This document shows, piece after piece, positions 1 to 64,000 of a DNA stretch of 64,000 nucleotides (positions are counted from its first letter, which is position 1; every line of letters begins with the position of its first letter). Location: IMG/VR virus record IMGVR_UViG_3300042549_007727; one strand, given 5' to 3'. The position numbers and the translations under genes are program-made. The stretch comes from a virus. The notes beneath the pieces are model-generated. The model was not told where the DNA came from, made no database searches, and was given only the letters and a program-made list of their open reading frames with translations.

Positions 1-2
1 CT

Positions 3-1028
3 AGAGCATTTGCACTTGACTCGGCCACACGAAAAGCAGATGAGCTACGAGAAAGAGCTCTAGTTGCTTCTGCAATTACTGAGCTTGCTAAATTTACTGA
101 AGAAGAAAGAGCAGAGCTGTCTGAAAAAGGTTTTGCTCTACCTGACGGTTCTTACCCTATTCGAAACGAAGAAGATCTAAAGAACGCAATACGGGCTTAT
201 GGTAGAGCAGAGAAGTCAAAAAGAGCATCTGTTCGTAAGCACATCGTAAAGCGTGCTCGTGCTCTAAAAAAGCAATCATTGATCCCAGACAACTGGGCTA
301 ACGCTGGATCAGCGGAAGCCATGTCTATCGTTGCTTCAATGAGATCGAAGATCTCAGAGTTTGCCCTGCCAGAAGAAGAGATTACTGACGAAGATCTTGA
401 AGAACTGATAGACGTTAAGGCAGAAGCTGACAAGCAGACTGAAGAAGAGATTAAGGCAGCTGAAGAAGTAAAAAAAGGTGAAGCCCCTACCGTAGATAGG
501 GACGAAGATGGTCGTCCTAAGTATGTGTCAGGGGTAAATCAGCCTAGAGATGCTAAGGGTAAGTACCGCACAGTGTTGGCCCGCTTAAAGCAGGACTTAG
601 GTGTTGCTGGACTATCTAGAGCCCTCAAAAAAGCAGAGCAAGCCGAAAACCTAGACTTTGCCGGAGATTACGCAAATTCAGTTGGAGCTAGCACCGAACT
701 ATTGGGAATGATAGACCGACTAGATTCAGGTGCCCTAAACGCTAGAGCCCTAGAAAACGTCAGATTGACAGCTGCAGAGCTTGGTAAGACAATTGCAAAC
801 CTGCCACTACCCTTTGGTAAAGAGGCAAGCAAGCTAAAATTTAGTGATTTGCCCACTGGGCTTAAAGACCTAATCGAACAAATGATTACGAGGGTCGAAG
901 CCAAGATTGGTAAAGAGGACGCGGACATTGCCACGCAAAGCCTGAGGTCCTATATGTCCGGAGCGGACGTCTACTCTCAGGGTGAAGTTCAGTCTGAGAT
1001 GAGCAAGCTACTCCGACTCCTTACCTAA
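3..1028 (+). CDS. 5'-truncated head morphogenesis protein (C-terminal part; DUF6582-like motif; probable capsid maturation/scaffold-associated protein)
   Basis: The frame is open from position 3 into the listed 279..1028 ORF. It reads ...GFALPDGSYPIRNEEDLKNAIRAYGRA...HIVKRARAL...IPDNW, a motif typical of DUF6582-type phage head proteins, and lies directly upstream of the capsid genes. Confidence 0.6.
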   Translation, partial: RAFALDSATRKADELRERALVASAITELAKFTEEERAELSEKGFALPDGSYPIRNEEDLKNAIRAYGRAEKSKRASVRKHIVKRARALKKQSLIPDNWANAGSAEAMSIVASMRSKISEFALPEEEITDEDLEELIDVKAEADKQTEEEIKAAEEVKKGEAPTVDRDEDGRPKYVSGVNQPRDAKGKYRTVLARLKQDLGVAGLSRALKKAEQAENLDFAGDYANSVGASTELLGMIDRLDSGALNARALENVRLTAAELGKTIANLPLPFGKEASKLKFSDLPTGLKDLIEQMITRVEAKIGKEDADIATQSLRSYMSGADVYSQGEVQSEMSKLLRLLT

Positions 1029-1035
1029 AAAGTAA

Positions 1036-1043
1036 GGTAAAAT
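1036..1043 (+). promoter_or_regulatory. putative -10 element GGTAAAAT upstream of major capsid gene
   Basis: Intergenic GG-TAAAAT. The same GGTARAAT octamer precedes several other operon starts. Confidence 0.45.
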
Positions 1044-1149
1044 TATACCTAGGTAGAGCGCCTCACGCCGACGTGTGTTGGGTCCCTCCACCTTGACTGA
1101 TTAAACAGGACGTAAAATGCGTCCGACAACAACTGGCCTAGGAGGTACA

Positions 1150-3264
1150 GTGTACGACCAAATTAAAACTCAGCTAGACGCAATGTCTGAGTTAAGCGAC
1201 GAACAGCTCGCTGAACTACAGGCAGATATCGTCAGCCAGTTCGAAATGGTTGAGGGCGAAGACCCGACTACTGAAACAGTTGATGCTATGCAGTCTCTAG
1301 CAGACTCTATTGACATGGTTCGCGGCGAGCTTTCTCGTCGTGAAGAGTTAGCAGCAGAACTTGCTGCTAAGGCAGCGGAAGCTACCGCTCGTGTTAAGGG
1401 TGAAGCTAAAGACATGCAAGAAGAAGATATGGCTATGACCGAAGATGAGTCCATGGAAGAGCCTATTGCTGAAGAAATGCCTGCTACAGAAGATGTATCT
1501 GAGGATGCACCTGTAGAAGAAGTTTCTGAAGAAGTAGAGGAAACCGAGGAAGTCGAAGAGGAAATGGTCGAGGAAGAAGACAAGAAGAAGGAGAAAGAAA
1601 TGTCTGTAGATGAAACTATCGCAGCATCCGCATCCGAAGAGTCGACTACCGAGGCTGTTGCACCTGAGACAGCTATCGAAGAGGTCGCTGCTCCGGAAGC
1701 AGAGCTTTCTGCAGAAGAGACTGTAGCCGAGGCTCCAGTCGAGGTAGAGGCAGTGGTCGAAGAGACTACTGTTGACACCGCAGAGGCAACCGAAGCAAGT
1801 GCAGAAGTTTCCGAGGAAGCTGAATTCTCAGCTGACTCAGAAGTTGAAGCAGAGGCATCACAAGCATCAACAAATCAGGAAGACGGTTCTGAACTATCAA
1901 CCGAAGAAACAACCAACGAAAACATTGAATCATCAATCGCTCTTGTAGAAGAGCAGGAAGAGCAGGCCCCAGTGACCGCTTCAGCCGAACAGCCTTTCGA
2001 GGCCCCAGCTGACCGCCAGCCTGTTGTTCAGGTTACCGAAGTTCCAGTAGCAATTACTGCTGGTGCTGACATTCCTGGTTACACAGCTGGTAGCACAATC
2101 AACGACATGTACGAAGTAGCTCAGGCTATGGAAAAGCGAATCCACTCGCTTCGTCGTGTTAACGGAGGAGACGGAGAGCAGCACATTGTTGCATCTGTAA
2201 CCACCTCGTTCCCAGAGGATCGCACCCTCTCAACCGATGCAGAGTCTAACTCGATCAAGATCAACGCTGTTTCAAGCCAGGCACTTGTTGCTTCTGGTGG
2301 ACACGCAGCGCCTCTAGAGGTCAAGTACGACATTTACGCAATCGGTTCTACCACCAACCGCCCAGTTCGTGACTCATTGCCACGTTTCCAGGCAGACCGC
2401 GGTGGTATCCGTTTCGTAACCCCACCAAGCTTTGCTGCTGGTACTTATGCTGACGCAGTCGGCGTATGGACTGCTGCTGTAGATGCTGCCCCAGAGAGTG
2501 CTACTAAGACTAGCCTAACTGTAGCTGCTGCTGCAGAGGCTACTGCTACCACTGACGCTGTAACCCTACAGCTACAGTTCGGTAACCTTATGACTCGCGC
2601 TTACCCAGAGTTGATTGCTCGCCACAACGAGCTAGCTCTAGTACAGCACGCACGTGAGGCTGAGCAGTATGTAATCGGCAAGATCGAGGCTGGCTCTACT
2701 GCTGTTACTTCTGGAACCCTAATCGGTTTTGGTCGCGACTTCCTAGTATCAGTCCGCAAAGCAGCTGTTGCTTACCGTTCACGTCACCGCATCTCTCAGA
2801 GCACAACTCTGAAGGCAATTGTTCCTGACTGGATCTATGACGCAATGGCAGCTGACCTAGCTCTAGCTATGCCAGGAGACGGTACTCTGTCTGTTGGCCG
2901 TGGCGAGATCGAGGGTTACCTATCCCAGCTAAACGTAGCTCTAGTTGCATCACCTGACATGACCGTTTTCGGTACTCAGGGTGGATCTGCAGCAATCCTA
3001 GAGTTCCCGGACAGCTTCAAGTGGTACCTATTCGCTGAGGGAACATTCTTGTTCCTTGACGGTGGTTCACTAGATCTAGGTATCATCCGCGACAGCTCCC
3101 TTGTTGGAACCAACGACTACAAGATGTTCGTTGAGACCTTCGAAGGTGTTGCAAAGGTTGGTATTGAGGCACTTGCAATCACCCAGACCGTTAACGTTAA
3201 CGGTGTGGCTGCTGCTCTACGCGACACCACTGGTGGCGCAACTGCAGCTGCAATCGAGGTCTAA
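1150..3264 (+). CDS. major capsid (hexamer-type) protein with long acidic N-terminal scaffold-like region
   Basis: Start moved to GTG 1150, behind AGGAGGT at 1140-1146. About 280 Glu/Ala-rich residues precede AITAGADIPG...LVASGG...LPRFQADRGGIRF...LDGGSLDLGIIRDSSL...NDYKMFVETFEGVA, which resembles actinophage major capsid hexamer proteins. Confidence 0.85.
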   Translation: MYDQIKTQLDAMSELSDEQLAELQADIVSQFEMVEGEDPTTETVDAMQSLADSIDMVRGELSRREELAAELAAKAAEATARVKGEAKDMQEEDMAMTEDESMEEPIAEEMPATEDVSEDAPVEEVSEEVEETEEVEEEMVEEEDKKKEKEMSVDETIAASASEESTTEAVAPETAIEEVAAPEAELSAEETVAEAPVEVEAVVEETTVDTAEATEASAEVSEEAEFSADSEVEAEASQASTNQEDGSELSTEETTNENIESSIALVEEQEEQAPVTASAEQPFEAPADRQPVVQVTEVPVAITAGADIPGYTAGSTINDMYEVAQAMEKRIHSLRRVNGGDGEQHIVASVTTSFPEDRTLSTDAESNSIKINAVSSQALVASGGHAAPLEVKYDIYAIGSTTNRPVRDSLPRFQADRGGIRFVTPPSFAAGTYADAVGVWTAAVDAAPESATKTSLTVAAAAEATATTDAVTLQLQFGNLMTRAYPELIARHNELALVQHAREAEQYVIGKIEAGSTAVTSGTLIGFGRDFLVSVRKAAVAYRSRHRISQSTTLKAIVPDWIYDAMAADLALAMPGDGTLSVGRGEIEGYLSQLNVALVASPDMTVFGTQGGSAAILEFPDSFKWYLFAEGTFLFLDGGSLDLGIIRDSSLVGTNDYKMFVETFEGVAKVGIEALAITQTVNVNGVAAALRDTTGGATAAAIEV

Positions 3265-3287
3265 ACCCCGATAGCAAATCTCGTAGC

Positions 3288-3313
3288 GGGGGAGGTCAGC
3301 AATGGCCTCCCCC
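3288..3313 (+). terminator. GC-rich stem-loop (GCAA tetraloop) between the two capsid genes
   Basis: GGGGGAGGTCA-GCAA-TGGCCTCCCCC. There is no U-tract, so it is a partial terminator or an mRNA-stabilising hairpin. Confidence 0.65.
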
Positions 3314-3351
3314 AATACAGAAAACTTAAGACTTAACTTAAAGGATTTTAA

Positions 3352-4227
3352 ATGGCTTTCACAAAGACTGGTGTCGTAACAGCACCGAAGATTGTGCCAT
3401 CGGCTTTTGGTCTACTCGCCGTAGTCAAGCCAGAGAATGGTCCTAACGAAGATCAGTGGATCCGGGGATTCTCTCAGGAGTGGGAGACAACACTCTATTC
3501 AGCAACCAACTGGGATGACTCAGACTCCACCGACGGTGAAGTAGTGGCTGCTGGAACACCAACTTACTACACAGAAATTAAGCCCTTCTTCATTGAGGCA
3601 GAAGAGCTTCGTTCAACACTAGGATTTAACGGCCTTGACCGTATCGAGCGTTTAAAGAGGCAGATCGAGGGCATTACTCAGCAGGCTATGGAAGTAGAGC
3701 TTTGGGACGGTGCTGTCCGCAAAGGAGAGAGCCATGCAAACGTCGCTCTTTCGGATGCGTCTGCAACTATTCTTAACGGCGGAACTGCACTTTCCCCAAG
3801 GCGTGCAATTGCAGCCCTAGAGTTTGCAATTGGCGAGGCTTCTGACGGTGGCGAGCAGGGTGTAATACATCTAACTCGCGATGTTGCAGCACTTCTTGCT
3901 AGCAACTCAAACATGCTTTTTCACGAAGCTGGTAAAGAGCACCTACAAACACTAGGTGGAACTCCAGTTATCGTTGGTTCAGGCTACTCAGGTACTGGCC
4001 CAGACGGTGCAACTGGCGCAACCGCGTCAGCCACCAACAAATGGATTTACGCCACCGGCACCGTCAAGACTTATGTTGGCGATGTCGATGTAGTAAACGA
4101 CAATCTAGCGCAAGCATATGATGTGTCGGGAAATCAAAATGACATGCGTCTCAAAGCAATCCGCCCAGCGGCTGTTTACTTTGACACATCCATCCACCTC
4201 GCTATTAGAGTCGATCTAACAGCTTAA
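3352..4227 (+). CDS. second capsid protein (major capsid pentamer-type)
   Basis: Follows the MCP. Motifs FGLLAV, QGVIH and LQTLGGTPVIVGSGY match actinophage pentamer proteins. RBS AAGGA. Confidence 0.7.
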   Translation: MAFTKTGVVTAPKIVPSAFGLLAVVKPENGPNEDQWIRGFSQEWETTLYSATNWDDSDSTDGEVVAAGTPTYYTEIKPFFIEAEELRSTLGFNGLDRIERLKRQIEGITQQAMEVELWDGAVRKGESHANVALSDASATILNGGTALSPRRAIAALEFAIGEASDGGEQGVIHLTRDVAALLASNSNMLFHEAGKEHLQTLGGTPVIVGSGYSGTGPDGATGATASATNKWIYATGTVKTYVGDVDVVNDNLAQAYDVSGNQNDMRLKAIRPAAVYFDTSIHLAIRVDLTA

Positions 4228-4248
4228 CAACCTAAGGAGAATAGCTAT

Positions 4249-5355
4249 ATGGCTACTCAAGAATATGCTGCCAGCATCCAAGGTGTGTCGATTCGTGTCA
4301 CCCGCCTAGATTCTGTCGGTAACTTACTAACTGGTCCAGCCGACAGTTACACGACTTCCGCTTTCATGCGTATTTCGTTCACCCCTGAGTACGAAGAGGG
4401 CGACGAGATCACCGAAAAGGGCGCTAACGGAGTTGTTTGTGTAACCTACAAGGCCCCAGACACACTAAAGCGTATCACCATGGAACTTGCTATTTGTGAG
4501 CCAGACCCAGAGCTATCTGCTTTGATTTCTGGTGGTCTACTTCTTCGCAAGAACCTAGGAACTTCTGGACAGCCTGACCACAAGTCAATCGGTTGGGCAG
4601 CACCTGGCGTGGGCGATGACCCTGCTGGTAACGGTGTTGCTATCGAAGCTTGGTCACACGCAGTTAAGGACGGAAAGCGCGCAGGCGTTCTTCCTTACTT
4701 CCACTGGATCTTCCCATACGTGAAGATGCGTCAGTCTGGCGACCGAGTCATCGAAAACGGAATGCTTGCAACCACTTTCGAAGGCTTTGGTCTAGGAAAC
4801 GCTTCATTCCAAGCTGGTGTAGATGGTCGTTGGGAATTCCCAATCGCAGCTGAGCGTCCATACGCTTATGCACGTGCAGACTGGGCACCAACTGGTCTAA
4901 GTGGTTTCTACACCTGGACTGATGGAACTGGTCCTGTTGTATTTACTTCACCTACTGCTAAGCAGCCGACCACTATTAGGTTGACTGCAGCCGCTGCAAC
5001 CGTAACTGATAACAAGTCCACCCTAACCTTCAGCGCTGCCCCTGGTATCGCGGTTGGAGATGAGATTTACGTTCAGAACCTAGGCACCCTATTCAACGGT
5101 ACTTGGACAGTTGCTAGCATCTCTGGAAGCACAGTAAGTTACGTCAACTCGGCTATCACTGAGGACGTAACTGGTGTTGTTGGCTCTGGAGCTCGTGTAA
5201 CTCTATCTAACAGTGTCACCGAGACCTACCCAGCCCCAACTCCTACAACTAGCGCCCAGATCGGTGTTGGAGACGACGCATTTAACGTTCCTGGTAACGT
5301 CAACTACAACGCTGACGTAGCGATCGACAACATCATCGCTTCTAACGAGAACTAA
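4249..5355 (+). CDS. major tail (tube) protein with C-terminal accessory beta domain
   Basis: IRVTRLD...FTPEYEEGDEITEKGANGVVC...TLKRITMELAICEPDPEL...YFHWIFP is an actinophage tail-tube signature. RBS AAGGAG. Confidence 0.8.
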   Translation: MATQEYAASIQGVSIRVTRLDSVGNLLTGPADSYTTSAFMRISFTPEYEEGDEITEKGANGVVCVTYKAPDTLKRITMELAICEPDPELSALISGGLLLRKNLGTSGQPDHKSIGWAAPGVGDDPAGNGVAIEAWSHAVKDGKRAGVLPYFHWIFPYVKMRQSGDRVIENGMLATTFEGFGLGNASFQAGVDGRWEFPIAAERPYAYARADWAPTGLSGFYTWTDGTGPVVFTSPTAKQPTTIRLTAAAATVTDNKSTLTFSAAPGIAVGDEIYVQNLGTLFNGTWTVASISGSTVSYVNSAITEDVTGVVGSGARVTLSNSVTETYPAPTPTTSAQIGVGDDAFNVPGNVNYNADVAIDNIIASNEN

Positions 5356-5366
5356 ATAGTTTAAAG

Positions 5367-5408
5367 ACGGGTGGTGGCTTGAGCAAAATAGCTTGAGCTA
5401 CCACCCGT
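5367..5408 (+). terminator. long stem-loop after major tail gene
   Basis: ACGGGTGGTGGCTTGAGC-AAAATA-GCTTGAGCTACCACCCGT forms an 18-bp stem with G-U pairs. Confidence 0.65.
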
Positions 5409-5430
5409 TAAACTTATCTAAGAGGTAAAA

Positions 5431-6546
5431 ATGACCAATAACTTATGGATTCAGCCCGAAGAGATGGGTGACTATTCGTATACCGAATATACTGAAGAAG
5501 CTGCCAAAGTTGCGACTTACCTACTTTGGTCAATGTCTGGCCGTAAATACACCGGTGAAACAACAGTAACTGAGCGTTACACCTGTACCCTACGCAATAA
5601 CCGTATGGGTCCTTCAACTAAGACCAACTCTCCAGTTCTTTTCGGTGGAGACGTCTACAACATCCCCTCTGGCGACTACGATGAGTACTCAGAGCTGACT
5701 TCTGACGGTATGTCCCCCGACTCACGAATCAAACTTCGTGGCCGTCCAGTAACTAAAATTCACGCTATAAGAAACAGGCTCGGGGACATTTTAGATCCGT
5801 CAAGCTACTACCTTGTAGACCACTCAACCATTCACATCAAGGCCGGAACCCCTTGGACTCCATGTAACACTGAAGTTACATACTCTTATGGAACTCCCGT
5901 GCCAATTGCAGGAAAGATGGCTGCCCGTAAGCTTGCTATCGAGTTTGCCAGACTTTGGTCAGGCGATGAGTCTTGCGAGCTTCCTCAGCGTGTAACCTCT
6001 GTATCACGACAGGGCGTTTCTTATACTATCCTCGACAATCAAGAATTTATCGACGAGCTTCGCACTGGTCTATACGAGATTGATCTATTTCTAAAAGTAG
6101 CTAACCCAGACAACGCTCGCCGTAAGTCTAAGGTATTTTCTGTGGACACTCCTAGAGCCAGACGCTACAATCCAAAAGCTATTACTCTAACTGCAAACCC
6201 TCAATTTGATCTTACTTTAGTTAAAGGCGAGCCAGCTACCTGGACCTCAGCCGGCCGGCCAACAGTATTGACTAACTTTTTCCCAGATAGCGGTTGGACT
6301 CCAGTCATCACTTTAAGGAGCTACTCAGGAGCTAATTCGGTAAACCTAGAGACCTCAGATTACACGCTTAACTCGGGAGCTGGAACATTAAACTTTACAG
6401 TTCCGTATGACAAGGCACTACGAGCTCTCGGGATGGTAGATCCTGGAACATGGACTCTATACGCAACAAAAACAATAGCTAATGTCCCAAATATAATAGA
6501 ACTTGCGTCTGGAAACCTTCAGATCAAGATGTATCCAAACCAATAG
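5431..6546 (+). CDS. head-to-tail adaptor with C-terminal extra domain
   Basis: AAKVATYLLWSMSGRKY...LAIEFARL...CELPQRVTSVSRQGVSY...TGLYEIDLFL is typical of actinophage adaptors. A ~115-aa C-terminal extension follows. Confidence 0.75.
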   Translation: MTNNLWIQPEEMGDYSYTEYTEEAAKVATYLLWSMSGRKYTGETTVTERYTCTLRNNRMGPSTKTNSPVLFGGDVYNIPSGDYDEYSELTSDGMSPDSRIKLRGRPVTKIHAIRNRLGDILDPSSYYLVDHSTIHIKAGTPWTPCNTEVTYSYGTPVPIAGKMAARKLAIEFARLWSGDESCELPQRVTSVSRQGVSYTILDNQEFIDELRTGLYEIDLFLKVANPDNARRKSKVFSVDTPRARRYNPKAITLTANPQFDLTLVKGEPATWTSAGRPTVLTNFFPDSGWTPVITLRSYSGANSVNLETSDYTLNSGAGTLNFTVPYDKALRALGMVDPGTWTLYATKTIANVPNIIELASGNLQIKMYPNQ

Positions 6547-6558
6547 AAAGAGAAAATA

Positions 6559-6750
6559 ATGGCACAGATGATGACAAACTTTACTGCCGCAGATATGCCT
6601 GGCGCTAATGTCAAGAAGGCAGCTCCAGCTCCTAGAGCACAGGCTCCTAGAGTTGAAGCCCCTAAGGTTGAAGTACCTGTAGTTGAAGCTGCACCTGTAG
6701 AAGTTGCAGAGCCAGAGCTAGTCGAAGAAGTATCTCCAGCAGCGGAGTAA
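6559..6750 (+). CDS. small Ala/Pro/Glu-rich hypothetical protein
   Basis: Fills the gap in a tight operon, has a purine-rich upstream region, and its codon usage resembles its neighbours. Confidence 0.55.
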   Translation: MAQMMTNFTAADMPGANVKKAAPAPRAQAPRVEAPKVEVPVVEAAPVEVAEPELVEEVSPAAE

Positions 6751-6753
6751 TTT

Positions 6754-7257
6754 ATGTATGAAATTGACGGATCCGGAGTTTTGGAGGATGCAACACACCT
6801 TCGAGACATGATGGACGGTATTCTAGAGCGCGTTGAGTCTGCATTTCAGTCTTACAACGTTGGACTGCCGAACCGTCGATACTGGTCTATCGGCCAGCCA
6901 GCAATAGATTGCGAACAAGTAGTAGTCTCGTTTATTCAGATGTATTTAGGTGCACCAGGTGACGAGGCAACTACTCCTCAAAGATGTCACGTACCTAGAA
7001 GTGCTGTAGTCGCTATATCTATAGCTAGAGCAGTACCGATTGTGGGACAAAATGGTCGTCCGCCAAGCCAGGAAAGCATACAAAGAGCTTCCAGTGTATC
7101 TGCAATTGATGCTTGGGTACTTATGGATGCTGTAAAGCTTTTTGATATGTGGGACCAGAGCGGATATGGTTTGGGAGTTATTGCTACTGTAGAAATAACT
7201 CCTCCTGAAGGCGGATTCCAGTCAGTAACTATGAATTTGACTCTAGCGGTTCCATAA
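6754..7257 (+). CDS. neck/tail terminator-like protein
   Basis: Position between adaptor and tail chaperones; size; C-terminal ITPPEGGFQSVTMNLT strand pattern. Confidence 0.5.
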   Translation: MYEIDGSGVLEDATHLRDMMDGILERVESAFQSYNVGLPNRRYWSIGQPAIDCEQVVVSFIQMYLGAPGDEATTPQRCHVPRSAVVAISIARAVPIVGQNGRPPSQESIQRASSVSAIDAWVLMDAVKLFDMWDQSGYGLGVIATVEITPPEGGFQSVTMNLTLAVP

Positions 7258-7258
7258 A

Positions 7259-7783
7259 ATGCCAGCATACGGTTTAATACCAGACAGTCCGATTTTTTAC
7301 TACGGTAAAAAATTTGGTAAAGTGGGCAGAAGTGGCGGCCGAGGCTTAGGTCCTAATCGTGGTGGCAGCACTAGATTTTCATTTACTACACAAAACTTAG
7401 TAATCTACGAACCACTGCTTCATGCACAACTAAACACTAGGGCCGGGGGCCTATGGAGAGCTTTAGAAGTAGCAGGAGAATTTGCGGTAGGAAAGGCTAA
7501 AGCCCAGGTGGGGGTAAAGACAGGAAAGCTTAGATCTTCAATCCACAAGAGACACATGGGCAATTTCACTGGTCAATATCTTTGGATCGGGTCTACGGTC
7601 AACTATGCCTACATGCACCACGAAGGCACTAGACCGCATCTTATTGTTCCTAGAGTCGCAGGCAAAATGCTCAGATTCTCCAGTAAAGGCAGAATGGTCA
7701 TGACTCCTGGACCTGTAATGCATCCTGGCACCAAGCCTAATCCATATCTATCTAACCAGCTTAGACACTTTAGACGCATCTAG
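7259..7783 (+). CDS. HK97 gp10-like neck/tail completion protein
   Basis: GVKTGKLRSSI...YAYMHHEGTRPHLI...VMHPGTKPNPYL motifs; basic protein. Confidence 0.7.
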   Translation: MPAYGLIPDSPIFYYGKKFGKVGRSGGRGLGPNRGGSTRFSFTTQNLVIYEPLLHAQLNTRAGGLWRALEVAGEFAVGKAKAQVGVKTGKLRSSIHKRHMGNFTGQYLWIGSTVNYAYMHHEGTRPHLIVPRVAGKMLRFSSKGRMVMTPGPVMHPGTKPNPYLSNQLRHFRRI

Positions 7784-7798
7784 CTCGGTCGGCAATAG

Positions 7799-7806
7799 GG
7801 TAAAAT
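7799..7806 (+). promoter_or_regulatory. putative -10 element GGTAAAAT upstream of tail chaperone/tape measure operon
   Basis: Intergenic; same octamer as at 1036. Confidence 0.4.
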
Positions 7807-7865
7807 ACTAGTAGTAAGTTACTGCTTACAAATGACTAAAGAAAAAAAGAAAGAAGACATTTATA

Positions 7866-8216
7866 ATGGCAAAATTTAAAGATTTTGGTGTAGGAGCTGC
7901 TCCTGAAACTGCAGAAGTTATCTCCTTTAAGCTACACGAAGAGGAATTTTTCTGTGTTCCTCAGCTTCAGGGAAGAGTTATGTTGTCCCTTGTTAAAAAC
8001 TCATCTAGCGAAGACCCTACAGTTGCTGCTGGAACAATTGAAACCTTTTTTGATCAAGTCCTAACTGACGAGAGCTTAGAGCGTTTTAATGCACTAACCA
8101 CACACAAAGACAAGATTGTTACCACGGAGACTTTGGGACAGATTGTTGGATGGCTACTTGAGGAGTATTCTGGACGCCCGGAAGCGCAGCCAGAGGACTC
8201 ATCAACTGGGCTATAG
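7866..8216 (+). CDS. tail assembly chaperone (gpG-like)
   Basis: Small acidic protein two ORFs upstream of the tape measure, ending WLLEEYSGRP... Confidence 0.75.
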   Translation: MAKFKDFGVGAAPETAEVISFKLHEEEFFCVPQLQGRVMLSLVKNSSSEDPTVAAGTIETFFDQVLTDESLERFNALTTHKDKIVTTETLGQIVGWLLEEYSGRPEAQPEDSSTGL

Positions 8217-8581
8217 ACCTCTGGCCGTACGTCAATGGTAAGTCCCTGTTTAGTGGAATTAGGTTAGAAGAAATGGAATCATCTGAAATGGTAGATGTGC
8301 TCCACTATCTTTTTGAAGATGACATGAGGTTCACTACAGGCGACGAAGCAAAAGCTCAAGGATCACTTAGAAAAGAGTTGTACAGGCTATACGGAAAAGA
8401 GTACCAGTATGGCTCTTCTGGCTCGGGTGAAACTTATGGAGGTAGAGCCTACATCTCTGACAGCGCAGATGAGTTTAACAGCTCTCCATCGGGCGCTAGA
8501 AAACCGTACGTTGCTCCAACAAATTTCAACCCAGAAGCAGCTAACCCATTTGGGTCAGTTCTAGACGCACCACTCGGATAA
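8177..8581 (+). CDS. tail assembly chaperone extension (gpGT-like), probably reached by -1 frameshift
   Basis: The -1 frame is open from 8162 (after TGA 8159-8161), reads ...PGSAARGLINWAIDLWPYVNGK..., and runs into the listed 8273..8581 ORF. Confidence 0.65.
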   Translation, partial: PGSAARGLINWAIDLWPYVNGKSLFSGIRLEEMESSEMVDVLHYLFEDDMRFTTGDEAKAQGSLRKELYRLYGKEYQYGSSGSGETYGGRAYISDSADEFNSSPSGARKPYVAPTNFNPEAANPFGSVLDAPLG

Positions 8582-8598
8582 GGTAAAGAGGTGACACA

Positions 8599-11409
8599 GT
8601 GGCAGTAGTCGGCGAAGCGCATATACTCGTTAAAGCCATAACCACTGGCGTCCAGGGTGATATTCAAAGAGCGTTTAGGGGTTTATCGGGCGAAAGCGGC
8701 TCTGCTAGAAAAAGCGGAGAAAGCTTAGGAGCCGCTTTTTCTCGAGGATTTAACAATAACTCAAACACTAATGTATTTTCTAAACTTGCCAATGCCATAG
8801 GAACTATGGCTCCAAACGCTGATGCGGCAGCTGCAAGTTTTGCTAAGCTTTCCAGAACTGGTATTACTGCCGGAACTTCCGTTTCAGTTCTTATCGGCTC
8901 TATTGGAGCATTAATTGGCAGCTTAGGATCTTTGGGCAGTGCTGCAATAATTGGTGCTGGATCGCTATTTTCACTAGTCGGGGCATTTGTAAGCCTCAGG
9001 ATAGGTGCGTCAGCAGCCAGCTTTGCTCTAGGCGGTATTGGCGCGGCATTTGGCCGAGCCACTAGCGCGCAAGGCGGACTAGGAAAATCCCTAGCCGAAA
9101 TAAATAAACAGTTTAGAGAGCTACAGCGAAACGCTGAATCCGCTGCTATGAGCGAGAAGCGCGCTGGTCTTGAACTAGAAAAGGCGCGCAATAATTTACT
9201 AAGAGTGCAGGACTTGCCGCCTAATAACATGGCGCGCCGCGAGGCAAAGCAAGCTTATGACGAAGCAGAGCTAAATTACCGTCAAGCCAAAGATCGTAGC
9301 AAAGACTTAAACGAAGAGCTACTAAAAGGTAAAGAAGGCATTGCTGCTGCTGGAGCAGTAGATCCGTACGCTGGCCTGACAAAGAGTCAGAGAGAGTTTG
9401 CAAAGTATTTAGTAACCTTAAAGCCAAAACTTGATGAGCTAAAAGAAGCAGTTGCTAAAGGATTCTTACCCTTACTGAGGACCCAGCTTGAAAGAATAAT
9501 GAATGGGCCGCTATTTCCTGTAATTAAAACAGGATTAGAAGGCATAGGAACCTCCTTAGGAATTGCTGCACAGAACTTTACTGACTTTTTAGTTAGCGCT
9601 GATAGCGTACGAAAAATAGAAATACTTTTTGCAAACGCTAAGCCAGTAATTGAAAAATTTGGAACTATTTTAGGAAAAGTTTTTGATGGCTTCCTAGGTA
9701 TGCTCGAGTATGCTCAGCCTCTAGTTATAAACTTTATGGACTATCTGGATGGGGTAGCAGGCGATTTCCAAAAGTTCTTTAACCCAGACACTGAAGCAGG
9801 TAAGAAAGGCTTAACTGACTTTTTTGCAGAGATAGAGCGCGTAGCTACTCAGTTTGAAGCAATATTTGGAAACATTTTCACTGGAATAGGTGAAATAATT
9901 AAAGCCAACACCGGCCCAGGTAGCGGTGCAGATATCCTTATGGAGGGTCTAAAGAGTGCTACAGCTGGCTTCGCGGCTCTTGATGGTTCAGCTACAGGCA
10001 AGGGAAGCTTACGTCAATACTTCATAGATGTAGCAAATAACGTTAAGCCCCTAATGGGCCTACTTGGAGATATGGCTGTTGGCCTACTGCAGATGGGTGC
10101 AAATCCAGCATTAGGTGAGACCTTCACAAAGCTACGCGAAGCTGGCCCTGAGCTTTCCGAGATGATGGGCAAACTGATAGAGGCTGGGCCAAACCTAGCT
10201 GATCTATTTACAAACGTATTAAAAATAGTAAATGCATTTACTGACTCTGAAGCATCTAAAATATTCTTTGACACTATAAACATAGCTGCAAAGACTTTAG
10301 CTGATGTTCTACAAAATGAAGCAGTAAAAGGTTTCTTAGATGTTATAGGAAGAATCTTTGCTTTTACATTGGCACTGGGATTCTTAAAAAATACTTTTTC
10401 TTTCTTTGGCAATGTTGTTCTAGGTAACTTAAAGAACATATCCGGAGGAATAGGAGCTGCGTTTGCTTTCTTTAAGCCTGGTGGCGGGTTTGATGGTGTC
10501 CGTCTAACTATCATGTATTTCTTTGATGGAGTTAAAGTAGTTTTTGGCAAGGTAATGACCTTCTTTATTGGTCTTGGACCAAAACTACTGAGCTTTGGTA
10601 CCAGCATTATGGGATTCTTTGCAAAAATCGGTGGTGCCATAATGGGTGTTGCAAGCAAGATTGCACTGGGAATTAGAACCCTGTTTATGGCTAACCCAAT
10701 AGGATTTATTATCGGCATAATTGCTGCAATTACAGCGGCGTTAATCTGGTTCTTCACTCAGACCGAAGTCGGCAAGAAAATGTGGCAAGACTTCACTAAA
10801 GTCGTAGGAGACCTGTTAACTGGAATTGGTGACTGGTTTAAAAAACTAGGTGATGATATTGCTATTGTGTGGAATGTTGTTGTTAAAGGCCTTTCAGATG
10901 GCTGGAACGGATTTGTTAAAGGTTTTAAGACATTACTAGACGGCGTGGGTGCAGCCTTTGAAAAAGTTTGGGAGGGCGCTAAAACTATATTTAAAAACGT
11001 AGTAAACTTCTTGATTGGCCTATTTGAAGGATTTGTGAATGGCGCTATTAACGGTATCAATGCACTAATTAGAGGCCTTAACTTTATTGGAAAATATGGC
11101 CCAATAAAATTCGAAATAGGTACTATACCTCTCTTAAAAATACCTCGACTAGCTCAGGGTGGAGTAGTTATGCCTAGCACTGGAGGGTCCTTAGTAAATG
11201 TTGCTGAAGCTGGACGGGCCGAAAGAATCGAGCCATTAGATGAAAACGGCCTATCTAAGAGAGACAAGGCTTTAATTTCCGCGCTGTCTGGTGGATCTGG
11301 AGGCGGTCCTACAATAAACGTCTACCCATCCGCAGGTATGGACGAGAGAGAGCTTGCCAGCATGGTCTCTAGAAGAATAGCTTTTGAAATTCGTAAAGGT
11401 GCGTTTTAA
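8599..11409 (+). CDS. tape measure protein
   Basis: 936 aa, Ala/Gly-rich helical protein with a coiled coil, W/F-periodic repeats and C-terminal IPRLAQGG...VAEAGRAERIEPL. GTG start behind GAGGT. Confidence 0.9.
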   Translation: MAVVGEAHILVKAITTGVQGDIQRAFRGLSGESGSARKSGESLGAAFSRGFNNNSNTNVFSKLANAIGTMAPNADAAAASFAKLSRTGITAGTSVSVLIGSIGALIGSLGSLGSAAIIGAGSLFSLVGAFVSLRIGASAASFALGGIGAAFGRATSAQGGLGKSLAEINKQFRELQRNAESAAMSEKRAGLELEKARNNLLRVQDLPPNNMARREAKQAYDEAELNYRQAKDRSKDLNEELLKGKEGIAAAGAVDPYAGLTKSQREFAKYLVTLKPKLDELKEAVAKGFLPLLRTQLERIMNGPLFPVIKTGLEGIGTSLGIAAQNFTDFLVSADSVRKIEILFANAKPVIEKFGTILGKVFDGFLGMLEYAQPLVINFMDYLDGVAGDFQKFFNPDTEAGKKGLTDFFAEIERVATQFEAIFGNIFTGIGEIIKANTGPGSGADILMEGLKSATAGFAALDGSATGKGSLRQYFIDVANNVKPLMGLLGDMAVGLLQMGANPALGETFTKLREAGPELSEMMGKLIEAGPNLADLFTNVLKIVNAFTDSEASKIFFDTINIAAKTLADVLQNEAVKGFLDVIGRIFAFTLALGFLKNTFSFFGNVVLGNLKNISGGIGAAFAFFKPGGGFDGVRLTIMYFFDGVKVVFGKVMTFFIGLGPKLLSFGTSIMGFFAKIGGAIMGVASKIALGIRTLFMANPIGFIIGIIAAITAALIWFFTQTEVGKKMWQDFTKVVGDLLTGIGDWFKKLGDDIAIVWNVVVKGLSDGWNGFVKGFKTLLDGVGAAFEKVWEGAKTIFKNVVNFLIGLFEGFVNGAINGINALIRGLNFIGKYGPIKFEIGTIPLLKIPRLAQGGVVMPSTGGSLVNVAEAGRAERIEPLDENGLSKRDKALISALSGGSGGGPTINVYPSAGMDERELASMVSRRIAFEIRKGAF

Positions 11410-12677
11410 TGTCAATCCCATACCCTACCAGTCCGATTTTACATCAAGCATACACATATGAAGGAGAAGATACCTACGTATGGAGCGGTACCGTTTGGGA
11501 GCTTGTATTAACCTTTCCAGCTACCCCAAGCCCTCGGGAAGCGTATAAGTACGATGAAAATCAAAAAATATACGTATGGACTTCTGGCGCAGAATCTACA
11601 GACTGGGAACCGACCTGGGAGTTAGTGTCGACCTTCCCTGCTGCTCCGGAGCTAGATGAGGTCTACACATACGAAGGATATTCTTATGTTTGGGGTGGGA
11701 CATCCTGGGCTCTCCAAGGTTACTATGAGCCAGTCACAGAAATCTCTAGTAGATCTCAGGATGATGAAAATAGACTAGTAAATAAGGCGCTAACTAAGTA
11801 TCCTGTTCCACACTTGTCTGGACTAAAACTAAAAGCTGATATAAGACTTGAAAATCTAGTTTTAAATACAATAGATGAAGACGGTGTAGTTTGGATTTGT
11901 ACAGACATTGACGGATGGTGGGGCTTTCCGGAGCCGCAGCTGCCAGATCTTGTCCGTGGTTGGGGCGACGGATCTTACGATGCTAAGGGACGTTGGAATT
12001 CAAGAATAATAACACTTAACGGAACTTTTTTAACTCAGGACCCGAGTCAGGTTCCTGCCGCTAGAGCAAAACTTATAGAAGCAGCTAACTTGGTATACAA
12101 AGGCGGATTGCTAGTAGTTAATGAAGATCCAGCTAAGAGTGCTTTTGTAAGACTTAGCGGATCCCCAAATATTAAAACAGTAACTGCTAGAGGTAGGACC
12201 GAGTTTTCCATAGGTCTTAGAGCCGCGGACCCAATAAAATATGAATATGTTGAAGTCAGCATAAACGGCGACGGCTACAACACGCAGGTGCTTACTCCAT
12301 CATCTGGAACTGCTAGTGCTACTCTTACTAACCTTGGAAACATAGAGGTTCCAATTCTTATCGAGCTGTCCCAAGGATTCACGGTCTCAAACCCATCTCT
12401 CCCACCTAAGATAAGAAACAATAAAACTGATCAGGAAATGTCAATTATTGGTAGTACAGTCTCCACTAATAGGCTGGAAATTGACACCTACAACAGAGAA
12501 GTATTAGATGTTAGATACGACTCCGGTGAGGTAGTAGAAGTAGCAAGTGGTAGGTCTAAAGTTTCTACCCTTAGTGACTGGATATACCTAGAACCTGGAG
12601 AAAACACAATAATCATTTCTAGATTCCCGACGGGCAGTTCCTGTACAATCTACTACCGTTCAGGCTGGATAGGTTAG
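11409..12677 (+). CDS. distal tail (Dit-like) protein with three N-terminal FP..P..Y.W..W repeats
   Basis: Immediately after the TMP (TAATG overlap). DGWWG...RGWGDG...RIITLNG...LRAADPIKY...LEPGENTI...YRSGW is Dit-like. Confidence 0.75.
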   Translation: MSIPYPTSPILHQAYTYEGEDTYVWSGTVWELVLTFPATPSPREAYKYDENQKIYVWTSGAESTDWEPTWELVSTFPAAPELDEVYTYEGYSYVWGGTSWALQGYYEPVTEISSRSQDDENRLVNKALTKYPVPHLSGLKLKADIRLENLVLNTIDEDGVVWICTDIDGWWGFPEPQLPDLVRGWGDGSYDAKGRWNSRIITLNGTFLTQDPSQVPAARAKLIEAANLVYKGGLLVVNEDPAKSAFVRLSGSPNIKTVTARGRTEFSIGLRAADPIKYEYVEVSINGDGYNTQVLTPSSGTASATLTNLGNIEVPILIELSQGFTVSNPSLPPKIRNNKTDQEMSIIGSTVSTNRLEIDTYNREVLDVRYDSGEVVEVASGRSKVSTLSDWIYLEPGENTIIISRFPTGSSCTIYYRSGWIG

Positions 12678-12702
12678 TACTAAACTAACGAAAGACGCAT
12701 AA

Positions 12703-14790
12703 ATGACAACAGTATTTCAAGACAGAGAATTAGCAGTTGACTACAGGTATTTTGTAGTTGATCTAATGAGCAATGAGCTGCTTGCGGAGATACCATTTAC
12801 TGATGTATCTTATAGCCGATCGCTGAGAGAAGCGGGAACATTTAGCGGGTCAATTGCAGTAACAGAGGCAACTGCAAACTTAAGCTTATACGAAAACACC
12901 CTACCGGGTAAAACCGCGCTATATGTAGTAAGAAATAATATCTGTGTTTGGGGCGGAATAATTTGGACTAGATCTTATGACATAGTGGGAAAAAGTTTAA
13001 GTGTTGATGCCTCCGAATTTAGTAGCTATTTCTATAAAAGAGTTATGTGGAAGACTTGGGTAAATGCTTACCAAGCTAGCATTGTAGTTTCAGGCTCTAT
13101 AGTGAACGTTACTTTAGATTTTGCTGAGGCTAGTAGCATTGCTGTTGGTCGCCCTGTGTATATTGACTGGAGCGAGGATCACTCTGCTTATAGCGGGTAC
13201 TACACTCCACTCTCTTCCCCAGCGCCCGGTCTAACTGAAGACGGTAGAACAACTTTTAGCGTGGCAAATGGCTATGTAGCGGCAAATGGTGACGCAAAAA
13301 CTATACCTAACATGAGCCTAAAAGGCATAATAACAGTAGAAGTAAATCAAGACACATATGACTATGCTAGACAGCTATTTATTGAGCTTGAGACAGATCT
13401 TTTTGATTTTGACTTTCCTAATGATGCTATTAGACCAGGAATAGATGTTTTTAATACTATAGACACATATTCTCGGTCAGGAAATGTTGCTTTTATAACA
13501 CTAAATCAACCGCATCAGCTAATTCCTGGCCAAAGAATATCGGTTACGGATGCTGACAATGGTTTTGATGACCTAGAAGCCACCGTGTTGACTGCCCCGA
13601 CCCCGTTAACACTGTCTTATACAAATACTGGACCAAACGTATCGACGACCAGTGCTGTAGACACTGGTGGCCTTATAGATTTCTGGCAAAGAAATCAGGG
13701 TATAGTTACGGTAACTACTTTTAACCCGCACGGCTTTAAAAAAGACGATATTGTATACATAGATAACCTAAACGCTTCTGTAAACGGCTATCATAGGGTA
13801 CTTGTAGGTGATGTAGAAGATTCAGGCACATATTTTCAGATAGCTAGTGCTGGAAGTGATCTTGGTATTAGTTTTGCCGGTAACAGCGGGGCTACAGCTA
13901 TCGTGTCGCCCGCAGTTAACTACTCTACATGGGGCGAGTTCACTCGAAATGGTGATCTTGACATGGGGTACTCTAGCGAGTTGCCTAGCCAAAAACTACA
14001 AAAAGCTGATCCCGTTAGAGGTTTTGAATTAAAATCGGTAGGAGAAATTTTAGAAGAGTACTCTAATGTTGCTAATGGTTTTGAGTACAGAATTGATTGT
14101 TTCTATGACTCCACTACCAACTCTTTTAAAAGAACTTTTGTGTTTTTACCGCTATTTCCAAACAGCCTAAAAGAGTACATAGATTCTTTGCCTGGAGGGG
14201 TCCTACCACCGGGAGAGTTTGCTCCAGTTTCTGCCTATGAAGCAGATAAGTATGTTTTTGAGTATCCAGGAAATATACTAAACGCAACCCTAGAAGAGAA
14301 TGCTCAAGAAGCGGCAACCAGATTTTGGGTTCAGGGGAGCGACTCCACGCTAAGTTCCGATGCAAGTCAGCCATACTCTGGTGCTGCCGATGTAGACCTG
14401 TTAAGTAGGGGTTGGCCCCTACTTGAAGAAGTAGAAAAAGTCGACAACGTAGCAGAAGAAAGCACTTTGCATGAGCGCGCTAAACGGTTTTTAGCCGAGT
14501 CTAAGCCCCCTATTAGCAACTTCACCATATCGGTAAACGGGTCCTTGACTCCTATTGTTGCAAGCTATAAACCAGGTGATTGGTGTTCGGTTATAATTAA
14601 TGATGACTTTGTGAAATTGCGCCTAACAAGTTACATAGAGTTAAATGACGGAACTGGACGAGAAGTACTTTTGAGAAAAATTGACGCATATAGTGTAACT
14701 GTGCCAGACAATCCTGCATTTCCGGAAAAAGTAGACCTTCAACTAGTTACAGAAGCAGAGGTGGACAAAATTGGCAATCCGACGTCGTAG
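12703..14790 (+). CDS. minor tail (baseplate hub/Tal-like) protein with inserted beta modules
   Basis: YRYFVVDL...LAEIPF..VSYSRSL..AGTFSG...VVRNNICVWGGIIW...FEYPGNI...GWPLLE, as in siphovirus Gp37-like minor tail proteins. Confidence 0.7.
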   Translation: MTTVFQDRELAVDYRYFVVDLMSNELLAEIPFTDVSYSRSLREAGTFSGSIAVTEATANLSLYENTLPGKTALYVVRNNICVWGGIIWTRSYDIVGKSLSVDASEFSSYFYKRVMWKTWVNAYQASIVVSGSIVNVTLDFAEASSIAVGRPVYIDWSEDHSAYSGYYTPLSSPAPGLTEDGRTTFSVANGYVAANGDAKTIPNMSLKGIITVEVNQDTYDYARQLFIELETDLFDFDFPNDAIRPGIDVFNTIDTYSRSGNVAFITLNQPHQLIPGQRISVTDADNGFDDLEATVLTAPTPLTLSYTNTGPNVSTTSAVDTGGLIDFWQRNQGIVTVTTFNPHGFKKDDIVYIDNLNASVNGYHRVLVGDVEDSGTYFQIASAGSDLGISFAGNSGATAIVSPAVNYSTWGEFTRNGDLDMGYSSELPSQKLQKADPVRGFELKSVGEILEEYSNVANGFEYRIDCFYDSTTNSFKRTFVFLPLFPNSLKEYIDSLPGGVLPPGEFAPVSAYEADKYVFEYPGNILNATLEENAQEAATRFWVQGSDSTLSSDASQPYSGAADVDLLSRGWPLLEEVEKVDNVAEESTLHERAKRFLAESKPPISNFTISVNGSLTPIVASYKPGDWCSVIINDDFVKLRLTSYIELNDGTGREVLLRKIDAYSVTVPDNPAFPEKVDLQLVTEAEVDKIGNPTS

Positions 14791-17734
14791 AAAGACACTA
14801 ACTAACTTTCTGAGCAGTATGGAACGCCGTGTGAACACGGTCGAACTTAGGCCTATAAGCCTACTAACCAGCGGTCAAGTTGCAGCAATCGTAGCCGGTG
14901 CGGGGAGTCTTGACACGGGTCCCGACACTATTGTGTCTGTTAATGCTCCAAACCAATATAAAAGAATTATCGAGGGCTACTACTACAGTAATCTTTTGAC
15001 GGGCGCAGAGCCCAGAGTAGAGCTATATTTTAGCGCTGATACTGGTCTAGATACAGACAAAACTATTAGAGTCGAAGGCATTCACCAGTTAGACGACAAC
15101 GGCACCCCCGTAGAGTTTAGAGTTTCTAGTGACTATAAGACTCTTTCAGTTGATACTCCACCCTGGGAAGAGCGCGACTCATTTAACGGTACTCGTCACA
15201 CTCCTGGAAGCGATGTCACAAATACTGCTCTATTCAATGTAGATATTGGAAACGAGTACTCCTCTAGAAAAAGTCTAATAGTTAGTAGAGAAATAGCTTT
15301 CTCAGAGGCGACAACCACTACTGCAAAACTAACTTTTACTAGTACAAACTACTTTCAGGCAGGAGACGTAGTCTATGTTGACGTTCCTTCCACTAGTCAA
15401 TATTACGAAATAGACGGTCTTTTTATAGTAAAAGAAGCAGGGTCTAACTTCATAACTTATGACTTTTCTACTCCACTAGCCGAACCAATCAACTATGCAG
15501 GAGTTGCTGGAAATAGATCTGTCTATGCTGTAGCCAGATCAGCGACTAGAGACGGTGCTACTTGGATTAATACAAGCACTGACCCCGACACTATCTATGC
15601 CTGGAAGGGTATTAGGTGGATAACCTACAGTACCGGAGATGTAACCAAGGATGAGATCGCGCCAGGCCCAGTAACTAATCTGGAGGCCACAAGCGCGAAC
15701 GAGACGCCAGATGGTAATGCTATTGGCTTAAGCAGGGTTACTCTAACTTGGACGGCTCCGGAAAATAGTGCAGACGATACTCCTATAGATGATTTGATTG
15801 GCTATACCATTTGGTGGAGACAGTATGCTACTCAGGAATGGCAAAAAGCAGACATAACTGGTGCTGATACGACATTCAGCGTAGGCGGTTTCGAGCAGGG
15901 TTCTGCAGCATACTTTAGGGTTTTTGCTAGGGACGCTAGCGGTAACCGATCTATCGGAGTGGACATAACCCACACCACTGGAAGAAGCAATCCGGTAATA
16001 GGTAGACCCGGGCCTCCGGTAGTTGAGAGCTATTTAGGAACAATCAAAGTTTCTTACGATGACCTGACTGCATTAGGTAACGTTCAGTCAGGTACCGCTA
16101 AAGAAGTACAAGTTTATATGTCAACCGTAGACGACTTTGATATTGAATCGCCCGGTGCTTATTATGGAAAATTTGCTGCAGGCAATAAGAGTTTCATAAT
16201 TATCCCCGGCACGGAACTAGTTCATGATACGGACTACTATTTTAAAATCAATGTCCGCGATATTTATGGAAACGTAACGCAACCATCGGATCAGGTATCT
16301 GTTAAAGCGCAACTTGAAGACATTGTTACGTTCAATATGCTAGAGGTCGGAAGCCTAGACGGTCAGACCATTACTGGTCTACAAATCCAGACTAATGAGA
16401 ATCCTGGCGTTAACGGCGGAATTATTCTTACTAAGCAGCAACTGATTGCTTATGCTCCCCCGGGTGGCGTAGGCGGGTCAGCTTCTCAGACATTTAGAAT
16501 TGACGCTGCTACAGGAGCGGTATCCATTGGCGAGTATCTAGGTAAGCAGGAAGCTGCTGGCCTATACCTAGGACAATCAAATGCAGCAACGACTTACTCG
16601 ACCAAGGTAGAGGCACAGGCTATCGAGCTAAAGGCCACTAATGCTGCTACAAGCGCCGCCACCGCGGATGGTAAAGCTGTTGATGCCCTAACCAGGATTG
16701 AAGCCGGAGAAATAACAATAACCAAAGCAGGAGCTGTTGGTGCTTTAAACGAAGGCGTAGACCCAGGTAACACTACTACTATAAACGGCGGTCTTATCAA
16801 GACCAACACTATTGATGCGCAAACGATTAAAGCTGGTACTCTTAGGTCTGGCGTTATATACGCAGGAGAGATTAATGCCGACAAGATCACTGCCGGATCT
16901 ATATCTGCAGACAGGCTAACTACTACTTCTTTAGACGCGACCAACCTCAAAGCCGGAACTATTAGTGCAGATAGAATTAAGACTGAGTCCTTATCTGCTG
17001 CCAAAATAAATGCTACCAACATTACCACTGGAAGTATGTCTGGTGACAGAATTTCTGCAGGTACTATTACTGGTACTACGGTGCAAACGTCTTCTGGCGC
17101 TAAAAGAGTTGTTTTAAATAACTCTGCAAATGCTATACAATTTTACTATAATAATACTTTTGCAGGACAAATAGATGGTCAAAGTAGCGCTGGTGCAAAC
17201 CTTGAAATATCTGGACCTGGCACGGCTGGACTTACTGTTGGACTAGTTGCCACGACATTTAGCGGTGGTGTAGCAACTACTGGTAGCGCCAGTATAATCG
17301 CTGCGGGGCGCTGCGGTCAAGGAACTTTTAGTGCTCTAGGTGTGTCTGGTTCTGCCGTATTTAGAGCTCCTGGAGGAGCTAATGCATTTCAATTTGGTCC
17401 TTCAAGCTCTGACGTAAGACTTAAAAAAGATATTGTAGATCTAGAAAATAGCCTAGATTTAATTAATAATCTTCGTCCAGTTAAATTTAGATTTAAGGCC
17501 GAAGAAGACGGTCCAGTTAATTATGGGCTAATTGCTCAAGAAGTCCAGCCATTGTTTGATGACAACGATAACGTCGTAAACTCATATCCAGTTGGAGAAG
17601 ATGAGGAAGATAAAGAAGAGTATCTCAGTGTGGAGTACAACGCCTTTATTGCTCCACTAATTGGTGCAATACAAGAGCTCACCCAAAAAAATCTAGAATT
17701 AGAAGCTAGACTAGCTAATTTGGAAAATTCTTAA
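14771..17734 (+). CDS. central tail fibre/spike with FN3 domain and C-terminal intramolecular chaperone (peptidase S74-like)
   Basis: FN3 (APGPVTNL...LTWTAP...YFRVFA), repeated I.A..I.AG.I motifs, and SSDVRLKKDI...LRPVKF...GLIAQEV followed by a coiled coil. TTG start behind GAGGT. Confidence 0.8.
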   Translation: MAIRRRRKTLTNFLSSMERRVNTVELRPISLLTSGQVAAIVAGAGSLDTGPDTIVSVNAPNQYKRIIEGYYYSNLLTGAEPRVELYFSADTGLDTDKTIRVEGIHQLDDNGTPVEFRVSSDYKTLSVDTPPWEERDSFNGTRHTPGSDVTNTALFNVDIGNEYSSRKSLIVSREIAFSEATTTTAKLTFTSTNYFQAGDVVYVDVPSTSQYYEIDGLFIVKEAGSNFITYDFSTPLAEPINYAGVAGNRSVYAVARSATRDGATWINTSTDPDTIYAWKGIRWITYSTGDVTKDEIAPGPVTNLEATSANETPDGNAIGLSRVTLTWTAPENSADDTPIDDLIGYTIWWRQYATQEWQKADITGADTTFSVGGFEQGSAAYFRVFARDASGNRSIGVDITHTTGRSNPVIGRPGPPVVESYLGTIKVSYDDLTALGNVQSGTAKEVQVYMSTVDDFDIESPGAYYGKFAAGNKSFIIIPGTELVHDTDYYFKINVRDIYGNVTQPSDQVSVKAQLEDIVTFNMLEVGSLDGQTITGLQIQTNENPGVNGGIILTKQQLIAYAPPGGVGGSASQTFRIDAATGAVSIGEYLGKQEAAGLYLGQSNAATTYSTKVEAQAIELKATNAATSAATADGKAVDALTRIEAGEITITKAGAVGALNEGVDPGNTTTINGGLIKTNTIDAQTIKAGTLRSGVIYAGEINADKITAGSISADRLTTTSLDATNLKAGTISADRIKTESLSAAKINATNITTGSMSGDRISAGTITGTTVQTSSGAKRVVLNNSANAIQFYYNNTFAGQIDGQSSAGANLEISGPGTAGLTVGLVATTFSGGVATTGSASIIAAGRCGQGTFSALGVSGSAVFRAPGGANAFQFGPSSSDVRLKKDIVDLENSLDLINNLRPVKFRFKAEEDGPVNYGLIAQEVQPLFDDNDNVVNSYPVGEDEEDKEEYLSVEYNAFIAPLIGAIQELTQKNLELEARLANLENS

Positions 17735-17736
17735 TA

Positions 17737-18207
17737 ATGATATCTGTACAAGATGGCAATAGGACCCTACAATTTAATGGAAGGGTTCTTGCTAAATCCA
17801 CCTCTAAAAGACATGGCTCTGTTAGGTGGATTGAGTTTGAGCTTTATCAGACAGAAAGCGGGTCTTACATACTTTCCCGGGTGGGAGTTTCCATGGTTTT
17901 TCATGGAGCAGCTTGTTCACTAGTAAAACGATACAATCTACAAGAGGCTCCCACATCAGAACTACACATAAACGCTAGCCCCTGCGAAGAGTGTGACCCA
18001 GACGAAAGCATTGAATTAGTTTTTCCTGAAAAGTATCGCCACTGGGCTCAAGTAACCGATAAGCCAGAGGTGGTCCTAGAATCCCTATATAAATACGACG
18101 ATAATGGGACCAAATATTTGACCTCCGTTGCAGAGCGTTTACTGCAAGAAGCAGCCAAACTTGACTCTGATATAGCGAATGTGTATAATTACGAAATAAT
18201 CCCGTAA
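17737..18207 (+). CDS. hypothetical protein (His/Cys-containing)
   Basis: Tightly follows the tail spike; H...C...CEEC could bind metal. Confidence 0.6.
   Translation: MISVQDGNRTLQFNGRVLAKSTSKRHGSVRWIEFELYQTESGSYILSRVGVSMVFHGAACSLVKRYNLQEAPTSELHINASPCEECDPDESIELVFPEKYRHWAQVTDKPEVVLESLYKYDDNGTKYLTSVAERLLQEAAKLDSDIANVYNYEIIP
18161..18189 (+). promoter_or_regulatory. sigma70/SigA-type promoter for DNA polymerase operon
   Basis: TTGACT-17 nt-TATAAT, inside the 3' end of the upstream CDS. Confidence 0.7.
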
Positions 18208-18237
18208 GGGGCAGCTACACCTAACGAAACGACAAAA

Positions 18238-20061
18238 ATGACATCAGGACTTGAGGGAGTTCAACTAAACCTAGTCAACACCGTTGATGAGGCACAGAAG
18301 TTTATCTCTTGGCTTGGCGAGCGCCGACCACACAATGCAATCGCTATTGACACCGAAACCGGTGAACTTCCAGGCAAGCCTCGCGCCCATGCCCTTTCGC
18401 CTTGGCATGGTCGGCTACGTCTAGTTCAAGTTGGCGATGGGATGACCGGGTGGTCTATCCCATGGGATCAGTGGAAGGGCGTCTTCTACGAAGCAATGGA
18501 AAAGTTTGATGGCCCTATTGTTTGTCACAATGTTGCCTTCGAAGCCAGATGGTTTGATGTCCAGTCCGAGTGGTCGATCCCTTGGCACCGTGTCCACGAC
18601 ACAATGATTATGGCTCAGTTGGTAGACCCGCTAGGTTCGGGAGCCCTAAAAACTCTTACTCAGAAATATATTGATCCTCAGGCTGCAAGATTGCAGTCGG
18701 TTTTAGATGATGGACTAACTGATAATGGTTGGACATGGGGCTCAGTGCCAATTGAGTTTGAGCCTTACTGGTCATATGGCGCACTAGATCCTGTCCTAAC
18801 TATGCGTTTGTGGGAAAAATTCTGGCCTACTTTTCAGCCAGGAGCTATGTATAGCTACCCCTACGAGCTAGAAATGAATACCCGCAGAATTGTTACACGT
18901 ATGGAAATAAACGGTGCAAGAGTCGATGTTGACTACTCACAAAAGAAATACGATGAACTACTTCAATATACAGATCAGGTTCGAATCTGGGGGGAGTCTA
19001 CATACAACGGAATGTCTATTGGAAGTAATCAGCAGCTGGTGGCTCAGTTTGAAAAACTTGGCGCTGAAATCACAGAAAAAACAGCAACTGGTAGAAAGTC
19101 TGCTTCCGCGGAGCAGCTGCAGATTCTTTCAATTAGTGGTACCCCTGAGGTTAAGCAGCTAGCAGATACAGCCTTAAAGTATAGAAAAGCAGGAAAGCTT
19201 GCCTCTACTTATTTCTTAAACTTCTTAAACGATAACGTAAACGGTTTTGTACATCCGTCTGTAAAAACCATGGGCGCTCGTACTGGACGTATGTCTATTC
19301 AGAACCCCGCACTGCAAACTCTACCAAAGGGCGATGACACAGTTCGTCGCGCATTCTTGCCTAAGGATGATGACCACGTAATTGTCACCTCCGACCTTGA
19401 CCAGGTTGAGTTCCGCATGTTCGCATCTCTTTCTGAGGACCCAAACCTGATTCAACTATTCAATCTTGCAGATGCAACTGGCTCTGACCCGTTTACAGAA
19501 ATTGGTAGGGAGATTTACCAGGACCCAAGCATGCAAAAAACAGACAAGAGACGATCTCTAATTAAGGGTGTGATCTACGGTCGTCTATATGGGGCCGGAG
19601 TTGCTAAACAAGCTATTACCGCTGGTGTTCCTGAAGAACAGATGCGTCAGGTTTCAAATGAGTTTGATCGAAAGTTCCCCGGTATGCAGAAGTTCCAAAG
19701 GAAAATTGAAAGTATAGGAACTAAAAGACTAGAAATCGAAGGCCGAGGCTATGTATCTACTTGGACTGGTAGACAGCTACCGTGCGATGACGATAAGGTA
19801 TACACTCTTGTCAATTACTTGGTACAGGGTGGTGCTGCAGAAGTCTTTAAATCGAACCTAATAAAACTAGACCAAGCCGATTTGACCGAGCTTTTAATTG
19901 TTCCGGTACACGATGAAATTGTTCTAAATGCTCCTAGAGAAGACGCCGAAGAGATAAAAAGAATAGTAAAAGAATGTATGACTACAACTCAAGGTTGGGC
20001 GGTTCCTCTTACTGCTGGTGTAGATGGTCCTCTAGAGAACTGGGGCTCCAAGTATGCGTAA
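18238..20061 (+). CDS. polA: DNA polymerase family A with 3'-5' exonuclease
   Basis: ExoI IDTET, HNVAFE, TGRMS..NPALQTLP, motif A SDLDQVEFR, motif B RSLIKGVIYGRLYG, motif C VHDE. Confidence 0.95.
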   Translation: MTSGLEGVQLNLVNTVDEAQKFISWLGERRPHNAIAIDTETGELPGKPRAHALSPWHGRLRLVQVGDGMTGWSIPWDQWKGVFYEAMEKFDGPIVCHNVAFEARWFDVQSEWSIPWHRVHDTMIMAQLVDPLGSGALKTLTQKYIDPQAARLQSVLDDGLTDNGWTWGSVPIEFEPYWSYGALDPVLTMRLWEKFWPTFQPGAMYSYPYELEMNTRRIVTRMEINGARVDVDYSQKKYDELLQYTDQVRIWGESTYNGMSIGSNQQLVAQFEKLGAEITEKTATGRKSASAEQLQILSISGTPEVKQLADTALKYRKAGKLASTYFLNFLNDNVNGFVHPSVKTMGARTGRMSIQNPALQTLPKGDDTVRRAFLPKDDDHVIVTSDLDQVEFRMFASLSEDPNLIQLFNLADATGSDPFTEIGREIYQDPSMQKTDKRRSLIKGVIYGRLYGAGVAKQAITAGVPEEQMRQVSNEFDRKFPGMQKFQRKIESIGTKRLEIEGRGYVSTWTGRQLPCDDDKVYTLVNYLVQGGAAEVFKSNLIKLDQADLTELLIVPVHDEIVLNAPREDAEEIKRIVKECMTTTQGWAVPLTAGVDGPLENWGSKYA

Positions 20062-20155
20062 AAGAACACTTGGCTATCCTTGCAGACGCCATAGAATCAG
20101 GTTTACAGGCAGCTACTGCCCCAAATGCTACCTAGAAAGACAGGCAAAACGATGA
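20054..20155 (+). CDS. 33-aa basic C/H-rich microprotein (putative zinc finger)
   Basis: MRKRTLGYPCRRHRIRFTGSYCPKCYLERQAKR*. Its start overlaps the polA stop and its stop overlaps the next ATG (ATGA). It is below the ORF-track size cutoff. Confidence 0.5.
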   Translation: MRKRTLGYPCRRHRIRFTGSYCPKCYLERQAKR

Positions 20156-20619
20156 CTAAATACGTTCTATCTGTAGACCCTGGAAAGGCCACTGGAATGG
20201 CCCTATTTAGCCTCCAGACGGGCCAGGAGCCCGTTTTAGAGTGGTCTGGGGAGTTCCAACAGCACGAATATGCAGAGCCTATACGGGCCGTTCTTAGTAA
20301 TCCTGATATAGCGGACAATCTGACAGTAGTCTGCGAGCGGTTTACTATAAATGCCCAAACTCTAAGGAATTCTCAGTCTCCATTTAGCTTAGAACAGATA
20401 GGCATACTCAAGCAGTGCATATTAGATGCCGATAAAAATCCTGAAGAAATAGTATTTCAAGCCCCTGCTGATGCTAAGGCTATGTTTCCTAACGAGGCGC
20501 TTAAATTCTTAGAGTATTGGCACCGAGGAGGCGAGGGTCACGCGCTAGATGCAATCCGACACGCCCTACTGAGACTTGTAAAACTTGGATGGAAGCCAGT
20601 AAAACTGCTTGAAAGATAG
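20152..20619 (+). CDS. RuvC-like Holliday junction resolvase
   Basis: VLSVDPGKATG...VVCERF...HALDAIRH RNase H-fold catalytic pattern. Start reassigned to ATG 20152. Confidence 0.75.
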   Translation: MTKYVLSVDPGKATGMALFSLQTGQEPVLEWSGEFQQHEYAEPIRAVLSNPDIADNLTVVCERFTINAQTLRNSQSPFSLEQIGILKQCILDADKNPEEIVFQAPADAKAMFPNEALKFLEYWHRGGEGHALDAIRHALLRLVKLGWKPVKLLER

Positions 20620-20636
20620 GTATTATCAAAAAACAC

Positions 20637-20665
20637 TTGCGCAAGTAGTTTTTTTCTGATACTGT
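20637..20665 (+). promoter_or_regulatory. putative promoter for helicase operon overlapped by inverted repeat
   Basis: TTGCGC-17 nt-TACTGT with a TGn extension. The palindrome ACTTGCGCAAGT covers the -35. Confidence 0.5.
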
Positions 20666-20695
20666 CTAAATACGTAATGACGAAATGGAGGCCAC

Positions 20696-22507
20696 GTGCC
20701 TGTACATGTTGAGCTTGATGACTCTTCTACTCACATTCAGATAACCGCTGAGTGGAGATTGAAAGAGATCTGTAGAGCACTACCGGGGTCTACTTGGAGT
20801 GCTAAAGATCAGGTTTGGCGCATTCCGGTTTCTTGGACTGGGTGCCTAGCTTTGCGTTCTACTTTTAAAGAAGAGCTTACTATTGGACCGCGCCTAGGGG
20901 CATGGGCTAAGAATGAACGAGAATCTCGGATTGACCCTAGCAACCTGCTCAGAGACATAGAAGTACAGGAAGACGGAGACCAAGACTTATTTCCTCATCA
21001 AAGAGCTGGCGTTGATTTTCTTGTAAAGTCCCGTAGAGCGCTCCTAGCTGATGAGCCCGGGCTAGGTAAAACCGCCCAGGCTATTCGAGCTCTAAAGAAA
21101 ATGTTTGACGAAGGTCAGGAAGTTTTCCCGGCTCTAGTTGTTTGCCCCAACACCTTGAAAAGCAACTGGGAACGAGAGTTTGACAGATGGTGGCCAGGTG
21201 TCAATGTTTCTGTTGTTAAAGGTAGCGCCATTCAGCGCAAAAAAGCTTTTGAAGAAAAAGCTGATGTCTATGTAATTAACTGGGAGTCTCTGCGCACCCA
21301 CTCTAAGCTTTTGTCTTACGGATCTATAGCTCTGGCCCGTTGTGAAGACTGTGGTGGGCACGACTCTAGAGTCACAGTAAATAGGTGTGAGGTACATCCT
21401 CGCGAACTAAACCTTACAGATTTCAAGTCTGTAATTGCTGACGAAATTCACCGCTCAAAAGACCCTAAATCTAAGCAGACTCGTGCTCTTTGGGCAGCAA
21501 CTGGAGAAGCTGACATTAGATACGCCCTGACTGGTACTCCTATTGCTAACGATGTTGTTGACCTTTGGCCTATCCTTCATTGGCTAGACCCAAAGGAGTG
21601 GCCTAGCAAGACAAAGTGGATTGACAGGTACGTAGATACCATGATTAATGCCTTCGGTGGCATGATGGTTATTGGCCTCAAGCCGACAATGACGGAAGAG
21701 TTCTATGCCGGCATTAACCCACGCATGCGTCGTATGCTCAAAGCTAAAGTGCTTCCTTGGCTCCCTAAAGTTATGACCGAGCGCCGAGATGTAGAGATGG
21801 GGGCTAAACAGGCTAAGGCGTACAAGCAGATGTTGCAGAACATGATTGCCATGCTAGAAAATGACGAGGGAGTTACTGGTGATGCTCTAGTTGCTCCAAA
21901 CCCCCTAACGCAGACAATCAGACTGCTTCAGTTTGCTAATGCTTACGCTCAAATTGAAATCTCTGAGGCTGGCGAAGAGCAAGTAATTTTGTCAGACCCT
22001 TCTTGTAAGGTTGATGCTCTAATGGATGACATGAAAAATGGTGACTTTGGAGATGATTCCGTAGCTGTTTGTGCAGTGTCTAGGCAACTTATAGACATTC
22101 TTAGTGCCAGACTCACAAAAGAAGGCATAGCTCATGGGCTGATTACAGGGGCCCAGGACGGCGATGAAAGACAAAAATCTATTGACGACTTTCAAGCCGG
22201 AAAAACTAAGTGGATCCTATTTACTGCTCAGGCTGGTGGAGTTGGAGTCACCTTGACAAAAGCTCGCCGTCTTGTTATGCTTCAAAGACCTTGGTCTCTT
22301 GTTGATTACAAGCAGGCTTTGGACCGTGTCCACCGCATTGGGTCTGAGATTCATGACTCAATCATTATCACAGACTATGTAACAGAAGGCAGTATCGAAG
22401 AAAGAGTTATTCAAGCTTTGGACGTAAAATCTGATAACTTTGAGCAGATTGTAAAAGACAAAGTAAAACTACTTGAAATGCTAAAGAACGGAATACCGAA
22501 GACATAA
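20696..22507 (+). CDS. SNF2-family DNA helicase
   Basis: LLADEPGLGKT, DEIH, LTGTP, AGGVGVTLT, QALDRVHRIG. GTG start behind GGAGG. Confidence 0.92.
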   Translation: MPVHVELDDSSTHIQITAEWRLKEICRALPGSTWSAKDQVWRIPVSWTGCLALRSTFKEELTIGPRLGAWAKNERESRIDPSNLLRDIEVQEDGDQDLFPHQRAGVDFLVKSRRALLADEPGLGKTAQAIRALKKMFDEGQEVFPALVVCPNTLKSNWEREFDRWWPGVNVSVVKGSAIQRKKAFEEKADVYVINWESLRTHSKLLSYGSIALARCEDCGGHDSRVTVNRCEVHPRELNLTDFKSVIADEIHRSKDPKSKQTRALWAATGEADIRYALTGTPIANDVVDLWPILHWLDPKEWPSKTKWIDRYVDTMINAFGGMMVIGLKPTMTEEFYAGINPRMRRMLKAKVLPWLPKVMTERRDVEMGAKQAKAYKQMLQNMIAMLENDEGVTGDALVAPNPLTQTIRLLQFANAYAQIEISEAGEEQVILSDPSCKVDALMDDMKNGDFGDDSVAVCAVSRQLIDILSARLTKEGIAHGLITGAQDGDERQKSIDDFQAGKTKWILFTAQAGGVGVTLTKARRLVMLQRPWSLVDYKQALDRVHRIGSEIHDSIIITDYVTEGSIEERVIQALDVKSDNFEQIVKDKVKLLEMLKNGIPKT

Positions 22508-23448
22508 TGACAACTACAGAGCCAATTAAAATCTCTAACTCAGAGATTCAAACATTTAAAGATTGCCGACGCCGTTGGTGGCTGACTTATTACCGTCGCT
22601 TAAAGCCAAAAATGAAGGATTACACTGGAGCACTGGCTTTAGGTTCCCGCATTCACGAAGCCTTAGACCGTCACTACTCTACTGGTATTGACCTATTAGA
22701 TGCTCATGCCGAGTTAATCAAGGAAGACATCAAGAAGATGACTGATGCTAACCGCGATACCTCGAGCCTGGAGACAGAAGCCGAACTTGGCCGAGTCATG
22801 CTTGAGGGCTACTTAGAGTGGGTTGAGCTTGAAGGCATTGATGCTGAACTTGAAATGATTTCTACAGAAGAAATTCTTGAGCGTTCAATGATGGACGGCA
22901 AGGTTATTCTTCAGGGAAAGATTGATATGCGTGTCCGCCGTAAGATTGACGGTGCTCGCATGATCCGAGACTTTAAGACTGTCGGTGGTTCTTTTGCTGA
23001 CTTCGGTGCAATGGCACACATGAACGAGCAGGTTAAAACCTACATGCTTCTGGACGAAGCTCAGGAGCAAGATGAGGACGGCGCTAGAACCGACGGTGCC
23101 ATCTTCACAATGCTGCGGAAAGTCAAGCGTGGTGCTTATGCAAAGCCACCGTTCTATGACCAGATCGAGGTTCGTCACAACAGATTTACTTTACGTGCTT
23201 TCCTAGAGCAAGTGGAGGGTACATTTGAGGACATGCTTCGCGTTCGTGACGCGTTGGATGCCGGAGGGAGTCACTACAAAAATGCATACCCGACTCCAAC
23301 CAAAGACTGCAAATGGAAGTGCCAATTTTTCGCTATCTGCCCGCTGTTTGACGACGGCTCGGCAGCAGAGGCCGCTCTGAGCGATTCGTTTGAGTCAGCC
23401 GACCCATACGGTTATTACGGAATCGAAGAGAAGAAAGGAAGTGAGTAA
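22507..23448 (+). CDS. PD-(D/E)XK exonuclease (RecB/Cas4-like)
   Basis: ISNSEIQTFKDCRRRW, GSRIHEAL, LQGKID...DFKT, and C-terminal C..C....C. Confidence 0.85.
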   Translation: MTTTEPIKISNSEIQTFKDCRRRWWLTYYRRLKPKMKDYTGALALGSRIHEALDRHYSTGIDLLDAHAELIKEDIKKMTDANRDTSSLETEAELGRVMLEGYLEWVELEGIDAELEMISTEEILERSMMDGKVILQGKIDMRVRRKIDGARMIRDFKTVGGSFADFGAMAHMNEQVKTYMLLDEAQEQDEDGARTDGAIFTMLRKVKRGAYAKPPFYDQIEVRHNRFTLRAFLEQVEGTFEDMLRVRDALDAGGSHYKNAYPTPTKDCKWKCQFFAICPLFDDGSAAEAALSDSFESADPYGYYGIEEKKGSE

Positions 23449-24215
23449 TGGCAAATGCAGTTGATCGCAGTTTAACAATTATGGTTTATGGCGAATCAAA
23501 GGTTGGCAAGTCCAGCTTTGCTGTAACAGCCCCATACCCACGCCTCATGCTAGACGTTGAAGGTGGACATCGTTTCCTACCTATCAACGTAAAGTATTGG
23601 GATCCGCTAACTGAGGAGCCACCTCAAGCTGATGGAACTTGGGACACTGTTGTGGTCCAAGTCCGTGAATATGACGTAGTCATAAAGGCTTTTCAGTGGC
23701 TTCAGTCAGGTAAGCACCAGTTCAAGTCCTTAATTATCGACTCAATCTCTGAGTTGCAGGTTAAGTGCATGGACAACATTGCAGGAACCGAACAAATGAA
23801 GATGCAACAGTGGGGCGAACTACTTCGCCACATGGGTGCACTACTTCGTGACCTTCGTGACTTGACAATGCACCCGACCCAGCCTCTCGAGGCTGTAATA
23901 CTGACTGCTATGGCACGTAAGGGTCAGGATGGCGTATACCGTCCTTACCTACAGGGTCAGCTAGCAATTCAGGCACCGTATTTCTACGACATCCTGGGAG
24001 CTATCACGGTAGAGACAATGCCGAACCCAGATCCGCTACAGCAACCATTCCAAGTACGCCGCATGTATGTTGAGCGCACTCCGGAATATGAAGCTGGAGA
24101 GCGTGTTCAGGGCCGTCTAGGAAAAATAGTAGAGCAAGGCGACCTAGGTGTAGAACGCATGCTCGATAAGGTCTTTGGAGAAAAGACTGCAACAACAAGC
24201 AAGAAATCAAGTTAA
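23448..24215 (+). CDS. AAA ATPase (Sak4/AAA_24-like recombination protein)
   Basis: YGESKVGKS Walker A, LDVEGG and IIDSISE; located between the exonuclease and SSB. Confidence 0.85.
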   Translation: MANAVDRSLTIMVYGESKVGKSSFAVTAPYPRLMLDVEGGHRFLPINVKYWDPLTEEPPQADGTWDTVVVQVREYDVVIKAFQWLQSGKHQFKSLIIDSISELQVKCMDNIAGTEQMKMQQWGELLRHMGALLRDLRDLTMHPTQPLEAVILTAMARKGQDGVYRPYLQGQLAIQAPYFYDILGAITVETMPNPDPLQQPFQVRRMYVERTPEYEAGERVQGRLGKIVEQGDLGVERMLDKVFGEKTATTSKKSS

Positions 24216-24231
24216 GGAGATATAAAGCCAT

Positions 24232-24750
24232 ATGAGCACAACAAACTGGGCAGAGCTGATCAAGAAATCAGGCGATGTCGCGTCAAACACAAACTACGAG
24301 CCACTGCCAGACGGTGACTACGAGTTAAAGATAGTTAAGGTTGAAGCAGTTGTAACATCAACTGGTAAGCCTATGTTTAAGGTAACTAATGAAGTACAAG
24401 GTGGTCCGTACGCTAACCGCAAGGTTTGGGACAATCTAGTTGTTACCCACGACAACCCGAAGGCAATGGACATGTTCTTTATGAAGGTTATTGCCATGGG
24501 CCTTACCAAGCCCTTCTTCGAGTCTAACCCTACCGATGCTCAGATTGAGCAGGCACTAACTGGTAGGACTTTCCGTGCAAATATCGGACTAAGAACCTAT
24601 GAGGGTAAGGACAGTAACGAGATCAAGAAGTACTTCCCTGGACAGGCGGCTGCAACTGCACCGTCTACTGGCGGAGCTGCAGTACCACCACCACCACCAG
24701 CGCCACCAGCAGCACCAGTATCTCCAGTAAGTTCCGAAACACCGTTCTAA
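24232..24750 (+). CDS. ssDNA-binding protein (DUF669-like)
   Basis: YEPLPDGDY...STGKPM...GGPYANRKVWDNL...NEIKKY, with a Pro-rich tail ending in PF. Confidence 0.75.
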   Translation: MSTTNWAELIKKSGDVASNTNYEPLPDGDYELKIVKVEAVVTSTGKPMFKVTNEVQGGPYANRKVWDNLVVTHDNPKAMDMFFMKVIAMGLTKPFFESNPTDAQIEQALTGRTFRANIGLRTYEGKDSNEIKKYFPGQAAATAPSTGGAAVPPPPPAPPAAPVSPVSSETPF

Positions 24751-24760
24751 ACATATAACT

Positions 24761-24793
24761 AAGCGGGGCATCTAATTGGTGCCCCGCTTTTTT
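24761..24793 (+). terminator. intrinsic terminator
   Basis: AAGCGGGGCATC-TAATT-GGTGCCCCGCTT followed by a T run. Confidence 0.85.
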
Positions 24794-24807
24794 AGTTAGA
24801 GGCAGAG

Positions 24808-25821
24808 ATGAAAATTTTATTCACAGGCATGGCGTCGTCCCACTGCTCACCCATAGACAACGTAAGTTTCTTTAGTACAGTAGCTAAAGCTGTAGAAACA
24901 ACCTCGGAAGTCGTTTGGGATACGCCTAAAATTTCATGGACAAAAGACGAGTTAGATAGTTTTGATCTAATATTTTTTGGTTTTATACCTCCCACTGCTT
25001 TAAGCGCAAATAAGATATATGGCGCTATGCATGTACTTGGTCTAATGTTTGACTCACCTAAATTAAGACTCGTGGTTGATGGACATCAAGTTTGGCAGTA
25101 TAAAAACAGTATTGAGATGGTTAAAAGAGACGTTTCAAGTCTGTTTAGTAGTTTTTATTCAAAGAGGGCAGAATACTCTTCTGCTAAAGACCCCTCTAAC
25201 AGGGACTATATAGATCTTGCTTCAAAATATTTTGCTTCTGAGGTGTGGCCAATAACTTACTACCCAAAGCTGCCTTGGACATCCCACGAAAAGGCCGTTG
25301 CTTCTTTGGGCTTCGGCACTAAGGAAAGATTTGTTGGAGTCTCTCTTGACTCTATATTGATAAATCCTGAACCTTACAGTATGTCTACTAGAGGAGATTT
25401 TTGGTCGGTGGACAACCACAAAAGTGTGTGGCTAAAAAAGCTAGAGCCATCTATAAGACGCCCAGTCTACCCACTAAAGCCTGGCAGACTTTTGACTGAT
25501 AAGGAAGCTATAACCTCCATGCGAGAGTCTCTGGGACTAATTATTGCTCCCCAAGACCGCGGTGTAGGGTCTTGGTGGTCCTATAGATATATTCAAGCCC
25601 TAAACTCAAACACACCTGTGGCCACCAACTGGATAGACGCGGCCGGCTACAGCGAATCCTGGTCGCATCTGGCTTATCAGATCGAAGACATGGACTATAG
25701 CCAAAGGCTGTTAGTTGCAAAAAATCAGCTAGAATCGTACCAAGCTTCTTTACAAGATAAAAAACAGACAATTGATGCCTTTATGGCAGGTATACTAGAA
25801 TTAGATTCGGAGAGGATTTAA
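24808..25821 (+). CDS. putative GT-B fold glycosyltransferase-like protein
   Basis: MKILFTG Rossmann-type start, FDLIFFG, and C-terminal GLIIAP...WWSYRYIQAL..NTPV resembling GT-B C-lobes. The CDS is clear; the function is tentative. Confidence 0.45.
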   Translation: MKILFTGMASSHCSPIDNVSFFSTVAKAVETTSEVVWDTPKISWTKDELDSFDLIFFGFIPPTALSANKIYGAMHVLGLMFDSPKLRLVVDGHQVWQYKNSIEMVKRDVSSLFSSFYSKRAEYSSAKDPSNRDYIDLASKYFASEVWPITYYPKLPWTSHEKAVASLGFGTKERFVGVSLDSILINPEPYSMSTRGDFWSVDNHKSVWLKKLEPSIRRPVYPLKPGRLLTDKEAITSMRESLGLIIAPQDRGVGSWWSYRYIQALNSNTPVATNWIDAAGYSESWSHLAYQIEDMDYSQRLLVAKNQLESYQASLQDKKQTIDAFMAGILELDSERI

Positions 25822-26259
25822 ATGCCAGAACTAAACCACGAGTGGGTAAAGCAGCAGCTGGAAGCTGCAAAGGTTAAGGTTGGGTCAGCGAAGGCCACCC
25901 TTAAATTGCTAAGCACCTGGGAAGAGCTGCCAGCCCTATCCCCTGCAATACTAAAAGAAGTTTTAGACATATTCCCAAAGCTAGTCAGAGGAACACCTTT
26001 AACTGAAGAAGAGTCGGAAGAGGACTACTACTGGGACGATCTACAGCCAGGAAATATTACCGTAGGCGATGTAGTTCGAGTTAAGCAAGATGCGTTTATG
26101 GAGAAGCTAGGAACAATACACAATGGCAGGCGTGGCAGTGTTGTTGGCGTAAGATATGGTGACGTAATCTTCAACGACACTGATGGAAAAAATCCGCCGC
26201 TTAAGGGCGTTCACTACTCTCCGTACAAATTAGAAAAGCGACTTAGAAAGGCCAACTAG
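25822..26259 (+). CDS. hypothetical protein with SH3/KOW-like C-terminal domain
   Basis: ITVGDVVRVK...HNGRRGSVVGVRYGDV. RBS GAGGA. Confidence 0.6.
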   Translation: MPELNHEWVKQQLEAAKVKVGSAKATLKLLSTWEELPALSPAILKEVLDIFPKLVRGTPLTEEESEEDYYWDDLQPGNITVGDVVRVKQDAFMEKLGTIHNGRRGSVVGVRYGDVIFNDTDGKNPPLKGVHYSPYKLEKRLRKAN

Positions 26260-26507
26260 TGAGAACTAGTTTTGAGCTAAAAATAATTGCAGCTAATCTA
26301 GAAGAAGCAAAGCAAACTGCCATAGAGGAGATTGCTGCTTTTCTTCGCATAAAACAAGAGGAAGTCTTGGATCAAGTAAGCATAGAGCTTAAAGTCTCAT
26401 ACGCTGAAGCAAAGACTAGAGAAGAAATTGCTGAAGAAGTGGACAAGATGGACTTCGTTGTGACAGTTTTTGCATCAGTAAAACAGAGTGTTGTAAAGCC
26501 TTTTTAG
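26259..26507 (+). CDS. hypothetical protein
   Basis: Coupled to the upstream stop (TAGTG). Confidence 0.55.
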   Translation: MRTSFELKIIAANLEEAKQTAIEEIAAFLRIKQEEVLDQVSIELKVSYAEAKTREEIAEEVDKMDFVVTVFASVKQSVVKPF

Positions 26508-26513
26508 CTTTAT

Positions 26514-26542
26514 TTGACTTTTTGCTTAATGCTAGGTATAGT
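26514..26542 (+). promoter_or_regulatory. sigma70/SigA-type promoter
   Basis: TTGACT-17 nt-TATAGT, intergenic, upstream of the glycosylase. Confidence 0.65.
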
Positions 26543-26570
26543 CTAAGTAGCTTTCTGAAAGGAACTATTT

Positions 26571-27059
26571 ATGCAGACATTTGTGCCAATTACCGACTCG
26601 TTTGAAGATATCGCAAAAGTGCTAGACAACAAGCGACTTAATAAGCAAGCCTTAGAGGGCTGGCAAATTCTTATGAACTTGCTACAGCTCGATCCTCAGG
26701 GGCAACACAGAATCTCTAAAGGGTGGTCAAACCATCCGGCTGTAAAAATGTGGAGGGGTCACGAGACGGCGCTCTACTTATATATACAAGCTATGGTAGC
26801 CGAGTGGAAAAAGCGTGGCTACAAATCCACTATTGGTGATAAAGCAAAAGCCACTATGTCTACTGCTTTAAAGCTGGGCTTACTGCCAGACACGGCTTGC
26901 AACCCTTTTTGGATTTCATCTAATGAGACATTTTCTGAGATTGCTGCTAGCCACCGCTTGGCCCTTCTCAGTAAAGACTATGAGTGGTATTCGCAGTTTA
27001 AGTGGCCGGAAGATCGTGGAGTTCGACCAGAAACCTATGAATATGTCTGGCCAGTTTAA
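26571..27059 (+). CDS. pyrimidine dimer DNA glycosylase / endonuclease V family (MSMEG_6728-like)
   Basis: MQTFVP...LDNKRLNKQALE..QIL...GWSNHPAVKMWRG.E.AL..Y...SHR..LL.KD..WY...YVWP. Confidence 0.85.
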   Translation: MQTFVPITDSFEDIAKVLDNKRLNKQALEGWQILMNLLQLDPQGQHRISKGWSNHPAVKMWRGHETALYLYIQAMVAEWKKRGYKSTIGDKAKATMSTALKLGLLPDTACNPFWISSNETFSEIAASHRLALLSKDYEWYSQFKWPEDRGVRPETYEYVWPV

Positions 27060-27107
27060 TTTGTAATTTACGGTATAGTACATAAAACTTGACTTTAGAA
27101 TCTTAAT

Positions 27108-27455
27108 ATGAAAGATTCTAGAGCCGGTGAGTCCCTTTGGTCATTGTGGGAGGGCGAAGGCTACGTTAGTGAGCTTGGTAGCCACATTGTGTACTATACC
27201 GAAGGTCATGTAGATGTTGATCACGAAGTTGTCGGAAAAGCATTAGCCTCCGTCATACAAAGAGACGGCATTGTCTACTCACTATTTGAGGCTTATACAC
27301 TTATAGATAGCGGCGTCTCTTCCCAGGGGTGGGCAGGCTCTTTTACTGGTGAAATGTATCAAGAAGTCTGCGATGAGGGTGGCCTTACTTCCTACGGATC
27401 TTTGGTTGATAATTTAGTGCCTGTAACTTTTGTCGAGGTACCAAACTTTGTTTGA
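27108..27455 (+). CDS. acidic hypothetical protein, probably leaderless
   Basis: TAGAAT (27096-27101) lies 6 nt before the ATG, with no SD. Confidence 0.6.
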   Translation: MKDSRAGESLWSLWEGEGYVSELGSHIVYYTEGHVDVDHEVVGKALASVIQRDGIVYSLFEAYTLIDSGVSSQGWAGSFTGEMYQEVCDEGGLTSYGSLVDNLVPVTFVEVPNFV

Positions 27456-27918
27456 TTCTCAAGAGTGGCACGAAGATGCTGAATGTGCTAAACCAAAAAA
27501 TGCTGAATTTATAAATAATTTTTTTGCAAATAAACCTGCTCAACAACACCAAGCAAAAAAACTTTGTAGTATCTGTCCAGTTAAAAAAGAGTGCGCCCAA
27601 TGGGCTTTAAATGAAAAGCAGCTATGGGGTATCTGGGGTGGACTAAGCCCCGAGCAAATTAGACGAACTCTTTCTGTAAACTGGGAGGGTCAGGAGATGC
27701 GCCACAAACGTTTCCCACTCTGCCCAGGATGTAAAGCAAAAACTATGCACTTAGAGAGCTCTACTATTGATAGACCAGACGGTGGTCGCTGGTCCACAAT
27801 GAGAATTGTGACCTGTACTCAATGCAAATTTACTTGGCAGAGTAGAACAAGCGCCAACGCGGTTGACGCCTACTTTGCATTAGAAGCTAAGAAGCAACAG
27901 CAGCGAGATAATAAGTAA
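27448..27918 (+). CDS. whiB: WhiB-family Fe-S transcription regulator with C-terminal zinc ribbon
   Basis: W...AEC...FF...AKKLCSICPVKKECAQWAL...GIWGG, then CPGC...CTQC. TTG 27448 follows GAGGT. Confidence 0.9.
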   Translation: MFDSQEWHEDAECAKPKNAEFINNFFANKPAQQHQAKKLCSICPVKKECAQWALNEKQLWGIWGGLSPEQIRRTLSVNWEGQEMRHKRFPLCPGCKAKTMHLESSTIDRPDGGRWSTMRIVTCTQCKFTWQSRTSANAVDAYFALEAKKQQQRDNK

Positions 27919-28954
27919 GATTATTAGCTAAGCGCTGCTCAGACGGTGAAAGACTTACAGCTATTTTTCCATACTCCAGAGCCAGTTCGTATTTTTTAAG
28001 ATTGTATGCGGCTAGTGCTGCTAAATCATATGGATTAGAGTTCCATGCAAATTCCTCGCATAGATAGTCCAAGGGCTTTTCTTTTATGCTTAGAGCTTGC
28101 TCTGCCGCCAGCAAGGACTGCTCCCAATTGGCAGAGTCATGGAATACCTGAGCCAGCTCAACTAGAGCTTCGCGCCTGCCTGGGGCCTGAGCTATTGCCT
28201 TATCTAACCATTCGACAGCATTCTTTCGGTCTATCTTGGCGATATATCTCATGGAGGCCGCTCTTTCAGGTGGCCAGGTGGCCCTAGGCAGCTCTAAATG
28301 CCTCTTAAACTCGCTCAGCGCCTCATTGAAGCGTCCGTAAAAAAAGAGCTCTCTGGCATAGTAGAAGGCATTTCTGTCGTCTTCAGGGCCCTCCTGGACC
28401 GCCTGAGCCAGTAGTGGGAGGTATTGGGATCTAGGCTTAGAATCGTCTGCATGGTGGTGTATCTCTAGCCCCACCCATTTTTGGACTTCTTTAGTTTCAC
28501 CGTATGCAATCAAAACTTCGTGGACTGGGTGCTTCCACATATAGCCAAATCTAGAGTGAATTTTGTCTCCACCGTATTGCAATCCGGGGATTGTTCTTTC
28601 TGCATCTTTCCAGTTCCAGGTGTATTGATATCTAGGTCTGGTGGCTTTTTCGTCAAAAGCTTTTTGTAGCTCGTCTCTCCACCCAGGGAGTAGAACCTCG
28701 TCCATATCTAAAGCAATGCAATAATCTATATCTGCCGGTAGGGCTGCTAGTGAAGCATTTCTAGCCACGTCAAATCTCCAAGGCTTTACTGTCACATTTA
28801 CTACATTTACCCCTAAAGATTTTGCTAGCGCTACAGTCTTGTCGGTTGATCCTGTGTCTGCAATCAAAAGATAGTCTGCATCTTTGGCACTCTCAGCCCA
28901 GGGAGCAACAAACTGCTCTTCGTTTAGAGCAATAGTATAGACAGCAACTTTCAT
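27887..28954 (-). CDS. glycosyltransferase family 2 with TPR repeats
   Basis: VYTIALNEE...ADTGSTD...WRFDVARNASL...LDMDE (DxD)...HPVHE, then a helical TPR region. Confidence 0.9.
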   Translation of the reverse strand: MKVAVYTIALNEEQFVAPWAESAKDADYLLIADTGSTDKTVALAKSLGVNVVNVTVKPWRFDVARNASLAALPADIDYCIALDMDEVLLPGWRDELQKAFDEKATRPRYQYTWNWKDAERTIPGLQYGGDKIHSRFGYMWKHPVHEVLIAYGETKEVQKWVGLEIHHHADDSKPRSQYLPLLAQAVQEGPEDDRNAFYYARELFFYGRFNEALSEFKRHLELPRATWPPERAASMRYIAKIDRKNAVEWLDKAIAQAPGRREALVELAQVFHDSANWEQSLLAAEQALSIKEKPLDYLCEEFAWNSNPYDLAALAAYNLKKYELALEYGKIAVSLSPSEQRLANNLTYYLAAVAS

Positions 28955-28956
28955 AT

Positions 28957-30156
28957 TTATCTCACTGCCAAAACACTTATAAATTCTCTTGGCTCAAAGT
29001 CTCCGCCAAGAACCATAGTGAGAAGTCCTGGCTTTGACTCCATTCCAGCACGATCACGGAACCATTCGCTTCCGGGGTCTGTGGTTGGAGCCTGAACCCA
29101 AAGACGAGTACCAATGTCCATAGTTCTGAAGTTGTGGAAGTGTCCTGACACCCAGACGTCTGCCAAACCAAGAGCAGTCTGTCCTGCTGCCTGCTGTGAG
29201 ATGTAGCGTAGTGTGTTGTTCTGTCCAGCCTGGTGTCCGTGGAACAGTCCAAGCATAGTTCCTTTAATATCTACAGTTAGTGTCTGATGCCCAACTGATG
29301 GATATCTAAACTCTATGTGCTGTAGTGCAGGATTTTCTGCGCAAATGTCTTGAACTGCAGATGCAATCTCTACGTTCCATCCATCTGATGGATCTGTCAC
29401 AACTTGTCTGGTTGCCTCGTCGTGGTTTCCATTTATGACTGGAACAATCATGTGCTCTGCTAGAGGTGCCAAAGCTTTAATCTGAGCTAGAAGTAGTCTC
29501 CTAGCAACTCGTACCTGCTCGGTTATTCCGAGGTCGGAGGCTGCTTGTCCTTGGAGTCTTCCGTTTTGGCTGGTAATTCCCTCCACGTGATCACCCGGTA
29601 ACGCCAGACAAATTGTTCCAAGAGAAAGGCCCATCTTTTTATAAGCTTCAAATCTATGCACCGCCGATTCTGTTAGTTGGAGAATTCGACCTATCGATTG
29701 AGCCGTACCCTCGCCGTTTGCTTTCTTACCTATTTGTTGATCGCTTGGGACTACTGTGAACGCGCCGTTTCCAGTTGATGTTTTTACACCTTTTGCTGGA
29801 CGCCACTTTTTCATTTCATCTAAAAGCTGCTCTACATCTAAAGAGTCTAAACCAACTGAGGATGATGGTATTAGGTTGACTCGTATTGACTCTAAATATT
29901 CACCGTCAAACTTTTGCCACTTGCCTCTACGAAGAGAAGATACCGCCCACTCTGCCGGATCTAAACCAAAATCTTTTATAACTTCATTTGCATCGAAGTT
30001 AGAGCCTTCTGCACGAGGCGATGAAATTAGATAGCCACCCTTGCCGCTATCTATGTCCATTCTTGGACGCCAGTCTTCGGGGACTCCGAGCTTCTTATAG
30101 TCAGACCCTGAGGTCCCAGGATTACGTAGCTCTTCTAATTTGTCAGCTAAGCTCAA
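28957..30156 (-). CDS. calcineurin-like metallophosphoesterase
   Basis: SDQQIG, GDHVEG, GNHDE, FHGH and GHFH motifs. Start reassigned to TTG 30156 (TTGA overlap, AGGA upstream). Confidence 0.85.
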   Translation of the reverse strand: MSLADKLEELRNPGTSGSDYKKLGVPEDWRPRMDIDSGKGGYLISSPRAEGSNFDANEVIKDFGLDPAEWAVSSLRRGKWQKFDGEYLESIRVNLIPSSSVGLDSLDVEQLLDEMKKWRPAKGVKTSTGNGAFTVVPSDQQIGKKANGEGTAQSIGRILQLTESAVHRFEAYKKMGLSLGTICLALPGDHVEGITSQNGRLQGQAASDLGITEQVRVARRLLLAQIKALAPLAEHMIVPVINGNHDEATRQVVTDPSDGWNVEIASAVQDICAENPALQHIEFRYPSVGHQTLTVDIKGTMLGLFHGHQAGQNNTLRYISQQAAGQTALGLADVWVSGHFHNFRTMDIGTRLWVQAPTTDPGSEWFRDRAGMESKPGLLTMVLGGDFEPREFISVLAVR

Positions 30157-30434
30157 CTTATTTTTCCTAATCGTCGGCAAGAGCAGTTGCCCCCGCGATG
30201 TCTACTTATGGCACTTGCACTTACGTCATAGCCTTCACTCCTCAGGAGGTCAGCTAGTGTTTGATGGGGAATATATCTATGGTCTTCGCGATTAGTGAGA
30301 TTAATTACTTCAGCTAGGGCGTCTCTATCTTTTTTAGATAGCCCCTGATCAGAGGTAATAGAGGCGAACTTACAAGTAGTGAGGTCGCTTATATACTTCT
30401 GAGAGGCGGTAGCTAGCTTGTCTGCTAATGGCAT
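30153..30434 (-). CDS. small hypothetical protein (possible HTH with C-terminal H/C cluster)
   Basis: LADLLRSEGYDVSASAISRHRGGNCSC; coupled to the phosphoesterase. Confidence 0.6.
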   Translation of the reverse strand: MPLADKLATASQKYISDLTTCKFASITSDQGLSKKDRDALAEVINLTNREDHRYIPHQTLADLLRSEGYDVSASAISRHRGGNCSCRRLGKIS

Positions 30435-30485
30435 AATTTCTCCTAGGGTTAAACCTTAGGTTTATGCTACTACATGTTTTGTAGT

Positions 30486-30866
30486 TTAGCTAGCCTTTTT
30501 AGACTTAGACACGCGCTTTTTTAAAAGCGGTTTTTCGGCTGCAGGGAGTAGGTTTTCTGGGACAGAGTTTGGGACCGAAGAGTTACTGATCCCTAGAGTT
30601 AAATTTTTAATGAAGTCAATCTCTGTAGACACCTTGATTACGTGCTTTTCAATATTATTAACACGATCTGCTAGGGAGCTGCCGCCGTTTTCCCATAGCT
30701 GATGCTCAACTTTATCTAGTCTATCTGATATAGTTCTACCGTTCTTGTCTACACCGATAGCGGCGTCTATTCGCTTAGCAAGTTTATATGATGAAAAGAC
30801 TGCACCAAAGATTACGGTTAAAGCACCAAAAATGCTTGCAATTGTTATAATGATGTCTGTAGCCAT
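30486..30866 (-). CDS. single-pass membrane protein
   Basis: N-terminal hydrophobic helix, NGGSSLADRV coiled-coil motif and basic tail. A lysis accessory role is possible. Confidence 0.6.
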   Translation of the reverse strand: MATDIIITIASIFGALTVIFGAVFSSYKLAKRIDAAIGVDKNGRTISDRLDKVEHQLWENGGSSLADRVNNIEKHVIKVSTEIDFIKNLTLGISNSSVPNSVPENLLPAAEKPLLKKRVSKSKKAS

Positions 30867-30988
30867 AGACTATGCTAGATTCCTATAAAGTTGAGCTTAA
30901 TTATTAACTAGTTTACCCTAATATGATTGATGCTATTTAAATACCTGTGTCTACCAATAAATTAGTGGCAAATTATTCGTTTCTTGGT

Positions 30989-31016
30989 TTGCATTCAAGA
31001 CTATTCTGTGTATGAT
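30989..31016 (+). promoter_or_regulatory. putative promoter for primase in AT-rich divergent intergenic region
   Basis: TTGCAT-16 nt-TATGAT. Confidence 0.45.
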
Positions 31017-31056
31017 GTTCTTACTGGTGTTCTTAATGACGTAAAGGTTTAAATAA

Positions 31057-33735
31057 ATGGAAGAAGTAGATTCCGCTACTGGAAGGCTAAAAAATGGAGC
31101 CTTATGGTACGCCAATAATGGCTGGAAAATACTTCCTGTACATGGAATTGTAGATGGCAAATGTACTTGCGGACGCCCTCATTCTGAACCCAAAGATATT
31201 GGTAAACACCCAGCTATAAATGCGTGGGACACCAAAGCTACCTCAGATCAAAATGAAATTAGTTCTTGGTGGGAAACTAATCCTGAGTACAATATCGGAG
31301 TTTTTGCCAGAGAGTCTGGCTTCCTAGTAATTGACATCGACCCACGAAACGGTGGAGACGAGTCATTCTTAAAACTTGAAGCACTGGCATCTGGTGCGCT
31401 ACCAAAAACTGTAGAAGCTGTCACCGGTGTATACAACGTAAACGGAAAATCAGTAAGAGGTAGGCACTTAATCTACAAGTGCAAGCCAGGTGAAAAGTTT
31501 ATCGGCAACTTTAAAAAAGCTGGACTTGACGGTATAGATGTAAAGTACAACGGATACATTCTTATAGCCCCATCTAGACATTTTTCTGGTGTCAACTACT
31601 ACTGGAAAGAGGGGCACGCTCCTTGGCAAATTGGAGAACCTGCTGAAGCACCAGAAGAACTACTTGCCGTTATTAGGGCTTCGAGTCCAAGTAGCAGCTA
31701 CACGGGTGGATCTAGTAGATATAAAGATGGCAACTGGGGGGCTTTTAAAGATCTAGAGTATGACGGCTCTAAGGTCGACATTGAAAAAATTCTTGGTGAG
31801 GGTCTTGTCGAAGGTGAACGCGCTGTTGAGATTTACAAACTAGCCTGTGCGCTAGCAAACAAAATGGGCACTGACTCGATCTCAAGGAGCGCTATCGAGT
31901 CAATGATGATTCGATTCAATGCAGAAAAAGTAAAGCCACCTATGGAGTTAGAGGGACCTAACTCGCTGCTTATGCACGTTAATAGAGCAATGGATTTTGT
32001 TGCCGGAAACCCTAAAGTAAATCTTAAGTGGGAAGGGATTTCTGATTGGGCAGCTACTAAAGGAGCCGACTGGGCGAGCAAAGCTCAGGAAGCTGCCACG
32101 AATAAGAGAAAAGAAAAACTAGTTGAAGAATCAGCTAGAGCAATTGAGACGTTTGTTGGATCTACTAGTTATGAGGAAGCTCCTCCTGTAGAGGAGTCCG
32201 TGTTTATTGGAGATCGTGTAGCTAGTCTGGTTAAAAAGGGTATGTCTGTGACAGACGCTATTGGTGGCGGAAACTCCGGATTACCTCAAGACCAAGACGC
32301 GGTTGATGCTGAAGATGGTGGTGTTCTCGGGGACCGAAGCTTCACTGATGTTGGAAACAGTCGAAGACTGATTGATACTTTTGGTTCTGCTATTAGATAT
32401 ACTCCTGGTTTAGGTTGGTTTTTTTGGGATGGTAATTATTGGAAACCAGACTTAGAAAACCTAGAGCTACAAGAGCTAGCTAAAAAAGTTGCACCAGTAA
32501 TCGCCGGTGAGATTAGCAATGTGGATTTAAATAGCACAAAAGCAAACGAGATTATTAACTGGGCAAAGCAAGCAAAGTCAAGCACCCGTATGACTAGCAT
32601 GATAAAAAATGCTGTATCTGATAAACGAATCGGGGTCCCTATTGAGCATTGGGACGGCGATGTTAATTTGCTTGGTGTAATGAATGGTGTAGTTAACTTA
32701 AAAACAGGAGAACTTCTATACGGTAGGCCTGATTTGTATATCACTAGAAGAGCTCCAGTTGCATATACTCCAGGATTAAAAAACGTTAAGTTTGAGCAAT
32801 TTTTAGATTTTGCAACTAATGGCGATAAAGAGTTCCAAGAGTGGTTACAGAGAGCTGTTGGCTATACCCTCACGGGAAATAACAATCAGGACGTTATGTT
32901 TTTGGTTTACGGCCCTCCTGGATCGGGTAAAACAACGTTTGTTGAAACTATTTTTAATGCTTTAGGCTCTAAACAATATTCTTGGACTCTAGATTCTTCG
33001 GTACTTGCTGCTGGAGACGGTCAGGCAAATAGGACAGATGAGTATCACATGGCAGAGCTTAGAGGCCGCCGTATGATATGGGTCGATGAACTTCCAGAAT
33101 CAGAGCGTCTCAAAGAAAACCAAGTCAAGAAGATGACTGGTTCTGGAACACTTTCGGGTCGATCTCCTGGAGAGCGCCCATTCACATTTACGTCCCAAGG
33201 AAAGCTTTGGGTTACCACAAACCACAGGCCCATTATTACGGACGATGCAATGTGGCGTCGTTTAAGGCCAATTCCACTTACAAACATTCCTGAAAATCCT
33301 GATAAAGACTTGCGCCCGTATCTATCTGATCCTGAAGGTGGCCTACCAGCAGTTCTTTCTTGGGCTGTAGATGGAGCAATCAAATACCTAAACTCTTCCG
33401 CGAAAGACGCCTTGGGTTGGTGCACCATAGTACGCGAAGCAGCTGATGTATATAGGAAGAATGAAGACAGAATTGGCTTGTTTTTTGAGGAAGAAACTCA
33501 GCAGGCTAAAGACATATCTGTCACTATAGCTTCTTTATATGGACTATATAGAAAATGGAGTGATACTCGCGGTGAGCGTGCAATGACTCAGATAGCATTC
33601 CAACGTAAACTAAGCGACAGGGCTATGAATATTGTTGGTCAAGGATCTAAAGCAGTTCTACATGGCTATGCCATACTACCTAGGGCTGTACCGAATTGGA
33701 CCGATTCGGTTGCTGCTTCTCAAATAATGCTTTAA
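31057..33735 (+). CDS. bifunctional primase-polymerase fused to D5/SF3 helicase (P4-type primase)
   Basis: GKHP...NIG...LVIDIDPRNGG...GRHLIY...GYILIAPSRH (Prim-Pol), D5_N-like NGVVNLKTG, GPPGSGKTT, and RRLRPIP. Confidence 0.92.
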   Translation: MEEVDSATGRLKNGALWYANNGWKILPVHGIVDGKCTCGRPHSEPKDIGKHPAINAWDTKATSDQNEISSWWETNPEYNIGVFARESGFLVIDIDPRNGGDESFLKLEALASGALPKTVEAVTGVYNVNGKSVRGRHLIYKCKPGEKFIGNFKKAGLDGIDVKYNGYILIAPSRHFSGVNYYWKEGHAPWQIGEPAEAPEELLAVIRASSPSSSYTGGSSRYKDGNWGAFKDLEYDGSKVDIEKILGEGLVEGERAVEIYKLACALANKMGTDSISRSAIESMMIRFNAEKVKPPMELEGPNSLLMHVNRAMDFVAGNPKVNLKWEGISDWAATKGADWASKAQEAATNKRKEKLVEESARAIETFVGSTSYEEAPPVEESVFIGDRVASLVKKGMSVTDAIGGGNSGLPQDQDAVDAEDGGVLGDRSFTDVGNSRRLIDTFGSAIRYTPGLGWFFWDGNYWKPDLENLELQELAKKVAPVIAGEISNVDLNSTKANEIINWAKQAKSSTRMTSMIKNAVSDKRIGVPIEHWDGDVNLLGVMNGVVNLKTGELLYGRPDLYITRRAPVAYTPGLKNVKFEQFLDFATNGDKEFQEWLQRAVGYTLTGNNNQDVMFLVYGPPGSGKTTFVETIFNALGSKQYSWTLDSSVLAAGDGQANRTDEYHMAELRGRRMIWVDELPESERLKENQVKKMTGSGTLSGRSPGERPFTFTSQGKLWVTTNHRPIITDDAMWRRLRPIPLTNIPENPDKDLRPYLSDPEGGLPAVLSWAVDGAIKYLNSSAKDALGWCTIVREAADVYRKNEDRIGLFFEEETQQAKDISVTIASLYGLYRKWSDTRGERAMTQIAFQRKLSDRAMNIVGQGSKAVLHGYAILPRAVPNWTDSVAASQIML

Positions 33736-33738
33736 ATT

Positions 33739-35325
33739 TTAACCAGTCGGATCAGCCCAAAGCGAGCCGTTCCAAATCTTTACAGGAGCCTCTTCCCAGG
33801 TAGCACCGTTCCAAACTTTAAAAACACTTGGAACCCAAGCGGTGCCGTTCCAGACAGATCCTCCAGCTGATGGCTCTACTAGTATAGTTAAAAGCCCTGT
33901 AGTTATGGTTTCCGCGGTAGGCGTTGAAGCATTACTAGCTACAACTTTAAAGCTGTATGTCCCAGCAGCGGTCGGAGTTCCAGTAATTGCTCCGGTACCT
34001 GTATTGAGTGCAAGTCCTAGAGGTAGCGTTCCTACATTCTCGAGCGCATAGCTAGCTGCGTTAGATGCAGATACCCCGTCTGTGTAAGGTTGACCTACTC
34101 TCACTGTTGTAGTGGTTAGTATTTCATCTGACCACACTGCTAGTCGTGCTAATGGAGCTAGAGTAAAACTTTTTTCTATGGTCTCGTTGTCTGCGTTTTT
34201 TCCAGTTATAGTAAAAGAAAAACTTGAAGTAGACGTTACAGTACCTGTTATGGCTCCAGTGTTTGCATTAAGTGATAGTCCGGTGCCTGCGAGACCTACC
34301 GCTGAATAAGCATTAGTGGCAGCTGCATTTGTTGCGGTTACCTGGTCACTATACGCAACATCAACCCTAGGTCGTCCAAGTGTATCGTCTGACCAAACAG
34401 GTAGTGGTTGACGTCTATTTAAAGTAAAAGTTTCTGATGCTTTTGCTACTCCAGCCGAGTTAAAGGCATTTACAGTAAAATTAAATGTCTGCGATGCACC
34501 AGCGGTAGGTGTGCCTGCAATAACTCCAGTGCTTGTATTAAGAGTTAGTCCTGCTGGCAATACAGTGGATCCACCAACTAGTGCATACGGATTAGTTGTT
34601 CTAATTCCAGTTGCAGTAACTGTTTTAGTGTAGGCAGTTCCAACTCTTACATCTTCTGTAAAAGAAGTGGTTGACCAAACCGCTAGCGGCGGGTTTACGG
34701 TAATGCTAAATGTTCTATCAGCTATAGCACCGTTGTTGTTTGCCCTAAAGGTAAAACTAGCTGTGCCAGTTGTTGTAGGGGTCCCCGAGATGGTGTTATT
34801 AGTGACATCAAACCCGCCAGTTGCGCCGCTAACCCCTGTGAGGCTATAGCTAGTAACTGGATCTGCAGTTACAGTAGCTGAATACTCATTTCCGACTGTA
34901 GCAGCTGATAGCGTTGTCCCAGTCTGCCATACCGGAGTGACAACCGGAGGCGGCGGCGGTGCGTTAGTATAGGTTCCAGACCCGCTGGCACTTCCTATAG
35001 TACCGGCATTAGTAACACTGCCACTAGTTGCAACAGAGCTAGCTGAAGTGCTTAATGTGCCGGACCTGATTGTTAGAGTTGTCTGAGTGTTACCTCTAAA
35101 ATCAAAATTAAAAAGTACGTTAGTTGCTATAGTAGTTCCACCAATAGATAGGTTGTATCTACCGGACCCATACGAGCTTGCTAGGTTATTACTTAAAGGA
35201 TTAAGTTCAAGGGCATAAGTAAGTGTTCCCGGGGTTGTTCCAGATACGTCAAGCCTGAGCCTAAACTGTCTTCGAACAGGGCTTAATGAGTTTCCGCTAA
35301 AATTTGATGCCCAAACAATTGCCAC
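33739..35325 (-). CDS. virion protein with tandem putative Ig-like domains
   Basis: Four repeats of the type VG..Y...V.A...LP.GL.LN..TG.I.GTPT..G...F, a PPPPP linker, and three C-terminal VWNG..W repeats. Confidence 0.75.
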   Translation of the reverse strand: MAIVWASNFSGNSLSPVRRQFRLRLDVSGTTPGTLTYALELNPLSNNLASSYGSGRYNLSIGGTTIATNVLFNFDFRGNTQTTLTIRSGTLSTSASSVATSGSVTNAGTIGSASGSGTYTNAPPPPPVVTPVWQTGTTLSAATVGNEYSATVTADPVTSYSLTGVSGATGGFDVTNNTISGTPTTTGTASFTFRANNNGAIADRTFSITVNPPLAVWSTTSFTEDVRVGTAYTKTVTATGIRTTNPYALVGGSTVLPAGLTLNTSTGVIAGTPTAGASQTFNFTVNAFNSAGVAKASETFTLNRRQPLPVWSDDTLGRPRVDVAYSDQVTATNAAATNAYSAVGLAGTGLSLNANTGAITGTVTSTSSFSFTITGKNADNETIEKSFTLAPLARLAVWSDEILTTTTVRVGQPYTDGVSASNAASYALENVGTLPLGLALNTGTGAITGTPTAAGTYSFKVVASNASTPTAETITTGLLTILVEPSAGGSVWNGTAWVPSVFKVWNGATWEEAPVKIWNGSLWADPTG

Positions 35326-35355
35326 TTACGCCACCGAACCTAAGCTTTGCATAAT

Positions 35356-36354
35356 CTAGAACTCTATCCAGACATCTCCAACTTGAATGGTGCCTGTTGG
35401 CCCAGTTGGCTGTAGACCAACATAAAGTTTTCTATACTCAGCTACAAGGGAGCTTCTGTAAAAAACAAAACCAGAAGACATGCTAACAGTTTGATCTGCG
35501 TATGAAAGTGGAAGATTCGCGGCCACCAAACCAGTAGCGCCTGTAGGACCAGTTGCACCCGTAGCACCAGTAGCACCAGTAGGTCCTGTAGCACCAGTTG
35601 GGCCTGTTGGACCGGTTGATCCTTGAACTGCAGAAATAGTCACTTTAGGATTAGTAAAGCTTGCTAAGAATCCACCACTTTGATCAAAGAATATAGATAT
35701 GCTTATAAGCCCAGATGGCTCCAAAGAGATTACAGTACCGTCTGCGAATGATGCAGGGTTAGCGGCGTTTATTACTCGTATAACTGAGCCAGCGACGAAT
35801 GCGCCGATTTTGTTTAGAGTACCGACTAGGGTTCCTCCGCTATAACTGCTGATAGCTAGAGTTACGCCATCGTAGCCAACTCCCGCACTGCCGGTAGCTC
35901 CAGTAGGTCCGGTAGGTCCGGTTGGCCCTTCAATTGTAGAGTCTGCTCCTCTTTCTCCGGTAGGGCCAGTAGGGCCTGTAGGACCTTGAACTTGACCAAT
36001 GTTTTCCCAGCCCGTACCATTCCAAACATAGAGAATACCATTAACTACGTAAGTATCCCCTATTTCATCTCCAGGGGTGGGGAGTGCTCCTGTAGAACCA
36101 GTTGAGCCCAGTATTCGTATGCCAGAGCCATCTCGTCCGGGGGCTCCGGTAGGTCCGGTTGGGCCTTGAAATCCAATTGAACCAGTTGGCCCTGTTGGAC
36201 CAGGAACCTCGGAAGCAGCTCCGGCAGGCCCCTGAGGACCTACCGATACAGAACCAAATATCTCCCAAACATCACCATTCCAGGTCCAAGATCTTTCGGA
36301 CCCAATAAAAATTTGACCTACTTCGGGAGAGCCTGGAAAATCTAAAGCTGCCAT
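35356..36354 (-). CDS. collagen-like fibre protein
   Basis: N-terminal MAALDFP..P...W.W.G..W module and interrupted Gly-Pro-Thr/Gly-Ala-Thr tracts. Confidence 0.8.
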
Positions 36355-36357
36355 GTT

Positions 36358-39354
36358 TTATGCCTGTGCTTCTGTCCAAGAAATACGTCCAAGTATGTTT
36401 CCGGTACCGCTAGTTGCAACGTTGGTTACAATAATGGTCAAAACATCCGGTCCGTCTGGATAAATTTGTTCGTTTATTCTCTTGCTACCGCCGCCCAATA
36501 CCGAGTTTCCAAGCTCTCGAACTAGGCTCAAATCTAGGCTTCCAGTTCCAGAAACGTAGTATCCTGCAACTACTTCTCCACCGAAAATTGGAATATCTCT
36601 AGCGCTAAAGTCAGCAATCTGAGCTAACGATGAGTTGGCCTGAGCTCCAACACCACCAATAGCGTCTGTCCACTCTTGAGTGCCAGCTGCTGGAATGCCA
36701 TTTAGTACAGCTCTAACTAGGAAGTTTCCAGTTGCTCTAGCAGAGACGTCTAGGCTTCTAAGAATAAGCTGCATCCTATTGACAATTTCTCTACCCCCAA
36801 ACTCAGAGACTATACCGTTATCTACTGACGGGGCAATTCTAATTGCAAACAAAGACCTTGTCTCTCCTGCAGCAATAGATACTGAACTTTTTTGTCCATA
36901 TGTAAAGACAAGGGATTTGTCATCGTCATAGCCACCATCCATAATCACCGACGTACCCCAGTGGGAAACGGTAGGTGAAAATTCTGGAAAAGCATTCTCA
37001 ACAATTACTGGTGCAGTGTCTGAATAAGTAAAGGTCTGCTCTACTGAACTCATTGGTGCAAAAATTACTGCAGTTGGGTTAGCTGTGGTGGCTGCCTTAC
37101 TAAATGTAATCTGACTTCCAGTAATGTCTGTCACAAAAGTTGCGGTAGGGAAGCTAGGGGATATCACTCTTTGCCCGATTTGAACATTAGCTAGGTCTCC
37201 GACAGTTACAACTGTTCCCTTTGAAGAGCCAGTAGCTATTGTCAAGTTTACAGAAGAGTTACCAGTTTTTGCACGTGTAAGTCCTTGAAAAGTAGTTGCG
37301 TTTTTGCTGGAGTAGTTCATGGTTTCTACTTTAGTTCCAGTTCTTACCGTAATAGTTCCTGAATCATTAAAACTTGCAGTAGAGGCTACTGATAAAGAAG
37401 TTGCACTTGAGGACAAAGTACTAGTTGTTTTTGTGTATACCGGAACAGTATTAGTTTCATACCTAGCAGGCAAGTTACCAGAGCGCATATAAGCCTCTAG
37501 GTTAACGTTGTTGTTTACCTCTTTATGTACGTAGGTAATCTCTCCATCTGTAGCCCTAAAGCCCCAACGGATAGCTCCCGCACCATACCAGGAATAGTCG
37601 ATGTAGAACATTTGCATTCTGTTGAGATCAAGCTCGTAGCCAGTGAATCCAGTGCCATCTGCCTTATCTAGATTCCAGCTAGACTGAGGGATCTTTTTGT
37701 CAAAAGTCTTAGACATTGTTACGTATGTAGTAGTTGCTCCTCGATATGACGGAGATATTGTTAAGCTAGTATCACTCTCGATACTTAGGATTTTATAGGA
37801 CTGTCCGCGAATTACTACATAGTCTCCAGGATCTAGTTGACTGGTAAAGCTTGTTGGGAAATCGGGACCGGTCTGCGTTACTGTGTTCCCGCCCTGAGTT
37901 ACAGATACTCTTCCAGATACTTGATAGGTTGAGTTTCTTTGTACGGCATATAGAGTGTCTCCGTCAAACTCAAAGAAAATACCGTTTTGCTCATCAAAAA
38001 GCCCAGCTCTAACTACTGACCCAGTCCAACCGCTAACTGTCATGTAATATCTACCTGTAGCTTTTGCTGGTAGAACTATAGGAGCATCTACAGTAAATCT
38101 ATTGTAAGTTAGTACAGATTTTACTGTGTAAGCTCTGTTATATCCGGTAGTAGTGGCATTTATAATATTAATCTCAGCGCCAGGAATTAAGTTGTGCTGT
38201 TCTTTTGTTTGAATAGTTATAATGGCATTAATGTTGTCGCATGATAACTCGTCAAGTTGGAATGACGGTCTCATCAAGCTTCCAGAGCTGTACTGTAGAC
38301 CCTTACCAGACTGGTATCTGAAGTAACGACGTGTCTGTCTAATAGCTTGCTGATTATTAGAGTTTCCGTTAGTGGAAAATATAACTCCACCATCAAAAGG
38401 CCTATGAGCAAATGTGCCTTGAGGTCTTACAAATAATCTTGCAGTACCCCCTATAGTACCGCTCGGGGCGTCATCTGCATAAAAAATTATTTGTGTTGGG
38501 CTCAGTACTGTTGCAACTGTCCAGGACCCATTTGGTGGATTGGTAGAAGCTGTTGTGCCGGTCAGAGCAATTTCATTTCCAATAGAAAGACCGTGAGGCA
38601 CTGTAGTGACTACGCTAACTGCTTTACCGGTGTTAGTTACTGTAGGAGCACCACCTATTGGAGCTGAAACGTATGAAGTTGCTGAAAAAATTGAAGTTTT
38701 AGTTGTGTCAACTATGTCTGTAATCTCAGTAGTGTTTTGAGCAGTAGCATAGTAGCTAAACTGAGCAGTACCGCCACCAGACTCGATTAAATATGTACCG
38801 TCTGCTGGCTTAACTAGGGTGTCAATTACAGTGATAATAGATCCATTTGGTGGTGCATACCCAGAAATTGCTGTACCATTTTGATCTCCAGCAGGCGATG
38901 TGGCTGCATTTGCTACTGAAAACGTTGTGGCAGATCCTACTTCTACAATTTGATATAAACCATTATATGCAGCAGTAACATCTGAAATATTAACATACTC
39001 ACCAATAACAAAATTGTGGTCTGTAGAGGTCGTGTATGTGACATATCCAGCAGCAGGCTGAGATGTAGCTATAGCTGAAACTGTCGCTGTTTTTGTTGTT
39101 AAATCTACTGTGACAATATTAGAATCTAGAGGCATTGTCATATCCGCTATATTTTTTAGCGGAATGGCAGAGCTAAATGCAAAAGGCCTATTGTTGGTCA
39201 TAGATAAGGACTCCCATTTGGTGCCCTGGGTTCCGTACTCAAAGTCGGTGTCGATAAGAGCTACAGGCTGGGATACTCTAAACTTACCTACTGGATCGGT
39301 GAACTCCTGAGAAGGGGTAAACTTTTGATCAAAGTTTGATAAAAATTGTGTCAT
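36358..39354 (-). CDS. ~1000-aa beta-rich virion structural protein (paralog 1)
   Basis: Start reassigned to ATG 39354 (TAATG overlap). Shares LIDTDFEYGTQ, RQTRRYFRYQSGKG, YMRSGNLPARYE and WTEAQA with 54640..57678. Confidence 0.75.
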   Translation of the reverse strand: MTQFLSNFDQKFTPSQEFTDPVGKFRVSQPVALIDTDFEYGTQGTKWESLSMTNNRPFAFSSAIPLKNIADMTMPLDSNIVTVDLTTKTATVSAIATSQPAAGYVTYTTSTDHNFVIGEYVNISDVTAAYNGLYQIVEVGSATTFSVANAATSPAGDQNGTAISGYAPPNGSIITVIDTLVKPADGTYLIESGGGTAQFSYYATAQNTTEITDIVDTTKTSIFSATSYVSAPIGGAPTVTNTGKAVSVVTTVPHGLSIGNEIALTGTTASTNPPNGSWTVATVLSPTQIIFYADDAPSGTIGGTARLFVRPQGTFAHRPFDGGVIFSTNGNSNNQQAIRQTRRYFRYQSGKGLQYSSGSLMRPSFQLDELSCDNINAIITIQTKEQHNLIPGAEINIINATTTGYNRAYTVKSVLTYNRFTVDAPIVLPAKATGRYYMTVSGWTGSVVRAGLFDEQNGIFFEFDGDTLYAVQRNSTYQVSGRVSVTQGGNTVTQTGPDFPTSFTSQLDPGDYVVIRGQSYKILSIESDTSLTISPSYRGATTTYVTMSKTFDKKIPQSSWNLDKADGTGFTGYELDLNRMQMFYIDYSWYGAGAIRWGFRATDGEITYVHKEVNNNVNLEAYMRSGNLPARYETNTVPVYTKTTSTLSSSATSLSVASTASFNDSGTITVRTGTKVETMNYSSKNATTFQGLTRAKTGNSSVNLTIATGSSKGTVVTVGDLANVQIGQRVISPSFPTATFVTDITGSQITFSKAATTANPTAVIFAPMSSVEQTFTYSDTAPVIVENAFPEFSPTVSHWGTSVIMDGGYDDDKSLVFTYGQKSSVSIAAGETRSLFAIRIAPSVDNGIVSEFGGREIVNRMQLILRSLDVSARATGNFLVRAVLNGIPAAGTQEWTDAIGGVGAQANSSLAQIADFSARDIPIFGGEVVAGYYVSGTGSLDLSLVRELGNSVLGGGSKRINEQIYPDGPDVLTIIVTNVATSGTGNILGRISWTEAQA

Positions 39355-40534
39355 TATACGATTCTCCATCCATATGTAGATCCAACAAATCTAACTACTA
39401 TCGATGCCTTATCGACGTTTAGAATCATGTTTTCAGCTCTTCCTTCGATAAGTTCGTCTCCCCTACCTAAAATTAGACCATTTCTTTTGAAAGACTGCTC
39501 TAAGTCAATTATAGCAATAGAAACACCAATCTGAGGATCTTCTGGCAGAATTAGAGTAAAACTTCCGTTACTTGTATCAACAAGGAAACCTTGATTTGCT
39601 AAGGCCGGGGCTGCAGGAGTTGCATTTATATAGCTCCAGTTTCCATAAGCAGTTCCTCCACCTACACCTACCCAAGCGTTGTCATAGTATATGTATGTGC
39701 TTCCAAGCTGAGAGTTAAACCAAGTATCTCCCTGCTCTGGATCTGCTGGTGGAAGTTCGCTAGTGTAGTAAACCGCATCCGGGCCGGTTGGACCGGTTAC
39801 GTTGCTAGGAGCACCTGTTGGTCCCGTAGGTCCCATTGGGCCAACTATAGTGTCTCCCTTAGCACCAACCGCTCCAGTATCTCCAGTCGGGCCGGTTGCA
39901 CCAGTTGGTCCTGTAATACTAGCACCCTGAGGTCCGGTTGGTCCCACTGAACCAACTGCACCAGTTGGTCCTATAGGCCCTTGAACTCCATTAAAACCTA
40001 TAGCTCCTTGAGGGCCTGTAGCACCCGTTGGACCAGTGACCGTTGAGGCCGCTCCTGTTGCACCCGTAGCGCCTGTAGGACCAGTTGGACCAGTATCACC
40101 TATGCCACCGGGCTCTCCGACCAAACTTCCAATTTGTGCCCATTCAGAGGTAAACCAACCAAAGAGAGCTCCGTCAACTACATAAAGATCTCCCTCTTCA
40201 CCTGTTGGATGTGCTAGTTCAAATTCTGCATATGTTTCGTAGTACCCCAAAATAACAAGAGGCTCTCCTATTGGGCCAGTAGATCCTGTTGCACCCGTTG
40301 GTCCAGTAGATCCAGTCGGCCCAGTTGAACCAGTAGGTCCTACTAAACCAGTTGCGCCTGTCGCACCAGTTGCGCCTGTCGGGCCTGTTGCACCAACAGC
40401 TCCGGTAGCACCAGTTGGGCCAATAACTCCAGTCCGGACAATACTCCACACGGAGCCGTTCCACTTCCAGGTGCTGTCACCTGAGGTAAATACGTCATTG
40501 ATAGACGGGGAGTTTGGGAAATTAATAGCGGTCA

Positions 40535-40535
<1 letters not shown>
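39354..40535 (-). CDS. collagen-like fibre protein
   Basis: MTAINFP module, GXT tracts, and a C-terminal [13 protein letters not shown]...IAIID domain. Confidence 0.8.
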
Positions 40536-44369
<3,834 letters not shown>

Positions 44370-44401
44370 GCGACTGTCCCTCAGGATAGAGTATCCCTTA
44401 T

Positions 44402-44409
44402 ATTTTACC
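44402..44409 (-). promoter_or_regulatory. putative -10 element GGTAAAAT for collagen operon
   Basis: Minus-strand GGTAAAAT in the 44370-44441 intergenic gap. Confidence 0.45.
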
Positions 44410-44441
44410 TGAGTTGCGCCATAGTGATTAACTAGAAGTGG

Positions 44442-45116
44442 CTAGCCTTGGGCATTACCCTGCTTCCACTCCTCCTGTTGAATTCTCTGCTCTTCTCGGA
44501 CTTTTTCAATCTCTGCTTCCCACTCTGCTAGGCGCTCCTCCGAATACACGGATTCGGCATAGTCCCAAAAAGCCCCTATAGTGTGCCGGGTCCCTGATTC
44601 TACCTTTTTAACCTGATGCACGTTTAGGATGCCTCCGGGGAACGTAATTAGCTGCCCGGCTTTAGGCTTAATTGTCAGATCGTGATCACGGAAGTCTAGC
44701 TCCCCACCCTCATAATCATCATTTATATATAGAAGACATACCAATTTGCTCTTTTCCCAGGCTGACCAGTTGCCTTCCATATCTGTGTTGTCAGAGTGGA
44801 ATGGTGCATATGCACCTTTTTCCCACTTCTGGGCATGATTAGAGACTGACTTTACTGGACGTTCATGGGCATCCTCTACATACTCTTGGAGCCTGTCAGC
44901 AAGTTTACCCAAATAGTCTCTGGGTAGCCCGTATTTTTCTAGGTTTGGGTCATCTGGAAGAATGCTCATGCCATATGACTCATAAAAAGCTGACATACTC
45001 CATGGGTGATCTGGGTCATTAAAGTAGTTTATAATTTTTTGTTGGTCTTCTAGCGGGATAAAATCATCATAATAAATGATGTCATCTTTAAAAAATTGTT
45101 TATTTTTATCTGTCAT
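44442..45116 (-). CDS. 2OG-Fe(II) oxygenase (prolyl 4-hydroxylase-like)
   Basis: HSD...YINDDYEGGEL...HQV...R. Confidence 0.9.
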   Translation of the reverse strand: MTDKNKQFFKDDIIYYDDFIPLEDQQKIINYFNDPDHPWSMSAFYESYGMSILPDDPNLEKYGLPRDYLGKLADRLQEYVEDAHERPVKSVSNHAQKWEKGAYAPFHSDNTDMEGNWSAWEKSKLVCLLYINDDYEGGELDFRDHDLTIKPKAGQLITFPGGILNVHQVKKVESGTRHTIGAFWDYAESVYSEERLAEWEAEIEKVREEQRIQQEEWKQGNAQG

Positions 45117-45573
45117 TTTTACTATCTCCTGTGTAGCCAGTATTTAGGAAAAATCTTTCTGGGTCAAAACGCTGGTTGTCTTTAGAGAACAGCTTAACAG
45201 TCTCTAGTATTAGATAATTGTAACTGTCCGAAGCCATACCGTCTTTTATGCTATTAAGTATCTCCGACATTTTATTGTAGTCATCTCTAACAAATACGCA
45301 CTCTCCTCCCCGGGGTCGTTTTAATATCTTTTCATGAACTCTACCGGTAGGTTCATATAACGTTACAGTCAAAAATTCCTTAGCAAAACCCCAGTCTGTG
45401 TAGGCTGCGTAGCCAGTTGCGGCGTCTATTGCATTGTCATAAAAGTATATAGATCTGGCTGGAGACTCCCCGTCGCGGGCAACTGTGAGCATGTAAGAGT
45501 CTCCAGCGCCTCTAGATACTTTAGCTTTATATTCTTCAACAAGTACGCCATTGATAGCGTTTAGTTCGTTCAC
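45106..45573 (-). CDS. hypothetical protein embedded in oxygenase cluster
   Basis: Overlaps both neighbours; C-terminal DNQRFDPERF motif. Confidence 0.65.
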   Translation of the reverse strand: MNELNAINGVLVEEYKAKVSRGAGDSYMLTVARDGESPARSIYFYDNAIDAATGYAAYTDWGFAKEFLTVTLYEPTGRVHEKILKRPRGGECVFVRDDYNKMSEILNSIKDGMASDSYNYLILETVKLFSKDNQRFDPERFFLNTGYTGDSKNDR

Positions 45574-46448
45574 TCTAAATAGCTATCTTTTAGTTCGCCT
45601 GACTCTAAGAGTCTGTAATATTCTCCAATAGTCATTCTTTGGTGGAGTACCGGATCTTGAATGGTTAAATCTCTTCTTTTTCTTCTAACTTTTTCAAGCT
45701 CTTCGAAAGCTGGACCGTATTTTTCTTTTAATCTTTTATAGTCTTCAGATGCTTCCTCTTCAAAAATCCAATACAGTCGGACCATATATTTTGAGGCTTT
45801 TTTAATATTCATTACCCCGTGGTAGTACGGCGGGGTAGATGGGAACATTAAGATATCTCCTGCTTCTGGTTTGTAAAATATTTCTTTGACTACCTTTTTA
45901 TTGTCTTCCGGGTCAGTTATTCTAAAGTTTATATCCCCGCCCTCATAGTCGTCATTTAGATAGACAACTGCAGTTATCCCAAACTTTTCTCCTGGGTACT
46001 CTGCTATTTCTTGTTGGTAGTCTGTATGATGTCTCATGGTTCTACCATCGTTGTCCGCCTCGTTAAACTCTGGTACATCTGGAAAATACCTAGCAACCCC
46101 CCAAGTTGGAGCCTTCCATGACGGCAAATAAGTTTTAGTTTCGTTTATGTATATGCTTGACGCATCATAAAAAAGATCAGCAATCTTTCTTTTATAGGGG
46201 TCTGGTTCTTCGGAAAACTCCTTAGTCCAGGCTTCTTTAGTCGGGAATTCTGTGGTTGTGCCCCAAGAGAGACCTGAATCAGCTATCATTTCCCCAAAAA
46301 TAAACCAAGACACCCAGCGGGCTTTTTGCTCTGGGTCTGTAAGATAATAATCTATATATTCTTGAGGATTTTTTACCCATTTATTAAAAATCCATATTTT
46401 ATCGTCTAGTTTTTTTATATTTAAACTTTCTAAGGTTGTATCATCCAC
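45570..46448 (-). CDS. 2OG-Fe(II) oxygenase (prolyl 4-hydroxylase-like)
   Basis: HTD...YLNDDYEGGDI...YHGV...KY. Confidence 0.9.
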   Translation of the reverse strand: MDDTTLESLNIKKLDDKIWIFNKWVKNPQEYIDYYLTDPEQKARWVSWFIFGEMIADSGLSWGTTTEFPTKEAWTKEFSEEPDPYKRKIADLFYDASSIYINETKTYLPSWKAPTWGVARYFPDVPEFNEADNDGRTMRHHTDYQQEIAEYPGEKFGITAVVYLNDDYEGGDINFRITDPEDNKKVVKEIFYKPEAGDILMFPSTPPYYHGVMNIKKASKYMVRLYWIFEEEASEDYKRLKEKYGPAFEELEKVRRKRRDLTIQDPVLHQRMTIGEYYRLLESGELKDSYLE

Positions 46449-46450
46449 TT

Positions 46451-47095
46451 TTAGTCTGCACTTCCTGTTTTACTGTTATTCTTCCAGTGGTGGGTTATTA
46501 ACATTTTTCGGCCCTTTACTATTTTGCAAGACTGGTGAAGATATGGCAAGGTAGATGGGAACATGACAACGCTTCCGGCTTTAGGCTTAATTTTTATGTC
46601 AATTTGAGGATCAACAAAGTAAAGCTCTCCACCCTCATAGTCGTCATTTAAGTACACTACTATTGTGTATGTAATATCTGAGTTGTGCTCATTCCAGTCA
46701 ACGTGGGGGCCCATATACTGACCTTCAAAATATTTATTGATTCCGTACTTTGTCTCTGGAAAACGTAAAGCATGGTCCGCAAATGACAGCATTTCTTCGC
46801 TAATGTTGTACAGTTCAGCGTACTTGCTTGCGCAAGATGACATACTAGATATAAGAGTATTGAGGACGCGATCTGCAGTAGTTTTAGTTGCTAGATCGGA
46901 CTCGATGTCTAGTAGTTTTTTCTGCATATACTTAATCTCGCCGTATGGATCTGTCTCTGTTCCATACCCATACCAAGTATTCCACTCTGTAATTGCAACA
47001 CTATTAGTAGACTCTATATCAGCTATTAATTTATCGATGTTATCTATTACCCCGGGGAAATAGACAATTTTGTCATAAGGTATTTCGTAGTTCAC
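46451..47095 (-). CDS. 2OG-Fe(II) oxygenase (prolyl 4-hydroxylase-like)
   Basis: HVD...YLNDDYEGGEL...LHQS...RK. Confidence 0.9.
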   Translation of the reverse strand: MNYEIPYDKIVYFPGVIDNIDKLIADIESTNSVAITEWNTWYGYGTETDPYGEIKYMQKKLLDIESDLATKTTADRVLNTLISSMSSCASKYAELYNISEEMLSFADHALRFPETKYGINKYFEGQYMGPHVDWNEHNSDITYTIVVYLNDDYEGGELYFVDPQIDIKIKPKAGSVVMFPSTLPYLHQSCKIVKGRKMLITHHWKNNSKTGSAD

Positions 47096-47097
47096 GG

Positions 47098-47874
47098 CTA
47101 CTCCGACGTGAGCTGCTCTGCATCATCAGCAAGTTCCGCTGATCCAGCATTATATTTCTTACGATCTTCTTCATTGTTTATGTCAAAATCATCAATAAAA
47201 ACAAAACCAGGAAAAATGTACTTATCTCCCTTTTTCATTTCGTGTACTCGGTGCATAAATGGGTGGGTAGACGGGAATATTAAAGCTGATCCTGGTTTTG
47301 GTTTTAGCCAAAAATCAATTCTGTCTTTATTTCGTGGATCGTGCACATCTTCTAGTGGCTTCATCTCTGAGTACTTAGGGTCTCTTAGGTCATAGTCTCT
47401 AATTGCAAAAGAGATTTCCCCGCCCTCGTAGTCCTCGTTTAGATATAAAACTATGGAGTACTTTAGAGTTCTATCTCCAGCCTGAGCATCAAAGTGAGCA
47501 CCCATAGAGCAGCCTTCTATGTATTTCATAATTCCCACAAACGGAGACATGTTTGGGGATCCTTCTAGATTTCTATCTCTGTAATATGCTTCAGCAACAT
47601 CAGTCACTGCCTTTTTTATAGCAAATATTGCAGTTTTTACATCTTCTTTTCTGGGAGATGTTAAATTTTCAATTGCATCTGGATTAAAGTCTTTTTTGCC
47701 CCCAAATTCATGGTAGGACTTACTGTTGGATAGCCAAGGCCCCCATGGTGGTATAGCTGGGTAAACTGACTCGTCTGAGTCAAGCTCCTCTATTAGCGCA
47801 ATTAGCTCTTCTGGATTAGCAATTACGTCTTGGTAGTAAAAAACTTCTTCGTGTAGTTTTTCAGCTAAAAACAT
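47098..47874 (-). CDS. 2OG-Fe(II) oxygenase (prolyl 4-hydroxylase-like)
   Basis: HFD...YLNEDYEGGEI...MHRV...KY. Confidence 0.9.
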   Translation of the reverse strand: MFLAEKLHEEVFYYQDVIANPEELIALIEELDSDESVYPAIPPWGPWLSNSKSYHEFGGKKDFNPDAIENLTSPRKEDVKTAIFAIKKAVTDVAEAYYRDRNLEGSPNMSPFVGIMKYIEGCSMGAHFDAQAGDRTLKYSIVLYLNEDYEGGEISFAIRDYDLRDPKYSEMKPLEDVHDPRNKDRIDFWLKPKPGSALIFPSTHPFMHRVHEMKKGDKYIFPGFVFIDDFDINNEEDRKKYNAGSAELADDAEQLTSE

Positions 47875-47928
47875 GTCTTTCCTATCTACGGTTTAGTTGT
47901 CCTATGTACATTCTATATTAATTTGTAG

Positions 47929-48579
47929 CTATTCTTTGTTGGCGGCATCTACTATTTTTTGGGGTATATTGCCTAAAACATTAGTTACGTACTTTACCCC
48001 GCTGTTTATGGTCCTGGACTCATGTAAAAATGCAGCAGGAAATATAACTATGCTTCCTGGGGTCGGTTTTATAGCGACCCCCTTGTCCGGGAAGCTTAGC
48101 TCTCCGCCTTCGTAGTCGTCATTAAAGTATATTGATGCTGTGTACTCCACTGGGTCTAGTGATTCTGAGTCAGGGTGAGGCCCTAGGTGCTCGCTATCAA
48201 AATATTTTTTTATTGCTATATGATCGAGTCCGGAGTCTCGATATTTAGATGCCCAGGTAGTAGCAGTTTTTTCTGGCAGCCCTATTGCTCGGTAGTAGTC
48301 AGCAAAAGAGTTGTCTAACGCTGTATATATGTTATAAATCACGTTAGAAACTTGATCTTTAACTTTAGCGTCTGATTCAAGGTTATTTTTGCTTGGTGTT
48401 AGTTCTTTCATTAGACCGTATTGATGAACATTATTGGAACCACCTGAGAGCCAAGGCAGCCACTCACCGGCAGCAATACTATTTGTATTCTCTAGTAGTT
48501 CCACGACATCAGCAGGAGTTTTTAGTGCATATGGAAAATGTACTATTTTTTCTGCTATAAGTTCGTAGTTTGATGTCAT
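47929..48579 (-). CDS. 2OG-Fe(II) oxygenase (prolyl 4-hydroxylase-like)
   Basis: HPD...YFNDDYEGGEL...LHES...KY. Confidence 0.9.
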   Translation of the reverse strand: MTSNYELIAEKIVHFPYALKTPADVVELLENTNSIAAGEWLPWLSGGSNNVHQYGLMKELTPSKNNLESDAKVKDQVSNVIYNIYTALDNSFADYYRAIGLPEKTATTWASKYRDSGLDHIAIKKYFDSEHLGPHPDSESLDPVEYTASIYFNDDYEGGELSFPDKGVAIKPTPGSIVIFPAAFLHESRTINSGVKYVTNVLGNIPQKIVDAANKE

Positions 48580-49257
48580 TTATGGCTGCTTATCTCCGGT
48601 GTGTTTTAGAATGGTCCAAAAAAATGGACTAACATATCTAATACCAGATATAACTTCGGTGACTCCATGAATATAGTTCATGTCTCCAGGGAAAAAGTAT
48701 GCTGCACCTCGTTTAGGTTTAAACTGGATTCCTTGATTAGGGAAATACAGTTCTCCACCTTCATAGTCATCATTTATGTAGAATAGTCCAGCAATGTCAT
48801 AGTACGGAAAGTCGTTTGGTTTTCCTCTATTTTCGCCTTCATGTAGTTCTTTGTCAGCGTGAGGATTTTGATACTGTCCCGGTAACCATCTAACTAAAGC
48901 TGGTGGAGTTGGTAGGGCATCTACTTTTAAGAATTTGTCCACTTCGAGCTTAAGTCTTTGCTGCATGCCCTCAATAACTTCTAGTACTCGAGGATCTGAC
49001 TTATTTAAGCTATTTGTAGTTGCTACTCGATCCTCCCAGTAAGACGCGTCATATATGCATACGCCATCTTCGTTATAGTGTGACTCGGTGTAGTCCCAGA
49101 TGGTATTATTTCTAGCAAAATTGTCTAAAAACTCCAGCTCTTCGTCGGTCATAAAATTTTCTAGAGTCACAATATTGTTAGCAGAATCTCCAAAAAACCC
49201 GGAGGGGGTTATAGAAACTCGCTCATTGAACTGTAAGTTATTGTTAGCTGCATCCAT
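48580..49257 (-). CDS. 2OG-Fe(II) oxygenase (prolyl 4-hydroxylase-like)
   Basis: HAD...YINDDYEGGEL...IHGV...RY. Confidence 0.9.
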   Translation of the reverse strand: MDAANNNLQFNERVSITPSGFFGDSANNIVTLENFMTDEELEFLDNFARNNTIWDYTESHYNEDGVCIYDASYWEDRVATTNSLNKSDPRVLEVIEGMQQRLKLEVDKFLKVDALPTPPALVRWLPGQYQNPHADKELHEGENRGKPNDFPYYDIAGLFYINDDYEGGELYFPNQGIQFKPKRGAAYFFPGDMNYIHGVTEVISGIRYVSPFFWTILKHTGDKQP

Positions 49258-49273
49258 AGTTATATCCTACTCC

Positions 49274-50005
49274 CTACTCGTATGTACGACGAGTCCAGAC
49301 TTCCTTTTGGTAGACTCCTCCGTTTGGTACTCGGTATTTGTTGCTATTTTCTTGATTCTTTTTGACCATTTCTTCATAGCTAATTTTTGTTTCTACTTCA
49401 GAAATCCAGTTTTCTCTTTTAAATGGAAGGATCTGCGCATACGGAGTTCCTGCTGGTATGACTCCCGAAAAACCTTTAGCTATAAAAAATGGCATTGTGC
49501 CTGGAAGATGTACCTTGTCGTTATCAATTACTCCGCTAGTTGTCAGAAAAGGTAGCTCAAATCTGTTAAATGGCTGGGCATAAAGTGCGCTGTATCCTTC
49601 TGGTAGTTCTACTGCCCAGTCAGACCACCAAGCAAAGTGTTCTTCATGATATCCGGACGGTGCTACAAACTGAGACATCGGTGGTCGTTCCCCTACAAAG
49701 TCTTGCATTTGAGGATTTAGAACTTTTATTTTAGGTTTGCCGGCTACCTCTAAAATTTCTATGTCGCAGGGGGTTCTATACACATAACCGGTGCCCATGA
49801 TGTCGAAAACTGCAGGGCATGCTTTCCAAGTAGGAATCTTGCCGCCGTCTCGGGGATCCACCCAGTGTTCATTTGTGTGGGGATTTACTGCAAAACGATC
49901 AGCTTTTCTGTACCACTCTGGAATTGTTTTTATTGTAGGTTTAGGGGCTGAGGGGCTGTCTTTAGTTAGCCAAGGTCTATTAACTACAAATTTAATTTTG
50001 TTCAA
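49274..50005 (-). CDS. DUF6065-related protein
   Basis: IPEWY...TWKACP..FD...GY...LPEGYS....P.N...LPF...SGVID.D...IPAGTP.AQ..PFKRE.W. Confidence 0.6.
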   Translation of the reverse strand: MNKIKFVVNRPWLTKDSPSAPKPTIKTIPEWYRKADRFAVNPHTNEHWVDPRDGGKIPTWKACPAVFDIMGTGYVYRTPCDIEILEVAGKPKIKVLNPQMQDFVGERPPMSQFVAPSGYHEEHFAWWSDWAVELPEGYSALYAQPFNRFELPFLTTSGVIDNDKVHLPGTMPFFIAKGFSGVIPAGTPYAQILPFKRENWISEVETKISYEEMVKKNQENSNKYRVPNGGVYQKEVWTRRTYE

Positions 50006-50753
50006 GGTCCCCCTCCTGAGTAGCCTCTACTTCATAAGTGTTTTTAGTTACTGGGCACGTGACAGTTTTTAACTTAATTTTTTTTGTTTCGTGGTGACCT
50101 ACTACGTCTCCCCGATAGTCTAATCCGTCTCTATACATTTTTGACCAGTCGCCAACTCTATTTCTGAGCTCTAAAGCAGCGCCATACCTTTTTACTTCGT
50201 CCCAGTGGTCCTGGCCAACATATTCATCAGATATTTGTAACTCATAGTCGTTTTCTAATGATGTTAAAGATATTGGCATTACCGAAGCTACAGGAGTGCC
50301 AGCTGGGATGGTAATTTCTATGTTTGGTTCTGTGACTCTCCAGGCTATTGGAAGCCCGTGAATATAAAAAGACGTGCTTATTAAGGTTGTATAGCAGTGG
50401 GCACCGCGAATAAACAGATTAGGGGTAGGCATTGTTAGCATAGTGGTTTGATCGTCGGTTTTAAATATCAAACCAGATACAAAACTTATAGTTGCATTTC
50501 CCCTGTTAGTGTCTACGTATTTATGTCCCTTTAGTACAGTTATGTGGTCTGGTGTGGTGTCTGTAACTCCGTCCCAAATAAAAACTATGTCTTCGGGGAA
50601 AGATATCCCCCAGCCGAGTCTATTAGTTACACTTAGGGGAAAGCACATATACGCGTGCTTTTCCGGTGTTTCATCCATCCAATCGCGTCTAGCTTCAAGC
50701 TGCTCTATGTTGGCGCAGTCTTGCTCGTACTTTTTTACATATATGCTTTTCAC
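49992..50753 (-). CDS. DUF6065 family protein
   Basis: RRDWMD.T...HAY.CFPL...N..GW.I..P.D....WDG...IPAGTPVA...P. Confidence 0.7.
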   Translation of the reverse strand: MKSIYVKKYEQDCANIEQLEARRDWMDETPEKHAYMCFPLSVTNRLGWGISFPEDIVFIWDGVTDTTPDHITVLKGHKYVDTNRGNATISFVSGLIFKTDDQTTMLTMPTPNLFIRGAHCYTTLISTSFYIHGLPIAWRVTEPNIEITIPAGTPVASVMPISLTSLENDYELQISDEYVGQDHWDEVKRYGAALELRNRVGDWSKMYRDGLDYRGDVVGHHETKKIKLKTVTCPVTKNTYEVEATQEGDLEQN

Positions 50754-51511
50754 TAATTTCCTGTTTCTTCATAGAACTGAGGAGTGTGAAACTTTTCTGA
50801 ATAGTCAAGCATGGTTACCATAGAGTACTTAGTCCCAGACTTCACTGGCATTGCTCTGTGTGGGTACATAAAGTTTGACGGAAATACGTAGAGATCGCCC
50901 TTCTTAGGCTTAATTGTGATGTTCTGAAGTCTAAAATACAACTCTCCACCTTCGTAGTCGTCATTGGGAAACCCGACTAGTGACACTACGCAGTTATATG
51001 AGTACCCGTGATCGTGGTGCTCTTGGAAGTGTTGTCCGGGGCCGTACTTAACGTAGTTAGTTGCTTCCCAGTAGCGAAGCTCGCCTATGTTAAATCTTCT
51101 TGTATAGTCTTTGACCGCTTGAAGCTCTTTATACGTTACGTCATCAGCAAGCTCTTGCAGCGCAAGTCCAGCTGGCGATGTGTCATGAGCAATGTCAGAT
51201 TTTTTGTATTTAAAGTCTACGCAGTCGCGATACTCTGGCATCTTCATCGCATACCCAACCATTGCTTCTTGATATTCGTAGTGGTTGTCTGGATTAGTTA
51301 TTACCGACTCTAGTCTGTTGATTATATCTAAATCGTCTGTTAGAACGTCTCTGTACACAACAATACCTGGCGCAACTTCTTCTGAGCTACTCCATGTTTG
51401 TTTTTCTACGGTGTACCAAGCAGAGAGCCTCTCTGCAACTAATTTCTGTTTTTCAGCTCCCTCGGTTTCTTGGGGCTTATCTGAAAAGTTTTGTGTGTTT
51501 TCCATAACCAT
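50753..51511 (-). CDS. 2OG-Fe(II) oxygenase (prolyl 4-hydroxylase-like)
   Basis: VKYGPGQHF..HHD...NDDYEGGEL...PHRA...KY. Confidence 0.9.
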   Translation of the reverse strand: MVMENTQNFSDKPQETEGAEKQKLVAERLSAWYTVEKQTWSSSEEVAPGIVVYRDVLTDDLDIINRLESVITNPDNHYEYQEAMVGYAMKMPEYRDCVDFKYKKSDIAHDTSPAGLALQELADDVTYKELQAVKDYTRRFNIGELRYWEATNYVKYGPGQHFQEHHDHGYSYNCVVSLVGFPNDDYEGGELYFRLQNITIKPKKGDLYVFPSNFMYPHRAMPVKSGTKYSMVTMLDYSEKFHTPQFYEETGN

Positions 51512-51515
51512 ATCC

Positions 51516-52259
51516 TTAATACGTTAGTTTATATTCTTCAATTACTGGAGCAACTCTGTTGTTTACATTGTCTCTGTCGTTATAATCCGTCATAACTACT
51601 ACTGAGTATTTGACACCAGATTTTATGTCCTGTGACGAGTGCTCATATATGAAAGTTGATGGAAATACAAGTACATCTCCTGCTTTAGGTTTTATTGTTA
51701 AATTGTCCATTCGAGGAAACCAAATCTCTCCGCCTTCGTAGTCGTCATTTAGGTATACAACTACAGAAATTGTGCAAACATATGTTGGACCGTGATCTGC
51801 GTGTATTTTAAAGTGAGTTCCTGGCCCGTCGTACTTTACAAAATTAAATGCTTCGTACCATCTCATTCCTACGCCCCAGGAATCAGAATAATCATCTACG
51901 CATTGGCGCACTGCTTGGAATACTTTTTCATGAAGATCGTAAAGCTCCGAATTTTCTGAGTCGCGGGGGCCTAGCGATGTAGAGTTAACTTTAAAATCTT
52001 GTGCATTTCTAGCGCTTAGAAGCACATCGGCTGACGTTGTCACTCTTGCTCCACCCCAAGTATATTTACCTGTGCCGCTCAAGTTAGACTCTAAAGTTTT
52101 TATGTATTCTCTACCCTGCTCTTCTGTGATGGCCCCGCGGTACAGGTTCACTCCTAGTGCTGGATTAGACACAGTAATATTTGGGTTTCTGGGAGCAGGG
52201 CGGTCTGGCATCCGATTATTTGAAGTTTCAGATCTATCTTTTGTGAACCAGTCGTTCAT
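51516..52259 (-). CDS. 2OG-Fe(II) oxygenase (prolyl 4-hydroxylase-like)
   Basis: VKY...HF..HAD...YLNDDYEGGEI...EHSS...KY. Confidence 0.9.
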   Translation of the reverse strand: MNDWFTKDRSETSNNRMPDRPAPRNPNITVSNPALGVNLYRGAITEEQGREYIKTLESNLSGTGKYTWGGARVTTSADVLLSARNAQDFKVNSTSLGPRDSENSELYDLHEKVFQAVRQCVDDYSDSWGVGMRWYEAFNFVKYDGPGTHFKIHADHGPTYVCTISVVVYLNDDYEGGEIWFPRMDNLTIKPKAGDVLVFPSTFIYEHSSQDIKSGVKYSVVVMTDYNDRDNVNNRVAPVIEEYKLTY

Positions 52260-52313
52260 GTCTAGCCTCGCTTCTGTTCTTTAAACTAGTTTATATTTAA
52301 AGGTTGTAGCGAT

Positions 52314-52322
52314 AGTCTATCA
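52314..52322 (-). promoter_or_regulatory. putative extended -10 (TG-A-TAGACT) for oxygenase cluster
   Basis: Intergenic, about 55 nt upstream of the first oxygenase ATG. Confidence 0.35.
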
Positions 52323-52382
52323 ATAAAAAGGGAAAATGCCTAATTAAACTTGGTGTTTTACAAGTTTTTTGTAAGCTTTAGG

Positions 52383-52413
52383 CAGGCCAAGCCAGGGGTA
52401 GTGACTTAGCCTG
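52383..52413 (-). terminator. stem-loop immediately after FN3/PFFP/Hint gene
   Basis: CAGGCTAAGTCA-CTACCCC-TGGCTTGGCCTG. Two G-U pairs form only on the minus strand; no U-tract. Confidence 0.55.
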
Positions 52414-52415
52414 TC

Positions 52416-53753
52416 CTATGCTATTACTATAAAGGATCTTGTGATGAACCAAGGCTGAGGAGAAGTCTTTACTTCGTAAACTGTAGACTCAGCTTCGTCT
52501 TTTTCTATAGAGACAACTACTGTTTCTGACACTACTCCGTCTGCTGCTACTCCTAGTAGAACGTCTCCTATTTCGACGTCTTCAGCGTTTTTGTAGCTTA
52601 TTCCTTCAGATTCTTTTACAAGAATTGGCTGAGTTACAGAGTAGTCCTTACCTAGATCATTAAATCCGATTAGCACGGCGGATCTAGCTTCTACTGAGAC
52701 TATCTCTGCTTCGATGAGAGCTACCTCTTCACTTAAGAAGCTGGACTGCTTAGTCTCTAATAGCGCTGACAGATCTATGTGTCGACTGTCAACCGTCAAC
52801 ACTTTGTCTCCAACTTTTACATTCTCTGCTTTTTCCCAGCCGTTTGGGGTCAGGATGTCTGTTGTTGGTGCCAAACAGAATCTTACCTTGAAGCTTGGGA
52901 AGAACGGGAACATCGGTGGGAAGAACGGTGGGAAGAACGGGAACATCGGTGGGAAGAAAGGTGGGAAGAAAGGTGGGAAGAACGGGAACATCGGTGGGAA
53001 GAAAGGTGGGAAGAACGGTGGGAAGAACGGGAACATCGGTGGGAAGAACGGTGGGAAGAAAGGAGGGAAGAAAGGAGGGAAGAATGGTGGGAAGAATGGT
53101 GGGAAGAATGGAGGGAAGAATGGAGGGAAGAATGGCGCAGTAGTAATCGACGCAGAGTAGCTAGACCACTCCGAGGCACCATTTGCATTTTTAGCTCTAA
53201 CTCTATACTGCTGAGCGGTGTTTGCTTCCTGAGTCACTGTTGCTGAAGTGCCAGTTACGTTTGAGGAGTTTGACTTACTATCGGTACTTTCCCAGTCATA
53301 TCCAGTTATGACAGAGCCGCCAGTACTAGGGGCTGACCATGAAACAATGTCTTCGCCATTACTTGTTGTTACCGTTGGAGTGTTTGGAGCCTGGGGCACT
53401 GTTGTTATAGTTACGCTTGAAGACGCGGAAGACTCAAGAGATGTTCCAGCTGAGTTTGTGGCTGTTAATACGAAGGTGTATCCGGTATTAGAGTCCAACC
53501 CGCCGACCACGATAGGGGAAGCAGATCCAGTAAGATTGGTTGCTGTTGTGTCAACAGTAGTGCCATTTTTGTAAGCAACTATGGTATATCCGGTAGCTTC
53601 TGGAGAGCCTTCTGGTAGAGCAAAAGCTACTGATGCAGCACCATTATCAAAAGCTCTAGCAGTCCCTACGTTGGTTGCAACAACATTAATTGGGGCTTTT
53701 GGCTCCAAAGAGTCGTTCTGCTGTTGGGAACGCTTACCAGGTGATTTGCTCAT
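52416..53753 (-). CDS. FN3-FN3-(PFFP)n-Hint domain protein
   Basis: Two FN3 domains (PKAPINV...YTFVLTATNSAG; PQAPNTP...YRVRAKNANG) and an 80-aa Pro/Phe/Met tract. These are followed by a Hint domain, CLAPTTDILTPNGWEKAENVKVGDKV...AEDVEIGDVL...VYEV, which ends at the stop. Confidence 0.85.
   Translation of the reverse strand: MSKSPGKRSQQQNDSLEPKAPINVVATNVGTARAFDNGAASVAFALPEGSPEATGYTIVAYKNGTTVDTTATNLTGSASPIVVGGLDSNTGYTFVLTATNSAGTSLESSASSSVTITTVPQAPNTPTVTTSNGEDIVSWSAPSTGGSVITGYDWESTDSKSNSSNVTGTSATVTQEANTAQQYRVRAKNANGASEWSSYSASITTAPFFPPFFPPFFPPFFPPFFPPFFPPFFPPFFPPMFPFFPPFFPPFFPPMFPFFPPFFPPFFPPMFPFFPPFFPPMFPFFPSFKVRFCLAPTTDILTPNGWEKAENVKVGDKVLTVDSRHIDLSALLETKQSSFLSEEVALIEAEIVSVEARSAVLIGFNDLGKDYSVTQPILVKESEGISYKNAEDVEIGDVLLGVAADGVVSETVVVSIEKDEAESTVYEVKTSPQPWFITRSFIVIA
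52896..53135 (-). repeat. coding tandem repeat: 17 x 12-nt PFFP units plus 4 x 9-nt PMF units
   Basis: Plus strand shows GGGAAGAA(C/A/T)GG(T/A) units with GAACATCGG interruptions; 240 nt, in frame. Confidence 0.95.
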
Positions 53754-53779
53754 AATATGTCATTCTACCTTAGATTTAA

Positions 53780-54640
53780 TTAAGCCTTTAGGTCTCCAAA
53801 GACCAGCCAAGTGTTTGCAGCTACCTTAGTTAGGGATACTGAAGAATTTAATGCTCTAAAGATCAATCCAGGTGTATACAGAAGGTCTACAGATGCTCCA
53901 GCTACTATAGACGCGCCTCCGGCTCCTACGCTCTGGTAGAAGTTCAGGGTAGTCCCAATTGGGAAAGTGATTGAGTTGGTAGTATCTGCGTCTACTGTAA
54001 CGCTATAAGCTCCGCCAATTGCAGTCAGTGCGTCTCTGTATGTTAGAGGCTGAGGCAGGGTTGACGTAGTTGCGTTAGCTGTAATAGCTGCCTTAATCGG
54101 GGTAAGAGAAGGTACGCCCTGCAACGTCTGAGTTCCGTCTGAGAAAGCGATGCCGCTAGCACCAACGGTTACTGTTCCAGTAAATGTTGGAGATGCTTTA
54201 GGTGCAAGAGTTGTGTCAGTTGGGTGTACGTGATCTGCTCTAGCATACTTTAGAGATGTACCTGCAGCCGCCGTCCCGTTAGCCACTGGAGTGGCCGAAG
54301 CAGCTTGACCCACAACAAACGCAGTAGTTGCGAGCTGCGTGTCATTCTGGTCAGCGGTAGCTGTTGGAGCTGTTGGTTCTCCTGTAAAAACTGGGCTGAC
54401 AAGTGGTGCCTTAGCGTCTAGCTGAGTTTGAATTGAAGAAGTTACGCCATCTAGGTATCCGACCTCTGTAGACGTTACTGGTGATGCTACTAAGTACCCA
54501 TCTTCATCCGAAATAATGTCGCGATCGACAGTGTACTTAGCGCGGTCCGGGGTCCAAACTTCTCCCGACCAAAGCCAAGTTCTGCCATTGTAGGTATATG
54601 CGTCACCAACTTCTGGTTCTGCAGGAAAGTTAATTGCCAT
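53780..54640 (-). CDS. fibre protein with MAINFP N-module and C-terminal adaptor-like domain
   Basis: Start reassigned to ATG 54640 (TAATG overlap). Contains [23 protein letters not shown]...TQLATTAFV, YARADHVHP and FPIG...TWLVFGDL. Confidence 0.75.
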   Translation of the reverse strand: MAINFPAEPEVGDAYTYNGRTWLWSGEVWTPDRAKYTVDRDIISDEDGYLVASPVTSTEVGYLDGVTSSIQTQLDAKAPLVSPVFTGEPTAPTATADQNDTQLATTAFVVGQAASATPVANGTAAAGTSLKYARADHVHPTDTTLAPKASPTFTGTVTVGASGIAFSDGTQTLQGVPSLTPIKAAITANATTSTLPQPLTYRDALTAIGGAYSVTVDADTTNSITFPIGTTLNFYQSVGAGGASIVAGASVDLLYTPGLIFRALNSSVSLTKVAANTWLVFGDLKA

Positions 54641-57600
54641 TATGCCTGTGCCTCTGTCCATGATAGACGACCGGTAAATCTAGCTGTGTTGGATCCGGAA
54701 GATGTGTTTGTTACAACAATCGTAAGAACGTCCGGCCCATCCGGGTATATTCCTGTTCTAGATGAAGAACTTCCTCCACCAAGAATTGAGTTTCCAAGGT
54801 CGCGTAGAGTTCTTAGCGAGATAGAGTCTGTACCCTGAGACAAGAAACCACCAGTGATTTCTCCACCAGAAACAGTGACGTTACCGTTTACACTGTAGTC
54901 AGCAATCTGAGCTAGCGAGGAGTTAGCTGTGCCTGCATCAGCAAAGTTTGGTATAGTCCATGTTGCAGATACAGACGGCGTTGCGTTTAGGTAGGCTCTT
55001 ACTAGATAGTTTGTACCAGCATCCTGCGTACTCACGCCGAGCTCAGAAAGCTTTAGCTGCATTCTGTTAATTAGCTCTCTTTGGCCGAATAGGGCACCTA
55101 CACCGTTATCGGCTGAAGGAGCTAGTCTCACGGCAAATAGAGCTTTAGATTGTCCAGGAAGAATTGAAACAGGATTAGTTTGACCATAGGTGAAGATAAG
55201 AGAGTTATCCTCATCAAAACGACCATCCATAATCACCGAGGTACCCCAGTGGGAAATCGAAGGTGCGAATGTTGGGTATGCCAACTCTACTGAGGTAGGA
55301 GATGGGGCGCTGTAAGTGTATGCCTTAGCTTCAGCACCCATCGGTGCAAATATCAACGTTGGGTTAGATCCAGTAAGAGCGGTGTTTAGCGTGATAACTG
55401 TTCCAGCTATGTTGGTTATGTAAGCACCGTCCGGCACTGGGCTAGGGGATGCGCTAGAAAATACGCGCTGGCCAACTTGAAGTCCAGTGGCACTAGCAAC
55501 AATTCCTGAGTTTGACCCAATAGTCCAAGTGGAAGAGACACCAGAAGCACCAGCTTTACCACGGACTAGTCCAGTGAAGGTAGTTGCTGTCTTGCCTGTG
55601 TAGTTTACATACTCGCTAAATAGTCCAGCTTCGTTGTTTGTAGTACTAGGCTTGATAATTAGTGTTCCTGTAGGAGGGAATCCGGCGGTAGATAGAACAG
55701 TTAATGTTTCTCCTGTGTCCGACAAGCTAGCATCTAGTCTAGTTGTCGGTGGCAGTGTTGAAGTTTCGTAGCGAGCTGGCAAGTTACCAGAGCGCATGTA
55801 CGCTTCGTTGTTAACGTTGTTATTCTTCATCTTGTGGACGTAGAATACGTTACCGTCTATACCACGTAGGCCCCAGCGGATAAAGCCGGCACCGTACCAG
55901 GAGTAGTCTACATAGAACATTTGCATCTTAGTAAAGTCAACGTTAAATCCTGAAGGACCGGTACCGTCTGCTTTATCTAAGTTCCACTCAGACTGAGGGA
56001 TTCTAGTGTCTATGGTTTTTGAGATATTTACGTGATCCGCGCTAGCTCCTCTGTAGGAAGGCGAAATTGTAAAGTTTGGTGTAACTGACAGATCATCAAT
56101 AGCAATTACTCGGTATGACTGGCCCCGGATAATTACGTAATCTCCAGGGATTAGCTGACTGGAGTAAGAAGTCGGGAATGACTCGTCTGTTCTAGTTACT
56201 ACGTTAGATCCCTGAACTACTGATGAGCGTCCTGATAGCTGCTGGGTAGATGAGCGCTTTACTACATACGCGTCTTGTCCGTCAATTTCCCAGAAAAGTC
56301 CGTTTTGAGCATCAAAAGTTCCTAATCTAGTGCTTGATCCGTACCATGATGTTACGTTTAGGTTTACAATTCCAGTAGCTGGACTAGTAGTGGATTCTGG
56401 TAGCTCGTAAGTAAAAGTATTAAAGCTAGTTACCTGATCTACTGAAAAAGTGCCATTATATGCCGCCTCATTTGCACCGGAAACCAAAATTGAAGTGCCA
56501 GGCAGAATGTTGTGCTGCTCTTTAGTTGTAACTGTCGCGGTAGTTCCAGATGAAGTAATACCATCAATAGTTGCATATGGCTTAAGGATTGTTCCAGACG
56601 AAACCTGTAGACCCTTACCTGACTGGTATCTAAAATAACGACGGGTTTGTCTAATAGCCTGTTCGTAGTTAGAGCTAGCGTTAGTTGAGAATAGAACTCC
56701 ACCGTCGAAAGATCTGTGTAGGAACTGAGCCTGAGGACGTACATAAATAGACGCGTTTGTTGCAGTCAAGCCAGACGGAGTGCCTTCGGTTGGGTCTGCG
56801 TAGAATACAAATGTTGTTGGAGTTGCTACAGTTGCAACTCGATAAGCTCCGTTAGGTGGGTTAGTACCTGTGATACCAGCAGTAGCTATGGTGTTACCAA
56901 TAGAAAGACCGTGGGGCACTGTAGTAGTTACAGTTACTTTTAAGCCAGATACGGCTAGAGTAGGTGCTCCACCAATTCTTGCATCAGTGTAGATTACCGC
57001 TTCATAGATGGCAGTCTTGTTTGGGTCAAGAATTGAGGTAACGGTGGTCTTGTTTTGGGCGCGACCTAGGTAGGTAAATGATGCAGTACCACCACCGGAC
57101 TCAATAATAAAGTTTCCATTGCCAGCAGCAAGGAAGGTGTCCTGAACTGTAATCGCTGTTCCTGTAGGAGGGGCTACTCCAGCTATAGCTGAACCTGAGG
57201 TCCATACCTCTGTTCCAGTTGTTGCATTTACTACAGAAAATGTAGTTGAAGTTAGTGTTCCAACTATTTGAAATGTTCCGTTGTAGCCTGAAACAGAAGA
57301 TCCAGATATAGTTACATACTGTCCAGATCTAAATCCATGAGAGGATGAGGTTGTGTAGGTTACATATCCTGTAGATGGAGTGCTTGGGTCTGCACCAGTT
57401 ACAGTTTTAGTAGTTGTAGTTAGAGCTACAGTAACAATTCTTGCATCTGTATTCATTGTCATTGAAGCTATGTTTGTCATTGGGGATGCAACCTGGAAAG
57501 CAAACGGCCTATTGTTAGTTACACCTAAGTTTTCCCATTTCGACTGCTGGGTACCATACTCGAAGTCGGTATCAATAAGCGCTTGAGCGGTTGAGGTACG

Positions 57601-57678
57601 TAGTTTATTTACCGGATCGGTAAGAACTTCTGTTGGGTTAAAACGGCCATCTGATGCCGGAAACTGTTGAATACTCAT
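54640..57678 (-). CDS. ~1000-aa beta-rich virion structural protein (paralog 2)
   Basis: Colinear homolog of 36358..39354 with the same C-terminus, WTEAQA. Confidence 0.75.
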   Translation of the reverse strand: MSIQQFPASDGRFNPTEVLTDPVNKLRTSTAQALIDTDFEYGTQQSKWENLGVTNNRPFAFQVASPMTNIASMTMNTDARIVTVALTTTTKTVTGADPSTPSTGYVTYTTSSSHGFRSGQYVTISGSSVSGYNGTFQIVGTLTSTTFSVVNATTGTEVWTSGSAIAGVAPPTGTAITVQDTFLAAGNGNFIIESGGGTASFTYLGRAQNKTTVTSILDPNKTAIYEAVIYTDARIGGAPTLAVSGLKVTVTTTVPHGLSIGNTIATAGITGTNPPNGAYRVATVATPTTFVFYADPTEGTPSGLTATNASIYVRPQAQFLHRSFDGGVLFSTNASSNYEQAIRQTRRYFRYQSGKGLQVSSGTILKPYATIDGITSSGTTATVTTKEQHNILPGTSILVSGANEAAYNGTFSVDQVTSFNTFTYELPESTTSPATGIVNLNVTSWYGSSTRLGTFDAQNGLFWEIDGQDAYVVKRSSTQQLSGRSSVVQGSNVVTRTDESFPTSYSSQLIPGDYVIIRGQSYRVIAIDDLSVTPNFTISPSYRGASADHVNISKTIDTRIPQSEWNLDKADGTGPSGFNVDFTKMQMFYVDYSWYGAGFIRWGLRGIDGNVFYVHKMKNNNVNNEAYMRSGNLPARYETSTLPPTTRLDASLSDTGETLTVLSTAGFPPTGTLIIKPSTTNNEAGLFSEYVNYTGKTATTFTGLVRGKAGASGVSSTWTIGSNSGIVASATGLQVGQRVFSSASPSPVPDGAYITNIAGTVITLNTALTGSNPTLIFAPMGAEAKAYTYSAPSPTSVELAYPTFAPSISHWGTSVIMDGRFDEDNSLIFTYGQTNPVSILPGQSKALFAVRLAPSADNGVGALFGQRELINRMQLKLSELGVSTQDAGTNYLVRAYLNATPSVSATWTIPNFADAGTANSSLAQIADYSVNGNVTVSGGEITGGFLSQGTDSISLRTLRDLGNSILGGGSSSSRTGIYPDGPDVLTIVVTNTSSGSNTARFTGRLSWTEAQA

Positions 57679-57992
57679 TACGCTATCTCTACTCCGCTAA
57701 TGTGGACTTTTACTGTGGTGGCTGACGCAAATCCGCGAATTTTTTTAGGGGTTGCGTTAGCGTCTAAAACCTGTTTCATATCAACTGAAATTGTTGAATG
57801 CCCTGCAATAGGAGTCTCATCAAACACTTCAACGCCATCTAATAGAATGTTGAATGTTTCGCCCGCTGCACCAGTGTTTACTACAACAATGTTAGTGACA
57901 ACAGTTGTAGTTCCAGTGGTCGGAACTGTGTATAGATCGCCAACGGTTGTAGCGAATGCGGCTCTTGATAGAGCTTTAGTTGTGGTAGCCAT
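57678..57992 (-). CDS. small fibre-associated beta protein
   Basis: LYTVP..TTTVVTNIVV.N...HISGVEI pattern, common downstream of long fibre genes; TAATG coupling. Confidence 0.65.
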   Translation of the reverse strand: MATTTKALSRAAFATTVGDLYTVPTTGTTTVVTNIVVVNTGAAGETFNILLDGVEVFDETPIAGHSTISVDMKQVLDANATPKKIRGFASATTVKVHISGVEIA

Positions 57993-58028
57993 TAATTACT
58001 ACTCTCTTTTCTTTTGTTATTTGTGCGT

Positions 58029-61000
58029 TTAGTAAGCACCCATGATTACCATTATATCGGTATCAGTGGGAAGTGTTGTCCAGCCAGCATCTCCATTAGT
58101 GTTGGAAAGTTTAACTAAAAATTGTCCGGTAGTTCCTCCGGTAGGTAGTGATTCACCAGAAGGACCGGTTGGGCCAGCGGGACCCTGAGGACCTGCCTCA
58201 CCAGAAGTTAGAACCCAGTAACCGTCGTAGAACGCGTAGATTCCAGCCTGTTCAGTGTTAAACCATAAAGCTCCCTCGCTAGCTCCAGTTGGAGGAGTTG
58301 CTGAAACAGCGAGGCTTGCACCGCCACCAGTACCGTTAGCTGCAAGAGTAATTCTTCCCTTAGCGTCTACAGTGATGTTTGCGTTGGTGTATGAGCCAGC
58401 TGTCACACCAGAAGTAGCTAAAGTTGGGTTTGGATAAGTTCCAGTTAGATCTCCACCAGCAGGTCCGGTTGGGGTACGAGAGTTAGTTAGTCGAGCATCA
58501 GCATTTACAACTGCAGTACCGGCAACTTCTGACGGGCTAACGTTTCCAACGCTTAATACACCACCAGCACTCGACTTTACTACACCCGCAACCAAAGGCA
58601 TGATAACGGTTCCAGTAAATGTTGGGCTAGCTTTTGGTGCCTTGTCATTTAACTGGTCTTGTATGGAAGACGTAACGCCTTCTAGGTAAGCAATTTCTGT
58701 ACCAGTTACATCACCAATAGAGGTGGTTACCGGTAGGACGGTAGTTCCAGTAAAGGTCGAAGCGTCTAGAGTTGCAACAACAGCTGAATCGATAGCAATC
58801 TCTGATCCAACTTTTGTAATTCCAGTGCCGGCAGTAATGTTCTGCGCTGCGCTAAACTGTTCGTAGCTAATGTCATCTGTACCAATAACTACGGTACCAA
58901 CGTTTGTCACAACGAACCCAGCATTTGCGTATGTTGAACCATCTGTTACTAGACAGAAAGATCCACCAGTTAGTTCCGCAGACGGGCTGTTGTCAGCATC
59001 AGTAGCACGAGTTATCACCCATGGGTTAGATCCGTCACCTAGAGCGGTAATAGTGTAGATACCATTTTGTTTTGCGTCAGTTTGAGCACGTAGGAGAATG
59101 CGGGCACCAACAGTGACTGTTGCACCGTCAATAGTCCCAATTGCACCGTTTGAAGCCTTGGTGAGTGTTGCACCAAGTCCAGCAGTTCCGTTGTCATAGG
59201 TTCCAGCCAAGTTGCCGACGGTAGCCGCAACTACTGGCTCGCTAACGCTTAGACCGGTTGCAACGCTGTCTACGTAACCCTTGGTTGCTGCCTGTAGGTC
59301 AGTTGTTGGTGAACCTGGAAGGACTAGGGCACCAGTAAGGGTTCCACCAGAAAGTGCTAGTCTGCCGTCAATTGCAGTTTGCTGAGCAGTTGAAACTGGC
59401 TTATTGGTGTCAGAAGTATTGTCTACGTTTCCTAGTCCAACCATGCTCTTTGAGATACCGCTCACGGTGCCTGTAAAGGTTGCGCCAGCTAGAGATGCCT
59501 TGCCATCGATCTGAGTCTGAATTGAGCTAGTTACACCGTCAACATAGTTTAACTCTTCAGTTGATGCAGTTATGCCGTCTAGAGTATTTAACTCAGCGGC
59601 AGTTGCAGTTAGGTCAGAGACGTCTGCAACTTCAACAGTAATGATGTTGTCTGCAGTATCAATAGTTTTGTTAGTTAGTGTTTGTGTACCACTGTTGGTG
59701 ATCACAGAGTCAGTAATCTTGATGTTACCGGAGCCATCGAACTCAACGCCAGTGCCTAGTTTTACGGAAATAGCTGAAGATGAGTCGTTATAAGTAAGAC
59801 CATTTCCTACGTTATCGCCCACTGCATCTTGCGCACGCTCATTAGTGAAGTAGAGGTTTGTACCTTCTTCAATTACCGAAGTAGTAAGTGCGTCTATTGC
59901 AGCAGTTGTGAAGGTGTTGGCATCAGTTTCTGCTTGATCAGCTTTGCTCTGAGCTCCAGTAGTAGTCTCGAGTAGCGAGGTGTCAGCAATACCGTGAATA
60001 CCTGTGGTGTCGTCAGCGTGCGCGGTAAGTGCAGCTGTAGTTGCCTTTAGGTCAAGTGCAGTCTGAGTTGCACTTGAGATCGGCTTATTAGCGTCTGTAG
60101 TGTTGTCAACGTTGCCAAGTCCTACCATCGCCTTGGTAATACCAGCTACAGTTCCAGTAAAGGTTGGAGAATTTAGAGCTGCCTTCTGGTTAATCAGAAC
60201 CTGGGTAGCAGTTGAGACTGGCTTGTCTATGTCAGAAGTGTTATCAACATCACCAAGACCCACCATAGACTTAGTTACACCAGCTACAGTTCCAGTAAAT
60301 GTTGGGTTGTTTGTTGGTGCTTTGCTGTCTAGCTGAGTTTGAATCGCGCTAGTTACACCATCAACATAGTTAAGCTCTGTAGTGGATACAGTAATTCCGT
60401 CTAAGACATTAAGCTCGTTTGAGGTAATTGTGCCTATAGTTGTGCTTTCAGGTAGAACTACGTTTCCGCTAAATGTTGGTGATTCTAGAGGAGCATAAGT
60501 GGTTTCTGCATCAGAAGAGTCTAGCTTTAAGTCTATTTTTTCTAGCTCTGCTGCTAGGTCATACAGTTCGGTTACATTTTTAATGACTGTTACATCGGCT
60601 GGTAGGGCTACAGTTCCCTCAAAAATAGGGCTATCTATTGGAGCTTTCTCTGCTAGTAGTAGGCCAATTTCTTCATTGTGAGTTGCTTTAGAGTCTGCAA
60701 TAGCACTAGCTAAAAGTTCGCCATTTACTAGAAGAGAAAAGTCTGCAACTCCATGAATATTTAAAGTTTCCCCAGTATGTGTCTCTATGGCAGAGGTTAC
60801 ATCTGCAAAAGTTGTTAGCTCCGTGGTATCTGCAATACCGTGAACGTTACTTGTAGTTCCTGCGTGTATTGCTATTTGATCATCAGTATAGTCTTTGGCT
60901 ACAGTTAAGGACGTCTCTGTTGATGTGTCAACATAGTCTTTTGAAGCTGTAACTGCATAGTCTGTAGAAATTATATTTCCGTCTAGCTCTATACCCAAGC

Positions 61001-62324
61001 CAGCTATGTAGGTACCAACACCAGAGAACTGAACCCAAGTTATGTCATCTACTCCAACTGCAAAAGTTCCAGCATTTTCAACTAATGCAACCCATCCAGT
61101 TGATCCGTTAGTAGCTCCTTCTTGAACAAAGACATAAGACGATGGAATTTCTTCGGGTTCGTCACAGAAAATGCAGCGCTTTAGCACCCAAGCAGTTCCT
61201 GCATTTCCAACAACAGTTATGTAGTAGCGACCATTTTGAATAGGGTTAGTCTGATCTTTAACTAAAATTCCATCTCCAGCTGACCAGCCGACTGACAATC
61301 CATCAATAGTTAAAGTTGCAGTTGCAGGGATAGTAAGAGTTGCGTCAACTCCATTTGTTCCATTGTTGTATGTAGCAGTTATATTTTCTGTAGTAGCCGC
61401 TAATACAGCCGGTCTTACATGAAGACCTTCGGCGACAGCGTCAACGTAACCCTTAGTTGCAGCATGGTCCGACTGCGTAGGTTCACCTAAATCTGTAAGC
61501 TGGTTGCCGTCCATTAACAGGTCGTCGCCCATAGTTTTATTAGTTAAAGTTTGAGCTTCTGTAGTTCCGACAATTTCATCAACGCCGTGACTAGATGTAG
61601 AGCTCGCGTGGTCGGATATCTGGGTATTTGTATAATCCTCTGCAGCAGTCTGCGCTGCTGTTGCTTTGGTTTGAGAGCCTGTCTGAGTTTCTAGCTCAGC
61701 GGTGTCACTTATACCGTGAACTCCCAGTGTTAGACTACTGTGAGTAGTGACTGCTTCGTCTGCATAGCCTTCTGCGTCGTCTAAAGCAGTTGACGCTGAA
61801 CCATATGCATCATATGTGTTTGCAGTTACAGAGATTGCACCAGTCGTGTCATTGTATGACAAACCAGTCCCAACAGAATTACCAACTGCATCCTGAGCAA
61901 GCTCAGCAATATCTGCAGAGTTTGCCTTGGAGTTTATCTGAGTCTGAATAGAAGAGGTAACGCCATCTAGGTAACCGATTTCGGTGTCAGATACTCCGGT
62001 AACCTTGTCTTGCTTGGTTCCCAGTGCGGTAGATACTGTGCTAAAAAAGTTTGGGTCATCATTAATTGCAGCAGCTAGCTCATTTAGAGTGTCTAGGGTG
62101 CTAGGGGAAAGATCAATTACGCCAGCAACAGCTGCTGATATTGCAGAGGAGATTTCAGTAGGGGTTAGCCCGGTGTATGCCAGCGAAGTCCAAGCTGTAG
62201 AGCCATTACCAATTTTAAGCTTAAGGGTATCGCTCTCAAACCCAAACTCACCCGCAGATAGCGTAGGGTTGGTTGACGTCCATTGGGCCGCTAAGCCGCG
62301 CCGAGCTTGAATTTTAACTGCCAT
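58029..62324 (-). CDS. long tail fibre with Mtd_N-like N-terminus and internal repeats
   Basis: [46 protein letters not shown]; 3x VGLG.VDNT.D..KP.S.A.Q; several Y(L/V)(D/E)GVTS.IQ.Q; 2x AATKGYVD...QNG.Y...W...R; ends IMGAY. Confidence 0.8.
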
Positions 62325-62349
62325 TATATTCTACCTTTAATTTCTACCA

Positions 62350-62850
62350 TTAGCCGTTTATAAACTCTGTAGTGTTGTAGAGACCACCATCTATTGTACC
62401 AGCGAATTCAGTGGTATTATATGAGCCTCCATCTCCAGATGTCACTCCAAAAGCAACTAAAAGTTCTAGGAAACTAGTGTTTACCCACGCGTTTACTGAA
62501 CCGTCATAAAAAAGTACTTCTCCATTAGCTGGAGTCGGAGTTGTTACGTCTGTTAAATCTGTTAGTGATACTGCTCCAGCAGTGTCATCTACCCACTGGG
62601 TGTTGTAGTTGTCGCCATTAATTTTTGCAAGAATCTGTCCAGCAGTTCCACCTGTTGGGACTCCCGGGCCTGTTGCACCTGTTGGTCCTGTTGCACCAGT
62701 TGGTCCAGTAGCGCCAGTGGGGCCAGTAGCACCAATGGCATAGTCGTAACCAACGGTCTCCCAGGCAACGCCAGTCCACTTCCAAGTGCTGGTTCCAGCA
62801 GTAAATACGTCATTGACTGACGGGGAATCTGGGAAATTAATAGCTGACAT
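62350..62850 (-). CDS. short collagen-like protein with MSAINFP module, probably leaderless
   Basis: GAT/GPT tract, GGTAGQILAK and LTDLTDV. GGTAGAAT ends 6 nt before the ATG. Confidence 0.75.
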   Translation of the reverse strand: MSAINFPDSPSVNDVFTAGTSTWKWTGVAWETVGYDYAIGATGPTGATGPTGATGPTGATGPGVPTGGTAGQILAKINGDNYNTQWVDDTAGAVSLTDLTDVTTPTPANGEVLFYDGSVNAWVNTSFLELLVAFGVTSGDGGSYNTTEFAGTIDGGLYNTTEFING

Positions 62851-62870
62851 TTATCTATTCTACCCTATTT

Positions 62871-63998
62871 CTAAACCGCAAAGTCTCCTCCGATGCGAGC
62901 AACTCTAAAACGAAGTAAGGTGTTGAAAACTGTAAAAAGTCCGCCAAGCAATATCTTCCCGTCTGACTGAGTAACTATTGAAAAAATAGTGTCACTAGCT
63001 CCGGTGCCGGTATTTGTGCTAAATGCTGTATCTCGTGTCCCATCCGAGTTGAGTCTTACAATGCGGTTTACCGTTGTACCGTTAAAAGTTGTAAAATTCC
63101 CGCCAAGCAGTATCTTTCCATCTGATTGAACAGCTACCGAGCTAACTGTGGTGTCTGCCCCCGTGCCAGTATTTGCGCTAAATGCTGTATCTACTGTTGC
63201 ATCTGTATTAAGCCTTACAATGCGGCGGGCACTTACACCATTAAAACTTGTAAAGTCTCCACCTAACAATATCTTCCCATCTGATTGAACAGCTACTGAG
63301 TTGACTGTGTTATTAGCTCCAAAACTAAACCCAGGCTCAATAACAAACGTTGCGTCTCGTGTTCCATCTGCATTTAGCCTTACAATTCGAGTTGTTGTTG
63401 TCCCTTTAAAGCCTGAATAAGATCCGCCAACTAATATTTTTCCATCTGATTGGATGGCTATTGAGTTAACTGAAGAATTGAACCCTGTTCCAATATTTGT
63501 TATAAAAGCAGTGTCTACTGTTCCGTCTGCATTAAGTCTTGCAATACGGTTTACCGTTGTACCGTTAAAGGTTGTAAAGCTCCCGCCAAAAAGTATTTTT
63601 CCGTCTGTTTGAACAGCTATTGAGTTGACTCTGTTATCTGTCCAACCCCCGGTATTTGCCCTAAAAGCTGTATCCATTGTCCCGTTTGCATTAAGTCTTA
63701 CAGTCCGGAATGACGATGTACCATTAAAATCTGTAAAGTCTCCGCCAATCAGTATCTTGTCATCTGACTGAATAGCAATTGAGACGGCGTTGGAATTAAG
63801 TGCTGTTCCAATATTTGTCATAAAGTCGGTATCTAATGTTAGATCCGAGTTAAGTCTGACAATACGACGGGCACTCACGCTATTAAAAAAATAAAAATCT
63901 CCAACTAATAAAATTTTGTTATTTGATTGAATACCTATATCTCTCACTAGGCCACTAACGGAAGGTATCTCCCCTAATTCTCCATCTGAGCTGAGTTT
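62871..63998 (-). CDS. 5'-truncated delta-60 repeat beta-propeller protein
   Basis: Seven ~55-aa repeats V.S.A.QSDGKIL.GG.FT.FNG....RIVRLN.DGT.D..F. The frame stays open to the window edge. Confidence 0.85.
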   Translation of the reverse strand, partial: KLSSDGELGEIPSVSGLVRDIGIQSNNKILLVGDFYFFNSVSARRIVRLNSDLTLDTDFMTNIGTALNSNAVSIAIQSDDKILIGGDFTDFNGTSSFRTVRLNANGTMDTAFRANTGGWTDNRVNSIAVQTDGKILFGGSFTTFNGTTVNRIARLNADGTVDTAFITNIGTGFNSSVNSIAIQSDGKILVGGSYSGFKGTTTTRIVRLNADGTRDATFVIEPGFSFGANNTVNSVAVQSDGKILLGGDFTSFNGVSARRIVRLNTDATVDTAFSANTGTGADTTVSSVAVQSDGKILLGGNFTTFNGTTVNRIVRLNSDGTRDTAFSTNTGTGASDTIFSIVTQSDGKILLGGLFTVFNTLLRFRVARIGGDFAV

Positions 63999-64000
63999 TA

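Follow-up and report, generated by a model that had tools for sequence, protein, structure and literature searches.

A Pro/Phe-repeat FN3 protein and an adjoining array of P4H-type oxygenases as a candidate substrate and enzyme cassette in an uncultured freshwater phage and its relatives

The closest precedent is PBCV-1: its P4H is active on peptides, but no hydroxyproline could be detected in its virions (PMC7019647), a point against the reading proposed below. For the array oxygenases reported here, the evidence is genomic association. A further parallel is the Skp1 pathway (PMC3515798), whose hydroxyproline GlcNAc-transferase belongs to the same family (PF11397) as a gene carried by some relatives of this phage. 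The stretch of 64,000 nt examined here (the window) comes from a phage that is uncultured, of lake or freshwater origin, and siphovirus-like, with a host that is probably a member of the Actinomycetia. Our searches turned up neither a cultured relative nor a paper on such a system.

At positions 44442-53753 of the window, on the minus strand, a gene encoding two FN3 domains, an 80-residue Pro/Phe/Met tract, and a Hint domain is followed by 11 genes: eight P4H-type 2OG/Fe(II) oxygenases, two DUF6065-type genes, and one gene without a known family (Table 1). This is the gene content and common strand given by the first-pass annotation, and its placement of the block between virion fiber genes also holds, given the PHROG tail-fiber matches upstream and the tail-fiber-assembly-like and collagen-like genes downstream. 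Many relatives have a tail-fiber-like gene of this upstream type ahead of the tract gene. The three collagen-like proteins (Pfam Collagen, E 1e-32 to 3e-18) have Pro in the X position and Thr in the Y position of their repeats.

Table 1. Features of the tract gene, the oxygenase array, and the flanking fiber genes, from upstream to downstream.
Feature	Positions	Strand	Basis
Tail-fiber-like protein, upstream	53780..54661	-	PHROG tail-fiber families
Gene of the candidate substrate, an FN3-FN3-(P(P)xF)n-Hint protein of 445 aa (P0001)	52416..53753	-	Translation; Pfam fn3; homologs at the head of 69/70 arrays found by enzyme query
Pair of FN3 domains (residues 19-206, approximate) and conserved N-terminal peptide	53136..53699	-	Pfam fn3, 2 stretches
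80-residue tract of only Pro/Phe/Met, residues 209-288	52890..53129	-	Translation; 12/45-nt tandem repeat
Hint / bacterial-intein-like domain from Cys293	52419..52877	-	Family profile A6; Pfam Intein_splicing
Oxy1, core P4H-type 2OG/Fe(II) oxygenase	51516..52259	-	PF13640 E 1.9e-11
Oxy2, core P4H/lysyl-hydroxylase-like oxygenase	50753..51511	-	PF13640 E 1.3e-13
DUF6065a, dUTPase-like fold	49992..50753	-	PF19541 E 2.4e-26
DUF6065b, remote DUF6065 homolog	49274..50005	-	hhalign to DUF6065a; phrog_7084
Oxy3, core, most conserved oxygenase	48580..49257	-	PF13640 E 2.9e-7
Oxy4, variable oxygenase paralog	47929..48579	-	PF13640 E 2.6e-8
Oxy5, variable oxygenase paralog	47098..47874	-	PF13640 E 6.7e-11
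Oxy6, variable oxygenase paralog	46451..47095	-	PF13640 E 5.5e-15
Oxy7, variable oxygenase paralog	45570..46448	-	PF13640 E 8.7e-10
155-aa accessory gene, family unknown	45106..45573	-	No Pfam/PHROG match
Oxy8, last oxygenase of array	44442..45116	-	PF13640 E 1.6e-10
Downstream context: tail-fiber-assembly-like gene and three collagen-like G-P-T/G-A-T fiber proteins	39354..44369	-	phrog_1084/3304; Pfam Collagen
Tail-fiber-assembly-like gene	44010-44369	-	phrog_1084/3304

Within the tract protein, the two fn3 stretches are matched at E 5e-9, residues 115-206 match a minor tail protein family (phrog_6977), and the N-terminus is kept in relatives. The tract itself runs uninterrupted, and while the first-pass annotation rightly recognized an 80-residue run of Pro, Phe, and Met, its units are better described as P(P)xF than as a strict (PFFP)17. 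Relatives differ in tract composition and also in tract length, which spans roughly 12-142 residues. In the single protein, the Hint domain is matched weakly (Hint_2, E 2e-3, under the cut-off), but it is solid as a family: the profile A6 matches the BIL domain 2lwy at 2.4e-11 as well as mini-inteins, 17 of 25 family members match Pfam Intein_splicing, and the position 1 nucleophile is kept in all 43 homologs (Cys in 86%, Ser in 14%). Block B reads SVTQ, and the protein ends in IVIA with the C-extein absent. Short, acidic, or Cys-rich tails take the place of the Hint domain in many relatives, so that the domain, although correctly called in the first-pass annotation, is optional and not essential to the system.

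All eight oxygenases were called above the PF13640 gathering score, and each has the HxD...H motif and a Lys or Arg ten residues past the distal His, in agreement with the earlier reading of a basic 2OG-binding residue in every copy (in Oxy1, the triad is H153/D155/H207 with K217; in Oxy8, the residue is Arg). The Oxy1 profile (A5) matches Bacillus anthracis P4H at 2e-6, Oxy2 has LH3 and B. anthracis P4H as PDB matches, and the Oxy3 profile (A4) matches prolyl 3-hydroxylase 1, B. anthracis P4H, and PBCV-1 P4H; by profile comparison, the nearest solved relatives are protein prolyl/lysyl hydroxylases and not nucleic-acid oxygenases. Matches to Tet_JBP were weak and under the cut-off. The recurring core of the arrays comprises Oxy1, Oxy2 (Oxy2-type genes occur in most surveyed arrays), Oxy3, DUF6065a and DUF6065b, and usually an Oxy8-type gene, which occurs in most related arrays, while Oxy4-7 (Oxy4 occurs only in some relatives) and the 155-aa gene (homologs in a subset of arrays only) come and go. 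Six further P4H-type oxygenase genes are located elsewhere in the same phage genome, and the four complete genomes checked with a GAF-type tract encode 5-9 each, so this enzyme class clearly has other targets in these phages.

Linkage between the tract gene and the array was assessed in both directions. Searches by DUF6065a or Oxy1 gave 70 arrays (39-76% identity to the query) for which 2.5 kb or more of the DNA upstream was available; in 69 of these a P/F-tract ORF was present within 3 kb upstream, and in the remaining one it was 3.8 kb away. A degenerate PFFP DNA pattern, used as the sole search key, gave 72 tract ORFs, and for 64 of them the first 3 kb downstream contained an array gene. 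Three of the other eight have an array elsewhere on the contig or locus, and in two of the contigs concerned, which measure 37 and 53 kb and are 31-48% complete, PF13640 genes are missing altogether. The reciprocal linkage, found in hundreds of uncultured phage contigs, outlasts an inverted Oxy3, reshuffled gene order, gene insertions, and changes of upstream neighbor, and it bears out the co-occurrence across phage genomes that the first-pass annotation had proposed as a check.

The presence and number of oxygenases also track how much proline the tract contains. Oxygenases within 10 kb were counted for 94 distinct FN3-tract homologs whose downstream DNA extended for 6 kb or more: none adjoin the 20 tracts with less than 5% Pro, of the (GAF)n type; 5 of 7 tracts with 5-25% Pro, of the (FxPFG)n type, have them (median 2), as do 14/14 with 25-38% Pro (median 5.5) and 53/53 with 38% or more (median 7). 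The Spearman coefficient is 0.82, a statistic without phylogenetic correction. Mapped onto an FN3-region tree, the two traits each change six or more times and all five independent pairs are concordant; the sign test gives p 0.06, the lowest value attainable for five pairs, and with five or six independent contrasts the sample is small. Orthologs of Oxy1 and Oxy3 are absent from the complete GAF-type genomes, where the best matches score 85-90 bits vs. 426-440 for true orthologs.

From these comparisons, we consider it somewhat better than an even chance that the phage hydroxylates the prolines of its own Pro/Phe repeat protein with the array enzymes, such that the cassette would encode a protein together with its modifiers. 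The FN3-FN3-(P(P)xF)n-Hint protein would be made in the infected cell, and Oxy1, Oxy2, Oxy3, and probably Oxy8 would hydroxylate tract prolines using O2, Fe(II), and 2-oxoglutarate, with the variable paralogs perhaps widening site or position specificity. In some relatives, a Gnt1-family glycosyltransferase may then place a sugar on hydroxyproline: in 13 fetched loci, a few of which are redundant fragments (L012-14, L095, L102, L108-112, L115, L116, L219), the tract gene and Oxy1 are separated by a PF11397 "GlcNAc" glycosyltransferase gene (E 3.5e-15), and its position inside the cassette of a sub-lineage fits hydroxylation followed by glycosylation. Finally, Cys293 of the Hint domain may break the bond after Phe292, or activate it as a thioester, freeing the FN3-tract polypeptide in its modified form. 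This product probably forms a surface appendage associated with the fibers, and the tract, stiff and hydroxylated, could be its spacer or adhesive. What the analysis shows directly is the gene content, the catalytic motifs and families of the encoded proteins, the dUTPase-like fold of DUF6065, and the linkage and covariation across relatives; substrate, chemistry, cleavage, and virion location are points that we infer from sequence comparison. Of the first-pass proposals, the tract as dedicated substrate gains from the linkage and the proline covariation, although not all eight enzymes look dedicated to it in a position-specific manner, given the variability of Oxy4-7 and the six P4H-type genes elsewhere; later glycosylation gains a Skp1-type candidate, limited to some relatives. 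Hydroxylated Phe or cross-links found no evidence, and the RiPP-like peptide was rejected as a poor fit with a 445-aa multidomain FN3 protein.

These loci come from related phages, and tract, Hint domain, and enzymes could travel as one recombination cassette without any enzyme-substrate relation. The tract may be a Phe-rich linker, cohesive or hydrophobic, that stays unmodified and is comparable to FG-nucleoporin repeats, with the oxygenase linkage reflecting a shared recombination cassette or hypervariable region. Phe is the sole residue common to the PFFP, PYFP, PHFP, FTPFG, and GAF tract types, so the basic function of the tract does not depend on proline; P/F tracts also form internal linkers in large phage proteins of other kinds that have no enzyme genes next to them (L175, L177, L286), and the hypervariable regions of aquatic phages commonly carry arrays of such oxygenases with no known substrate (PMC3037559). 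We regard the linker as unlikely, however, as it leaves unexplained both the covariation of Pro and oxygenases in every independent contrast and the gene of a hydroxyproline-glycosyltransferase family between the tract gene and Oxy1. Another proposal is that the oxygenases hydroxylate the downstream collagen-like proteins, alone or besides the tract, and that the tract gene is merely a neighbor in the fiber module. The assembly-like and collagen-like genes directly follow the array, this order recurs in nearer relatives, the nearest solved enzymes (B. anthracis P4H, P3H1, LH3) are collagen-type hydroxylases, and another P4H-type gene elsewhere in the genome adjoins a collagen-like gene. More distant arrays, however, lose the collagen neighbor and keep the tract neighbor, GAF-type loci with collagen-like genes have no array alongside, and the Y position, used by collagen P4H, is almost never Pro. 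Furthermore, oxygenase number tracks the proline content of the tract, and the related metagenome-assembled phage DSL-LC01 (complete at 129 kb, capsid protein 68% identical) carries at least six collagen-like genes with neither a PF13640 gene nor a PFFP tract in its complete genome. Hydroxylation of the collagen-like proteins is, in our estimate, distinctly unlikely.

Roles unconnected with virion proteins appear less probable again. Sullivan et al. (2010; PMC3037559) proposed 2OG-linked nitrogen signaling or DNA repair for many cyanophage copies, and the six dispersed copies in this genome adjoin non-structural genes (e.g., a carbamoyltransferase). It is nevertheless quite improbable that the array encodes auxiliary metabolic or regulatory enzymes (for 2-oxoglutarate use, DNA repair, or host-protein hydroxylation), as its core genes are embedded in the fiber module and tied to the tract gene, and their profiles match protein prolyl/lysyl hydroxylases. 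Action of DUF6065 and the oxygenases on nucleotides or DNA (e.g., base hypermodification) would draw on the dUTPase/dCTP-deaminase fold of both DUF6065 proteins. The AF2 model of DUF6065a (pLDDT 84.7) matches dUTPases in Foldseek (E 2.7e-4, TM about 0.67, target-normalised), and that of DUF6065b (pLDDT 85.9), which has no Pfam match and aligns to DUF6065a by hhalign (85.6%, E 5.6e-6), has the dUTPase/dCTP deaminase superfamily as all of its top 22 matches (VIA Z 9.7). In GAF-type phages and in haloarchaeal viruses, DUF6065b also has a class II ribonucleotide reductase as its neighbor. We judge this role very improbable, since DUF6065 has no sequence-level match to dUTPases and the oxygenases are of P4H-type, not AlkB/TET-type; moreover, GAF-type phages and bacteria have DUF6065b with no oxygenase alongside it, and the two therefore need not work together. 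The DUF6065 pair recurs in the arrays, as expected from its earlier assignment to the system, but it is not specific to them, and genes 60-67% identical to DUF6065b stand alone in gammaproteobacterial chromosomes.

Predicted from sequence, the cassette is one in which enzymes of the P4H family would act on a dedicated Pro/aromatic repeat protein of the fibre module, presumably located in the virion, and hydroxylate its prolines, with glycosylation of hydroxyproline (in relatives) and Hint-mediated processing as optional steps; this is the reading that we favor, with modest confidence. The gene block is as the first-pass annotation had described it: a gene encoding an FN3-FN3-tract-Hint protein (the tract protein) is followed on the same (-) strand by 11 tightly packed genes, which encode eight oxygenases (Oxy1 to Oxy8), a DUF6065 protein (DUF6065a), a remote DUF6065 homologue (DUF6065b), and a 155-aa product with no Pfam or PHROG match. 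In the tract protein, Cys293 and the C-terminal domain begin about six residues past the tract. The block is flanked upstream by a tail-fibre-like gene, and downstream by a fibre-assembly-like gene and three collagen-like G-P-T/G-A-T proteins, one of them encoded at 42580..44010. A pair of phrog_5838 paralogues in turn flanks the cassette and collagen genes on either side, as if a fibre module had been duplicated around them; E1_FCCH is matched by the upstream copy, weakly and below cut-off. Scans of the block returned 13 promoter-like sites, fewer than the shuffled mean of 19.4, and 9 terminator-like sites (9.7 in shuffled sequence), and therefore give no operon boundaries.

The window comes from an IMG/VR virus record of 128 kb (estimated completeness 75%), whose gene layout is of the siphovirus type (major head protein, major tail protein, tape measure, PolA, helicase, and primase). 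The capsid protein of this record shares 68% identity with its counterpart in the metagenome-assembled lake phage DSL-LC01, an Actinomycetia phage, and ~55% with the capsids of large Microbacterium phages (PMC10611076). Freshwater Actinomycetia are the probable hosts. DSL-LC01 (L290, OQ999401.1) is the closest deposited genome, is syntenic in the replication and fibre modules, and also has a tryptophan halogenase and glycosyltransferases. Among GenBank phages, no match was found to the block (megablast) or to the tract protein and DUF6065a (tblastn), and therefore no cultured relative of the cassette; Oxy3 gave partial matches to its catalytic core only, in cyanophages.

Coordinates of features in the window, in its own virus genome (G000), and in fetched related loci (L-numbers)
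Feature	Location	Strand	Description
Tract protein	52416..53753	-	445 aa; two FN3 domains, Pro/Phe/Met tract, C-terminal domain
Tract	residues 209-288 of tract protein		80 consecutive residues, Pro, Phe, and Met only
DUF6065a	49992-50753	-	PF19541, E 2.4e-26, 93.1 bits (gathering cut-off 26.6)
DUF6065b	49274-50005	-	remote DUF6065 homologue, hhalign 85.6%
phrog_5838 paralogues	36358-39369; 54640-57678		two 1000-aa virion structural proteins, E about 1e-260
Additional P4H-type genes	G000:C1 2056-2658, 14281-14901, 15187-15822, 21614-22198, 28921-29451, 31090-31719		dispersed in the same genome, beyond the window (L122, L123)
Alternative-tract homologues	L323:2511-4124 (P0125); L301:9691-11031; L299:4443-6056		(GAF)n, (FTPFG)n or (FSPFG)n tracts
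Internal-linker tracts	L175:4421-7171; L177:888-3767; L286:1238-3883		P/F tracts of 25-60 residues within 880-960-aa proteins
Cys-rich tails of tract proteins	L026:12007-12522; L027:5583-6440; L055:3622-4164; L057:4030-4572		
263-aa and PF11397 gene pair	L112:8194-9983		equivalents in L012-14, L095, L102, L108-111, L115, L116
DUF6065b-type gene beside class II ribonucleotide reductase	L323:4142-7025; L342:3432-6275; L121		L121, Halorubrum virus HRTV-15, gp36-gp38
Bacterial DUF6065b loci	L127-L153, L155		e.g., L155:5983-6729, L143:5220-6732

The association between the tract gene and the enzymes was evaluated by sampling IMG/VR in three independent ways: by the tract protein, by DUF6065a and Oxy1, and by a DNA pattern for the tract. 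All seven relatives recovered with the tract protein share the order tract gene, Oxy1, Oxy2, DUF6065a, DUF6065b, Oxy3, and variable oxygenases. When DUF6065a and Oxy1 served as queries (39-76% identity), a P/F-tract ORF lay no more than 3 kb upstream in 69 of the 70 arrays for which 2.5 kb or more of upstream sequence was available, and at 3.8 kb in the last. A degenerate DNA pattern for PFFPPFFPPFFPPFFP, which is blind to the enzymes, recovered more than 120 stretches, and 64 of the 72 tract ORFs with enough downstream DNA had an array gene within 3 kb downstream; the eight exceptions are mostly second tract proteins where the array lies elsewhere (L177/G002, L224, L259), or are on short contigs. 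Two contigs, of 37 and 53 kb, encode a tract protein but lack any PF13640 gene. The linkage is kept despite inversion of Oxy3, inserted genes, and changed upstream neighbors, and in permuted orders (e.g., Oxy1-DUF6065b-Oxy2-DUF6065a). The co-occurrence across phages that the first-pass annotation had proposed as a check is thus found from both directions. In other phage contigs, P/F tracts also form internal linkers of larger proteins to which the enzymes are not adjacent, one of which has FN3 and Listeria-Bacteroides repeat domains as well.

The repeat unit in relatives is P(P)xF, where x is F, Y, H, M, R, S, and others, along with PPxFF(A/S). A search by the upstream fibre gene identified homologous FN3-tract-Hint proteins in which the tract is instead (FTPFG)n, (FSPFG)n or (GAF)n, and a DNA-pattern scan for (FGA)n yielded 61 FN3 proteins. 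Among the 31 of these genes with at least 4 kb of downstream DNA, DUF6065b is found within 1 kb in 30, and an oxygenase within 6 kb in none; the genes that come next after the proline-free tract gene and DUF6065b are a class II ribonucleotide reductase and the portal. For 94 distinct members of the FN3-tract family with at least 6 kb of downstream DNA each, the oxygenases within 10 kb were counted. Below 5% tract proline, 0/20 members have one (median 0), compared with 5/7 at 5-25% (median 2), 14/14 at 25-38% (median 5.5), and 53/53 at 38% or above (median 7). The proline share and the number of oxygenases are correlated (Spearman 0.82, with kinship ignored). A tree restricted to the FN3 region requires six or more changes both in tract type and in oxygenase presence, and the two traits change together in all five independent pairs defined by well-supported branches (six pairs with all branches); a sign test on the five pairs gives p = 0.06, the floor for that number. 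Four complete or nearly complete genomes of the (GAF)n type encode 5-9 P4H-like genes each, away from the tract gene, among which no orthologue of Oxy1 or Oxy3 was found (best 85-90 bits, vs. 426-440 for the window's copies). The earlier proposal that the tract is a dedicated substrate gains from both the linkage and the proline covariation, from which we infer the substrate and its chemistry.

All eight oxygenases match PF13640 (2OG-FeII_Oxy_3) at 31.8-56.5 bits (gathering cut-off 27), and the Fe(II) facial triad (H153, D155, and H207 in Oxy1 numbering) is invariant in 8/8. The basic residue for the 2OG C5-carboxylate, ten residues past the distal His, is Lys in six and Arg in Oxy3 and Oxy8. 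Their best sequence matches among solved structures are the Bacillus anthracis P4H (PDB 3itq, 5hv0) and animal collagen P4H, P3H, and lysyl hydroxylases (E 2e-6 at best), which share the HxD...H triad and the Lys-type 2OG ligand, and this similarity predicts peptidyl-proline hydroxylase activity for the Oxy enzymes. The recurrent core of the arrays consists of Oxy1, Oxy2, DUF6065a, DUF6065b, and Oxy3, usually with an Oxy8-type gene added, while Oxy4-7 and the 155-aa gene are variable. Given this variability and six further P4H-type genes elsewhere in the genome, the initial idea of eight position-specific enzymes, all dedicated to the one tract, is not supported; the accompanying ideas of Phe hydroxylation and cross-links found no support either. 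One of the six additional genes has a serine recombinase gene on one side and a collagen-like gene on the other, one is directly downstream of a carbamoyltransferase gene, and another abuts a gene with an NAD-binding domain.

The collagen-like fibre proteins could be the substrate of the array instead, given that their genes directly follow it in the window and in nearer relatives, and that the nearest solved enzymes are collagen-type hydroxylases. This adjacency is nevertheless lost in more distant arrays, and collagen-like genes also occur where arrays do not: the (GAF)n-type loci have them, and DSL-LC01 has at least six, with no PF13640 gene and no PFFP tract. Furthermore, the X position of the phage collagens is occupied by Pro or Ala and the Y position by Thr, and the Y-position Pro of the classical substrate is almost absent; the P/F tract has no canonical X-Pro-Gly, and no Gly at all. 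The core of the array is better explained by the tract, and some of the six additional oxygenases, one of which adjoins a collagen-like gene, might serve collagen. An analogy to RiPP clusters, drawn in the first-pass annotation, was rejected on anatomy, since the would-be precursor has 445 aa, contains two folded FN3 domains, and is encoded in a tail-fibre module, and no protease or transporter was found in the block. A minor rival holds that the DUF6065 proteins and the oxygenases modify nucleic acid, with the fold and neighborhoods of the DUF6065 proteins in its favor.

The AlphaFold models of DUF6065a and DUF6065b are confident (pLDDT 85-86) and point to a dUTPase/dCTP-deaminase fold for both proteins. 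Foldseek matched the DUF6065a model to the dUTPase superfamily (E 2.7e-4) and the DUF6065b model just above E 1e-3; with VIA-align, DUF6065b reaches Z 9.7 (rmsd 3.1 over 126 residues), and its top 22 matches all belong to the dUTPase/dCTP deaminase superfamily, after which scores fall to Z 5.2 and 3.9. At the sequence level, the DUF6065b profile (A2) found no dUTPase match in PDB sequences or Pfam. Two stretches of DUF6065 that are invariant, G-I-I-D-N-D and P-Y-A-Q, may resemble dUTPase motifs 3 and 4. DUF6065b has no Pfam match of its own, and is linked to DUF6065 by profile-profile comparison and by DUF6065-bearing Atlas neighbors.

Homologues of DUF6065b with 60-67% identity occur alone, often in tandem, in gammaproteobacterial MAG chromosomes (Pseudohongiellaceae and others) among unrelated neighbors that share no common theme (TonB receptor, FNR-like reductase, GT41-TPR, OmpA, QueH, and others). 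No oxygenase, repeat protein, or phage gene was found near these bacterial copies, and no Phe-rich tract gene near them or the halovirus copy. Distant homologues adjoin ribonucleotide reductase in haloarchaeal viruses, and DUF6065b-type genes likewise lie beside a class II ribonucleotide reductase in (GAF)n-type phages. This neighborhood and the dUTPase-like fold hint at a nucleotide-related role. At the same time, DUF6065b alone keeps its place next to the tract gene when the lineage is proline-free, and it may either work as a partner on the Phe-rich tract or belong to nucleotide metabolism and lie at the module boundary by chance. A full-text literature search found no DUF6065 papers.

The C-terminal domain of the window's tract protein is, on its own, weakly Hint-like and below Pfam cut-offs. 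A profile built from 25 homologues (A6) matches the Clostridium thermocellum BIL domain (2lwy) at E 2.4e-11, in two stretches covering positions 5-157, and several mini-inteins at 1e-5 to 1e-8; Intein_splicing of Pfam is matched by 17/25 family members. The likeness to BIL and Hedgehog Hint domains thus lies in the fold-family profile match and in the nucleophile kept at position 1 (Cys in 86% and Ser in 14% of 43 homologues; Cys293 in the window), and, as in Hedgehog, the domain is at the C-terminus of the protein that would be processed. It differs in block B, which is S-V-T-Q in the window and S-x-x-Q or S-x-x-H in the family rather than T-x-x-H, and in being dispensable. Splicing is excluded because the window copy ends ...FIVIA at the stop codon, without the terminal His-Asn or a C-extein, and the many relatives' copies that end HNK or HNRK have no nucleophile after; N-terminal cleavage or thioester formation at the Phe292-Cys293 junction is plausible from the sequence. 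Since many family members have a short, acidic, or Cys-rich tail in its place, Hint appears to be an optional maturation module. The Cys-rich tails (e.g., ...ASCSPPCVSPFRCLAGTCAM) suggest other kinds of C-terminal module, for instance a disulfide knot or a site for metal or lipid.

In 13 fetched related loci, a few of which are redundant fragments, the tract gene and Oxy1 are separated by two extra genes. One of these matches PF11397 'GlcNAc' (E 3.5e-15), and the other, of 263 aa and unknown family, has no Pfam match and no profile similarity to the oxygenases; it occurs alone, with the PF11397 gene absent, in L090-L094. The inspected tract proteins of these loci lack Hint and end in short acidic tails. 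No PF11397 gene was found in the window's own 128-kb record, as far as assembled. The family includes the transferase of the Skp1 pathway (Dictyostelium, Toxoplasma), in which the cytoplasmic P4H-type PhyA is followed by a PF11397/Gnt1-family enzyme that adds GlcNAc to the new hydroxyproline (PMC3515798). The Skp1 pathway modifies a single Pro and serves oxygen sensing, whereas the candidate substrate of the phages is a long repeat within a protein of the structural module.

Viral precedent exists in PBCV-1, which has a P4H-family enzyme (A085R; PDB 5c5t, detected by the Oxy3 profile A4 at E 0.05) and proline-rich repeats as candidate substrates in the same genome; hydroxyproline was not found in PBCV-1 virions (PMC7019647). 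That eukaryotic giant virus has one enzyme, unclustered with the substrate gene, and repeats of the PAPK/PEPPA type, whereas in these bacteriophages 3-12 diverged paralogues lie directly behind a gene for an aromatic P(P)xF repeat, and the cassette adds a Hint domain and partners of predicted dUTPase fold. Multiple P4H-superfamily paralogues with no established substrate also occur in marine T4-like cyanophages, where 2OG-Fe(II) oxygenases have been proposed to act in N-stress or DNA repair (PMC3037559). Cyanophage catalytic cores are 35-45% identical to Oxy3, and one cyanophage record is among the 50 distant DUF6065b matches (<60% identity); in contrast to the cyanophage sets, a candidate substrate is here identified by covariation. 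New relative to the nearest precedents, the PBCV-1 P4H and repeats (PMC7019647) and the Skp1 pathway, are the array of several paralogues tied to an aromatic repeat, the Hint domain, and the partners of dUTPase fold; no paper describing the cassette was found among the examined results of a full-text literature search.

Among the unexplained gene sets of aquatic phages, arrays of 2OG/Fe(II) oxygenases are some of the most common, and the reciprocal linkage and dose-like covariation of proline and enzymes provide a candidate substrate for a subset of them. If proline hydroxylation of the tract is true, bacteriophages would hydroxylate, and in some lineages glycosylate, proteins of their own structural module; prolyl hydroxylases would gain a new substrate motif, DUF6065 its first functional context, and a Hint domain would serve the maturation of a phage protein. 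A bolder reading, which we consider unlikely, is that freshwater phages build a tailored aromatic/proline polymer of an undescribed kind, extensin- or mussel-foot-like, in which the P(P)xF tract would be multiply hydroxylated by a divided labor of diverged P4H paralogues and O-glycosylated in some lineages, with the product released, or moved via a Hint thioester onto a virion or host-surface acceptor; DUF6065 would then be a new accessory class acting on the Phe-rich tract, because DUF6065b is linked even to (GAF)n tracts. As a natural series of low-complexity polymers rich in Phe, the tract family (PFFP, PYFP, PHFP, FxPFG, and GAF) may be of interest for materials. Its Phe-Gly tracts resemble FG-nucleoporin repeats, and (GAF)n has the form of a Gly-X-Y repeat that lacks proline.
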